Shown here: in pieces, positions 1 to 64,000 of the stretch
How positions within the stretch are numbered: the first letter of the stretch is position 1
Layout: the number at the start of each line of letters is the position of its first letter
Assembly: GCA_964016885.1 (NCBI GenBank)
Contig: OZ024744.1
Span: 108,810,001-108,874,000, forward strand
Direction: 5' to 3'
Source of the DNA: Eledone cirrhosa
Lineage: Eukaryota
DNA: 64,000 nucleotides
Position numbers and translations under genes: made by a program
Notes under the pieces: generated by a model
Database searches by the model: none
What the model was told of the DNA's origin: nothing
What the model saw: only the letters and a program-made list of their open reading frames with translations

Positions 1-3000
1 AACAGTACAGGCTATACAACAGTACAGGCTATACAACAGTACAGGCTATACAACAGTACAAGCTATACAACAGTACAGGCTATACAACATTAGAGCTATA
101 CAACAGTACAAGCTATACAACAGTACAGGCTATACAACAGTACAAGCTATACAACAGTACAGGCTATACAACAGTACAGACTATACAACAATACAGGCTA
201 TACAACAGTACAGGCTATACAACAGTACAGGCTATACAACAGTACAGGCTATATAACAGTACAGGCTATACAACAGTACAGGCTATACAACAGTACAGGC
301 TATACAACAGTACAGGCTATACAACAGTACAGGCTATACAACTCTACAGGCTATACAACAGTACAAGCTATACAACAGTACAGGCTATACAACAGTACAG
401 GCTATACAACAGTACAGTCTATACAACAGTACAAGCTATACAACAGTACAAGCTATACAACAGTACAAGCTATACAACAGTACAGGCTATACAACAGTAG
501 AGCTATACAACAGTACAGGCTATACAACAGTACAGGCTATACAACAGTACAGGCTATACAACAGTACAAGGTATACAACAGTACAGGCTATACAACAGTA
601 CAAGCTATACAACAGTACAGGCTATACAACAGTACAGGCTATACAACAGTACAGGCTATACAACAGTACAAGCTATACAACAGTACAAGCTATACAACAG
701 TACAGGCTATACAACAGTAGAGCTATACAACAGTACAAGCTATACAACAGTACAGGCTATACAACAGTACAGGCTATACAACAGTACAAGCTATACAACA
801 GTACAAGCTATACAACAGTACAGGCTATACAACAGTACAGGCTATACAACAGTACAAGCTATACAACAGTACAAGCTATACAACAGTACAGGCTATACAA
901 CAGTACAGACTATACAACAATACAGGCTATACAACAGTACAGGCTATACAACAGTACAGGCTATACAACAGTACAAGCTATACAACAGTACAGGCTATTC
1001 AACAGTACAGGCTATACAACAATACAGGCTATACAACAGTACAGGCTATACAACAGTACAAGGTATACAACAGTACAGGCTATACAACAGTACAAACTAT
1101 ACAACAGTACAGGCTATACAACAATACAGGCTATACAACAGTACAGGCTATACAACAGTAGAGCTATACAACAGTACAGGCTATACAACAGTACAGGCTA
1201 TACAACAGTAGAGCTATACAATAGTACAGGCTATACAACAGTACAGGCTATACAACAGTAGAGCTATACAACAGTACCAGCTATACAACAGTACAAGCTA
1301 TACAACAGTACAGGCTATACAACAGTACAGGCTATACAACAGTACAAGCTATACAACAGTACAGCTATACAACAGTACAGCTATACAACAGTACAGGCTA
1401 TACAACAGTACAAGCTCTACAACAGTACGAGCTATACAACAGTACAGGCTATACAACAGTACAGGCTATACAACAGTACAGGCTATACGACAGTACAAGC
1501 TATACAACAGTACAGTCTATACAACAGTACAAGCTATACAACACTACAGGCTATACAACAGTACAAGCTATACAACAGTACAAGCTATACAACAGTACAG
1601 GCTATACAACAGTACAAGCTATACAACAGTACAAGGTATACAACAGTACAGGCTATACAACAGTACAAGCTATACAACAGTACAGGCTATACAACAGTAC
1701 AAGCTATACAACAGTACAGGCTATACAACAGTACAGGCTATACAACAGTACAAGCTATACAACAGTACAAGCTATACAACAGTACAGGCTATACAACAGT
1801 ACAGGCTATACAACAGTACAAGCTATACAACAGTACAAGCTATACAACAGTACAGGCTATACAACAGTACAAACTATACAACAGTACAAGCTATACAACA
1901 GTACAGGCTATACAACAGTACAGGCTATACAACAGTACAGGCTATACAACAATACAGGCTATACAACAGTACAGGCTATACAACAGTACAGGCTATACAA
2001 CAGTACAGGCTATACAACAGTACAGGCTATACAACAGTACAGGCTATACAACAGTACAGGCTATACAACAGTACAGGCTATACAACAGTACAATTATACA
2101 ACAGTACAGGCTATACAACAGTACAGGCTATACAACAGTACAGGCTATACAACAGTACCGGCTATACAACAGTACAAGCTATACAACAGTACAAGTTATA
2201 CAACAGTACAGGCTATACAACAGTACAAGCTATACAACAGGACAGGCTATACAACAGTACAAGCTATACAACAGTACAGGCTATACAACAGTACAGGCTA
2301 TACAACAGTACAGGCTATACAACAGTACAGGCTATACAACAGTACAGGCTATACAACAGTACAAGCTATGCAACAGTACAAGCTATACAACAGTACAGGC
2401 TATACAACAGTACAGGCTATACAACAGTACAAGCTATACAACAGTACAGGCTATACAACAGTACAGGCTATACAACAGTACAGGCTATACAACAGTACAG
2501 GCTATACAACAGTACCGGCTATACAACAGTACAAGCTATACAACAGTACAAGTTATACAACAGTACAGGCTATACAACAGTACAAGCTATACAACAGGAC
2601 AGGCTATATAACAGTACAAGCTATACAACAGTACAGGCTATACAACAGTACAGGCTATACAACAGTACAGGCTATACAACAGTATAGGCTATACAACAGT
2701 ACAGGCTATACAACAGTACAGGCTATACAACAGTACAGGCTATACAACAGTACAGGCTATACAACAGTACAGGCTATAGAACAGTACAGGCTATACAACA
2801 GTACAGGCTATACAACAGTACAAGCTATACAACAGTACAGGCTATACAACAGTAGAGCTATACAACAGTACAGGCTATACAACAGTACAGGCTATACAAC
2901 AGTACAGGCTATACAACAGTACAGGCTATACAACAGTACAGGCTATACAACAGTACAGGCTATACAACAGTACAGGCTATACAACAGTACAGGCTATACA

Positions 3001-5976
3001 ACAGTACAGGCTATACAACAGTACAGGCTATACAACAGTACAGGCTATACAACTGTACAGGCTATACAACAGTACAGGCTATACAACAGTACAGTCTATA
3101 CAACAGTACAGGCTATACAACAGTAGAGCTATACAACAGCACAGGCTATACAACAGTACAGTCTATACAACAGTACAGGCTATACAACAGTACAGGCTAT
3201 ACAACAATACAGGCTATACAACAGTACAGGCTATACAACAGTACAAGGTATACAACAGTACAGGCTATACAACAGTACAAGCTATACAACAGTACAGGCT
3301 ATACAACAGTACAGGCTATACAACAATACAGGCTATACAACAGTACAGGCTATACAACAGTACAGGCTATACAACAATACAGGCTATACAACAGTACAGG
3401 CTATACAACAGTACAAGCTATACAACAGTACAGGCTATACAACAATACAGGCTATACAACAGTACAGGCTATACAACAGTACAGGCTATACAACAGTACA
3501 GGCTATACAACAGTACAGGCTATACAACAGTACAAGCTATACAACAGTACAGGCTATACAACAATACAGGCTATACAACAGTACAGGCTATACAACAGTA
3601 CAGGCTATACAACAGTACAGGCTATACAACAGTACAAGCTATACAACAGTACAGGCTATACAACAGTAGAGCTATACAACAGTACAAGCTATACAACAGT
3701 ACAGGCTATACAACAGTACAAGCTATACAACAGTACAGGCTATACAACAGTACAGACTATACAACAATACAGGCTATACAACAGTACAGGCTATACAACA
3801 GTACAGGCTATATAACAGTACAGGCTATACAACAGTACAGGCTATACAACAGTACAGGCTGTACAACAGTACAGGCTATACAACAGTACAGGCTATACAA
3901 CACTACAGGCTATACAACAGTACAAGCTATACAACAGTACAGGCTATACAACAGTACAGGCTATACAACAGTACAGGCTATACAACAGTACAAGCTATAC
4001 AACAGTACAAGCTATACAACAGTACAGGCTATACAACAGTACAGGCTATACAACAGTACAGGCTATACAACAGTACAAGGTATACAACAGTACAGGCTAT
4101 ACAACAGTACAAGCTATACAACAGTACAGGCTATACAACAGTACAGGCTATACAACAGTACAGGCTATACAACAGTACAAGCTATACAACAGTACAAGCT
4201 ATACAACAGTACAGGCTATACAACAGTAGAGCTATACAACAGTACAAGCTATACAACAGTACAGGCTATACAACAGTACAGGCTATACAACAGTACAAGC
4301 TATACAACAGTACAAGCTATACAACAGTACAGGCTATACAACAGTACAGGCTATACAACAGTACAAGCTATACAACAGTACAAGCTATACAACAGTACAG
4401 GCTATACAACAGTACAGACTATACAACAATACAGGCTATACAACAGTACAGGCTATACAACAGTACAGGCTATACAACAGTACAAGCTATACAACAGTAC
4501 AAGCTATACAACAATACAGGCTATACAACAGTACAGGCTATACAACAGTACAGGCTATACAACAGTACAGGCTATACAACAGTACAGGCTATACAACAGT
4601 ACAGGCTATACAACAGTACAAGCTATACAACAGTACAGGCTATACAACAGTACAGGCTATACAACAGTACAGGCTATACAACAGTACAGGCTATACAACA
4701 GTACAGGCTATACAACAGTATAAGCTATACAACAGTACAAGCTATACAACAGTACAGGCTATACAACAGTACAGGCTATACAACAATACAGGCTATACAA
4801 CAGTACAGGCTATACAACAGTACAGGCTATACAACAGTACAGGCTATACAACAGTACAGGCTATACAACAGTACAGGCTATACAACAGTACAAGCTATAC
4901 AACAGTACAAGCTATACAACAGTACAGGCTATACAACAGTACAGGCTATACAACAATACAGGCTATACAACAGTACAGGCTATACAACAGTACAGGCTAT
5001 ACAACAGTACAGGCTATACAACAGTACAGGCTATACAACAGTACAGGTTATACAACAATACAGGCTATACAACAGTACAGGCTATACAACAATACAGGCT
5101 ATACAACAGTACAGGCTATACAACAGTACAGCCTATACAACAATACAGGCTATACAACAGTACAGGCTATACAACAGTACAGGCTATACAACAGTACAGG
5201 CTATACAACAGTACAGGCTATACAACAATACAGGCTATACAACAGTACAGGCTATACAACAGTACAAGCTATACAACAGTACAGGCTATACAACAATACA
5301 GGCTATACAACAGTACAGGCTATACAACAGTACAAGCTATACAACAGTACAGGCTATACAACAATACAGGCTATACAGCAGTACAGGCTATACAACATTA
5401 CAGGCTATACAACAGTACAGGCTATACAACAGTACAAGCTATACAACAGTACAAGCTATACAACAGTACAGGCTATACAACAGTACAGGCTATACAACAG
5501 TACAAGCTATATAACAGTACAGGCTATACAACAGTACAGGCTATACAACAGTACAGGCTATACAACAGTACAAGCTATATAACAGTACAGGCTATACAAC
5601 AGTACAAGCTATACAACAGTACAGGCTATACAACAGTACAGGCTATACAACAGTACAGGCTATACAACAGTACAAGCTATACAACAGTACAGGCTATACA
5701 ACAGTACAAGGTATACAACAGTACAGGCTATACAACAGTACAAGCTATACAACAGTACAGGCTATACAACAGTACAGGCTATACAACAGTACAGGCTATA
5801 CAACAGTACAAGGTATACAACAGTACAGGCTATACAACAGTACAAGCTATACAACAGTACAGGCTATACAACAGTACAGGCTATACAACAGTACAGGCTA
5901 TACAACAGTAGAGCTATACAACAGTTCAGGCTATACAACAGTACAGGCTATACAACAGTACAGGCTATACAACAAT
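1..5976. repeat. 17-bp tandem satellite (AACAGTACAGGCTATAC)n, ~350 units, runs off the window start
   Basis: Direct reading. The 17-aa periodic ORF at 2368-3126 reflects the 17-bp unit read across frames. Main variant is CAGG/CAAG. Confidence 0.98.
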
Positions 5977-6261
5977 AAATCCATCTCTTCTGTTAGTAAA
6001 AACTGTTGAATCAGTAAAAGTTATTTACAAACAACACACTGATCTATCGATAAGTATCGATCGCTTGATTTAGTCACATGCACACCCACGCATCTCTCCT
6101 CGATATCAACACGTTGACTAGCTCACTACACACACACCGCCCGCCCACACATTCAGACAGACATACAGACACACACACACACATTCACACACTCACACAC
6201 TCAGACACATATTCGCGCGCACACACACACATATATATACACACATTCGTACATACCCACA

Positions 6262-6315
<54 letters not shown>

Positions 6316-6404
6316 TACATACATACACATAATGTGAAATGAAACTGGAAGCCCCATATATATACGTGTGTGTATGTATATAAATGTGTGTGTGTATATG
6401 TATA

Positions 6405-6439
<35 letters not shown>

Positions 6440-6910
6440 GGGTGTCTGTGATCTATATACACTGGTCACACACACACAATCATATACACACACATATATA
6501 TACAGACATACTCACATATAAATATACACAACAACACCATCAGCTCTTTCACTTCCATACTCCTTCTCTCTCTCTATGTCTCTCTTTCAATCTACTTTCT
6601 CACAGCCACTATCTCTTTCTCTCTATCCTTCTGTGTCTCTCTGTTTATGAAGGTACCCGGAAAAACCCCATATCTCGGGAACCCGTGCTTCAATTTACGC
6701 GAAACTTGTTTTATTCCATTTGTATTCCCATTTCACGGTCAACTTCCTTTCAAAGTATTTTCCCATTGTGTGTCCTTTTGACTGTATTACATTTCAGGCA
6801 AGCAACAACTCACGGTGTTTTAGTAGTAGTATATATATATATCCTATTCTCAGTATTTCTCTCTCCCTCTCCTTTTCTCTCTCTTTCTATTCCCATTTTT
6901 CTACTTTTTC

Positions 6911-7180
6911 CTTTACTTCTCCTGTCTCTCTTCTTTTCTTTCTACCTCTTTCTTTCTCTCTATCCACCCTCTATTCCCACTCTCTCTATCTTCTTCTCTC
7001 TCTATCTTCTGTCTCTCTCTATGCCTCCCTTACTTCCTCTTAATCCTTTACTTCTCCTGTCTCTCTTCTTTTCTTTCTACCTCTTTCTTTCTCTCTATCC
7101 ACCCTCTATTCCCACTCTCTCTATCTTCTTCTCTCTCTATCTTCTGTCTCTCTCTATGCCTCCCTTACTTCCTCTTAATC
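6911..7180. repeat. Tandem duplication of a ~135-bp CT-rich segment
   Basis: 6911-7045 is repeated at 7046-7180 (ctttacttctcctgtctctc...cttcctcttaatc). Confidence 0.9.
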
Positions 7181-7398
7181 TCTTTGATAAGACCGAAGTA
7201 ATTAGTCCTAATGAACTTCTTCGTCGTCTTTTTATGATCCTCATTGTTTTATAGTTCATATAGTATTGTTTTATTTGTGACTATGTGAGATCTTGTGGCG
7301 TTCACATAGGGGTGGAAGAAACAGATCTGAAATGGCGGGGGGAGGGGGGCAAATTTAGTCAATTTAGTTGTAGGGATTAGTTTAGTTGTTATTATCTC

Positions 7399-7588
7399 GG
7401 TGGATTGGCAGTATCGGTAGAGGGTCGGACGCCATGCTTTGACGCATAGAGTTACGGCCCTTGCCATTCTGAGGTCAAATCCCGCCGAGGTTAACTTTGC
7501 CTTTCATCCTTACGGGGGTCGATAAAATAAAGTACCAGTAATGTACTGGTTAATTGCTGGCCGTGTGCCAAAAAGTAGAAACAATTAT
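7399..7588 (+). mobile_element. tRNA-headed SINE with Nin/Deu-type core, full length
   Basis: A-box-like TGGCAGTATCGG, B-box-like GGTCAAATCC, core GCCTTTCATCCTTACGGGGTCGATAAAATAAAGTACCAG. Target-site duplication ATTATCTC at 7391-7398 and 7584-7591. Confidence 0.85.
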
Positions 7589-7591
7589 CTC

Positions 7592-7974
7592 TCTATATAT
7601 AAAATTCTTTGTCTCTATGTCTGTCTGTCTTTTCCTTGTGCTTCCTAAACGGCTCGACCAAATCAAATTTTACAAGGTATTAGACCTCGGGAGTAACAGA
7701 TAATTTTTATTTTCATTTGGATTAAAACAATATAACATTTTAACTAAAATAATCTACTATATTTTATAACACAATGACTACATCACATTGTGTATATGAG
7801 TGTGTATGTGTCTGTGAGTGTGTGTGTGTGTTTGTGCGCTCGTTACGCACGTTAAGCCTTAGTAAGTTACATTTACATACACACACATCTTCACGTAAAT
7901 ACTTAATAGATACACAGAAATAAATACACGATTCCGATGCTGGTTTACACACACACATACGCACACACGCACTC

Positions 7975-8010
<36 letters not shown>

Positions 8011-8033
8011 TTATATACAATTATGTATATCTA

Positions 8034-8114
<81 letters not shown>

Positions 8115-8670
8115 TATAAAATATTGGAACTTCCATCATCCTTTTGAGAAACGTGGACCCGCTACTTCTATGCAATGACACACACTTTATAACCAGGAGG
8201 ATAATGAACCATCTCCTAGAGGTCACTATTCTTGGAGGCAATCATCAAGGAGAAAATGCATTTATTCCCAAGATTCCCCTTTCCCCTTCCCTACCGAGCT
8301 GCCATTCAAATTCTCAAGACTTCAGTTCCCTGTTAGAACCAGTTTTGCTAAGTTCGTATATAAAGCTCAGGCTCAGAGTTTCACAGTTGTAGAATTGAAT
8401 ACAAGAGAACCACTTTTTAGCCATGGACAGTTATATGTAGGTTGTTCACAAGTGGAAACACCTAGAAGTCTTCATATATTATGCAGGAACAGTAAAACGA
8501 AGTATCTGGTGTATCTGGAAGATATTTTTACTGTTTATTTTCTTATAACACACACACCACGGTCTCGCCTCATACTGTAGACCGTACAAACATCCAATAC
8601 AGTCATTTTCTCTTCTACCTGTCTTAACTTATCATCTGTTTACCTGGGCAAAGCTGGGTACGTCAGCTAC
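7592..8670 (+). mobile_element. Deleted Helitron with PIF1-helicase C-terminal remnant
   Basis: Frameshifted translation of ~8144-8530 gives LRNVDPLLLCND...EVTILGGNHQGENAFIPKIPLSP and PLFSHGQLYVGCSQV (Helitron RepHel motifs). 3' hairpin TACCTGGGCAAAGCTGGGTA followed by CAGCTAC. 5' part is shared with 27370-27460. Confidence 0.8.
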
Positions 8671-9099
8671 TTAAATATCAACCAATATCAACGATATTAA
8701 AAACTTCGATATGCGATAATCATAATATAAACTGTAGCGCATATACAAATAGATGTGTGTCTGTGTAGAAACATATAATTATTGTGATTGGGGGGGGGGG
8801 GAGACATGCCCTTCCCCTCCAGTTCCACCGTCCCTACCACACCTTTTAGCAATGTAAGTGAAATGGTAAGTCTTCAACTAGAAATGAAAGGACAATCGGA
8901 GACGAAAAAGCCAAATAAAGAAGGAGTCACTGTGCGATCACTGAAATTGTTAGAAATAGCAACCACATCATCCTCATACATTCTACTACCATGAAAAGGG
9001 AACACTTTCAATGTAGTCTGAGGTTCAAAAGACAATAAAGAAGTGATGGGCATGACCGGAATCCTTTTGATCCTAGGTCTGATTGATCTTCACTATCTT

Positions 9100-9290
9100 A
9101 GGCTGTGTATTGGCAGTATCGGTAGAGGGTCGGGCGCCATTGTTTCCAGCATAATTACGTCCCTTTATGGTCTGAGTTAAAATCCCGCCGAGGTTAACTT
9201 TGCCTTTCATCCTTACGGGGTCGATAAAATAAAGTACCAGTAATGTACTGGTTAATTGCTGGCCTTGTGCCAATAGTAGAAACAATTATC
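9100..9290 (+). mobile_element. tRNA-headed Nin/Deu-core SINE
   Basis: Closely similar to 7399-7588. Confidence 0.85.
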
Positions 9291-9354
9291 TTGGGCTAAA
9301 CAACAACAGCAATAATGATTTCTAATTTAAAGAAAAGGGTTAATAAAAAATTTT

Positions 9355-10300
9355 TTTTTCTAATTTATCGATTTCAATTCTAGAGGAAGGGCAAAATCGA
9401 TTAAATCAACCCCAGTAATTGACTAGTGCCTTATTTTATCGACTCCGGAAGGAAGAAAAGTAAAGTTGACCTGAGCGGAATTTGAACTATAACTAACATC
9501 ATAATTTACCCTAACCCTAACCCTAACACAACAATAACAATAATAATTTCTACTATACGCACAAAGCCTGTCATTTTTTTGGAGGAGGGGGGGGGGGGTT
9601 TAGATTAAATAGGCCCCAGTGCATTAGTTTATCGACCCCGTAAGGAGACAAAGCTAACCGCGGCAGGATTTGATCTCAGAACGTAAAGGGCCGTAACTCT
9701 ATTCCGCAAAGCATGTTGTCCGACGCTCTACCGATACTGCCAATCGACCGCCCTTTGTTTCTAATGTAAGCACGAGGTCAACAATTTGTGAGGACAGGAA
9801 AGTCAATCGACCACAATACTTGACTTGTTGACAGCAGCGGGATTAGAACTGAGAACGTAAACATCTGTAATTAAATACTGCAAAGAATTGTGTCTGATGC
9901 TCTACCAATTCTGCCAATCCACCGCCCTAACATCAACAACCATAAAAAAAAAACAAAAAAACAATAGAAAGACTTAATCAAACGAATCCAACAATATTTC
10001 GTCAGCTCGTAAAATATTTGTTTCTACTTTAGGCACAAGGCCAGCAATTACCCAGTTCATTACTGGTACTTTATTTTATCGACCCCGTAAGGATGAAAGG
10101 TAAAGTCAACCTCGGCGGGATTTGAACTCAGATCGTAAAGGGACGTAACTATGCTGGAAAGCATGGCGTCCGACCCTCTACCGATACTGCCGTAAAATAT
10201 TGTTGGATTTTTGTGATATTCGTTTTGACTGACTGCGAGGTCTTCTTTACATTTCATCCTTTCCCAGGTCAATAAAGAAAGTATCAGTCGAAAGTGAGTA
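9355..10300 (-). mobile_element. Cluster of 4-5 SINE copies or fragments (~9360-9490, 9545-9755, 9757-9930, 10018-10192 on minus; degenerate plus copy ~10205-10300)
   Basis: Repeated TTTATCGACCCCGTAAGGA...GGATTTGAACTCAG...CTCTACCGATACTGCC motifs, the reverse complement of the SINE at 7399. Confidence 0.8.
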
Positions 10301-10634
10301 CAGTCATATCACTCACTCTCTCTCTCTCTTCTCTTTCACTTCACTCCTGGATGTTTCAATGGATTAACCCTTTAGTATTTAAACCAGCCATATCCGGCCA
10401 CAACTCTCTCGCCTCTTTCTGCTTAAACCAGCTGTAACTGGCCGCTCATACTGACATTAAGGTATTGTTCTCAAAATAAATAACATCAAAATCTCATAGA
10501 TTCGATATTATGTGAGATAATTATGTAAAGATAAAGCCTTTACCTTGAAAATACAATAGTATATATAAGAATGTTTGCAACAAAACAACTTTAAGGGAAC
10601 TTCACCAGTCCGGCCTCCTGTCATTTGAATCAAA

Positions 10635-10716
<82 letters not shown>

Positions 10717-11496
10717 ATGATATACTTATATATATATCATTTAAAAACATGCTGCTACAAAAAGGTTAAGTGCAGAGAAAAGCTTATATCATAAGTAGTT
10801 AAGAAAATTAAAAAAGTTAATGAGAGGGCATGCAACTCAAATATAAACTTAAACATACATCTCCAAAATGGAGATGTATGTTTTGTACTCTTCGTCAGAT
10901 ATCATTTTGTCTCCTCTGTTCAACTATGTGGTGCTTTGGATGATGTGTCTTGAGAGCCTAATTGATAACTCTTCAATCTATATTGGATTTCTTACCTTGA
11001 TGTATTTATTTACTCAACATAACATTAACTTCTTTGGACGGTTTGAAAAATAATAATTATTATGACTGAATTACATTGTCGAACTTTTTTTAATGTATTA
11101 TTAAAAATATCTTTGGGAGATGTATTTGAAAATTCATATTTGAATTACATGCCTTCTTTTATTAACCTTTTTAACTACTTATGATACATGGTTTTTCACT
11201 GTACTTAATTTTTCTGTAACAGCATGTTTTTTTTTTAATTAATCTTTTACATTTTTAATGCATTTATCTGCTCCTAATTCTTATTGCATTTATATGCTCT
11301 TATTTTTCATATGCTTCTCACTTTACAAGACACTAGGACGCATTACTGAAGTCACGTACACCTACCAATTTCTTCCCTTCGACACAGTCACACCCATGTG
11401 ACACTCCACCCAGCCTTGACTCCCCCCTTTTTTTAATTTCCTTTCCTAAACTACTCTAACTACTCTTACGTGTATCTGTTCTCTCCTTATCCGAAC

Positions 11497-11533
11497 TTTC
11501 TTGAAGAAGGACTTCTGTCCGAAACGTTGACAC
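11497..11533 (+). ncRNA. Degenerate minimal hammerhead ribozyme (core TTGAAGA)
   Basis: TTGAAGA-AGGAC-TTCT-GTCC-GAAACGTT. Same cassette family as 57891. The first core C is mutated. Confidence 0.5.
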
Positions 11534-11604
11534 CTCCTCCACTTCCACCAAGCGGGAACCTAATATAACTGAGGAAAAAGTGCCTCCCGTGTTTCATTTA
11601 TTAA

Positions 11605-11639
<35 letters not shown>

Positions 11640-11642
11640 TGG

Positions 11643-11701
<59 letters not shown>

Positions 11702-11817
11702 GATTCCAGTTCCTCAGTGAAATAACAACCCAACCAGGAGGAACTGGGCATATCAGAGTATTGACAAAATTATACACCTCAACAACATATGTACTTGTCT
11801 ATACCATACTAATTCGG

Positions 11818-11872
11818 ACTGCCTGAAGAGGTCACAGCCAAAGATGGCTGTCACCGAAATATATATAGCAGT
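11818..11872 (+). ncRNA. Type I hammerhead ribozyme
   Basis: Stem I ACTGC/GCAGT; CTGAAGA; stem II GGTcACAGCCA-AAGA-TGGCTGTcACC; GAAA; palindromic ATATAT stem III. Confidence 0.8.
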
Positions 11873-12040
11873 AATAAACGAAGCTAAATTTTAAACATTT
11901 GACTTTTTATTTTACTTTATTTTACATTACTCCGTAGTAACCAAACCAACCTGCGCACTTCGTCGAGTGCTCCAGCCTGCATACTGAGGTGTTGGTTTAC
12001 AACCAACATATACTCAAAATCTGTATGTATATATATATAT

Positions 12041-12152
<112 letters not shown>

Positions 12153-12312
12153 GAATATTAGATATATGAAAGTTAGATAAACAGACAGACAGATACATAG
12201 ATAGATAGATATATTTCTTTATTTGCCACAGGGGCGTACAAACATGGGACATTACAAGACGTGACGGCGGGGGTTTTACATAAAAATAACTTTAACATTA
12301 ATAAATAACATT

Positions 12313-12417
12313 AAACTATAATAAAATAAACTATAATAAAATAAACTATAATAAAATAAACTATAATAAAATAAACTATAATAAAATAAACTATAATAAA
12401 ATAAACTATAATAAAAT
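12313..12417. repeat. 15-bp tandem repeat (AAACTATAATAAAAT)x7 inside the 3' UTR of copy A
   Basis: Direct reading. Not expanded in sister copy D (~47030-47060). Confidence 0.9.
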
Positions 12418-12547
12418 AACAATTGAAATCCCCAGTAGGGGGGACGTTACTGCAGAGTTGTTTTACACCCCGTAGATAGAACAACCCTCAACACCAGGAA
12501 CACGTTTTGTAGGTGTTCCTGTCTTCCCTCTGTTTATCTTCCTCAAC

Positions 12548-15500
12548 CTACAGGTTTATATACAGAGAAGGCCCATTCACTCGGGCGATTTTTGCCACAT
12601 TCACCCACCTTTCAGCGAATTTACTGGGGTGTAGCACCTCTCTCTCCACTCTCACCTTCCTTCTGAAGTGATATTTAAAGAAGGTGATAAGGTGTTGTCC
12701 GGAGAGAAAGGTGTTTGCCCTCAGTCCTTTTAACCTCGTCCACCATATTACCTCTTTCGTCATAGTCCCCAGACAGAGGAAAGCCGCCTCTCCTTCGTTC
12801 TTAAATGAAGGCGGCGGGGTGATCCTCCCGATGGACTCGACTGACAACCGGATGCGTCCTACACGTGACAGCAGCTGTTCGACATAATTCCACAGGTCGG
12901 TCACCCCTGGGCACTGAACAATTGCGTGCAGAACGGTTTCGATGTCCTGCTCGCATCTTGGACAGGTCCTTTTGGCAGGATCTCTGCCAGAGCGTCCGTG
13001 CCTGTAGATTTTGTCTCGAACTGGTAGAGCTCCTCGGTAGCACTGCCAGGCCAGAGACCTCTGGAAGTTGTCCATAGGCCCTGGACGGAAAGTCCTCCCG
13101 AACAGACTGGTCAGTTCGTCCTCCTCGAGAACGTCGTCGCACTTATCCTCCACTAATCCCCTATAGAATGTCGAAGTGGAGTCTCCGCTGATTGCCGTTT
13201 CCGCTTGGTAGAAGGCTGTGAGCGCCTGTAGGCACTCAAGGTGCCAGGCACCCATTTTCGGTCTTCGCTTGACCCAGGACTGCAGCTCTGTTAATGAGAC
13301 GAGTTGTGGAAGAACTCGTCTCACAAACGACAGCCACACCGGTTCACCGGTCAGGAATACCTGGAGATGGCGTAGCCTTAGCGCATGTTTTCGCATCATC
13401 AGCCACGGCATGCCCAGCCCTCCGTTAGAAGGGTGTTGACAGCAGATGGATCTCCTCACCAATGGAGCCTGTTTCTTCCAGAGGAACTTGAAGAGTAAGC
13501 GTTCCATTTTGGTAAGGTATTCGCGGGGGCAAGGCACGACTATCAAGCGGTAGTAGATGACGGAAGCTATGTAAGTGTTCGCCAACTCCGCTCGACCTTT
13601 CAAGGAGAGTTTGCACTCAGCCCACTTCTGGGTGAGTGCAAACACCTTTGCTGTGACCTCGTTCCAGTTCTTGTCCACCTGGAGGTCTGGACCGAACCAG
13701 ACCCCGAGCAATTTCACCGGTCCTTCCGTCCAGCGTCCAACGACACTGTCGGAATGCATGGGTTTGCCTCTCCATGTGCCGAGTTGCAAACCGACAGACT
13801 TGTTTGGGTTTAGTCTTGCTCGTGTCAACGTTTCGTATTCCTGTAATAGGTTGCCGATTACCCTGATTTCCGAGGTTTTCGACACCATTACGGTTATGTC
13901 GTCAGCATAGGCTGACGCTGCTTTCCGCAGTTCTGGTTCGATCGGGATGCCATGCAACAGCTCCAACTTCCGCAGTAACGACTCGAGAGTCAGTACATAC
14001 AGAATGGAGGAGAGAGGGCATCCCTGATAGATGGAACGTATGATTTGGAATGCCTCTGATAGGTAGCCATTCACCTTGACTGCCGAGCAGATGCTGGTGT
14101 GCATGGCAGCGATCAGGCCTCTGAAGATGGGACCGAAGCCGGCCGCCTTGAGAACTGCTTCCAAGTATTGATGGTCGACCCTATCAAATGCCTTAGACTA
14201 AACTAAATTGATCAGAGCCCCACCGAAGCCAGGTATACACCCTACTCTCTCTATGATGTATAGCATGATGTGGAGGTTGTCGTGTATGGACCTGGTCGGG
14301 ATTGCACACGTTTGGGCTTCCCCTACCAGGTTCTCGACGACAAGCGCCAGCCTTGCTGCTAACACCTTGGCCACAATCTTTAACTCTGTGTTAAGCAGAG
14401 TTATGGGCCTGAAATTGCTTATCTCATCCCCCTTGTTCTCATCTTTCTTGATCAACGTTACTACGCATCTGCCTACAGAACTGGGAATCCCCCCGTTCTG
14501 CTGCCAGTTGCAGTATACCGCTTCGGACACACCAGAGAACAAGTCTGGCATGCCTATGTAAAACTCATAGGGTAGACCATCTAAACCGGGTGATTTGCGT
14601 TTCCCGCAGCGGCCTAGGGCATCTTATATTTCGCTCGCTGTGATCGGCCTTTCGCAGCTCTCTGCATCCGTGCTCGAGAGTCGCGGTACGCCGTCGATCT
14701 AAGAGCTGAAGTCCATCACCTCGCTCGATGTACCGCTTTGCCCGAACAGTTGTGCAAAATGCTGCTGGAAGGCCGTGCACATCTGCCTGGATTCAAGTAT
14801 AATGCGTCCATCTTTGTCTTGCAAAGACCGAATTGTGGATTTGTTGCCACTTTTCACCTCTACCACTCGGGCCCAGCTAACAGCTTTGACTCCCTCGTTT
14901 CTTAGAGCACGTGTTCTACTTCTGACAATACAACCTTCGCGTTTCACGTTGAAGAACTGGTCTAGTGCCGTTCTCGCCGCTAACACGTCAGCTGTACTGC
15001 CATTCCTAAGTGCCTCTTCTATTTTAGCTACCAGTTCCTTTTCAGTTTTATTTTTTTCTAAAGCTACTTCCTTGCTAAATGCTATCGATTCTATTTTAAT
15101 TGCTCTCTTGAGAGAGCACCACCACCTGTTGTTGACGATCTCCCCCATCAACTGGCACTTAACTAAGGTGCTAATCCGTTTACTGTAGGCCTTACGCGCC
15201 GGGAGCGACATGTTTAGCTTCCAGTATCCGGGTCTCTGTCGATGTGTTCTATCAAGGTTGACTACGCAGGTGACTAATTTGTGGTCTGAATAGGCAACCA
15301 TGTACATTTGTGGACAGCTTAATGTGTCCTTATCATTGTGCCTAATTAAAAATCTATCTAAATACGATCTAGAAGACCCAGTGCGGTTGCTCCATGTCCA
15401 CAGTGGTGCACTTGGGAAGTCTAGTCGATATCTATTAGCCAGTTGGAATTGGCTGATGAGATTTTTGAGGCTATTACACTCCACTCTATTATCACAAGCT

Positions 15501-15960
15501 CCTACATAGTCCCAACGTGCGCCTAAGATACCATTCCAGTCCCCTGCTAACACTAAGGAGCGAGACGTTCCCAGCAATGGCTCCAGACGCTTGAAGAACT
15601 CTGGTCGCGATGTCATAGTCGGGGCATATACGGCCACCAGTCTGAAAGCTCCACCTTCATTACCATTCACGTCCAAGACCACCAGGCTGCCCTCCGGGTC
15701 CAAATGAATCGTCTGCATTTTGAGATCCAAGTTTTTTCAAAACAGAACAGCAACTCCCCCTCCACCTCCTGACTGAGAGTGAGATGCGTAGATCGCAAAA
15801 TCAACGATCATGGGGTTATCTGCTGCTTGTCGTGAATCCTGGACTCGGTGATGGCTATCACATCTATACAATGTGACCTGAGATCATTTAAAAGCTGGCC
15901 CTGTTTCCAGGACATGCCTAGGCCACGTACATTCAAACATCCAACTTGTATAGTCGCCAT
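12548..15960 (-). pseudogene. ORF2 of copy A: apurinic endonuclease, reverse transcriptase, CCHC (disrupted)
   Basis: APE motifs VYAPT, LAGDWN, SYLDRF, SDH. RT motifs FRPITLLNTELKI, KAFDRVDH, QGCPLS, YADD, LLGV. C-terminal CPRC-x8-H-x4-C. Split into several ORFs by stops and frameshifts. Confidence 0.93.
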
Positions 15961-16000
15961 GTTGGTGAAGAAGAGTTAAGGAGAGAAAAGGCAGGAGCAT

Positions 16001-17330
16001 TTACCTTTTCGTTTCCTGGCGGTCGGGTTGTTCGATCTCCATGTCCAGATTGGGGGTGTTTGGGGAGTGAGGGAATCATTTTAGCAGGACATGGTTAAGG
16101 GGCTTTTGGCAAAGGGGGGGGGGGGGCATATCATGTGGGAAGTTCTCTTTTAAAGTTTCATACTGTAGGGTTGTTACCCTGATAAGTTTGAGGTTTGGGG
16201 GTGGGTCGTTGGTGGGGAAGGTTTTCCCTTCCGTTTGTAATGTGGGGTCTTTTGGACAGTTTCCACCAGTTCTTTGTTTCTTGTTTTTATGTATGTGTAA
16301 TGTGTTTTGTTTTTATGTGTACTGTTTCTGTTTGTAGTTTTCTTTTTGTGGTTGTGGTTTATGATTGTGGTGGTGTGGGTGTTTGTTTTGTTGGTGAAGT
16401 CTTTGGTTGTGATGGTGGTGATTGTGCTGTTGGTGTGTTTGTCGTTTGTGGCGGTGTGTTTATGGGTGGGTTAGGTGTGTGCGTGTTTTCTGTAGATGTT
16501 TTTGTGTCTATTTTGTGTCTTTTTTTGTTTTTTGGATTTTTGGGGTCCCTCTTCATTCTCACTTGGAGATGTAGAGGTTCCCGTGTCTGAGACTTCTGAA
16601 TCAGGGGTAGATGGGAGGGGTATGTTGTGTGGTGGAGTGTTTGTGCAGGTGTTTGTGGAAGTATTTGACAGAGAGGGAGGAGGCAATGGAGGGTTTTTCA
16701 GTGGTCTGTGGTGGTGTGGGAGTGGATGTTTCAGGTTTTTGTGTTGTGTTTGGTTTGGGGTGTTGATGTTGGGGTTTTGGTGTTGGTAATAACACTTTGT
16801 TTGTCCTCGGTTTGTTTAAGAGAGGGCAAAAGGCCTTTAAGTGTGTGGTTTTCCCACACTTATGGCACTGAGGTCTTTTCCCCTCCACTAAAATAGAGAT
16901 GACATCTTCCTCAAGGACGATCCTGTCCGGTATTTTCTCAACTCTCTCTGGCCTCATTTGTACCAGAACCTCGATGCAGGTTCCAAACCAGTTATTCCGG
17001 TCAGTCCTGTCTACAGATAGCAGGGTGTCCTCATCCTTCTTCAGGATGCAGCGTAGGATCCACCATATGTTGACCTCTGCTGGGATCCTGGTTATTTTTA
17101 TTTCGTAGGATCATCTTCCCATGTATGTGGGGAAGAAGTTGTGTTGATCCGTTTTTATTGGGTGAACCGAGTGTTTTTGTGTCAGATTTTCGCTCTTAAA
17201 GAGCATTGGCACACTTCCATACTGTTTAGCTCTTTGGAGGTATGCCACGTCTGGCTTGATATCTTTTAGTGCAGCTTCAATAGTGCTTGTTGGGAGCGTT
17301 ATGGGTTTTTTGGTAATGATGTCAACTGTT
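16001..17330 (-). pseudogene. ORF1 (gag-like) of copy A, truncated and disrupted
   Basis: CHKCGKTTHLKAFC (CX2CX4HX4C) and a P/T-rich tract. Inferred C-terminus MEIEQPDRQETKR* is conserved with copy B. Confidence 0.8.
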
Positions 17331-17578
17331 CTATAGATAGATATATTTCTTTATTTGCCACAAGGGCGCACAAGAAAAGGGGACAATACAAAGACATGCC
17401 GAGGATTTTACATACAGTCGTGTAAAAATATAAAAATAATCAATTACAACAATCGAAATCCCCAATAGGGGGGTGGCGCCACAAATGGGTTGTTTAATAC
17501 CCCGTCGATAGAACAACCATCAACTCCAGGAGCGTGTTGTGCAAGTGCTCCTTTCTTCACTTTGCTCTCTTCTTCAAC

Positions 17579-20500
17579 CTACAGGCTTATAAACAGAGAA
17601 GGCCCAATCACTCGGGCCATTTTCGCTTCATTCACCCACCTTTCAGTAAATTTACTGGGGTGCAGTGCCTCTCTCTCCACTCGTATTCTCCTTCTAAGGT
17701 GATACTTAAAGAAGGGAATCAATTGTTGTCCGGAGAGAAAGGCATCTGTCCTCAGTTCTCTCAATCTCGTCCACCATATAACCTCTTTCTCCATAGCCAC
17801 CGTACAGAGGAAAACCGCCTCTCTTTCGTTTTTGAAAGAGGCTGGCGGTTTGATCCTTACTATGGACTCGGCAGTCAACTGGATTTGTCCCATGCGCAAA
17901 AGCAGTTGTTCTGCATAGTTCCACAGGTCGGTTACGCCCGGGCAGTGTACAATTGCGTGCAGGACTGTTTCAATGTCCTGCGCGCATCTTGGACACGTCC
18001 TCTTGGAAGGATCCCTCCCGAGGCGTCCGTGCCTGTAGATCTTGTCACGAACCGGTAGAGCTCCTCGGTAGCACTGCCAGGTCAGGGACCTCTGGAAGTT
18101 GTCCATAGGTCCCGGGCGGAAGGTCCTACCAAACAGACTGGTGAGCTCATCGTCTTCGACGCCCAGAGTCTCTCCGAGCACGTCGTCGCCCTTGTAACAT
18201 ACAATCTCTCTATAGAATGCGCCCGCATGCCAGAGGACTGTGAGTGCCTGAGCGCATTCAATGTGCCAGGCGCCCATCGTTTTCGGTCTTTTCTTGACCC
18301 AGGACTGCAGCTCCGTCAGCGAGACGAGATGTGGGAAAGCCTGTATCACAACGGTGCTCACACCGGCTGGAGGTCGGTGAGGAATACCTGGAGATGCCGC
18401 AGCCTCAGCACATGTTTGCGCATCATCAGCCACGGCATTCCCAGCCCTCCGTTGGAAGCGTGCTGACATCAGACGGATCTCCTCACCAGCGGAGCCTGCT
18501 TCTTCCACAGAAACTGGAAGAGCATGCGTTCCATCTTGGCGAGGTGTTCACGGGGACAAGGCAAGACAGTCAAGCGGTAGTAAATGACGGACGCTATGAA
18601 AGTGTTCGCCACCTCCGCTCGACCTTTCAAGGACAGTTTGCACTCTGCCCACTTCTGGGTGAGTGCAAACACCTTGGCCGTGACCTCGTTCCAGTTTTTC
18701 TCCACCTGGAGGTCTGGACCGAACCAGACCCCGAGCAATTTCACCGGTCCCTCCGTCCAGCGTCCAACGACGCTGTCGAACGTCATCGGTTTGCCTCTCC
18801 ACGTACCGAGTTGCAAACCGATAGACTTGTCCGGGTTTAGTTTTGCTCCCGTCAGCGTTTCGTATTCTTTCAGTAAGTTGCCGATCACCCCGATTTCCGA
18901 GGTGCTCGTCACCATTACCGTCACGTAAATGTATCGCATGAAGTGGAGGTTGTCGTGTATGGACCTGGTCGGGATTACACACGTTTGCGCTTTCCCTACC
19001 AGGTTCTCGACGACAAGCGCCAACCTCGTCGCTAGGACCTTGGCCAAAATCTTTAACTCTGTGTTGAGCAGAGTTATGGGCCTGAAGTTGTTAATTTCGT
19101 CTCCCTTGTTCTCGTCTTTCCTGATCAGCGTTACTACGCCCTTGCCTGCAGAACTGGGAATTCTCCCGTTCTGCTGCTAATTGCAGTAGACGGCTTCGAG
19201 GACGCCAGAGAACAAGGCCAGCATGCCTATGTAAAACTCATAGGGTAGACCATCTAGACCAGGTGTCTTGCGTTTCCCGCAGCGGCCCAGAGCGTTCCGT
19301 ATCTCAGTGTCCGTGATCGGTCTTTCGCAGAACTCGGCGTCCGTGTTCGAGAAACGCGGCAGGCCGTCGAGTTATGAACTAAAGTCCATTGCCCCGTTCG
19401 GCTCACCGTAGTTCTGCTCAAACAGTCGCGCAAAGTTTTGGTCTTTCAAAGACCGAATCGTGGACTTGTTGCCACTTTTTGCCTCCGCCACTCGGGCCCA
19501 GCTGACAGCTTTCGCTCCTTCGTTTTCTAGAGCACATGTTTTGCTTCTGACCACGCAGCCTTCGTGTTTCGCATCGAAGAACTGGTCCAGTGCCGTTTTC
19601 GACGCTAACACTCTAGCTACGTTGCCACTTCTAAGTGCCTCCTCTACCTTGGCTACTAGTTCTCTTTCTATTCTGTTTTTCTCTAAGGCTAACTCTCTGC
19701 TATGCCCTATCGATTCTATTCTAATTGCTTTCTTGAGAGAGTACCACCATCTATTGTTGACGATGGCTTCCGTTAACTGTTGCTTGACTAGTCTACTTAT
19801 CCGTTCACTGTAAGCTTTACGTGCTGGCAACGACACGTTCAGCTTCCAGTATCCGGGTCCCTGTCTATGTGTTCTATCACGGTTGACTAAGCAGACGACT
19901 AATTTGTGATCTGAATAGGCAACCATGTGCATTCGTGGAGAGCTTAACATCTCCTTGTCCCTTTCTCTAATGAAGAACCTATCTAAATACAATCTAGATG
20001 TCCCGCTGCGGTTTGCCCACGTCCACTGTGGTGCAGTCGGGAAATGCAGTCGATACCTATCGGCCAGTTGGAATTGGCCGATTAAATTTTTGAGGCTGTT
20101 GCATCCCGCTCTGCTGGGACATGCTCCCACATAGTCCCATCGTGCAGCTAGGATACCATTCCAGCCCCCCACTAAAAGTAAGGAGCGAGACGTTCCCAGA
20201 AAAGACTCTAGATGCTTAAAGAAGTCTGGCCGTGATTGCGATTGCCCGGTCGGGGCATAAACGGCCACGAGTCTGAAGGCTCCACCTCCAATACTGTTCA
20301 CGTCTAGGACTACCAGTCTACCCTCCGGGTCCAAGTGTACTTGCTGTACTTCGACGTCCAGGTTCTTCCGAAACATGACAGCCACTCCACCCCCACCTCC
20401 TGGCTGACAGAGAGATGCGTAGATCTCAAAGTCGTCGAAGATGGGGGTTAGTTGCTGCCTGTTGTGGATCCTGGACTCGGTGATGGCTATCACATCCATA

Positions 20501-20592
20501 CCGTGTGACCTAAGGTCGTTTAAAAGTTGGCCCTGTTTCCAGGGCATCCCTAGGCCACTCACATTCACACTTCCAACTCGTAAACTAGCCAT
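17579..20592 (-). pseudogene. ORF2 of copy B (APE-RT-CCHC) lacking the catalytic RT segment
   Basis: Starts MASLRVGSVNVSG with APE motifs. Reads HFMRYIY|VTVMVTS where copy A has about 120 more residues including QGCPLS and YADD. C-terminal CPRCAQDIETVLHAIVHC. Confidence 0.92.
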
Positions 20593-20633
20593 GTTGGTGA
20601 AGAAGAGTTGGAGAAAAAGGACGAAAGGTGCAC

Positions 20634-22468
20634 TTACCTTTTCGTTTCCTGGAGATCGGGTTGTACAATCTCCATTTGGGTGCTGGATGGGGTGTTGGGT
20701 GGGGTGGGGAAACATTTTAACAGGACGCGGTTGATGAGTTTCTGGCAGGGGTTGCCCACGTCCTGTGAAAATTTATTTTTTATATCATTATAGGTTCCAT
20801 AGAAACCCTTATAAGTTTAAGGTGTGGAGACGATTCTGCCTTGACGAAAGTTTTGCCCTCCGTCTGCACCTTGGGGTTTTGGGAGATGACCTCCATCAAA
20901 CTCTTGTTGTTTGTGTTGATGTATGCGTATTGTTGTTTGTGTTTTTGTTGTGTTGTTTTAGTTTGTTGTCCGTCCGGGAGTTTTCTTTTTATGGTGGGTG
21001 CTTGTGTTTGGGGTGGTATTGGTGTTGGTTTTGCTGGTAGGGGGATGTTTGAATGTGGTGTTGTTTGTGTTGTTGTTTGTGTCTGTGGTTGTGTGTTGGT
21101 GTTGGTGATTGGAGTTTTGGGGGTTTTGTGGTATTTCTTTTTTTGTTTTTTAGATTTCCGCGGTTCTCCTTCTTCTTCACTTAAAGAAGGAGAAGCAGCC
21201 TCATCTGTTGATGAATAATCATCGTCAGGAGTGTGGGGTAGAGGTATGTTGTGTGGTGGTGGTGTTTCGGTGTGTGTGTTTGTGGTAGTGTTTGATGGAG
21301 TGGGATGGGGTGGGACTGTGTTCTTCAGGGCTGTTGTCTCTGTTTTTTCTGTTGGTTGAGTGTCTGTTTGTTTTGGTGTGGTTGCTCGTTTCGTCTGTCG
21401 TTGTACTTGTGGTGGTGGTGGTTGTTTTGGCGTTGGTGTTGGTAATAGTGTTTTTTTTATGATGTTGTTGTTGTGTGTTTGTGGACAAGAGGCTTTTAGG
21501 TGAGCTGTGCTACCACAGCGAAAGCAATGAAATTTTCGTCCTTCTACCGAAATGTTTATTTTGTTGTTATCATCGATGACGACTCTTTCGGGTATTTTGG
21601 AGATTCTCTCCGGCTTCATTTGCAACAGAATCTCCAAATCAGTACCCGCCCACCTTTGCCGAATAGATTTTCGTATCGAAAGAATCATATCAGTTTCTGG
21701 CTCTACGAAGCCAGCCAAGATCCACCAGATGTTAATGTTTGGGGGTATATTTTTTATTTTTATTTTTTGTGTCCTTTTTCCCATGAATGTAGGGAAAAAG
21801 GTGAATGCTTTTGACACCATTGGTGTCACAGAATGTTTTGGGGCGAGTGCTTCGCTTTAAAACAGTACGGAAACATTTCCGTACTGTTTTCCTCGCTGGA
21901 GAAAATCGATATTTGCTAGAATTTCCTTGAAAGTAGCTTCTATATCTGCTTGGCTAACAAATGTCGGCTTTCTTGTGGAATTTGACACAGTCCTAAAGGT
22001 GACTGATCTGTGAATTGTGTCTTCCTTTATTTCAAGGGGTGAGTTAATTCTAAACCCACCTTTTTCTTCGAAAGTTACAAATTTTCTCCCTTGCTGGAGC
22101 ATATCTCTTGCATTGGAGATATCAAGATTTATAAAATCTTGTTTTTTGTTCACTGTTTCAGCGAAAGACATTTTCTTTTTTTGCGTGGTGTTGCTGTTGT
22201 TGTTGTTGTTGTTATCGTTGTTAGCCTCGGTGTTGGAAATCTCAGTTCCTTGACGAGGTGAAACATTATGTGTGAGTTAGTGTTATTTTTCTCCGCTTCG
22301 ACGGTAGAAATTGTACAATTTTTGAGTGGTAACATTTTTTCCTCTTTGTTGACAGTCGTATCTATGGCGACGTCCATAGAGAGAGAAAGGGGCAGATATA
22401 ACGTTAATATCTGCCCCTTTCTCTCTCTTTTCTCTACTGACGTTCTCCAGCGTTCTTGTCTTGTTCAT
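20634..22468 (-). pseudogene. ORF1 (gag-like) of copy B, frameshifted
   Basis: Pieces 22283-22468, 21857-22171 and 20780-21829; CFRCGSTAHLKASC knuckle; inferred end MEIVQPDLQETKR*. Start codon uncertain. Confidence 0.78.
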
Positions 22469-22705
22469 GTTATTTAGTTTGTAAAATTTGAAATTTTAAA
22501 ACAATTTTTAAAATAAAATGTTCGCCCCTAAAGGGGCGAAAATGGGATTACCACCCAGCTGACAATTCAACTTGGGGGTTAATCTACAAAATAATATGTT
22601 TTTTCAAACAATTTGTTCTGTTTTCGTATATAAATTTACAAAAAATCTTACCGGCGGTGTTTCACGCATCAGACAGAAAGAGAGATAGATAGATAGGTAG
22701 ATAGC

Positions 22706-22849
<144 letters not shown>

Positions 22850-22870
22850 GGTCGATATATAGACAGATAG

Positions 22871-22917
22871 ATATCTTTCGTTATTTGCCATAAGGGCGCA
22901 CAAGAAAAGGGGACAAT
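22871..22917 (-). mobile_element. ~45-bp 3'-terminal fragment of the Tx1 family
   Basis: TTATTTGCCATAAGGGCGCACAAGAAAAGGGGACAAT matches the 3' end of copy B and is flanked on both sides by GATA repeats. Confidence 0.8.
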
Positions 22918-22938
22918 ATAGATAGATAGATAGATAGA

Positions 22939-23420
22939 TATATTTCTTTATTAGCCACAAGGGCGCACAAGAAAAGGGGACAATACAAAGATATGCCGGG
23001 GATTTTACATACTGTCGTGTAAAAATATAAAACAAACAATTATAACAATCAGGAGGAGGCACCACAAATGTGTTGTTTAATACCCCGTCGATAGAACAAG
23101 CTTCAACTTCAGGAGCGTGTTGTGCAAGTGCTCCTTTCTTCCTTTTGTTCTCTTCTTCAACCTACAGGCTTATATACAGAGAAGGCCCAATCACTCGGGC
23201 CATTTTTGCCACATTCACCCACCTTTTAGTAAATTTACTGGAGTGCAGTGTCTCTCTCTCTCTTTCTCTCCACTCTGATTCTCCTTCTAAAGTGGTACCT
23301 AAAGAAGGGAATGAGTTGTTGTTCCGGAGAGAAAGGCATCTGTCCTCAGTCCTCTCAATCTCGTCCACCATATAACCCCTTTCACCATAGCCACTATACA
23401 GGGGAAAACCGCCTCTCTTT
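22939..23420 (-). mobile_element. Tx1 copy C, 5'-truncated (ORF2 end plus 3' UTR)
   Basis: Encodes ...RWVNVAKMARVIGPSLYISL*. The 5' break abuts AGATAGATAG at 23421-23430. Confidence 0.92.
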
Positions 23421-23881
23421 AGATAGATAGAAATTCTATGCAGCCGCGTTTCTGTTTTGCTTTCTTTTTTTCTCTTGTTATTTTCATTTTCGCTGGTATT
23501 ACTTTCTTCCATTCTTTCATTACGTCTATCTTTACGTCACACTATCTTCTCTCTTCATTTATTCCTACCTCTCTTTACTCGTATTCTTTCCATTCTTTTC
23601 TTCCTCTATTATTTCCTCTCGCTCTTCTCTTTTACCTTGTCTTCCATTCTTTCTTTTCCTTTCCTCCTTCCTCCCGTCACTCTTTCTTTAGCCCCTCCCT
23701 CCACCTTCTAACTACAAACTTCTGAATAGACAATAGTAAATTTATATATTGTATAGATTCTATCGTATAACACACTCATATATATATATACGCATAGAGC
23801 TATACACACATACATATACACACACACACTATTATATACACCTGCATATGCGTTTGAAAGAGAGAGAAAGAGAGAGAAAGA

Positions 23882-23926
<45 letters not shown>

Positions 23927-24001
23927 TGTGTATATATTTGTGTGTATATATATATGTATGCGTATTTATGTATATATGTATGTATATATATATATATGTA
24001 T

Positions 24002-24056
<55 letters not shown>

Positions 24057-24084
24057 ATCAAAAGATGGTTAAAAGAGTTCCATG

Positions 24085-24155
24085 TATTTTATTATGCGCA
24101 TTTCAAAAACAAATATCATCATGCGATGACATTTGCGTTTTCATCAGATAAAATA
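24085..24155 (-). ncRNA. Type I hammerhead ribozyme
   Basis: Minus strand: TATTTTAT-CTGATGA-AAACGCAAATGTCATC-GCAT-GATGATATTTGTTTTT-GAAA-TGCGCA-TA-ATAAAATA, with an 8-bp stem I and a palindromic stem III. Confidence 0.85.
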
Positions 24156-24570
24156 GGGAGACATGATATGAAGGTTAAAAAACACTTGTGAATAGTGCAG
24201 CTTTAAATCAACATATGAAAAGTAGTTTTAGATTGATGTGTGATATTGGGAAAAAAATGAGGGGGGTGGGTGGAAAAGATGAAAAAGAGGAGGAGATGAG
24301 AGTAAAGAATGGAGGGGGGTGGAGTATAATAAGGAAGGATGACATAGGAGGAGAGATTGGTGATAGAGAGAGAGATAGCTTTTATAACTGAGAAAAATAT
24401 ATTGTTTTACAGAGAGAGGTTAAAAAACCGTTGGAAGATAATATATAAATTAAAAGAATTTGAAAATTAACGAAGAGAAAAATTTAAGAATAATGTTAAA
24501 TTAAGGTTTGTATAATGAAGGGTTTAATAATGTGTGCGATGAAAAGAAATTGTTAATATGTATTAAGAAT

Positions 24571-24760
24571 AATTGTTTCTACTTTTGGCACAAGGCCAGC
24601 AATTATCCCAGTGTATTACTGGTACTTTATTTTATCGACCCCATAAGGATGAAAGGCAAAGTTAACCTCGGCGTGATTTGAACTCAGAATAGCAAGGGAC
24701 GTAACTCTTTGCTGCAAAGCATGGCGTCCGACCCTCTACCGATACTGCCATCCACCGCCT
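24571..24760 (-). mobile_element. tRNA-headed Nin/Deu-core SINE with TSD
   Basis: Full reverse-complement copy. TATTAAGAATAAT is duplicated at 24561-24573 and 24760-24772. Confidence 0.88.
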
Positions 24761-25504
24761 ATTAAGAATAATATTTAAGGGTTTTATAATATGTGCAATG
24801 GAAAGAAATTGTTGATATGTATTATTAAAAATAAAAATAGTAATGTAATTAAGGATATATTGGGAAAAGAAGTAGAAGAGTGGATGAATTATGAATTTAG
24901 AGGAATTAGTTAGTGTTTAAGTATGTTTTTATGTAAAGTAATATGTATGTGTAATATATGTAAATAGTTTGCTTACAAATGAGCGCAGAAAGCAAAGAAG
25001 GAGATAGTGTTTAAGGAGAAGACCTTAACATCAAAATATGTATGTTTATGAAGTATTTCCTAATGGTAATAATATAATGTAATAAAGGAGATTAGTTAGG
25101 GTTTAAGTTTGTTTTTATGTGTTGTGATGTGTAAGTTAGACGAGCATGAAAGGGAGAAAAAAATAATGAATTGAGGATGAATAATCTAACGTCAAAAAAA
25201 GTGTTTATGTTTGCGAAGGATTTTTCAAGGTGATACTATAAAGTATTTAAAAGGGTAATAGTAAGTTTTATGGCCAGTGATAGGATGGAAGAAGGAAGAG
25301 TGGATATATGTGGTGAGTAATAATGAGAATTGAGAAATATCTAGGAAGAAAAGGTACAGATTAGAGGTTAGAAATTAAAAGAAAAAAGGAAAAAGGAAGA
25401 AAGGGAAGTGATAAATAGGAATGATATAGAATGGGTAACTAGTATTATATAATGTATAATAAATAACATTGAAATAAGGTAGAAAGATGGGTATATTTTT
25501 AAAG

Positions 25505-25596
<92 letters not shown>

Positions 25597-25636
25597 CTTT
25601 GAGAAAAAGGATTTTAAATTGGTAAAGTATTATATA

Positions 25637-25985
25637 TTAGCTGTATACTTTATGGAATGTTCTGTGGAATTTATGCAAGCAGAGAGAAAACAAGTCAGTG
25701 CGTCTATTTATTATAGAATCTAAATTAGATATAATGGTAAATTTCTCACATAAACAGAGATTACATGTCTTGGATAGAGAGGCATTCAAGTATGGAGAGG
25801 CAGAACAAACCTCCCGCCAAGAGATGTTATAGTTAATATTTTTGTCTTTCAAGGACCATATGAGTTCTGAGAGTGCTGTGTTGGTTCTTTTAAGTTGGTA
25901 TTTAAAAGACGAATGATGATTATAAAGACGAGCTTTAAAGGAGGTGGAAGTGGAGCCAAAATAGGTAAAGGAATTGGTGTCAGTT
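25637..25985 (-). pseudogene. GIY-YIG endonuclease C-terminal remnant of a Penelope-like element
   Basis: Minus translation NSFTYFGSTSTSFKARLYNHHSSFKYQLKRTNTALSELIWSLKDKNINYNISW...SKTCNLCLCEKFTII...INRRTDLFSLCLH matches the PLE endonuclease pattern YIG...FK.R..NH..SF...T.LS..IW.LK...C.LC..EK...LN.R.E...C.H. Confidence 0.85.
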
Positions 25986-26159
25986 ATAACTTTTCATCGC
26001 ATGATGATTTAAAACTCTAATCCAGAGATTTGATTCTGAATTGTTTTTTTTCTATTTAATTGCTAACCTGTAGATATTGTTCTCTATACAGTAACGGTAA
26101 AAACAGTGGTAATAATTCTTTACACACATCTCACTGTGTAACACACTTCTCTTTGTGTA

Positions 26160-26256
<97 letters not shown>

Positions 26257-26285
26257 AATAACCAAAGAGTGCTTAGAAATACATT

Positions 26286-26348
26286 GTTTTATTAGCTAAC
26301 AGTGTTTCATCCGTATCCTAAGGCAGGAATCATCAGAGTCAATAAACA
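26286..26348 (-). ncRNA. Hammerhead ribozyme motif
   Basis: Minus strand: GTTTATTGACT-CTGATGA-TTCC...GGAT-GAAAC-ACT-GTT-AGCTAATAAAAC. Confidence 0.65.
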
Positions 26349-27367
26349 AGAGTATATCAATAGTTGCATGCTCCATCAGGCTGCGTCACCAGAACAAGGT
26401 TAAAGGACCAGCAGGGGGGTCCCGAGGCCAGCGCTATATAGAAAAAGACACAATACATGACGCATTTAATGTCATAAAATATCATTAAAAATGTCATAAA
26501 AAATTATATCAAAAATCACATCAAAAATGTATCCCTTACATGGTGCAATAGTTGATAAGGGGGTTGGGAGAGGGCAGCAAGGAATGAGTGAAGGTGTTAC
26601 TCGGCATGATCAAAAACAATAACAAAAACCAAAAACTCAGAAACAAAAAAAAAAACCCAAAACAAAAAAAAAACAAAGCAAAGCATAGATACATCAAAGC
26701 ACAAGCAGTGTAAATACAGGATGTACAGGCAGATTAAGAGAGCTTGCAAGTATGAGTCTGTGAGAAGGATAGTTGGTTAGCGGTGGTGCAGCTTTACATG
26801 TATGATTGTCTATCGGAAGGTTATATCGCCTTGTAACAGGTCGATCCTCCGTATCTTATCAGCACCCTACGGACAACATCCATTGGTTCCAGTTCCGAGC
26901 GTTAGGCGAAGTAACACTATGTTTCCAACACATATACTCCGGGGATTTATCCGGATAGGTAGTCAGCGATAAACCCCTAAAATCTAAAATAAAATAAAGT
27001 ATGATGAGTTGAAGAAAGGTAGGGTATATGTACAGCCGGCACTCCAGTGAGGAAATTGAAAATACGACAGGTCCGCAATAACTGCAATCTCCCAAAGTCC
27101 TCACGTTCGGTCAGTCAACCCAACGTCCCAAGTGAAATTCACTGTATGGCCGAATCGGCATCGAAACAAATTGTCATACCGTATACAATTATACCACTGT
27201 AACATAAACAGAAGGTCTATAGAGAGAACTCCACTTCCAGAATTACCTATGGCAGAGTGAAGGAAAAGCAGATGTGGTTACAGTAATAAGCGGGTTTATT
27301 AGGGTGAGTGCAAATTTCTGTAGAAAATATAGAAAACTCACGACTAAAACTGTCAATGACAATATAA

Positions 27368-27533
27368 TATATATATAATTCGTTGTCTCTCTCTCTGTCT
27401 GCCTTTTTCTATGCATTCCCAAACGGCTCGACCAAATCAAATCAATTTTTACAAGTATTAGAAATTACCTTTCTCTTCTTTCGTCTTCTCTTATCATCTG
27501 TTTACCCGGTGCGAAGCTGGGTACATCAGCTAG
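27368..27533 (+). mobile_element. Short non-autonomous Helitron
   Basis: 5' part matches 7595-7685 (AAACGGCTCGACCAAATCAAAT). 3' hairpin TACCCGGTGCGAAGCTGGGTA followed by CTAG|T, matching 8625-8670. Confidence 0.75.
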
Positions 27534-27534
27534 T

Positions 27535-27626
<92 letters not shown>

Positions 27627-27742
27627 ATACATATATATATAAAATGTGGGTAATATTAAATATTATCCAATTACAAGTATGATAATATCTCAATATAAAA
27701 TAACAAGTATATTACAGAGTCGAAATACTTTATAAACAACAA

Positions 27743-28340
27743 TTAAAGAGTGTTTAGAACATTTAATCACTTACGATCGTTTCATCGTAGCACTAGGCCG
27801 GTCTCATCGGAGTATATAATAAGGGTTAAAATACAAATATAATATCAGAAGTTTGGAGGATCAGATAATATGGGAAGTAAGCATAAATATCAACATCTAT
27901 ATAAGAAAAGATAATAACGGTGGAAGAAGCATATTAAAAATATGAGTTTATAAATGCAATAAAATTAATTTAGGAGCACCTAAAAGCATTAAAAGATTTT
28001 AAAATATGCTTATGATATATGTTTATTTACTAATTATGATATATGTCTTGCACTATACTTAACTTCTTTATAGCAGCATGTTTTTAACATTTTTAATGCT
28101 TTTAACTGCTCCTAAATTCATTTTATTGCATTTATATGCTTCTTCTACCTTTGCTATCTTTTCTTATATAAATGTTGAAACTTATGTTTACTTCCCATAT
28201 TATGTATCCTCCTAATGTTCTTATGACAAACTTCTGATATTATATTTGTGTTTCAACCTTTATTGTATACTCCGATGATATCGGCCTTGTGCTACGATGA
28301 AACCAACGTAAGTGATTAAATGTTCTAAACTCTCTTTGAT
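27743..28340. repeat. Diverged ~270-bp inverted repeat, each arm with a degenerate hammerhead (CCGATGA...GAAAC)
   Basis: 27743-28010 is the reverse complement of ~28075-28340. Motifs at 27769-27813 (-) and 28269-28313 (+). Related sequence lies at ~11195-11300. Confidence 0.8.
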
Positions 28341-28385
28341 TAAATGTTCTAAACTCTTTGATTAAATGTTCTAAACTCTCTTTGA
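28313..28385. repeat. Three tandem copies of ~23-25-bp TGATTAAATGTTCTAAACTCTCTT
   Basis: Direct reading. Abuts the first unit of the 32-bp satellite. Confidence 0.9.
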
Positions 28386-31300
28386 CATTGTCGTCTGCTC
28401 AAGAAGCAATATAAAGACATTGTCTTCTGCTCAAGAAGCAATATAAAGACATTGTCGTCTGCTCAAGAAGCAGTATAAAGACATTGTCGTCTGCTCAAGA
28501 AGCAGTATAAAGACATTGTCGTCTGCTCAAGAAGCAGTATAAAGACATTGTCTTCTGCTCAAGAAGCAGTATAAAGACATTGTCTTCTGCTCAAGAAGCA
28601 GTATAAAGACATTGTCTTCTGCTCAAGAAGCAATATAAAGACATTGTCGTCTGCTCAAGAAGCAATATAAAGACATTGTCGTCTGCTCAAGAAGCAGTAT
28701 AAAGACATTGTCTTCTGCTCAAGAAGCAATATAAAGACATTGTCTTCTGCTCAAGAAGCAGTATCAAGACATTATCTTCTGCTCAAGAAGCAATATAAAG
28801 ACATTGTCTTCTGCTCAAGAAGCAGTATAAAGACATTGTCGTCTGCTCAAGAAGCAGTATAAAGACATTGTCTTCTGCTCAAGAAGCAGTATAAAGACAT
28901 TGTCGTCTGCTCAAGAAGCAGTATAAAGACATTGTCTTCTGCTCAAGAAGCAGTATCAAGACATTATCTTCTGCTCAAGAAGCAGTATAAAGACATTGTC
29001 TTCTGCTCAAGAAGCAATATAAAGACATTGTCTTCTGCTCAAGAAGCAGTATAAAGACATTGTCTTCTACTCAAGAAGCAATATAAAGACATTGTCTTCT
29101 GCTCAAGAAGCAGTATAAAGACATTGTCGTCTGCTCAAGAAGCAGTATAAAGACATTGTCTTCTGCTCAAGAAGCAATATAAAGACATTGTCTTCTGCTC
29201 AAGAAGCAGTATCAAGACATTATCTTCTGCTCAAGAAGCAGTATAAAGACATTGTCTTCTGCTCAAGAAGCAGTATAAAGACATTGTCGTCTGCTCAAGA
29301 AGCAGTATAAAGACATTGTCTTCTGCTCAAGAAGCAGTATAAAGACATTATCTTCTGCTCAAGAAGCAGTATAAAGACATTGTCTTCTGCTCAAGAAGCA
29401 ATATAAAGACATTGTCTTCTACTCAAGAAGCAATATAAAGACATTGTCTTCTGCTCAAGAAGCAGTATAAAGACATTGTCGTCTGCTCAAGAAGCAGTAT
29501 AAAGACATTGTCTTCTGCTCAAGAAGCAATATAAAGACATTGTCTTCTGCTCAAGAAGCAGTATCAAGACATTATCTTCTGCTCAAGAAGCAGTATAAAG
29601 ACATTGTCTTCTGCTCAAGAAGCAGTATAAAGACATTATCTTCTGCTCAAGAAGCAGTATAAAGACATTGTCGTCTGCTCAAGAAGCAGTATAAAGACAT
29701 TATCTTCTGCTCAAGAAGCAGTATAAAGACATTGTCGTCTGCTCAAGAAGCAGTATAAAGACATTGTCTTCTGCTCAAGAAGCAATATAAAGACATTGTC
29801 GGCTGCTCAAGAAGCAGTATAAAGACATTGTCTTCTGCTCAAGAAGCAGTATAAAGACATTGTCGTCTGCTCAAGAAGCAATATAAAGACATTGTCGTCT
29901 GCTCAAGAAGCAGTATAAAAACATTATCTTCTGCTCAAGAAGCAGTATAAAGACATTATCTTCTGCTCAAGAAGCAGTATAAAGACATTGTCGTCTGCTC
30001 AAGAAGCAGTATAAAGACATTGTCGTCTGCACAAAAAGCAGTATAAAGACATTGTCTTCTGCTCAAGAAGCAGTATAAAGACATTGTATTCTGCTCAAGA
30101 AGCAGTATAAAGACATTGTCGTCTGCTCAAGAAGCAGTATAAAGACATTATCTTCTGCTCAAGAAGCAATATAAAGACATTGTCTTCTGCTCAAGAAGCA
30201 GTATAAAGACATTGTCGTCTGCTCAAGAAGCAGTATAAAGACATTGTCTTCTGCTCAAGAAGCAATATAAAGACATTGTCGTCTGCTCAAGAAGCAGTAT
30301 AAAGACATTGTCTTCTGCTCAAGAAGCAGTATAAAGACATTGTCTTCTGCTCAAGAAGCAATAGAAAGACATTGTCGTCTGCTCAAGAAGCAGTATAAAG
30401 ACATTATCTTCTGCTCAAGAAGCAGTATAAAGACATTATCTTCTGCTCAAGAAGAAGTATAAATACATTGTCGTCTGCTCAAGAAGCAATATAAAGACAT
30501 TGTCTTCTGCTCAAGAAGCAATATAAAGACATTGTCTTCTGCTCAAGAAGCAGTATAAAGACATTATCTTCTGCTCAAGAAGCAATATAAAGACATTGTC
30601 TTCTGCTCAAGAAGCAATATAAAGACATTGTCTTCTGCTCAAGAAGCAATATAAAGACATTGTCTTCTGCTCAAGAAGCAGTATAAAGACATTATCTTCT
30701 GCTCAAGAAGCAGTATAAAGACATTATCGTCTGCTCAAGAAGCAGTATAAAGACATTGTCTTCTGCTCAAGAAGCAGTATAAAGACATTGTCGTCTGCTC
30801 AAGAAGCAGTATAAAGACATTGTCGTCTGCTCAAGAAGCAGTATAAAGACATTGTCTTCTGCTCAAGAAGCAATATAAAGACACTGTTGTCTGCTCAAGA
30901 AGCAGTATAAAGACATTGTCTTCTGCTCAAGAAGCAATATAAAGACATTGTCGGCTGCTCAAGAAGCAGTATAAAGACATTGTCGTCTGCTCAAGAAGCA
31001 GTATAAAGACATTGTCTTCTGCTCAAGAAGCAATATAAAGACACTGTTGTCTGCTCAAGAAGCAGTATAAAGACATTGTCTTCTGCTCAAGAAGCAGTAT
31101 AAAGACATTGTCGTCTGCTCAAGAAGCAATATAAAGACATTGTCGTCTGCTCAAGAAGCAGTATAAAAACATTATCTTCTGCTCAAAAAGCAGTATAAAG
31201 ACATTATCTTCTGCTCAAGAAGCAGTATAAAGACATTGTCGTCTGCTCAAGAAGCAGTATAAAGACATTGTCGTCTGCTCAAAAAGCAGTATAAAGACAT

Positions 31301-34300
31301 AGTCTTCTGCTCAAGAAGCAGTATAAAGACATTGTATTCTGCTCAAGAAGCAGTATAAAGACATTGTCGTCTGCTCAAGAAGCAATATAAAGACATTGTC
31401 TTCTGCTCAAGAAGCAGTATAAAGACATTGTCGTCTGCTCAAGAAGCAGTATAAAGACATTGTCTTCTGCTCAAGAAGCAATATAAAGACATTGTCGTCT
31501 GCTCAAGAAGCAGTATAAAGACATTGTCTTCTGCTCAAGAAGCAGTATAAAGACATTGTCTTCTGCTCAAGAAGCAATAGAAAGACATTGTCGTCTGCTC
31601 AAGAAGCAGTATAAAGACATTATCTTCTGCTCAAGAAGCAGTATAAAGACATTATCTTCTGCTCAAGAAGAAGTATAAATACATTGTCGTCTGCTCAAGA
31701 AGCAATATAAAGACATTGTCTTCTGCTCAAGAAGCAATATAAAGACATTGTCTTCTGCTCAAGAAGCAGTATAAAGACATTATCTTCTGCTCAAGAAGCA
31801 ATATAAAGACATTGTCTTCTGCTCAAGAAGCAATATAAAGACATTGTCTTCTGCTCAAGAAGCAATATAAAGACATTGTCTTCTGCTCAAGAAGCAGTAT
31901 AAAGACATTGTCGTCTGCTCAAGAAGCAGTATAAAGACATTGTCTTCTGCTCAAGAAGCAATATAAAGACACTGTTGTCTGCTCAAGAAGCAGTATAAAG
32001 ACATTGTCTTCTGCTCAAGAAGCAATATAAAGACATTGTCGGCTGCTCAAGAAGCAGTATAAAGACATTGTCGTCTGCTCAAGAAGCAGTATAAAGACAT
32101 TGTCTTCTGCTCAAGAAGCAATATAAAGACACTGTTGTCTGCTCAAGAAGCAGTATAAAGACATTGTCTTCTGCTCAAGAAGCAATATAAAGACATTGTC
32201 GTCTGCTCAAGAAGCAGTATAAAGACATTGTCTTCTGCTCAAGAAGCAGTATAAAGACATTGTCGTCTGCTCAAGAAGCAGTATAAAGACATTGTCTTCT
32301 GCTCAAGAAGCAGTATCAAGACATTATCTTCTGCTCAAGAAGCAGTATAAAGACATTGTCTTCTGCTCAAGAAGCAATATAAAGACATTGTCTTCTGCTC
32401 AAGAAGCAGTATAAAGACATTATCTTCTGCTCAAGAAGCAGTATAAAGACATTGTCGTCTGCTCAAGAAGCAGTATCAAGACATTATCTTCTGCTCAAGA
32501 AGCAGTATAAAGACATTGTCTTCTGCTCAAGAAGCAGTATAAAGACATTATCTTCTGCTCAAGAAGCAGTATAAAGACATTGTCGTCTGCTCAAGAAGCA
32601 GTATAAAGACATTATCTTCTGCTCAAGAAGCAGTATAAAGACATTGTCGTCTGCTCAAGAAGCAGTATAAAGACATTGTCTTCTGCTCAAGAAGCAGTAT
32701 AAAGACATTGTTGTCCGCTCAAGAAGCAATATAAAGACATTGTCGTCTGCTCAAAAAGCAGTATAAAGACATTATCTTCTGCTCAAGAAGCAGTATAAAG
32801 ACATTATCTTCTGCTCAAGAAGCAGTATAAAGACATTGTATTCTGCTCAAGAAGCAGTATAAAGACATTGTCGTCTGCTCAAGAAGCAGTATAAAGACAT
32901 TATCTTCTGCTCAAGAAGCAATATAAAGACATTGTCTTCTGCTCAAGAAGCAGTATAAAGACATTGTCTTCTGCTCAAGAAGCAGTATCAAGACATTGTC
33001 TTCTGCTCAAGAAGCAGTATAAAGACATTGTCTTCTGCTCAAGAAGCAATATAAAGACATTGTCTTCTGCTCAAGAAGCAGTATAAAGACATTGTCGTCT
33101 GCTCAAGAAGCAGTATAAAGACATTGTCTTCTGCTCAAGAAGCAATATAAAGACATTGTCGTCTGCTCAAGAAGCAGTATAAAGACATTGTCTTCTGCTC
33201 AAGAAGCAGTATAAAGACATTGTCTTCTGCTCAAAAAGCAATAGAAAGACATTGTCGTCTGCTCAAGAAGCAGTATAAAGACATTATCTTCTGCTCAAGA
33301 AGCAGTATAAAGACATTATCTTCTGCTCAAGAAGCAGTATAAATACATTGTCGTCTGCTCAAGAAGCAATATAAAGACATTGTCTTCTGCTCAAGAAGCA
33401 ATATAAAGACATTGTCTTCTGCTCAAGAAGCAGTATAAAGACATTAACTTCTGCTCAAGAAGCAATATAAAGACATTGTCTTCTGCTCAAGAAGCAATAT
33501 AAAGACATTGTCTTCTGCTCAAGAAGCAATATAAAGACATTGTCTTCTGCTCAAGAAGCAGTATAAAGACATTATCTTCTGCTCAAGAAGCAGTATAAAG
33601 ACATTATCGTCTGCTCAAGAAGCAATATAAAGACACTGTTGTCTGCTCAAGAAGCAGTATAAAGACATTGTCTTCTGCTCAAGAAGCAATATAAAGACAT
33701 TGTCGTCTGCTCAAGAAGCAGTATAAAGACATTGTCTTCTGCTCAAGAAGCAATATAAAGACATTGTCTTCTGCTCAAGAAGCAATATAAAGACATTGTC
33801 TTCTGCTCAAGAAGCAATATAAAGACATTGTCTTCTGCTCAAGAAGCAGTATAAAGACATTATCTTCTGCTCAAGAAGCAGTATAAAGACATTATCGTCT
33901 GCTCAAGAAGCAGTATAAAGACATTGTCTTCTGCTCAAGAAGCAGTATAAAGACATTGTCGTCTGCTCAAGAAGCAGTATAAAGACATTGTCGTCTGCTC
34001 AAGAAGCAGTATAAAGACATTGTCTTCTGCTCAAGAAGCAATATAAAGACACTGTTGTCTGCTCAAGAAGCAGTATAAAGACATTGTCTTCTGCTCAAGA
34101 AGCAATATAAAGACATTGTCGGCTGCTCAAGAAGCAGTATAAAGACATTGTCGTCTGCTCAAGAAGCAGTATAAAGACATTGTCTTCTGCTCAAGAAGCA
34201 ATATAAAGACACTGTTGTCTGCTCAAGAAGCAGTATAAAGACATTGTCTTCTGCTCAAGAAGCAATATAAAGACATTGTCGTCTGCTCAAGAAGCAGTAT

Positions 34301-37300
34301 AAAGACATTATCGTCTGCTCAAGAAGCAGTATAAAGACATTGTCTTCTGCTCAAGAAGCAGTATAAAGACATTGTCGTCTGCTCAAGAAGCAGTATAAAG
34401 ACATTGTCGTCTGCTCAAGAAGCAGTATAAAGACATTGTCTTCTGCTCAAGAAGCAATATAAAGACACTGTTGTCTGCTCAAGAAGCAGTATAAAGACAT
34501 TGTCTTCTGCTCAAGAAGCAATATAAAGACATTGTCGGCTGCTCAAGAAGCAGTATAAAGACATTGTCGTCTGCTCAAGAAGCAGTATAAAGACATTGTC
34601 TTCTGCTCAAGAAGCAATATAAAGACACTGTTGTCTGCTCAAGAAGCAGTATAAAGACATTGTCTTCTGCTCAAGAAGCAATATAAAGACATTGTCGTCT
34701 GCTCAAGAAGCAGTATAAAGACATTGTCTTCTGCTCAAGAAGCAGTATAAAGACATTGTCGTCTGCTCAAGAAGCAGTATAAAGACATTGTCTTCTGCTC
34801 AAGAAGCAGTATCAAGACATTGTCTTCTGCTCAAGAAGCAGTATAAAGACATTGTCTTCTGCTCAAGAAGCAGTATAAAGACATTGTCGTCTGCTCAAGA
34901 AGCAGTATAAAGACATTATCTTCTGCTCAAGAAGCAATATAAAGACATTGTCTTCTGCTCAAGAAGCAGTATAAAGACATTGTCTTCTGCTCAAGAAGCA
35001 GTATCAAGACATTGTCTTCTGCTCAAGAAGCAGTATAAAGACATTGTCGTCTGCTCAAGAAGCAGTATAAAGACATTATCTTCTGCTCAAGAAGCAATAT
35101 AAAGACATTGTCTTCTGCTCAAGAAGCAGTATAAAGACATTGTCTTCTGCTCAAGAAGCAGTATCAAGACATTGTCTTCTGCTCAAGAAGCAGTATAAAG
35201 ACATTGTCTTCTGCTCAAGAAGCAATATAAAGACATTGTCTTCTGCTCAAGAAGCAGTATAAAGACATTGTCGTCTGCTCAAGAAGCAGTATAAAGACAT
35301 TGTCTTCTGCTCAAGAAGCAATATAAAGACATTGTCGTCTGCTCAAGAAGCAGTATAAAGACATTGTCTTCTGCTCAAGAAGCAGTATAAAGACATTGTC
35401 TTCTGCTCAAAAAGCAATAGAAAGACATTGTCGTCTGCTCAAGAAGCAGTATAAAGACATTATCTTCTGCTCAAGAAGCAGTATAAAGACATTATCTTCT
35501 GCTCAAGAAGCAGTATAAATACATTGTCGTCTGCTCAAGAAGCAATATAAAGACATTGTCTTCTGCTCAAGAAGCAATATAAAGACATTGTCTTCTGCTC
35601 AAGAAGCAGTATAAAGACATTAACTTCTGCTCAAGAAGCAATATAAAGACATTGTCTTCTGCTCAAGAAGCAATATAAAGACATTGTCTTCTGCTCAAGA
35701 AGCAATATAAAGACATTGTCTTCTGCTCAAGAAGCAGTATAAAGACATTATCTTCTGCTCAAGAAGCAGTATAAAGACATTATCGTCTGCTCAAGAAGCA
35801 ATATAAAGACACTGTTGTCTGCTCAAGAAGCAGTATAAAGACATTGTCTTCTGCTCAAGAAGCAATATAAAGACATTGTCGTCTGCTCAAGAAGCAGTAT
35901 AAAGACATTGTCTTCTGCTCAAGAAGCAATATAAAGACATTGTCTTCTGCTCAAGAAGCAATATAAAGACATTGTCTTCTGCTCAAGAAGCAATATAAAG
36001 ACATTGTCTTCTGCTCAAGAAGCAGTATAAAGACATTATCTTCTGCTCAAGAAGCAGTATAAAGACATTATCGTCTGCTCAAGAAGCAGTATAAAGACAT
36101 TGTCTTCTGCTCAAGAAGCAGTATAAAGACATTGTCGTCTGCTCAAGAAGCAGTATAAAGACATTGTCGTCTGCTCAAGAAGCAGTATAAAGACATTGTC
36201 TTCTGCTCAAGAAGCAATATAAAGACATTATCTTCTGCTCAAGAAGCAGTATAAAGACATTGTCTTCTGCTCAAGAAGCAATATAAAGACATTGTCTTCT
36301 ACTCAAGAAGCAATATAAAGACATTGTCTTCTGCTCAAGAAGCAGTATAAAGACATTGTCGTCTGCTCAAGAAGCAGTATAAAGACATTGTCTTCTGCTC
36401 AAGAAGCAATATAAAGACATTGTCTTCTGCTCAAGAAGCAGTATCAAGACATTATCTTCTGCTCAAGAAGCAGTATAAAGACATTGTCTTCTGCTCAAGA
36501 AGCAGTATAAAGACATTATCTTCTGCTCAAGAAGCAGTATAAAGACATTGTCGTCTGCTCAAGAAGCAGTATAAAGACATTATCTTCTGCTCAAGAAGCA
36601 GTATAAAGACATTGTCGTCTGCTCAAGAAGCAGTATAAAGACATTGTCTTCTGCTCAAGAAGCAATATAAAGACATTGTCGGCTGCTCAAGAAGCAGTAT
36701 AAAGACATTGTCTTCTGCTCAAGAAGCAGTATAAAGACATTGTCGTCTGCTCAAGAAGCAATATAAAGACATTGTCGTCTGCTCAAGAAGCAGTATAAAA
36801 ACATTATCTTCTGCTCAAGAAGCAGTATAAAGACATTATCTTCTGCTCAAGAAGCAGTATAAAGACATTGTCGTCTGCTCAAGAAGCAGTATAAAGACAT
36901 TGTCGTCTGCACAAAAAGCAGTATAAAGACATTGTCTTCTGCTCAAGAAGCAGTATAAAGACATTGTATTCTGCTCAAGAAGCAGTATAAAGACATTGTC
37001 GTCTGCTCAAGAAGCAGTATAAAGACATTATCTTCTGCTCAAGAAGCAATATAAAGACATTGTCTTCTGCTCAAGAAGCAGTATAAAGACATTGTCGTCT
37101 GCTCAAGAAGCAGTATAAAGACATTGTCTTCTGCTCAAGAAGCAATATAAAGACATTGTCGTCTGCTCAAGAAGCAGTATAAAGACATTGTCTTCTGCTC
37201 AAGAAGCAGTATAAAGACATTGTCTTCTGCTCAAGAAGCAATAGAAAGACATTGTCGTCTGCTCAAGAAGCAGTATAAAGACATTATCTTCTGCTCAAGA

Positions 37301-40300
37301 AGCAGTATAAAGACATTATCTTCTGCTCAAGAAGAAGTATAAATACATTGTCGTCTGCTCAAGAAGCAATATAAAGACATTGTCTTCTGCTCAAGAAGCA
37401 ATATAAAGACATTGTCTTCTGCTCAAGAAGCAGTATAAAGACATTATCTTCTGCTCAAGAAGCAATATAAAGACATTGTCTTCTGCTCAAGAAGCAATAT
37501 AAAGACATTGTCTTCTGCTCAAGAAGCAATATAAAGACATTGTCTTCTGCTCAAGAAGCAGTATAAAGACATTATCTTCTGCTCAAGAAGCAGTATAAAG
37601 ACATTATCGTCTGCTCAAGAAGCAGTATAAAGACATTGTCTTCTGCTCAAGAAGCAGTATAAAGACATTGTCGTCTGCTCAAGAAGCAGTATAAAGACAT
37701 TGTCGTCTGCTCAAGAAGCAGTATAAAGACATTGTCTTCTGCTCAAGAAGCAATATAAAGACACTGTTGTCTGCTCAAGAAGCAGTATAAAGACATTGTC
37801 TTCTGCTCAAGAAGCAATATAAAGACATTGTCGGCTGCTCAAGAAGCAGTATAAAGACATTGTCGTCTGCTCAAGAAGCAGTATAAAGACATTGTCTTCT
37901 GCTCAAGAAGCAATATAAAGACACTGTTGTCTGCTCAAGAAGCAGTATAAAGACATTGTCTTCTGCTCAAGAAGCAGTATAAAGACATTGTCGTCTGCTC
38001 AAGAAGCAATATAAAGACATTGTCGTCTGCTCAAGAAGCAGTATAAAAACATTATCTTCTGCTCAAAAAGCAGTATAAAGACATTATCTTCTGCTCAAGA
38101 AGCAGTATAAAGACATTGTCGTCTGCTCAAGAAGCAGTATAAAGACATTGTCGTCTGCTCAAAAAGCAGTATAAAGACATAGTCTTCTGCTCAAGAAGCA
38201 GTATAAAGACATTGTATTCTGCTCAAGAAGCAGTATAAAGACATTGTCGTCTGCTCAAGAAGCAATATAAAGACATTGTCTTCTGCTCAAGAAGCAGTAT
38301 AAAGACATTGTCGTCTGCTCAAGAAGCAGTATAAAGACATTGTCTTCTGCTCAAGAAGCAATATAAAGACATTGTCGTCTGCTCAAGAAGCAGTATAAAG
38401 ACATTGTCTTCTGCTCAAGAAGCAGTATAAAGACATTGTCTTCTGCTCAAGAAGCAATAGAAAGACATTGTCGTCTGCTCAAGAAGCAGTATAAAGACAT
38501 TATCTTCTGCTCAAGAAGCAGTATAAAGACATTATCTTCTGCTCAAGAAGAAGTATAAATACATTGTCGTCTGCTCAAGAAGCAATATAAAGACATTGTC
38601 TTCTGCTCAAGAAGCAATATAAAGACATTGTCTTCTGCTCAAGAAGCAGTATAAAGACATTATCTTCTGCTCAAGAAGCAATATAAAGACATTGTCTTCT
38701 GCTCAAGAAGCAATATAAAGACATTGTCTTCTGCTCAAGAAGCAATATAAAGACATTGTCTTCTGCTCAAGAAGCAGTATAAAGACATTGTCGTCTGCTC
38801 AAGAAGCAGTATAAAGACATTGTCTTCTGCTCAAGAAGCAATATAAAGACACTGTTGTCTGCTCAAGAAGCAGTATAAAGACATTGTCTTCTGCTCAAGA
38901 AGCAATATAAAGACATTGTCGGCTGCTCAAGAAGCAGTATAAAGACATTGTCGTCTGCTCAAGAAGCAGTATAAAGACATTGTCTTCTGCTCAAGAAGCA
39001 ATATAAAGACACTGTTGTCTGCTCAAGAAGCAGTATAAAGACATTGTCTTCTGCTCAAGAAGCAATATAAAGACATTGTCGTCTGCTCAAGAAGCAGTAT
39101 AAAGACATTGTCTTCTGCTCAAGAAGCAGTATAAAGACATTGTCGTCTGCTCAAGAAGCAGTATAAAGACATTGTCTTCTGCTCAAGAAGCAGTATCAAG
39201 ACATTATCTTCTGCTCAAGAAGCAGTATAAAGACATTGTCTTCTGCTCAAGAAGCAATATAAAGACATTGTCTTCTGCTCAAGAAGCAGTATAAAGACAT
39301 TATCTTCTGCTCAAGAAGCAGTATAAAGACATTGTCGTCTGCTCAAGAAGCAGTATCAAGACATTATCTTCTGCTCAAGAAGCAGTATAAAGACATTGTC
39401 TTCTGCTCAAGAAGCAGTATAAAGACATTATCTTCTGCTCAAGAAGCAGTATAAAGACATTGTCGTCTGCTCAAGAAGCAGTATAAAGACATTATCTTCT
39501 GCTCAAGAAGCAGTATAAAGACATTGTCGTCTGCTCAAGAAGCAGTATAAAGACATTGTCTTCTGCTCAAGAAGCAGTATAAAGACATTGTTGTCCGCTC
39601 AAGAAGCAATATAAAGACATTGTCGTCTGCTCAAAAAGCAGTATAAAGACATTATCTTCTGCTCAAGAAGCAGTATAAAGACATTATCTTCTGCTCAAGA
39701 AGCAGTATAAAGACATTGTATTCTGCTCAAGAAGCAGTATAAAGACATTGTCGTCTGCTCAAGAAGCAGTATAAAGACATTATCTTCTGCTCAAGAAGCA
39801 ATATAAAGACATTGTCTTCTGCTCAAGAAGCAGTATAAAGACATTGTCTTCTGCTCAAGAAGCAGTATCAAGACATTGTCTTCTGCTCAAGAAGCAGTAT
39901 AAAGACATTGTCTTCTGCTCAAGAAGCAATATAAAGACATTGTCTTCTGCTCAAGAAGCAGTATAAAGACATTGTCGTCTGCTCAAGAAGCAGTATAAAG
40001 ACATTGTCTTCTGCTCAAGAAGCAATATAAAGACATTGTCGTCTGCTCAAGAAGCAGTATAAAGACATTGTCTTCTGCTCAAGAAGCAGTATAAAGACAT
40101 TGTCTTCTGCTCAAAAAGCAATAGAAAGACATTGTCGTCTGCTCAAGAAGCAGTATAAAGACATTATCTTCTGCTCAAGAAGCAGTATAAAGACATTATC
40201 TTCTGCTCAAGAAGCAGTATAAATACATTGTCGTCTGCTCAAGAAGCAATATAAAGACATTGTCTTCTGCTCAAGAAGCAATATAAAGACATTGTCTTCT

Positions 40301-43300
40301 GCTCAAGAAGCAGTATAAAGACATTAACTTCTGCTCAAGAAGCAATATAAAGACATTGTCTTCTGCTCAAGAAGCAATATAAAGACATTGTCTTCTGCTC
40401 AAGAAGCAATATAAAGACATTGTCTTCTGCTCAAGAAGCAGTATAAAGACATTATCTTCTGCTCAAGAAGCAGTATAAAGACATTATCGTCTGCTCAAGA
40501 AGCAATATAAAGATACTGTTGTCTGCTCAAGAAGCAGTATAAAGACATTGTCTTCTGCTCAAGAAGCAATATAAAGACATTGTCGTCTGCTCAAGAAGCA
40601 GTATAAAGACATTGTCTTCTGCTCAAGAAGCAATATAAAGACATTGTCTTCTGCTCAAGAAGCAATATAAAGACATTGTCTTCTGCTCAAGAAGCAATAT
40701 AAAGACATTGTCTTCTGCTCAAGAAGCAGTATAAAGACATTATCTTCTGCTCAAGAAGCAGTATAAAGACATTATCGTCTGCTCAAGAAGCAGTATAAAG
40801 ACATTGTCTTCTGCTCAAGAAGCAGTATAAAGACATTGTCGTCTGCTCAAGAAGCAGTATAAAGACATTGTCGTCTGCTCAAGAAGCAGTATAAAGACAT
40901 TGTCTTCTGCTCAAGAAGCAATATAAAGACACTGTTGTCTGCTCAAGAAGCAGTATAAAGACATTGTCTTCTGCTCAAGAAGCAATATAAAGACATTGTC
41001 GGCTGCTCAAGAAGCAGTATAAAGACATTGTCGTCTGCTCAAGAAGCAGTATAAAGACATTGTCTTCTGCTCAAGAAGCAATATAAAGACACTGTTGTCT
41101 GCTCAAGAAGCAGTATAAAGACATTGTCTTCTGCTCAAGAAGCAATATAAAGACATTGTCGTCTGCTCAAGAAGCAGTATAAAGACATTATCGTCTGCTC
41201 AAGAAGCAGTATAAAGACATTGTCTTCTGCTCAAGAAGCAGTATAAAGACATTGTCGTCTGCTCAAGAAGCAGTATAAAGACATTGTCGTCTGCTCAAGA
41301 AGCAGTATAAAGACATTGTCTTCTGCTCAAGAAGCAATATAAAGACACTGTTGTCTGCTCAAGAAGCAGTATAAAGACATTGTCTTCTGCTCAAGAAGCA
41401 ATATAAAGACATTGTCGGCTGCTCAAGAAGCAGTATAAAGACATTGTCGTCTGCTCAAGAAGCAGTATAAAGACATTGTCTTCTGCTCAAGAAGCAATAT
41501 AAAGACACTGTTGTCTGCTCAAGAAGCAGTATAAAGACATTGTCTTCTGCTCAAGAAGCAATATAAAGACATTGTCGTCTGCTCAAGAAGCAGTATAAAG
41601 ACATTGTCTTCTGCTCAAGAAGCAGTATAAAGACATTGTCGTCTGCTCAAGAAGCAGTATAAAGACATTGTCTTCTGCTCAAGAAGCAGTATCAAGACAT
41701 TGTCTTCTGCTCAAGAAGCAGTATAAAGACATTGTCTTCTGCTCAAGAAGCAGTATAAAGACATTGTCGTCTGCTCAAGAAGCAGTATAAAGACATTATC
41801 TTCTGCTCAAGAAGCAATATAAAGACATTGTCTTCTGCTCAAGAAGCAGTATAAAGACATTGTCTTCTGCTCAAGAAGCAGTATCAAGACATTGTCTTCT
41901 GCTCAAGAAGCAGTATAAAGACATTGTCGTCTGCTCAAGAAGCAGTATAAAGACATTATCTTCTGCTCAAGAAGCAATATAAAGACATTGTCTTCTGCTC
42001 AAGAAGCAGTATAAAGACATTGTCTTCTGCTCAAGAAGCAGTATCAAGACATTGTCTTCTGCTCAAGAAGCAGTATAAAGACATTGTCTTCTGCTCAAGA
42101 AGCAATATAAAGACATTGTCTTCTGCTCAAGAAGCAGTATAAAGACATTGTCGTCTGCTCAAGAAGCAGTATAAAGACATTGTCTTCTGCTCAAGAAGCA
42201 ATATAAAGACATTGTCGTCTGCTCAAGAAGCAGTATAAAGACATTGTCTTCTGCTCAAGAAGCAGTATAAAGACATTGTCTTCTGCTCAAAAAGCAATAG
42301 AAAGACATTGTCGTCTGCTCAAGAAGCAGTATAAAGACATTATCTTCTGCTCAAGAAGCAGTATAAAGACATTATCTTCTGCTCAAGAAGCAGTATAAAT
42401 ACATTGTCGTCTGCTCAAGAAGCAATATAAAGACATTGTCTTCTGCTCAAGAAGCAATATAAAGACATTGTCTTCTGCTCAAGAAGCAGTATAAAGACAT
42501 TAACTTCTGCTCAAGAAGCAATATAAAGACATTGTCTTCTGCTCAAGAAGCAATATAAAGACATTGTCTTCTGCTCAAGAAGCAATATAAAGACATTGTC
42601 TTCTGCTCAAGAAGCAGTATAAAGACATTATCTTCTGCTCAAGAAGCAGTATAAAGACATTATCGTCTGCTCAAGAAGCAATATAAAGACACTGTTGTCT
42701 GCTCAAGAAGCAGTATAAAGACATTGTCTTCTGCTCAAGAAGCAATATAAAGACATTGTCGTCTGCTCAAGAAGCAGTATAAAGACATTGTCTTCTGCTC
42801 AAGAAGCAATATAAAGACATTGTCTTCTGCTCAAGAAGCAATATAAAGACATTGTCTTCTGCTCAAGAAGCAATATAAAGACATTGTCTTCTGCTCAAGA
42901 AGCAGTATAAAGACATTATCTTCTGCTCAAGAAGCAGTATAAAGACATTATCGTCTGCTCAAGAAGCAGTATAAAGACATTGTCTTCTGCTCAAGAAGCA
43001 GTATAAAGACATTGTCGTCTGCTCAAGAAGCAGTATAAAGACATTGTCGTCTGCTCAAGAAGCAGTATAAAGACATTGTCTTCTGCTCAAGAAGCAATAT
43101 AAAGACACTGTTGTCTGCTCAAGAAGCAGTATAAAGACATTGTCTTCTGCTCAAGAAGCAATATAAAGACATTGTCGGCTGCTCAAGAAGCAGTATAAAG
43201 ACATTGTCGTCTGCTCAAGAAGCAGTATAAAGACATTGTCTTCTGCTCAAGAAGCAATATAAAGACACTGTTGTCTGCTCAAGAAGCAGTATAAAGACAT

Positions 43301-46300
43301 TGTCTTCTGCTCAAGAAGCAATATAAAGACATTGTCGTCTGCTCAAGAAGCAGTATAAAGACATTATCGTCTGCTCAAGAAGCAGTATAAAGACATTGTC
43401 TTCTGCTCAAGAAGCAGTATAAAGACATTGTCGTCTGCTCAAGAAGCAGTATAAAGACATTGTCGTCTGCTCAAGAAGCAGTATAAAGACATTGTCTTCT
43501 GCTCAAGAAGCAATATAAAGACACTGTTGTCTGCTCAAGAAGCAGTATAAAGACATTGTCTTCTGCTCAAGAAGCAATATAAAGACATTGTCGGCTGCTC
43601 AAGAAGCAGTATAAAGACATTGTCGTCTGCTCAAGAAGCAGTATAAAGACATTGTCTTCTGCTCAAGAAGCAATATAAAGACACTGTTGTCTGCTCAAGA
43701 AGCAGTATAAAGACATTGTCTTCTGCTCAAGAAGCAATATAAAGACATTGTCGTCTGCTCAAGAAGCAGTATAAAGACATTGTCTTCTGCTCAAGAAGCA
43801 GTATAAAGACATTGTCGTCTGCTCAAGAAGCAGTATAAAGACATTGTCTTCTGCTCAAGAAGCAGTATCAAGACATTGTCTTCTGCTCAAGAAGCAGTAT
43901 AAAGACATTGTCTTCTGCTCAAGAAGCAGTATAAAGACATTGTCGTCTGCTCAAGAAGCAGTATAAAGACATTATCTTCTGCTCAAGAAGCAATATAAAG
44001 ACATTGTCTTCTGCTCAAGAAGCAGTATAAAGACATTGTCTTCTGCTCAAGAAGCAGTATCAAGACATTGTCTTCTGCTCAAGAAGCAGTATAAAGACAT
44101 TGTCTTCTGCTCAAGAAGCAATATAAAGACATTGTCTTCTGCTCAAGAAGCAGTATAAAGACATTGTCGTCTGCTCAAGAAGCAGTATAAAGACATTGTC
44201 TTCTGCTCAAGAAGCAATATAAAGACATTGTCGTCTGCTCAAGAAGCAGTATAAAGACATTGTCTTCTGCTCAAGAAGCAGTATAAAGACATTGTCTTCT
44301 GCTCAAGAAGCAATAGAAAGACATTGTCGTCTGCTCAAGAAGCAGTATAAAGACATTATCTTCTGCTCAAGAAGCAGTATAAAGACATTATCTTCTGCTC
44401 AAGAAGCAGTATAAATACATTGTCGTCTGCTCAAGAAGCAATATAAAGACATTGTCTTCTGCTCAAGAAGCAATATAAAGACATTGTCTTCTGCTCAAGA
44501 AGCAGTATAAAGACATTATCTTCTGCTCAAGAAGCAATATAAAGACATTGTCTTCTGCTCAAGAAGCAATATAAAGACATTGTCTTCTGCTCAAGAAGCA
44601 ATATAAAGACATTGTCTTCTGCTCAAGAAGCAGTATAAAGACATTATCTTCTGCTCAAGAAGCAGTATAAAGACATTATCGTCTGCTCAAGAAGCAGTAT
44701 AAAGACATTGTCTTCTGCTCAAGAAGCAGTATAAAGACATTGTCGTCTGCTCAAGAAGCAGTATAAAGACATTGTCTTCTGCTCAAGAAGCAATATAAAG
44801 ACACTGTTGTCTGCTCAAGAAGCAGTATAAAGACATTGTCTTCTGCTCAAGAAGCAATATAAAGACATTGTCGGCTGCTCAAGAAGCAGTATAAAGACAT
44901 TGTCGTCTGCCCAAGAAGCAGTATAAAGACATTGTCTTCTGCTCAAGAAGCAATATAAAGACACTGTTGTCTGCTCAAGAAGCAGTATAAAGACATTGTC
45001 TTCTGCTCAAGAAGCAATATAAAGACATTGTCGTCTGCTCAAGAAGCAGTATAAAGACATTGTCTTCTGCTCAAGAAGCAGTATAAAGACATTGTATTCT
45101 GCTCAAGAAGCAGTATAAAGACATTGTCGTCTGCTCAAGAAGCAGTATAAAGAAATTATCTTCTGCTCAAGAAGCAATATAAAGACATTGTCTTCTGCTC
45201 AAGAAGCAGTATAAAGACACTGTCTTCTGCTCAAGAAGCAGTATCAAGACATTGTCTTCTGCTCAAGAAGCAGTATAAAGACATTGTCTTCTGCTCAAGA
45301 AGCAATATAAAGACATTGTCTTCTGCTCAAGAAGCAGTATAAAGACATTGTCGTCTGCTCAAGAAGCAGTATAAAGACATTGTCTTCTGCTCAAGAAGCA
45401 GTATAAAGACATTGTCTTCTGCTCAAGAAGCAATAGAAAGACATTGTCGTCTGCTCAAGAAGCAGTATAAAGACATTATCTTCTGCTCAAGAAGCAGTAT
45501 AAAGACATTATCTTCTGCTCAAGAAGCAGTATAAATACATTGTCGTCTGCTCAAGAAGCAATATAAAGACATTGTCTTCTGCTCAAGAAGCAATATAAAG
45601 ACATTGTCTTCTGCTCAAGAAGCAGTATAAAGACATTATCTTCTGCTCAAGAAGCAATATAAAGACATTGTCTTCTGCTCAAGAAGCAATATAAAGACAT
45701 TGTCTTGTGCTCAAGAAGCAATATAAAGACATTGTCTTCTGCTCAAGAAGCAGTATAAAGACATTATCTTCTGCTCAAGAAGCAGTATAAAGACATTATC
45801 GTCTGCTCAAGAAGCAGTATAAAGACATTGTCTTCTGCTCAAGAAGCAGTATAAAGACATTGTCGTCTGCTCAAGAAGCAGTATAAAGACATTGTCGTCT
45901 GCTCAAGAAGCAGTATAAAGACATTGTCTTCTGCTCAAGAAGCAATATAAAGACACTGTTGTCTGCTCAAGAAGCAGTATAAAGACATTGTCTTCTGCTC
46001 AAGAAGCAATATAAAGACATTGTCGGCTGCTCAAGAAGCAGTATAAAGACATTGTCGTCTGCTCAAGAAGCAGTATAAAGACATTGTCTTCTGCTCAAGA
46101 AGCAATATAAAGACACTGTTGTCTGCTCAAAAAGCAGTATAAAGACATTGTCTTCTGCTCAAGAAGCAATATAAAGACATTGTCGTCTGCTCAAGAAGCA
46201 ATATAAAGACATTGTCTTCTGCTCAAGAAGCAATATAAAGACATTGTCTTCTGCTCAAGAAGCATTATAAAGACATTGTCTTCTGCTCAAGAAGCAGTAT

Positions 46301-46340
46301 AAAGACATTGTCTTCTGCTCAAGAATCAGTATAAAGACAT
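28384..46340. repeat. 32-bp tandem satellite (GACATTGTCTTCTGCTCAAGAAGCAGTATAAA)n, 561 units
   Basis: First GACAT at 28384 and last at 46336; the difference of 17952 equals 561 x 32. Variation seen is substitutions only. Confidence 0.99.
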
Positions 46341-46659
46341 AAAAGACCCTAAAAACATTTAATGTCAACCCGCAGCAATGGACCTACTTTTCTACTGACC
46401 GAAATGCTTGGCGCATTCGAGACAAACCATCGTGTAAGCCAGGAGGAGAGAGCTGGGAAGGGTTGGGTGAGGATGGAGCAAAGCGAAACAAAGATATTTC
46501 GCTTGGTGTGTATATGTAAGTTTCGGACGCTAGTCCTTCAGCAGAAAATAGAATGAGAAATTAAAGAAGAAATAGAAAGATAGAGGAGAGTGAGGAGGGG
46601 AAGAAAGGAATAAAATTTCTTTATGAAAAATAGCTGAACTATTCATTTCGCCATCACTT

Positions 46660-46768
<109 letters not shown>

Positions 46769-46930
46769 ACATCTCGCGAAATGTTAAGGGAAGTTCAGGT
46801 ATATTTAGCACACCTTGAATATAAATTGAGAGCAACGATTGATAAATATTTACAAAATAGGTAAAAAAAATGAATAAATAAAATAGAAGAAACAGACTGA
46901 CAGTAGGCAGATTGACAGGGGACAGATAGA

Positions 46931-47211
46931 TATGTTTCCTTATTTGCCACAAGGGTGTACATTACAAGAAATGGGACATTACAAGACGTGACGGCAGGGT
47001 TTTACATGAAATCGTATAAACTTTAACATTAATAAATTAAAATAAACTATATATTAGAAATTAACAATTGAAATCCCCAATAGGGGGTGGGGGCGTTACT
47101 TCAGGGTTGTTTTACACCCCGTGGATAGAAGAACCCTCAACACCAGGAGCACGTTTTGTAGGTGTTCCCGTCTTCCCTCTTGTTGTCTTGCTCAACCTAC
47201 AGGTTTATATA
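46931..47211 (-). mobile_element. Tx1 copy D (3' UTR, copy-A subfamily)
   Basis: Colinear with 12211-12560. Preceded on the plus strand by GACAGATAGA. Confidence 0.9.
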
Positions 47212-47215
47212 AGAT

Positions 47216-47419
47216 AACTTTCTTTTTATTTGCCACCAGGGCATCAAAGAGTGGGACAAGTACATTGGGGGGAGTTTACATAACAAGGCGTCCTCAATAA
47301 GGAGGAGGCAATAACAAGATATAACAAAAAATATATAAAATATAACAAAAATAAATTTAATAACAAAATCCTCAATAGGGAGGAGGCGCCTTGGGGGGTC
47401 GCACACACCCCCGAAAAAA
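47216..47419 (-). mobile_element. Tx1 copy E (partial 3' UTR, divergent subfamily)
   Basis: Shares the TTTATTTGCCAC..GGGC, CAATAGGG and CACCCCCG motifs. 5' break lies at TAGATAGATAGATA. Confidence 0.75.
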
Positions 47420-47432
47420 TAGATAGATAGAT

Positions 47433-47669
47433 AAATTCCTTTATTAGCCACAAGGGCACAAAAGAAGGGGACAAATACAAATGGGGACTTTACATACAGG
47501 TATATGAAAATAAAACTATTAATAAAATAACAAATAACAATTGAAATCCCCAATGGGGGGAGGCGTTACACAGGGGTTGTACACACCCCGAAAAAAATGT
47601 ACAACCCTCATCTCCAGGAGCACCAAGAGTGAGTACTCCCTTCCTCTCTTCCTCTTTTTCCTCAACAGG

Positions 47670-47675
<6 letters not shown>
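47433..47675 (-). mobile_element. Tx1 copy F (3' UTR)
   Basis: Same motif order as the other copies. Flanked by TAGA repeats and a TA/TAGA tract. Confidence 0.85.
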
Positions 47676-47703
<28 letters not shown>

Positions 47704-47727
47704 TATATGAATAAATAGATAAATAGA

Positions 47728-48427
47728 TATATTTCTTTATTAGCCACAGGGGCACAAAAGAAGGGGACAAATACAAAGGGGGAAGTTTACATACAATAAA
47801 AACGTGTAAAATGTTATCACAAATGGAATTTAAAAGTTAGTCGATTTTCCCCAATAGAGGGAGACAGTTTATATGGGTAACACATACCCCCGAAAAAAAA
47901 TGTGCAACCCTCATCTCCAGGAGTACGAAGAGTTTGTACTCCTTTCCTCTCCTCCTCCTTTTCCTCAACCTACAGGCTGATATAGAGAGAAGGCCCATTC
48001 ACTCGGGCCATTCTCGCCGCTTTCACCCACCTTTCATAAAACTTGCTGGGGTACAGCACCTCTCTCTCCATCCTGATTCTTCTTCCAAAGTGGTATTTGA
48101 AAAAAAGAATCAGTTGTTGGCCGGAGAGAAAGGTGTCTGACCTCAGCCCTTTCAACCTTGTCCACCATACAACCTCTTTCGCCATAGCTATCACACAAAG
48201 GAAAACCGCCTCTCCTTCGTTTTTGAAGGAGGGTGGCGGTTTGATCATGACAATGGACTCGGTGGTCAACTGGATTGGTCCCACCCGCGACAATAGTCGT
48301 TCTACATAGCCCCACAGGTCAGTGACGCCCGGGCAGTGTATGAATGCGTGCGCGACGGTTTCTTCGTCTCGCACGCACCTCGGACAGATCTTTTTTGCAG
48401 GGTCCCTGCCCGGGCGCCCATGTCTGT
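47728..48427 (-). mobile_element. Tx1 copy G (ORF2 CCHC end plus 3' UTR)
   Basis: YRHGRPGRDPAKKICPRCVRDEETVAHAFIHC...GPSLYISL*. 5' break adjoins a long (ATAG)n at 48429-48527. Confidence 0.92.
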
Positions 48428-48428
48428 A

Positions 48429-48528
<100 letters not shown>

Positions 48529-48587
48529 GCGGACATGTAAGACAGGTAGACAGACAGACAGGTAGACAGACAGACAGATAGACAGAT

Positions 48588-48928
48588 ACATTTCTTTATT
48601 AGCCACAAGGACGCACAAGAAAAGGTGACAATACAAAGACATGCCGGGGATTTTACATACAGTTGTGTAAAAAATATAAAAAAACAAACAATTACAACAA
48701 TGGAAATCCCCAATAGGGGGGAGGCGTCACAAATGGGTTGTTTAATACCCCGTCGATAGAACAACCCTCAACTCCAGGAGCGTGTTGTGCAAGTGCTCCT
48801 TTCTTCCTTTTGCTCTCTTCCTCAACCTACAGGCTTATATACAGAGAAGGCCCAATCACTCGGGCCATTTTCGCTTCATTCACCCACCTTTCAGTAAATT
48901 TACTGGGGTGCAGTGCCTCTCTCTCCAC
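48588..48928 (-). mobile_element. Tx1 copy H (copy-B subfamily 3' end)
   Basis: Near-identical to 17341-17680. 5' break adjoins AGATAGACAGATA. Confidence 0.92.
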
Positions 48929-50159
48929 AGATAGACAGATAAATAGGCAAACCGACACACAGGTAGACAAAGATATTTCTCATGTGCCGTAACCAGTTTA
49001 ATTTTCTTTAAAAATACATAAAACTAAACAAGAAAAACACTCGGAAAGAAGAAATAAGAAGAAATAAGAAACAAGTACAAATAATTATAATTATTCAGTT
49101 GATATAATTAGCAAGTTTATATGTAAAACAGAATATAAATTAATCGCTGTACTTTTCCACCTTTTGCCTTCTTCCTTCTGTCTTTAAAGGTGTGTTAGTT
49201 TGTGTGTGAGTGTGTCTATATATATATATGTGTGTGTAAGTGTGTGTATGTGTGAGTATGTGTATGTGTGTGTAGTAGTATGTCTGTATTTACGTCTGTG
49301 TATGTTTGTGCGTATGTGTGTGTGTGTGTCTGTATTTACGTCTCTGTGTGTGTATGTGTGAGTGCGTATGTCTCTGTGTGTATGTCTGTCTGTGTGTGTG
49401 TGTGTATGTGTTTGTGTGTGTGTGTGTAGTTGTATGTCTGTATTTACGTCTCTGTGTATGTTTGAGTGTGTGTGCGCGTGTATATCTATGTACACGTAAT
49501 TACGTGTTTGTGTACCTCTAAATGCGTGTGTGCAAGTGTATTGCGTGATTGTGTGTCAACGTGTGTGTATGTAAATGACTATGTGTGTGTGTGTGTGTGT
49601 TATAATTTATGTATAGTCTTTAAATTGAAAATTAAAAGGTGAAATCTCCCCACCCCCACCGTCACGCCTTCCAAATATAGAGGGCGGCGGCGGTGTGGGA
49701 GGAGGAGGAGGAGGAGGAGGAGGGATATAACACCCACACACGTACAGAACTTGTGACGTCAATTGAGAAGACTGCGAAAAGTTACTTTCTCTACTGCTTC
49801 CGTCATACAAGTGTAGCGTTCACACACATACGTGTACACACATACGTATACACATACGTAAACACATACGTGTACACATACGTAAACACATACGTACCAA
49901 CAGAAATGCCTATACTTATATATATATAGGTATAGTTATATATATATAGGTATAGTTATATATATATAGGTAGAGTTATATATATATATATAGGTAGAGT
50001 TATATATATATAAGTATAGTTATATATATATATATAAGTAGAGTTATATATATATAAGTATAGTTATATATATATAAGTATAGTTATATATATATAGGTA
50101 GAGTTATATATATATAAGTATAGTTATATATATATAAGTATAGTTATATATATATAAGT

Positions 50160-50803
50160 GTTATGTCAGGTCACCAGTTGGTGCTACTGGTAACATGTAT
50201 CCCAGTACAACCTGTCTCATGGTCGGGTCGTTGGCGACTAAACTGGCAACCCCACCAAGGTTTCTTGGTGAGGAGGGTGACTTTGGACATCCTGCAGGAC
50301 TAAAAACAAAACCTGTCAAAAGGGCAAAGGAGCTCTTAAGAGTCAATGGCCATCCAAAATCACCGGGAGAGATGACCCCTTTAGCCTTAGTCAAGGCAGA
50401 ATTCTAGGAGAAGGAAAACTCTGATATAACACCTGCAACCCTGATGGTATCCAATGATGTTGACTTGTTCTTCTTTTTGGTAAATAGCATCTTGGTTAAG
50501 AGAGTGGGACTGGCTTTGTGCAGTGCCTTTGCTCACTATAAAAGCTTCACGGCACAGGCATTGCTTTATATCTGGAGATCTCTCTGCACTTGTCCTCACA
50601 TGGGCCCAGCACTATGTGTCAATAGTTGTCCTACCATGGGCCTAGCACTATGTGTCAATGATTGTCACAGGTGTAGTGTTTGTACCAGAGGTTTCAAGTC
50701 GCTGGCTGGACTAAAAAGTCACACTCGTTCAGCGCTTCGGTAGGGGTTATCCTACATGGATGTAAAGTAGTGGCCGTACTCGAAAACGAGTTGGCAGCCA
50801 CCA
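50160..50803 (+). mobile_element. Internally deleted non-autonomous RTE-clade-like element
   Basis: 3' part encodes CSVCTRGFKSLAGLKSHTRS, resembling the C-terminal zinc finger of RTE ORFs. Structured 5' leader. ATATATATAAGT on both flanks. Confidence 0.65.
50169..50246 (+). ncRNA. Candidate HDV-like ribozyme at the element 5' end
   Basis: P1 GGTCA/TGGTC (with wobbles), P2 CCAGT/ACTGG, CC..GG P1.1, P4 GTCG-TTGG-CGAC, CTAA before P2'. P3 is imperfect. Confidence 0.45.
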
Positions 50804-51134
50804 TATATATAAGTATAGTTATATATATATATAAGTAGAGTTATATATATATAGGTAGAGTTATATATATATAAGTATAGTTATATATATATATAAGTAG
50901 AGTTATATATATATAAGTAGAGTTATATATATATTGATATAGTTATATATATATATTGATATAGTTATATATATATATTGGTATAATTATATATATATAT
51001 ATATATTGATATAGTTATACATATATATATATATATATTGGTATAATGGAAAAATTTGAACAGGGACAAAACAGAGAGGCAGTACAACGAATGTTTATTA
51101 ATTTCACGCTCTGGAGAGTGGGGTGTTGGTGGGG

Positions 51135-51168
51135 GACGACGTTTCGGGCATAAGCCCTTCCTCAGGTG
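51135..51168 (-). ncRNA. Minimal hammerhead ribozyme
   Basis: Minus strand: CTGAGGA-AGGGC-TTAT-GCCC-GAAAC-GTC. Stem I is weak. Confidence 0.65.
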
Positions 51169-51493
51169 AGAAATGTGTGGGAACAGAGTTCAAAGGGTGT
51201 GTAGGGGAGTGGTGGAGAGACATATAGCGAAAGGAAACGGTAGGAATGAAAAAAATAAAAATAAAAATAAAAATAAAGCATGATCAAAATACAAGGAATG
51301 AAATAAATTTAAATATAAAAGCATGATCATATATATATATATATATTGATATAGTTATATATATATATATTGGTATAGTTATATATATATATTGATATAG
51401 TTATATATATATATTGGTATAGTTATATATATATATTTCGTTTCTGAATTTGTTTAGCAAGATTCTTTATCTGAAATCGTGTGTTGAAACCGA

Positions 51494-51601
51494 TATTGTT
51501 ATACTTTGGGAGGGTCATGTTGCCAATAATGGGAAAAAAAGCCTATCTGCTTTTTTTTGGTGCGTGTGTTTCTTATTGGCAACATGACCCTCCCAAAGTA
51601 T

Positions 51602-51609
<8 letters not shown>
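51494..51609. repeat. Inverted-repeat element with ~35-bp arms (ATATTGTTATACTTTGGGAGGGTCATGTTGCCAATAA); related copies at 59918-60028 and 56588-56613
   Basis: 51494-51528 is the reverse complement of ~51574-51608. 51435-51528 is the reverse complement of ~59932-60027. Confidence 0.8.
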
Positions 51610-51663
<54 letters not shown>

Positions 51664-51998
51664 GGGGAAGGGGGGGGAAACGCACAATGCTACTATATTT
51701 AAGGGAGAAACCAAACAGGTAAATTGAGAGTAAGAATTTATTGAGGGTTCATTGGACTTTATTTCTTCTCCGTTCAACTTTTCATTTTCCAACTTATTCG
51801 CTGCATATTTTATCGCTCTCTTTTCTGTCGAACCGCTAAGTCGTGAGACAAACGCAGACACAGACACGAGCGAAAATACACATATATATAAGACAGGTTT
51901 CTGCAGTTTCTGTCTACCAAATTCCACTCATAAGACATTGTAAAAGTGGAGGCTACACAGAAGCAGATTATTGCAAAGAACCCCCCCCCCGCTCCACC

Positions 51999-52049
<51 letters not shown>

Positions 52050-52052
52050 ACG

Positions 52053-52084
<32 letters not shown>

Positions 52085-52124
52085 CATACATTCATACATA
52101 CATATGTATATAATTATATATATA

Positions 52125-52163
<39 letters not shown>

Positions 52164-52229
52164 GTGTGCGCGCGTGTGTGTGTATGTGTGTGCGCGCGTG
52201 TGTGTGTATGTGTGTGTGTGTGTGTGTGC

Positions 52230-52269
<40 letters not shown>

Positions 52270-52437
52270 GCACACACATACATACACACATACGTACGCA
52301 TACATACATATATACATACATATATACATACATTCATACATACATATGTATATAATTATATATATAATTGTGTGTGTGTGTGCGCGCGCGCGTGTGTGTA
52401 TGTGTGTGCGCGCGTGTGTGTGTATGTGTGTGTGTGC

Positions 52438-52478
<41 letters not shown>

Positions 52479-52663
52479 TAAAAGGAAAAGAAAATGCTGA
52501 CAGATTTTTCCCAGTGAAAAATAGTTTAATTAGGAATAAGTAAAAATTATAGTAATAAGTATTGGTTAGTATTCAGTTTTAGTTTTAAGTTTTTATTGGT
52601 TGCGCATTTCTAATGCTTTTCAAAAATAATTTTGAGATAGAGCGCCCGTGATGTTTGTTCTAA

Positions 52664-52698
<35 letters not shown>

Positions 52699-52699
<1 letters not shown>

Positions 52700-52863
52700 A
52701 TTGTTTCTACTTTTGGCACAGGGCCAGCAATTCCACAGTACATTACTGGTACTTTATTTTATCGACCCCGTGAGTTAACCTCAACGGGATTTGAACTCAG
52801 ACCGTAAAGGGACGTAACTATGCTGGAAAGCATGGTGTCCGACCCTTTACCGATACTGCCAAT
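52699..52863 (-). mobile_element. Nin/Deu-core SINE with internal deletion
   Basis: Same family as 10018-10192. Confidence 0.85.
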
Positions 52864-52896
52864 TCAACATGGAAAATATCTTTATAAAACCATATT

Positions 52897-52957
52897 TATT
52901 TTATTATACATATTTCAAGGGTACCAATATTTTGGTACGCTATCGTCAGATAAAATA
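52897..52957 (-). ncRNA. Type I hammerhead ribozyme
   Basis: Minus strand: TATTTTAT-CTGACGA-TAGCGTACCAA-AATA-TTGGTACCCTT-GAAATATGTATA-ATAAAATA. Same stem I as 24085. Confidence 0.75.
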
Positions 52958-53255
52958 CAATATTTGGTTTACAGATAATGACATATCGATATATGAACTT
53001 AATGTTATGAGTACCATTTTGACTTAAACGAAAATCCCATTCCTGAATTCTACCGCGAGGTGAATAGTCATTTCCACAATTATAAGCTTTCTGATGAAGT
53101 GTGATAAATAATTAAGTATTGCATATGATCGAACAATATATATTGTTGTCAGTATATGTAGACGATTATAAGAAGCAAATAAATTCCTTGGTGCAATATT
53201 TGCTTATATATATATATATATAATATATATATATATATTATATATATATATATAT

Positions 53256-54089
53256 CTTAAAATGGAGTGGGAATAAGAAGAAAGCAAGAACGGGTCGGGG
53301 GGAATTTTCTTCATCAGTTGTCTACTGGGGATCTCGGATATTTCTACGCTTTAAAGACAAGATATCTCTCCCCTGGGGGCGTCAATAACTGGATAAGGTA
53401 TTGAGAAAACGGAGGAGGGAGTTAAGGAAAGCAAAATGGAAGAAAAGAGAAAACAATGAAAAAAAACAGCGAAAAACCCAACAAACCGAGCAATGTGCGA
53501 GCAACTTAACGTAAGGAAATCCAAGACCACTCGATAAGAGAACTTAAGTTCAAGACTGTGTGGTCGAGAGAAAAAAAGTCACACGTCTTTCTCCTCCCTT
53601 CTACCTACCTATTTCGCTACTTTCAACTCTCACCCCTCTTTCTTCAACTCCCTTTCTCCCTATCTACTCTTACCCCACTTTCTTCCTCTCCCTTTCCTCT
53701 TCTCACTTTCACCCCCTCGCCTGACAGTTTAGCAGTTCTCTTCTCACTTACAACTGCGGTGATCAGACGTGTGTCTTTTTTCTCTCAACCACTCAGTCTT
53801 GAACTTAAGTTCTCTTATCGAGTGGTCTTGGATTTCCTTACCTTAAGTTGCTCGCACATTGCTCGGTTTGTTGGTTTTTTTCGCTGTTTTTCAATGTTTT
53901 CTCTTTTCTTCCCCTTTGCTTTCCTTCCCTCCCTGCTCCGTTTTCCCAATAACTTATCCAATTATTGACGCCCTGGGGCGAGATATCTTGTCTTTAAAGC
54001 GTATAAATATCCGAGATCCCCAGTAGACAACTGATGAGGACCCCCCTCCCCACGTTTTTGCTTTCTTCTTATTCCCACTCCATTTTAAG
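53256..54089. repeat. Long inverted repeat, ~300-bp arms with ~235-bp spacer
   Basis: 53256-53558 is the reverse complement of ~53794-54089 (CTTAAAATGGAGTGGGAATAAGAAG...GTTCAAGACTG). Confidence 0.92.
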
Positions 54090-54126
54090 TTACCTTAAAT
54101 AGCAACTACACAGCCATTTCTATTCT

Positions 54127-54190
<64 letters not shown>

Positions 54191-54366
54191 TTATACATAT
54201 TGTATAAAGCTATGCTTGAAGCGAAATCCTATTTCTTTTATATTATAAGTTGAGCCAACTTATGCAGCTTCATATGCAAATGAGATTAATCACCTCATTT
54301 ACACAGACGAGAAATGTATATATTCTTGCCTGTCTTCTAGTCCTGCAGTCGCAAGCGGTGGGAGGG

Positions 54367-54410
54367 ACCGTCCTGACGAAGGTCAGTTAAGCCTGAAATG
54401 CATAGACGGT
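54367..54410 (+). ncRNA. Type I hammerhead ribozyme
   Basis: ACCGTC-CTGACGA-AGG...CCT-GAAA-TGCA-TA-GACGGT, with a 6-bp stem I and palindromic ATGCAT stem III. Confidence 0.82.
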
Positions 54411-54562
54411 TGCCCCCCCTTGTTTCTGCTGGACATCACCAGAGGGCGTTAGCCCCCCGGTGTTTGCATAGCTACGGCTTCCTAAAACCGTATTTCCTTG
54501 GAGATACGAAATATTTATACATATGGTATAAAGCTATGCTTGAAGCGAAATCCTATTTCTTT

Positions 54563-54610
<48 letters not shown>

Positions 54611-54612
54611 CA

Positions 54613-54682
<70 letters not shown>

Positions 54683-54831
54683 GATATATATAGATATAGA
54701 TATATATATAAGAAAGAAATAGGATATAAGATCATGAGGGGTTTTTTTTTAATGAAAAAAAACGAGATGTACTACATGAGTGAGAGTATAAGGAAAAAAG
54801 ATGAAATCGAAAATGCAACTGGAGTGTTTTT

Positions 54832-55033
54832 AAGAATATTTATTTGTATCCTTTACCGGTTTCACAGTTCTTATGCTTTTCAAAAGTAGAATTGAGATGG
54901 AGGGTTTGTAGTTTTTCTCGCGTTTGTGGTTTTTCTCGGAGATGCGAGAAAAACCACAAACCCTCCATCTCAATTCTACTTTTGAAAAGCATAAGAACTG
55001 TGAAACCGGTAAAGGATACAAATAAATATTCTT
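54832..55033. repeat. Near-perfect palindrome, ~90-bp arms
   Basis: AAGAATATTTATTTGTATCCTTTACCGG...TTTTTCTCGC / GCGAGAAAAA...CCGGTAAAGGATACAAATAAATATTCTT. A single-arm relative lies at 61349-61495. Confidence 0.93.
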
Positions 55034-55098
55034 TAAAAGAATTTTCGATGCATTTTCCATTTCATCTTTTTTCCTTATATATATATATATATATATAT

Positions 55099-55162
<64 letters not shown>

Positions 55163-55170
55163 CAGATTAC

Positions 55171-55283
55171 ATATATCGTTTAATCATTATAATTATTTCC
55201 ACGGTTCTCCATGCAATCGAGATGTCCTTCATGCATTTGCTGTTGATTATGAGAACGGTTTCCTCAGATGAAAATCGATATAT
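55171..55283 (-). ncRNA. Hammerhead ribozyme with extended stem II
   Basis: Minus strand: ATATATCGATTTTCAT-CTGAGGA-AACCGTTCTC...GAGAACCGTG-GAAA-TAATTA-TA-ATGATTAAACGATATAT. Confidence 0.68.
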
Positions 55284-55997
55284 TTGATATATCGCTGGCA
55301 GGAAAACACACATCCTAATGCCTGTGTGTCCCCAGCATACATATGAGTTCCTTGAAGGGTTTGCCAGCCGTCGTGCTTGTTAGAAAAAGCTATCAACGAA
55401 AAAGACGAAAAGAACGAAGAACTGTAATGCAGCCAAAAAAACCCAATAGACAGTTGAAGCAATAAATGGAGCTCTGATGGAGGAGGAGGGGGGGGGTATA
55501 TATTTTGTTGACAACCGCCTATAGACAAAAATAACAACAACAACAACGACGACAACGACAACGACAACATTAAACCGCCGACCAATGTTATCCACTCTGG
55601 TCGCAATAGTCGTGTTGATACCACCACCCTATTGACAACAACAACTAAAGCAACAGCTACAGTAAACACTTACAACGACAACAACAACAACAACGACAAC
55701 AGCAGCAAAAACACAGACCAGCGTCGTGTATACAGGCCAAAAGAGCCGGTCGCAGTGACGGTATCACCCTGTCGACAATAAACAGCAATAACCGCCAAAG
55801 CAATAAAAAGGAGTTCAGAGGTAGGTGGGTACACAGAGTTGGTGGTTGGTATCAATCACCATGACCATATATAGCAACAACAACAATGGTAACGGCAACA
55901 AACACCAACACCGCCCATCACCCCCCCCCCCATCATCTTCGTCGTAGTAGTGGTGGCATCATTTATGTTAGTATTAAGCCATTGGAAACACCACCAC

Positions 55998-56033
<36 letters not shown>

Positions 56034-56051
56034 GGTTTTAATATAGATGAG

Positions 56052-56098
56052 ATTCTACAGGACTAGAACTGTTTCATTCTTTAGAAATCATCAGGAAT
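56052..56098 (-). ncRNA. Type I hammerhead ribozyme
   Basis: Minus strand: ATTC-CTGATGA-TTTC-TAAA-GAAT-GAAACAG-TTCTAGTC-CTGTA-GAAT. Confidence 0.72.
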
Positions 56099-56606
56099 TT
56101 GGGTATCAAAAAATAAATATGGTATTTATAGGTCTCTACAAGTGGTAGGAGAGGGTGGGGAGTGGGATGGGTGTAGGTCATTGGTTGATAGAAAAGGGAA
56201 TTCATTAAAAGCTAATTCTACAAAGCTATAGTTTATTTTTATTTTTATTTTATTTATTTTTGTTTTTAGAGTAACAAGGGCAGACAGAATTCTATAAACA
56301 GGTTCCGGATGGCATACCATTCCTTGTCATTAAGTTTCTCTTAAGCTAACAGATGTCTATAAGATCAGTGGGGGGTCAGTCATGGTAGATAGAATTAAAG
56401 GAAAGGGAGATTCTTTAAAAGCTAAATATAATATATATATATATATAGCGGCGATGAATTAGTCGGTCAGTCAATGGCAACATTGAGGACCGATTAAGTT
56501 AGATCGCAGATATAAAAGACAGCGAGAAGCGAAAACCAACCAAACAGTGAGTGTGTTCTGTTATTAATTCTGGCAATATTACACAAATATGACCCTCCCC
56601 AAGTAT

Positions 56607-56679
<73 letters not shown>

Positions 56680-56872
56680 CATATATATATAAATGAAAGG
56701 TATAGAAATTGTTTTAGCGAGAAGCTAACTGTATTCTATAATATATATATATATATATAATTGGAAATCAGTAAAATCGAATCTCTGGCGGTTTGCAAGT
56801 AAATTCGGCCTTCTTATATGAAATGATGAGTTAGCAAAGCACTCGATAAGATAGGACCTCAGAGTAATAACA

Positions 56873-57053
56873 TACGTTTTAATAGCTTGACAAATCGAAC
56901 ATTGTGGTAGGCAAAACTAACACACAATACATACCAAAGTAACGGTAGAACTAATCAGGTTGAGAAACCTGATTAGTTCTATCGTTACTTTGGTATGTAT
57001 TGTGTGTTAGTTTCGCCTACCACAATGTTCGATTTGTCAAGCTATTTAAACGT
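56873..57053. repeat. Near-perfect palindrome, ~88-bp arms with a 3-4 nt loop
   Basis: ...GTAGAACTAATCAGGTT-GAGA-AACCTGATTAGTTCTAT... Confidence 0.93.
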
Positions 57054-57171
57054 ATATTATATATATATAATAAATCAGGAAAGAAGAGTGACACGGTTTG
57101 CTATACAAAAAAGGTTTTTAATCTCATCTCTTTACCTAAGTGGACTGCATATAACAATTATTTGTTACCCC

Positions 57172-57210
<39 letters not shown>

Positions 57211-57890
57211 GGCTGAATAGCCTCATTTGCATACCGAGCGATTTTACGGCTGGCTTTGCCAAAAATTAAAAACCAATGTTTGTTTTCGCTCTTAATACGG
57301 TGGAAACCTAAATATATTCGTGAGTGAATAATAATAATATTATTAAAATTCGGTTTGTTTGCAAGCAAACAGCCCCATGCAAATGAGACTAATCAGCCGA
57401 TGTATATATTTGAGAATATTATGTATTCTCAGCAGTTCCAGTGATGTAGCAGAGATGAGAGAATATACAATCTTGACAAGGAGCAAGTCACTCCGAAATA
57501 ATTGTCGATTGTTTTCTCTCAGCTACTGCTGGAACAAAGTGATGACATTGTCATCTAACACGTGTGTTTATGAGGCTGTTAGCTTGTAAACCAATCGAAT
57601 ATTAATATTTTGATATCATAATATCATTATTATTCCCTCACGAAAACGTTCGTTTAGGCATCCACCATGTTAGGAGCTATATATATATATATGTATATAT
57701 ATATGTGATGTATTTCCGTCGGAAAGGTACAGGAAAAAAGAGTGCTCTTTACATAACTAAATAAATATATATATATATATATATTTAGACAGAGAGATGT
57801 CAACATGAATGGACCTATTATTTTTATTAAAGACATTTTTTCCAATTCCATCCCGCCCAACCCCTTAATCTATTTTATTTCTCATTCTTT

Positions 57891-57925
57891 TTTCTGATGA
57901 AGGACTAGCGTCCGAAACGTTAGGA
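57891..57925 (+). ncRNA. Minimal hammerhead ribozyme
   Basis: CTGATGA-AGGAC-TAGC-GTCC-GAAACGTTA, inside a cassette (57785-58015) flanked by (TA)n. Confidence 0.72.
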
Positions 57926-58013
57926 CCCTCTTCCTGCTATATCAAGCGTTAACCTAATATTTACCTTCCACATACTGTACCATATACTGTTGTTATTTCT
58001 GTTCACCTTTTAC

Positions 58014-58076
<63 letters not shown>

Positions 58077-58200
58077 AAAAAAAAATATTTATTAAAATAT
58101 ATATATATTTATTAAAATAACAGATTAAAGTTTAAGCAAAGAATCGCTGCTTTCACCCTTAACGGGTTTGGATGTTAGTCTTCATAATTATTATTATTAC

Positions 58201-58256
<56 letters not shown>

Positions 58257-58303
58257 TAAAATGCTGGAAAGAACAACAAAGATTTATGAATAGATGTATA
58301 TTT

Positions 58304-58491
58304 AATTGTTTCTACTTTTGGCACAAGGCCACCAATTACCCAGTGTATTACTGGTACTTTATTTTATCGTCCCCGTAAGGATGAGGCAAAGTTAACCTCG
58401 GCGGGATTTGAACTCAGAATGCAAGGGCCGTAACTCTATGCGTCAAAGCATGGCGTCCGACCCTCTACTGATACTGCCAATCCACGGCCCT
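58304..58491 (-). mobile_element. tRNA-headed Nin/Deu-core SINE with 14-bp TSD
   Basis: GATGTATATTTAAT at 58293-58306 and 58493-58506. Confidence 0.88.
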
Positions 58492-58506
58492 TGATGTATA
58501 TTTAAT

Positions 58507-58629
58507 GACTGACAAGTTGTTTCAAATACTGCACAGTAAAAATGCACATTGATGGTTTGAATATCGAATATAAAACGATATTAGTACATTAAAAATAAAT
58601 AAATGTGCGGCAGTGTTGTCATCGGAGCC
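58507..58629 (-). ncRNA. Degenerate hammerhead with long stem II, plus a partial inverted copy at ~58695-58755
   Basis: Minus strand: GGCT-CCGATGA-CAACACTGC...GCAGTATTT-GAAAC-AACTT-GTC-AGTC. The mirror arm retains CTGATGA at ~58730. Confidence 0.6.
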
Positions 58630-59595
58630 TAAAAAAAGTTTTTATAACATATTAACCTATATATAAATAAATAAATATATATATATACATATATATGGGT
58701 TAATATGTTATAAAGGGTTTTTTTAGGCTCTGATGACAATACTGACACACATTTATATATATCTCTTTTACCTGTTTCAGCCATTCGGCTATATATATAT
58801 ATACACTATATTGTGTTGGTTAAGTTGTATATTATCGCATTACTGTATTTCATTATCTTATAATTTTCATCTTTTAATATACTATCTTTCCTAGCCATAA
58901 CCTTAATTTATATTCACCTAAAAACTCAATACAACACTAATCACCATTTATTTTGACATTCTTTTCAACTTCACTATATCAGATACATTCAACTATCAGT
59001 TTGACAATCCCTTTCCTCCTAATAGATTTTTATGCCAATTCTACTATTAACACCATTCAACCATTCCTTTCAAAGTGTCATGACCTCAACTAAAGTGTAT
59101 TACTTTTCATCTTAACACCATATGAAAAAAAACAATTTGATTCGTTAGTTCTTCAACAACCTCCAAATATAAAATTATTATTGCTTTTGAAAACAGCTGG
59201 TGATATGCATGTAAGTAAATGCTCTCTTTATCTGATATTTTGTAACTAACCTTACATAGATCAATAACGGAGTATAGCTACAATGTATTATCATCATCTA
59301 GAAACGATCGTAAAGCATTGAAGTATATCTCTAATGATTTGATTTTTTATTTCATTTTATATCATGACTCTGTTTTCCTTTTAATGTTTTATTGTTTTCC
59401 GAGATTTATCTTAACCTACAACATTTTCAACATATGGATTACATCGAGTTCTTCATGCAGAATAGACCCCACAACTTACTGTGGGTACCTCTGTGTATAT
59501 ATATATATATAATTAAAATAGCTCAGTATCTCTGAAATATGTATAATAAAATATATTTGATCACATGAATGTCTATATTTATCAATATTTTGAAG

Positions 59596-59683
<88 letters not shown>

Positions 59684-59770
59684 CGCCATCTTGTTTTTCT
59701 GAACACACAGAAAAACAAGATGGCGTAGGACAGAACAAAGGAAAGGCACAAAACAAAGAAAAGAATCCCA

Positions 59771-59813
59771 GTCACTGAAGAGGTCACAGGATGTGTGACG
59801 AAAGAACTTTGAC
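59771..59813 (+). ncRNA. Type I hammerhead ribozyme
   Basis: GTCA-CTGAAGA-GGTCACA-GGATG-TGTGAC-GAAAG-AA-CTT-TGAC. Confidence 0.72.
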
Positions 59814-60022
59814 AATATATGAACAACCGTCCGGTTGTGGAACCAACCAACCAACCGGAAATTTATAAATTTATAAATTTATAATTTAATTTATAATAAA
59901 TTGGAGTGTAAGCAACTGGTGCGTGTGTTTCTTATTGGCAACATGACCCTCCCAAAGTATAACAATATCGGTTTCAACACACGTTTTCAGATAAAGAATC
60001 TTGCTAAACAAATTCAGAAACG

Positions 60023-60054
<32 letters not shown>

Positions 60055-60235
60055 CCAAACCTGTCAACCTCTAAAAACCCTAACGAGAGTATCATGAAAA
60101 TAAGTGCCCCAAACGGGGAGAAATGAGGCAAAATGGGGAGATTTTATATAATGAAAGCTATACCCATTTTCAAAAGAGAGAACATCACATCATTAAGGTG
60201 GGAGTTGACAGGTCTGATCTCTCTCTCTCTCTCTC

Positions 60236-60407
<172 letters not shown>

Positions 60408-60498
60408 AATATGCTTATCAGAGTGTAGATAACGACTGAGAGAAAAGAGTACTCAATAACGAAGTAGAGTTTAAATATTTATTTTAAGCCTAAATAGT

Positions 60499-60567
60499 GA
60501 GTCCTGCTTCTCTGATGACCCTCTGAGAGTAACAAGACTGAGGTGAAACTCCAGAGTAACAAGACTT
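60499..60567 (+). ncRNA. Hammerhead ribozyme
   Basis: CTGATGA-CCCTC...GAGGT-GAAACTC-CA-GAGTA, inside a cassette (60405-60598) between two (TA)n tracts. Confidence 0.7.
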
Positions 60568-60596
60568 AATAAAACGAATACATACATACACGTGCA

Positions 60597-60655
<59 letters not shown>

Positions 60656-60659
<4 letters not shown>

Positions 60660-60752
60660 GGAACGAGTAGGACCCCGACGGCTGAGCTCAAGCCGTTGCG
60701 ACGGCTAATTCTGGACTTGAGCTCAGCCGTCGGGGTCCTACTCATTCCTATT
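60656..60752. repeat. GC-rich hairpin with a ~37-bp stem
   Basis: AATAGGAACGAGTAGGACCCCGACGGCTGAGCTCAAG / CTTGAGCTCAGCCGTCGGGGTCCTACTCATTCCTATT. Confidence 0.9.
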
Positions 60753-60985
60753 ACCCACTCTACTACCCTAAGTATTGAGTACTTTGGTGCGTTATGGTCC
60801 ACCTGGTTCCTTACCACATTTCCTTCGTTATATATATATATATATATTTGCCTCTACCTTCTATCTTTGCACACGGCACTGGACAGAATTGCTTCCACAT
60901 CATTCATTCTCATCTCGGGAACAACTTTGAATAGCGCCAGTTCGTAATTCGAACTCGGGAATTTTATATTCTCCGAGTGAAAAGA

Positions 60986-61071
60986 ACCTTCTGACGAGAG
61001 TTTATCTTTTCAATGGAGGCCCGCAAGGACTATCCATTTATTTTTGAGATTCGAAACCGTTCGGTAAAGGT
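60986..61071 (+). ncRNA. Type I hammerhead ribozyme with extended stem II
   Basis: ACCTT-CTGACGA-GAGTTT...AGATTC-GAAACCG-TT-CGGTA-AAGGT. Confidence 0.82.
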
Positions 61072-61089
61072 AACCATAGTAAGTACAGG

Positions 61090-61138
61090 GAATTTTTTGA
61101 AATTTATTTAAAAACTTTTTCTTATTTGCTAAACCTTG

Positions 61139-61174
<36 letters not shown>

Positions 61175-61223
61175 CAAGGTTTAGCAAATAAGAAAAAGTT
61201 TTAAAATAAATTTCAAAAAATTC
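61090..61223. repeat. AT-rich palindrome centred on (TA)n
   Basis: GAATTTTTTGAAATTTATTT...AAACCTTGAT-(TA)n-ATCAAGGTTT...AAATTTCAAAAAATTC. Confidence 0.92.
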
Positions 61224-61536
61224 ACTATATATATATCAAGTATAATACAGAATTGGCTTCTACAGGAAGCCATTTCTATATTAAACGTGCTGTTTACACT
61301 CTGCTAATGTATTGAGTACCTTACTAACTGTAGTTATATATATATATGTGAGAAAAACCACAGACCCACCATCTCAACTCTACTCTTGAAAAGCAGAAGA
61401 ACTGCGAAACCGGTAAAGGAACCAAATAAATATATATATATTTAAAAAAAAAAAAGACTCCAGTTGGATTTTCGATTTCATCTTTTTTTCTTTATATATA
61501 TATATATATATATTATAATACTGTATATATATAAAA

Positions 61537-61575
<39 letters not shown>

Positions 61576-63175
61576 TATATATACATATATATATATATAT
61601 AAACATCAGAAAAGTGAAGTCTAGAGAGTCCAAAATACCCTCTACTTCTAATAATATAAGGCTATTTCGCTCCAGCACGGATCTGATCGCGTCAAAACTC
61701 ACATAGCTCTGACGTCAGTAACGAAATTATAACAGTAAAAATTTATTTTCTAACGGGTGCTACAATATTAACTGCTCGTACGTCAGCACATATTTGTGAT
61801 GACGCTTTTCTCTCTTATATAACAGAGAATATAAACATATAGAACACAAATAAATAAAAAAAAAATGTTCCAACAGAAAGTGTAAGCAGCTCTGACGTCA
61901 ATCGTAAAATGCAGCAAAATGAATGATAACCAGTATAACTGTGATTCCGGAGAATACCGAATGTTCGTGTTTCAACGTTATAAAATCGAAAGCCGTTTCT
62001 GTATGTTTGATTCTACAGGCTAAACTGTTGAACGTATCCGTGCGCGAATAGTGTCTGACGTCAGTAATGAAATCTCACGTTAATGTCAGCAGCCGAGTTG
62101 ATTTTTCCGGAAAAGGCCGAACACGTTAATCTGCAACTAACTTCGTATCGGTGTACCGACTGCTACTGACTATGATGTCGAACGTTGAGAAGGCCTGCGC
62201 AGATAACAATTAAGTGTCGTGCGCAGACCAACAGCTACCTGGCAGTATAATGTGTGTTGCCGGATACCCTTGTAATTTGTAAAAAGTGTGGAACGAACAC
62301 AGCACAATAGCTTCTGCTATAATTGACGGTGAGCTTTCAAATTTTTTTCATTCATTTCCTCGTGTTATTCAAGTTTCATAAAACTTAACATTAAGTGTTG
62401 TCAATGTTGTACACTTGTTTGTTAAACAGAAATAATTTGCCGATTTTTAACTCCTTGGCGGCCGTTGTGTCTGTCGGTTGAAGGCCGCACGTGTGCACAG
62501 CTTCGATTGGTTTAACACGAAGAAGGTTTGCCGCTGTCGTGCCAATCAGTTGGCGCTTGGTCACTTTCATGAGCTCTTGCACCAAGTTAATTAAAACCAG
62601 TCGAAAAGGATGGACACAAATGACTTCACTTATATTAATTACAAACTGCCCCATTCGCGGTTTATGCTGGGTCTGGGAAAATACCTGTCCAGGAGGGAAC
62701 GTGCGGCTGCTTTAGAAAAATATTTTTTTTTAATTAAAAAAAAAACAACTCTTTTTTTTTTTTCTTCCTTGTTATATTTAATTTTTTCTATTACATTGTT
62801 GCGCTAAAAGTTGCGTACATGCAATGAGAGGGAGTTGTCCGCTTGAGAGTGAGTCCAATATAATATATCTGAGAAGGGTCAACTTTCCCTTTCAAATACA
62901 CACACACACCCACATTTGCCATCGTGATCGGTAAAAAGACCTGTAATCCGCAATATCTTGTAGTTGATCGGCTAAAACTGGTCTGCACATTTACACCCTC
63001 ACACACACACCAACCAGCATTTTGCCTAACCATCATCATCATCATCATCGTAATTAACATCATCATCATCATCATCATCATCATCTTCATTATTATTATT
63101 GTTATTATTGTGTGTTACTAACAAAGTACCAGTAACACACTGGGGTTTCGATTTAATCGACTTTCCCATTCCCCA

Positions 63176-63900
63176 AATTGTTGGTCTTGTTCCTATAGTA
63201 GAGATTGTTGCTGTTGTAGTAGTGGTGACTGATAAGATACCAGTTATATACGGTACAACCAACGACACACTTTTCTTTTTTTTTTTTTTTTTAGAAAATA
63301 GCCTACAACTCATAATAATATATTATTTATATTATTATTATTCGCTGTTAAAATGTTCAACTATGTATGTATATGCATGTGTATATAAGTATGTATGTGT
63401 ATATATCTATAGATGTGTGTGTGTATGTATGCATGTATGTGTGTGTATATATGTATATATGTATGTATATGTGTATGTATGTATGTATGTATGTATGTAT
63501 GTATGTGTGTGTGTTTGTATGTATGTAATTGTTGGTCTTGTTTCTATAGTAGAGATTGTAGCTGTTGTAGTAGTGGTGACTGATAAAAGATACCAGTTAT
63601 ATACGATACAACCAACGACACACTTTTCTTTTTGTTTTTTTTTTTAGAAAATAGCCTTCCCCCAACACCTACAACTCATAATAATATATTATTTATATTA
63701 TTATTATTATTCGCTGTTAAAATGTTCAACTATGTATGTATATGCATGTGTATATAAGTATGTATGTGTATATATCTATAGATGTGTGTGTGTATGTATG
63801 CATGTATGTGTGTGTATATATATGTATATATGTATGTATATGTGTGTATGTATGTATGCATATATGTATGTATGTGTGTTTGTATGTGTGTTTGTATGTA
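63176..63900. repeat. Tandem duplication (~350 bp) starting in a SINE 3' fragment
   Basis: AATTGTTGGTCTTGTT..TATAGTAGAGATTG occurs at 63176 and 63527, and the downstream sequence is colinear. Confidence 0.88.
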
Positions 63901-64000
63901 TGCATGTGTGTGTGTGTATGTATGTGTATGTATGTATGTGTGTGTGTGTATGTATGTGTGTGTGTATGTATGCATGTATGTATGTATGTGTATGTATGCA

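What the first reader, a model, noticed from the sequence alone, without database searches (positions are those of the whole stretch)
12474..16038. End of ORF1 is complementary to the 3' UTR ~3.5 kb away: possible long-range RNA switch
Seen: in copy A the sense strand just before the inferred ORF1 stop (16013-16038) reads AGATCGAACAACCC-GACCGCCAGGAA, and the reverse complement of its 3' UTR (12474-12500) reads AGATAGAACAACCCTCAACACCAGGAA, about 22 of 27 positions matching. In copy B the pair is TGTACAACCCGATCTCCAGGA (20647-20667) and GAACAACCATCAACTCCAGGA (17511-17531); the position before CCAGGA changes on both sides (G.U in A, U-A in B). The copy F UTR (47598-47619) matches the B ORF1 end even better. 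The same UTR bases also form local hairpins, so the two folds would be mutually exclusive. Inference: RNA looping that brings the 3' UTR to the ORF1 stop and ~40-nt spacer could govern ORF2 translation or RNP assembly, by analogy with long-distance pairing in plus-strand RNA viruses.
Basis: partly seen in the sequence, partly recalled or inferred. Interest (0 to 1): 0.75.

Follow-up and report, generated by a model that had tools for sequence, protein, structure and literature searches.

The report
LINE RNA duplex enclosing ORF2
In a family of jumping genes (LINEs) in this animal genome, about 90 letters before the reverse-transcriptase gene are complementary to about 90 letters after it, 3.4 kb away, and the two have changed together across subfamilies, so the RNA is predicted to fold into a long stem that likely limits when the enzyme is made; no RNA data were available to prove it.

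Summary
The match is real and about three times longer than reported. The element is a (GATA)n-targeting, Tx1-like LINE. Its last 13 ORF1 codons, ORF1 stop, spacer and ORF2 start codon are complementary to the ORF2 stop codon and the next ~90 nt, so the predicted stem encloses ORF2 exactly. It is present in 9 of 9 subfamilies (duplex -69 to -93 kcal/mol for the median copy, 0 of 300 shuffles as good in each; ORF2 proteins 72-85% identical between the five sampled). True double-sided changes exist, and the same UTR bases also keep covarying local hairpins. Most likely role: gating ORF2 translation (0.45); rival: masking a splice donor kept at the ORF1 end (0.27). Whole-RNA folding gave the stem in only 3 of 6 copies, one young subfamily has lost part of it, and there is no RNA evidence. 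The scan noted this pairing before on other DNA of this genome (e1-8673698).

The parts
12213..17330 (-). LINE copy A (subfamily A), 5'-truncated inside ORF1, broken ORF2; ends approximate
12548..15960 (-). ORF2 of copy A (AP endonuclease, reverse transcriptase, zf-RVT), with stops and frame breaks
15954..16051 (-). 5' arm of the predicted duplex, copy A: last ~13 ORF1 codons, ORF1 stop, 40-nt pyrimidine-rich spacer, ORF2 start codon context
12463..12556 (-). 3' arm of the predicted duplex, copy A: ORF2 stop codon context and first ~90 nt of the 3' UTR
16025..16033 (-). ORF1 strand of helix 1 (9-bp core), copy A
12479..12487 (-). UTR strand of helix 1; pairs either with ORF1 or with its local partner
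12455..12463 (-). Local hairpin partner of the helix-1 UTR strand (competing fold)
15999..16007 (-). Splice-donor-like motif over the ORF1 stop (stop at 16001-16003); the window copy carries a private change at +5
16040..16042 (-). Conserved in-frame ATG 13 codons before the ORF1 stop, at the outer end of the duplex
17343..22673 (-). LINE copy B (subfamily B), both ends present, internal deletions in ORF2 (span 3011 against ~3440), flanked by (GATA)n; ends approximate
20586..20684 (-). 5' arm, copy B (ORF1 stop 20634-20636, donor-like motif 20632-20640, 41-nt spacer, ORF2 ATG 20590-20592)
17490..17588 (-). 3' arm, copy B (ORF2 stop 17579-17581)
22930..23420 (-). 5'-truncated 3' fragment, B-like UTR
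46924..47211 (-). 5'-truncated 3' UTR fragment, A-like
47423..47675 (-).
47719..48428 (-). 5'-truncated fragment, subfamily G (ORF2 end and UTR)
48578..48928 (-). 5'-truncated 3' fragment, B-like UTR

Best explanation
The two flanks of ORF2 in this Tx1-like LINE family are complementary over about 90 nt and covary across subfamilies, so the full-length RNA is predicted to form a long stem that encloses ORF2, and this stem likely keeps ORF2 translation low by hiding the spacer and the ORF2 start codon from ribosomes that finish ORF1. Shown: complementarity, its position, its conservation and double-sided changes. Inferred: that the stem forms in cells; that a ribosome reading the last 13 ORF1 codons opens the outer half while the spacer and start codon stay paired, so reinitiation is occasional; and that a ribosome finishing ORF2 opens the inner half and lets the 3' UTR refold into its two local hairpins, where new ORF2 protein would bind its own RNA. 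I put selection on an RNA duplex at about 0.85 and this particular function at 0.45.
For: Duplex in 9 of 9 subfamilies, z -4.0 to -8.8, 0 of 300 dinucleotide shuffles as stable in each. In 6 of 6 intact copies the best partner of each arm in the element is the other arm. Joint fold beats the two local folds by 17-44 kcal/mol in 10 of 10 groups. Helix 1 has three double-sided changes between A/B and the rest, two of which change ORF1 residues. The basal helix pairs the ORF2 start context with the ORF2 stop context at 8-11 of 12 positions in 9 of 10 groups, with a C-G to A-U change inside both coding ends in the sister pair I/H. Cognate arms pair better than swapped ones: 14 of 362,880 permutations by energy, 1 of 300 by alignment folding. 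Sense RNA is more stable than antisense in 8 of 9 subfamilies. ORF1 strand, UTR strand and the UTR's local partner change together. Subfamily H has AUA in place of AUG in 10 of 10 copies, overlapped by its ORF1 stop, with 2 of 10 ORF2 frames open, which fits termination-reinitiation, the mode reported for L1 and SART1 (PMC5972666, passages).
Against: No RNA data bear on it. Whole-RNA (4 kb) minimum-energy folds held the stem in 3 of 6 copies (A, B, J); forcing it cost 1.2 kcal/mol in G and 8.3 in I; H had none. Young subfamily H has lost helix 1 (5 of 9 pairs) and part of the ORF1 arm yet spread recently, and in H and I another window of the element pairs almost as well. The cognate arm was the single best partner in only 2 of 9 rows and 2 of 9 columns; on a joint alignment the cognate excess was small (Watson-Crick 4,921 of 200,000 permutations; with G.U 15,255 of 200,000; 26 positive, 4 zero, 15 negative of 45 pairs), and G.U against A.C was only 129 to 104. 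Subfamilies are related, so these counts are not independent; F, M and K rest on 1, 1 and 2 copies. At least 5 of 81 full-span copies join arms of different subfamilies. The donor-like motif is not explained by this model.
Confidence: 0.45

Rival explanations
1. The duplex is selected but acts on splicing: it masks (or times) a splice donor at the ORF1 end and an acceptor at the ORF2 stop, deciding between full-length RNA and an ORF1-only message.
For: A donor-like AG|GURRGU lies at the ORF1 end in 9 of 9 subfamilies (99 of 114 ORF1 ends match RGGTRRGT exactly). It stays when the stop codon changes (UAA, UGA, UAG) or moves away (G, H), and while its pairing partner drifts. 5-8 of its 9 positions are paired in the stem in 10 of 10 groups. 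The ORF2 end reads CTG TAG GT in 145 of 165 cases. Earlier notes e1-8668365 and e1-8673189 raised the same idea.
Against: The acceptor-like context is also explained by the basal helix. Two exact-pattern searches for ORF2-less genomic copies gave 0 matches (A/B; F/G/I/J/K/M-type), though such RNA need not be copied back. Read by eye, the ORF1 end after such a splice would differ between subfamilies (immediate stop in some, tens of codons in others).
Confidence: 0.27
2. The duplex is selected for RNP assembly or reverse transcription: it compacts the RNA, keeps the 3' end near ORF1/ORF2 ribosomes for cis preference, or marks full-length RNA, with no effect on ORF2 amount.
For: Geometry joins the 3' UTR to the ORF1 end and only long RNAs have both arms. 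The UTR's local hairpins covary on their own (3 double-sided pairs). Ty1 needs long-range CYC5/CYC3 pairing (PMC7969010, passages).
Against: The stem ends right at the ORF2 start and stop codons and constrains coding letters there, which points to translation or splicing. Ty1 cyclization belongs to an LTR life cycle (recalled).
Confidence: 0.13
3. No RNA function: an old inverted duplication or purine/pyrimidine bias, kept similar by DNA-level conversion or template switching between the arms.
For: Spacer is pyrimidine-rich and the UTR start purine-rich; non-cognate arms pair nearly as well; antisense duplexes are also strong (-64 to -76); no A-to-G excess in the arms (18 of 3,351 A sites against 208 of 56,973 in ORF2).
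Against: Shuffles keep composition and never reach the observed energy. Fourfold-degenerate sites differ by 0.29-0.63 substitutions per site between five subfamilies, while pairing persists with double-sided changes. A relic predicts no cognate excess. In the helix-1 core G.U pairs outnumber A.C mismatches 15 to 5, with 4 of the 5 in H (counted); DNA conversion would not favour G.U.
Confidence: 0.12

Closest known systems
Tx1-clade LINEs that target microsatellites (Kibi, Koshi, crocodilian Tx1; PMC4494074, passages seen)
   Same: Two ORFs, AP endonuclease plus RT plus zf-RVT, insertion into a simple repeat (110 of 122 3' ends run into a TCTATCT-like repeat, 0 of 122 into poly(A)).
   Different: Target is (GATA)n/(TATC)n, not (TC)n or (TTC)n. 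No pairing of ORF2 flanks turned up in my searches. Clade placement was not tested by a tree with named references.
Long-distance pairing in tombusvirus readthrough and barley yellow dwarf virus frameshifting (PMC3542737, passages seen)
   Same: A 3'-terminal element pairs over about 3.5 kb with the region at the end of the first ORF, upstream of the polymerase; proposed there to link translation and replication.
   Different: Here about 90 nt pair, not a short contact; ORF2 has its own start and no fixed frame to ORF1, so no readthrough or frameshift.
Termination-reinitiation in mammalian L1 and silkworm SART1 (PMC5972666, passages seen)
   Same: Bicistronic non-LTR RNA, short spacer or overlap; subfamily H has a stop overlapping a non-AUG start.
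   Different: SART1 uses a structure downstream of an overlapping stop-start, L1 a 63-nt spacer with no defined structure; neither passage mentions the 3' UTR.
Ty1 CYC5/CYC3 genome cyclization (PMC7969010, passages seen)
   Same: Long-range pairing inside a retrotransposon RNA.
   Different: LTR element, joins the two genome ends; here the pairing brackets one ORF in a non-LTR element.
Copia-type splicing to a gag-only RNA (named in note e1-8668365; otherwise recalled, paper not read)
   Same: Donor near the end of the structural gene; splicing would remove the polymerase.
   Different: No spliced product seen here; both putative splice sites lie in or at the predicted stem.

Membership tests
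L1/Tx1-type non-LTR retrotransposon | ORF2 with N-terminal AP endonuclease and RT, C-terminal zinc motif | tested here: met
   Pfam Exo_endo_phos, RVT_1, zf-RVT (the last just under its cut-off); intact ORF2 1145-1148 aa; best PDB match human L1 ORF2p E 3e-54 against R2 3e-22.
L1/Tx1-type non-LTR retrotransposon | Separate ORF1 upstream, 5'-truncated copies, no LTR | tested here: met
   Open ORF1 frames of 597 and 624 aa in L158 and L092; truncated 3' fragments in the window.
Tx1 clade | Target-sequence preference | tested here: met
   110 of 122 located 3' ends (of 165 ORF2 ends) abut a TCTATCT-like repeat.
Tx1 clade | RT phylogeny with named Tx1 families | not tested
Viral long-distance recoding (readthrough or -1 frameshift) | Distal 3' element pairs near the end of the first ORF | tested here: met
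   Predicted duplex in 9 of 9 subfamilies; prediction only.
Viral long-distance recoding (readthrough or -1 frameshift) | Fixed frame relation giving an ORF1-ORF2 fusion | tested here: not met
   Stop-to-start distance 40 (A, K, F), 41 (B), 43 (M), 33 (G, I), 24 (J), -4 (H).
Termination-reinitiation (L1, SART1) | ORF1 stop close to ORF2 start; tolerance of non-AUG start | tested here: inconclusive
   Distance met; AUA start in 10 of 10 H copies, first in-frame Met at residue 35, but H might be mobilised in trans.
Termination-reinitiation (L1, SART1) | ORF2 synthesis depends on ORF1 translation | not testable with these tools
   Needs a reporter assay.
Copia-type splicing to a structural-gene-only RNA | Conserved donor | tested here: met
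   99 of 114 ORF1 ends.
Copia-type splicing to a structural-gene-only RNA | Spliced product exists | tested here: inconclusive
   0 genomic ORF2-less copies in two pattern searches; no RNA to test.
Ty1-type cyclization | Pairing of the two RNA ends in an LTR element | tested here: not met
   5' arm lies about 2.0-2.2 kb inside the element; no LTR structure.

The most novel reading that the evidence does not exclude
A non-LTR retrotransposon uses a two-state RNA switch: a ~90-nt stem that joins the ORF2 start codon to the ORF2 stop codon, hides the spacer and a U1 site, and flips to local 3' UTR hairpins once ORF2 has been translated, so that one structure sets the ORF2:ORF1 ratio, protects ORF2 from being spliced out and hands the RNA to its own reverse transcriptase.
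Probability: 0.3. Interest if true: 0.85.

Novelty: new variant of a known kind. Interest (0 to 1): 0.66.

Why it matters
How L1-type elements make a little ORF2 protein from a two-gene RNA, and how that protein finds its own RNA, are long-standing questions. Here a young, multi-subfamily LINE family with many open ORF2 frames offers a defined structure with natural compensatory variants and a natural partial-loss variant (H), so the question becomes directly testable with a reporter. Long-range pairing of this kind is known from plant viruses and Ty1; my searches found no report for a non-LTR element, within an open-access library only.

Tried and rejected
1. The 3' UTR as a hidden coding exon: frames after the ORF2 stop differ between A and B; dropped. 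2. 3. Readthrough or frameshift: frame not conserved. 4. Genome-fixed A-to-I editing in the arms as a sign of dsRNA: A>G 5.4 per 1000 in the arms against 3.7 in ORF2, T>C 4.9 against 4.0; small counts, no signal. 5. ORF2-less genomic copies: 0 matches in two exact patterns. 6. RNA evidence: no RNA holder listed; the three runs laid are contigs of unknown type from one sample; no ORF1-end-to-UTR joint was among the 15 joints shown in either call, with 291 and 65 not shown; no evidence either way. 7. Other taxa: one metagenome scan gave 3 loci; the one with a whole ORF2 (L171, 32% identical in the RT, AT-rich) shows no flank pairing (-13.6 against shuffle mean -15.4), so the feature is not shown outside this family. 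DNA around the 40%-identical homologues could not be fetched. 8. A joint MAFFT alignment of 5' arms with reversed 3' arms mis-registered the middle helix and gave weak statistics; reported, and anchored registers used as well. Rows dropped: 17 of 98 start-stop pairs outside a 3250-3480 span, then 8 of 81 with mismatched or unclassified arms, leaving 73; 3 more lacked an anchor. R-scape was not available.
Full report
What the element is. The window comes from a 3.0-Gb, AT-rich, microsatellite-rich genome; an octopus is my inference, also made in earlier notes. Positions 12213-22673 hold two head-to-tail LINE copies on the minus strand, with five shorter 3' fragments elsewhere. ORF2 carries AP endonuclease, RT and zf-RVT, is 1145-1148 aa when intact and is closest to human L1 ORF2p among solved structures. 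110 of 122 located 3' ends run into a TCTATCT-like repeat and none into poly(A). This fits the microsatellite-targeting Tx1 group (PMC4494074, passages); a recent Octopus vulgaris annotation lists 13 recently active L1-Tx1 families (PMC13282606, passages). I did not place it by phylogeny.

Checking the observation. Its covariation example does not hold. The G in copy A is private (23 of 24 A-type ends have U), and the A-type UTR has U opposite in 9 of 9 cases. The codon that makes copy B resemble the F UTR is also private (1 of 31).

What is really there. I fetched 140 genome stretches chosen by similarity to seven 5' or 3' queries. They gave 98 start-stop pairs, 81 of full span, 73 with both arms of one subfamily: A 5, B 23, F 1, G 8, H 10, I 11, J 12, K 2, M 1 (subfamily letters are mine, and J was later split in two, giving 10 groups). 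In 9 of 9 subfamilies the 90 nt before the ORF2 start codon form a long interrupted duplex with the ~95 nt from the ORF2 stop codon on. For the median copy it is -69 to -93 kcal/mol against shuffle means of -36 to -49; 0 of 300 shuffles reach it in each. Scanning six intact copies, each arm's best partner is the other arm in 6 of 6, with narrow margins in H and I. The stem runs from a conserved in-frame ATG 13 codons before the ORF1 stop, through the stop and spacer, to the ORF2 start codon, whose context pairs with the ORF2 stop context. ORF2 is thus the loop.

Evidence for selection. Five sampled subfamilies differ by 15-28% in ORF2 protein and 0.29-0.63 substitutions per fourfold site. In helix 1 three columns change on both sides between A/B and the others (G-C to A-U, A-U to U-A, A-U to G-C), and the 9-bp core is complete in A, B, F, G, M and J2, 8 of 9 in K, J and I, 5 of 9 in H. 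These three changes fall on one branch of the ORF2 tree, so they are one episode. In the basal helix the sister subfamilies I and H replace C-G by A-U inside both coding ends. In the middle helix the A-U of A/B/F/G/K appears as G.U in J and G-C in I (read). Cognate combinations beat swapped ones in 14 of 362,880 permutations by duplex energy and 1 of 300 by alignment folding; an unselected relic predicts no such excess. Sense RNA is more stable than antisense in 8 of 9. The helix-1 UTR strand also has a local partner that changes with it (8-9 of 9 pairs in 10 of 10 groups), and a second local hairpin shows three double-sided pairs.

Evidence against or limiting. Matching is at clade level only: the cognate arm is the single best partner in 2 of 9 rows and 2 of 9 columns; a joint alignment gives weak tests (4,921 and 15,255 of 200,000; 26 of 45 pairs positive, 15 negative; G.U 129 to A.C 104), and at least 5 of 81 copies mix arms. 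Folding 4-kb RNAs gave the stem in A, B and J, not in G (1.2 kcal/mol away), I (8.3) or H; such long folds are unreliable both ways. H spread recently with helix 1 decayed. There is no editing footprint, and the one distant LINE I could test lacks the pairing.

Mechanism. ORF2 has its own start, and the stop-to-start distance is 24, 33, 40, 41, 43 or -4 nt, so virus-type readthrough or frameshifting (PMC3542737, passages) is out. Termination-reinitiation, reported for L1 and SART1 (PMC5972666, passages), is the likely route; H supports it, with AUA in 10 of 10 copies, overlapped by the relocated ORF1 stop, and no in-frame Met before residue 35. A stem over the spacer and start codon would then gate reinitiation, and finishing ORF2 would release the UTR into its local hairpins. 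This is inference (0.45). The main rival is splicing control (0.27): a donor-like motif persists at the ORF1 end in 99 of 114 ends, independent of the stop codon and of its pairing partner, and is 5-8 of 9 paired in the stem. No ORF2-less genomic copy was found. The two roles could coexist.

Novelty. Long-range pairing is known in plant viruses and in Ty1 (PMC7969010, passages). Six searches of the open-access library (listings and abstract starts only, apart from the papers named) showed no report for a non-LTR element; subscription papers, Repbase notes and supplements were not seen. The scan noted the same pairing on another piece of this genome (e1-8673698). I had found the long duplex before reading that note; it prompted the start-stop helix test. 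It is not independent support.

Verdict. Real, conserved and larger than reported; function unproven. New variant of a known kind, interest 0.66.

Noticed in passing
L081, L091-L100 (subfamily H), ORF1/ORF2 junction: A young subfamily (40 hits at 97-100% identity) has AUA instead of AUG at the ORF2 start in 10 of 10 copies; a deletion moves the ORF1 stop so that it overlaps this codon; 2 of 10 copies have an open ORF2.
   Followed up: partly
window 22645-22660 (-); L037, L065, L156, L158 5' ends: A second splice-donor-like motif lies 20-35 nt inside the 5' end in window copy B and in 4 of the 9 5' flanks printed; subfamilies F and G also have an acceptor-like pyrimidine run plus CAG just before the ORF2 start.
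   Followed up: no
window 16040-16042 and 20673-20675 (-): An in-frame ATG in strong context, 13 codons before the ORF1 stop, is kept in all subfamilies after a poorly conserved P/T/N-rich stretch; it could be a protein motif or an internal start.
   Followed up: partly
L096, L102, L105-L108: Full-span copies whose 5' and 3' arms belong to different subfamilies (K with F or M, H with a J-like end), suggesting recombination between subfamilies.
   Followed up: partly
window 28384-46340: 18-kb tandem array of a 32-nt unit (reported at periods 64, 96, 160; 94% matches).
   Followed up: no
window 1-5974: Tandem array of a 17-nt unit, 352 copies, 94% matches.
   Followed up: no
window 22378-22428: A near-perfect 51-nt palindrome near the start of ORF1 in copy B.
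   Followed up: no
G000: Many B-type copies keep an open ORF2 frame of about 1172 codons, so the family looks recently active.
   Followed up: partly
L035-L038: Four B-type copies end in the same non-(GATA)n flank start, three of them sharing a longer flank, which hints at a second target or 3' transduction.
   Followed up: no
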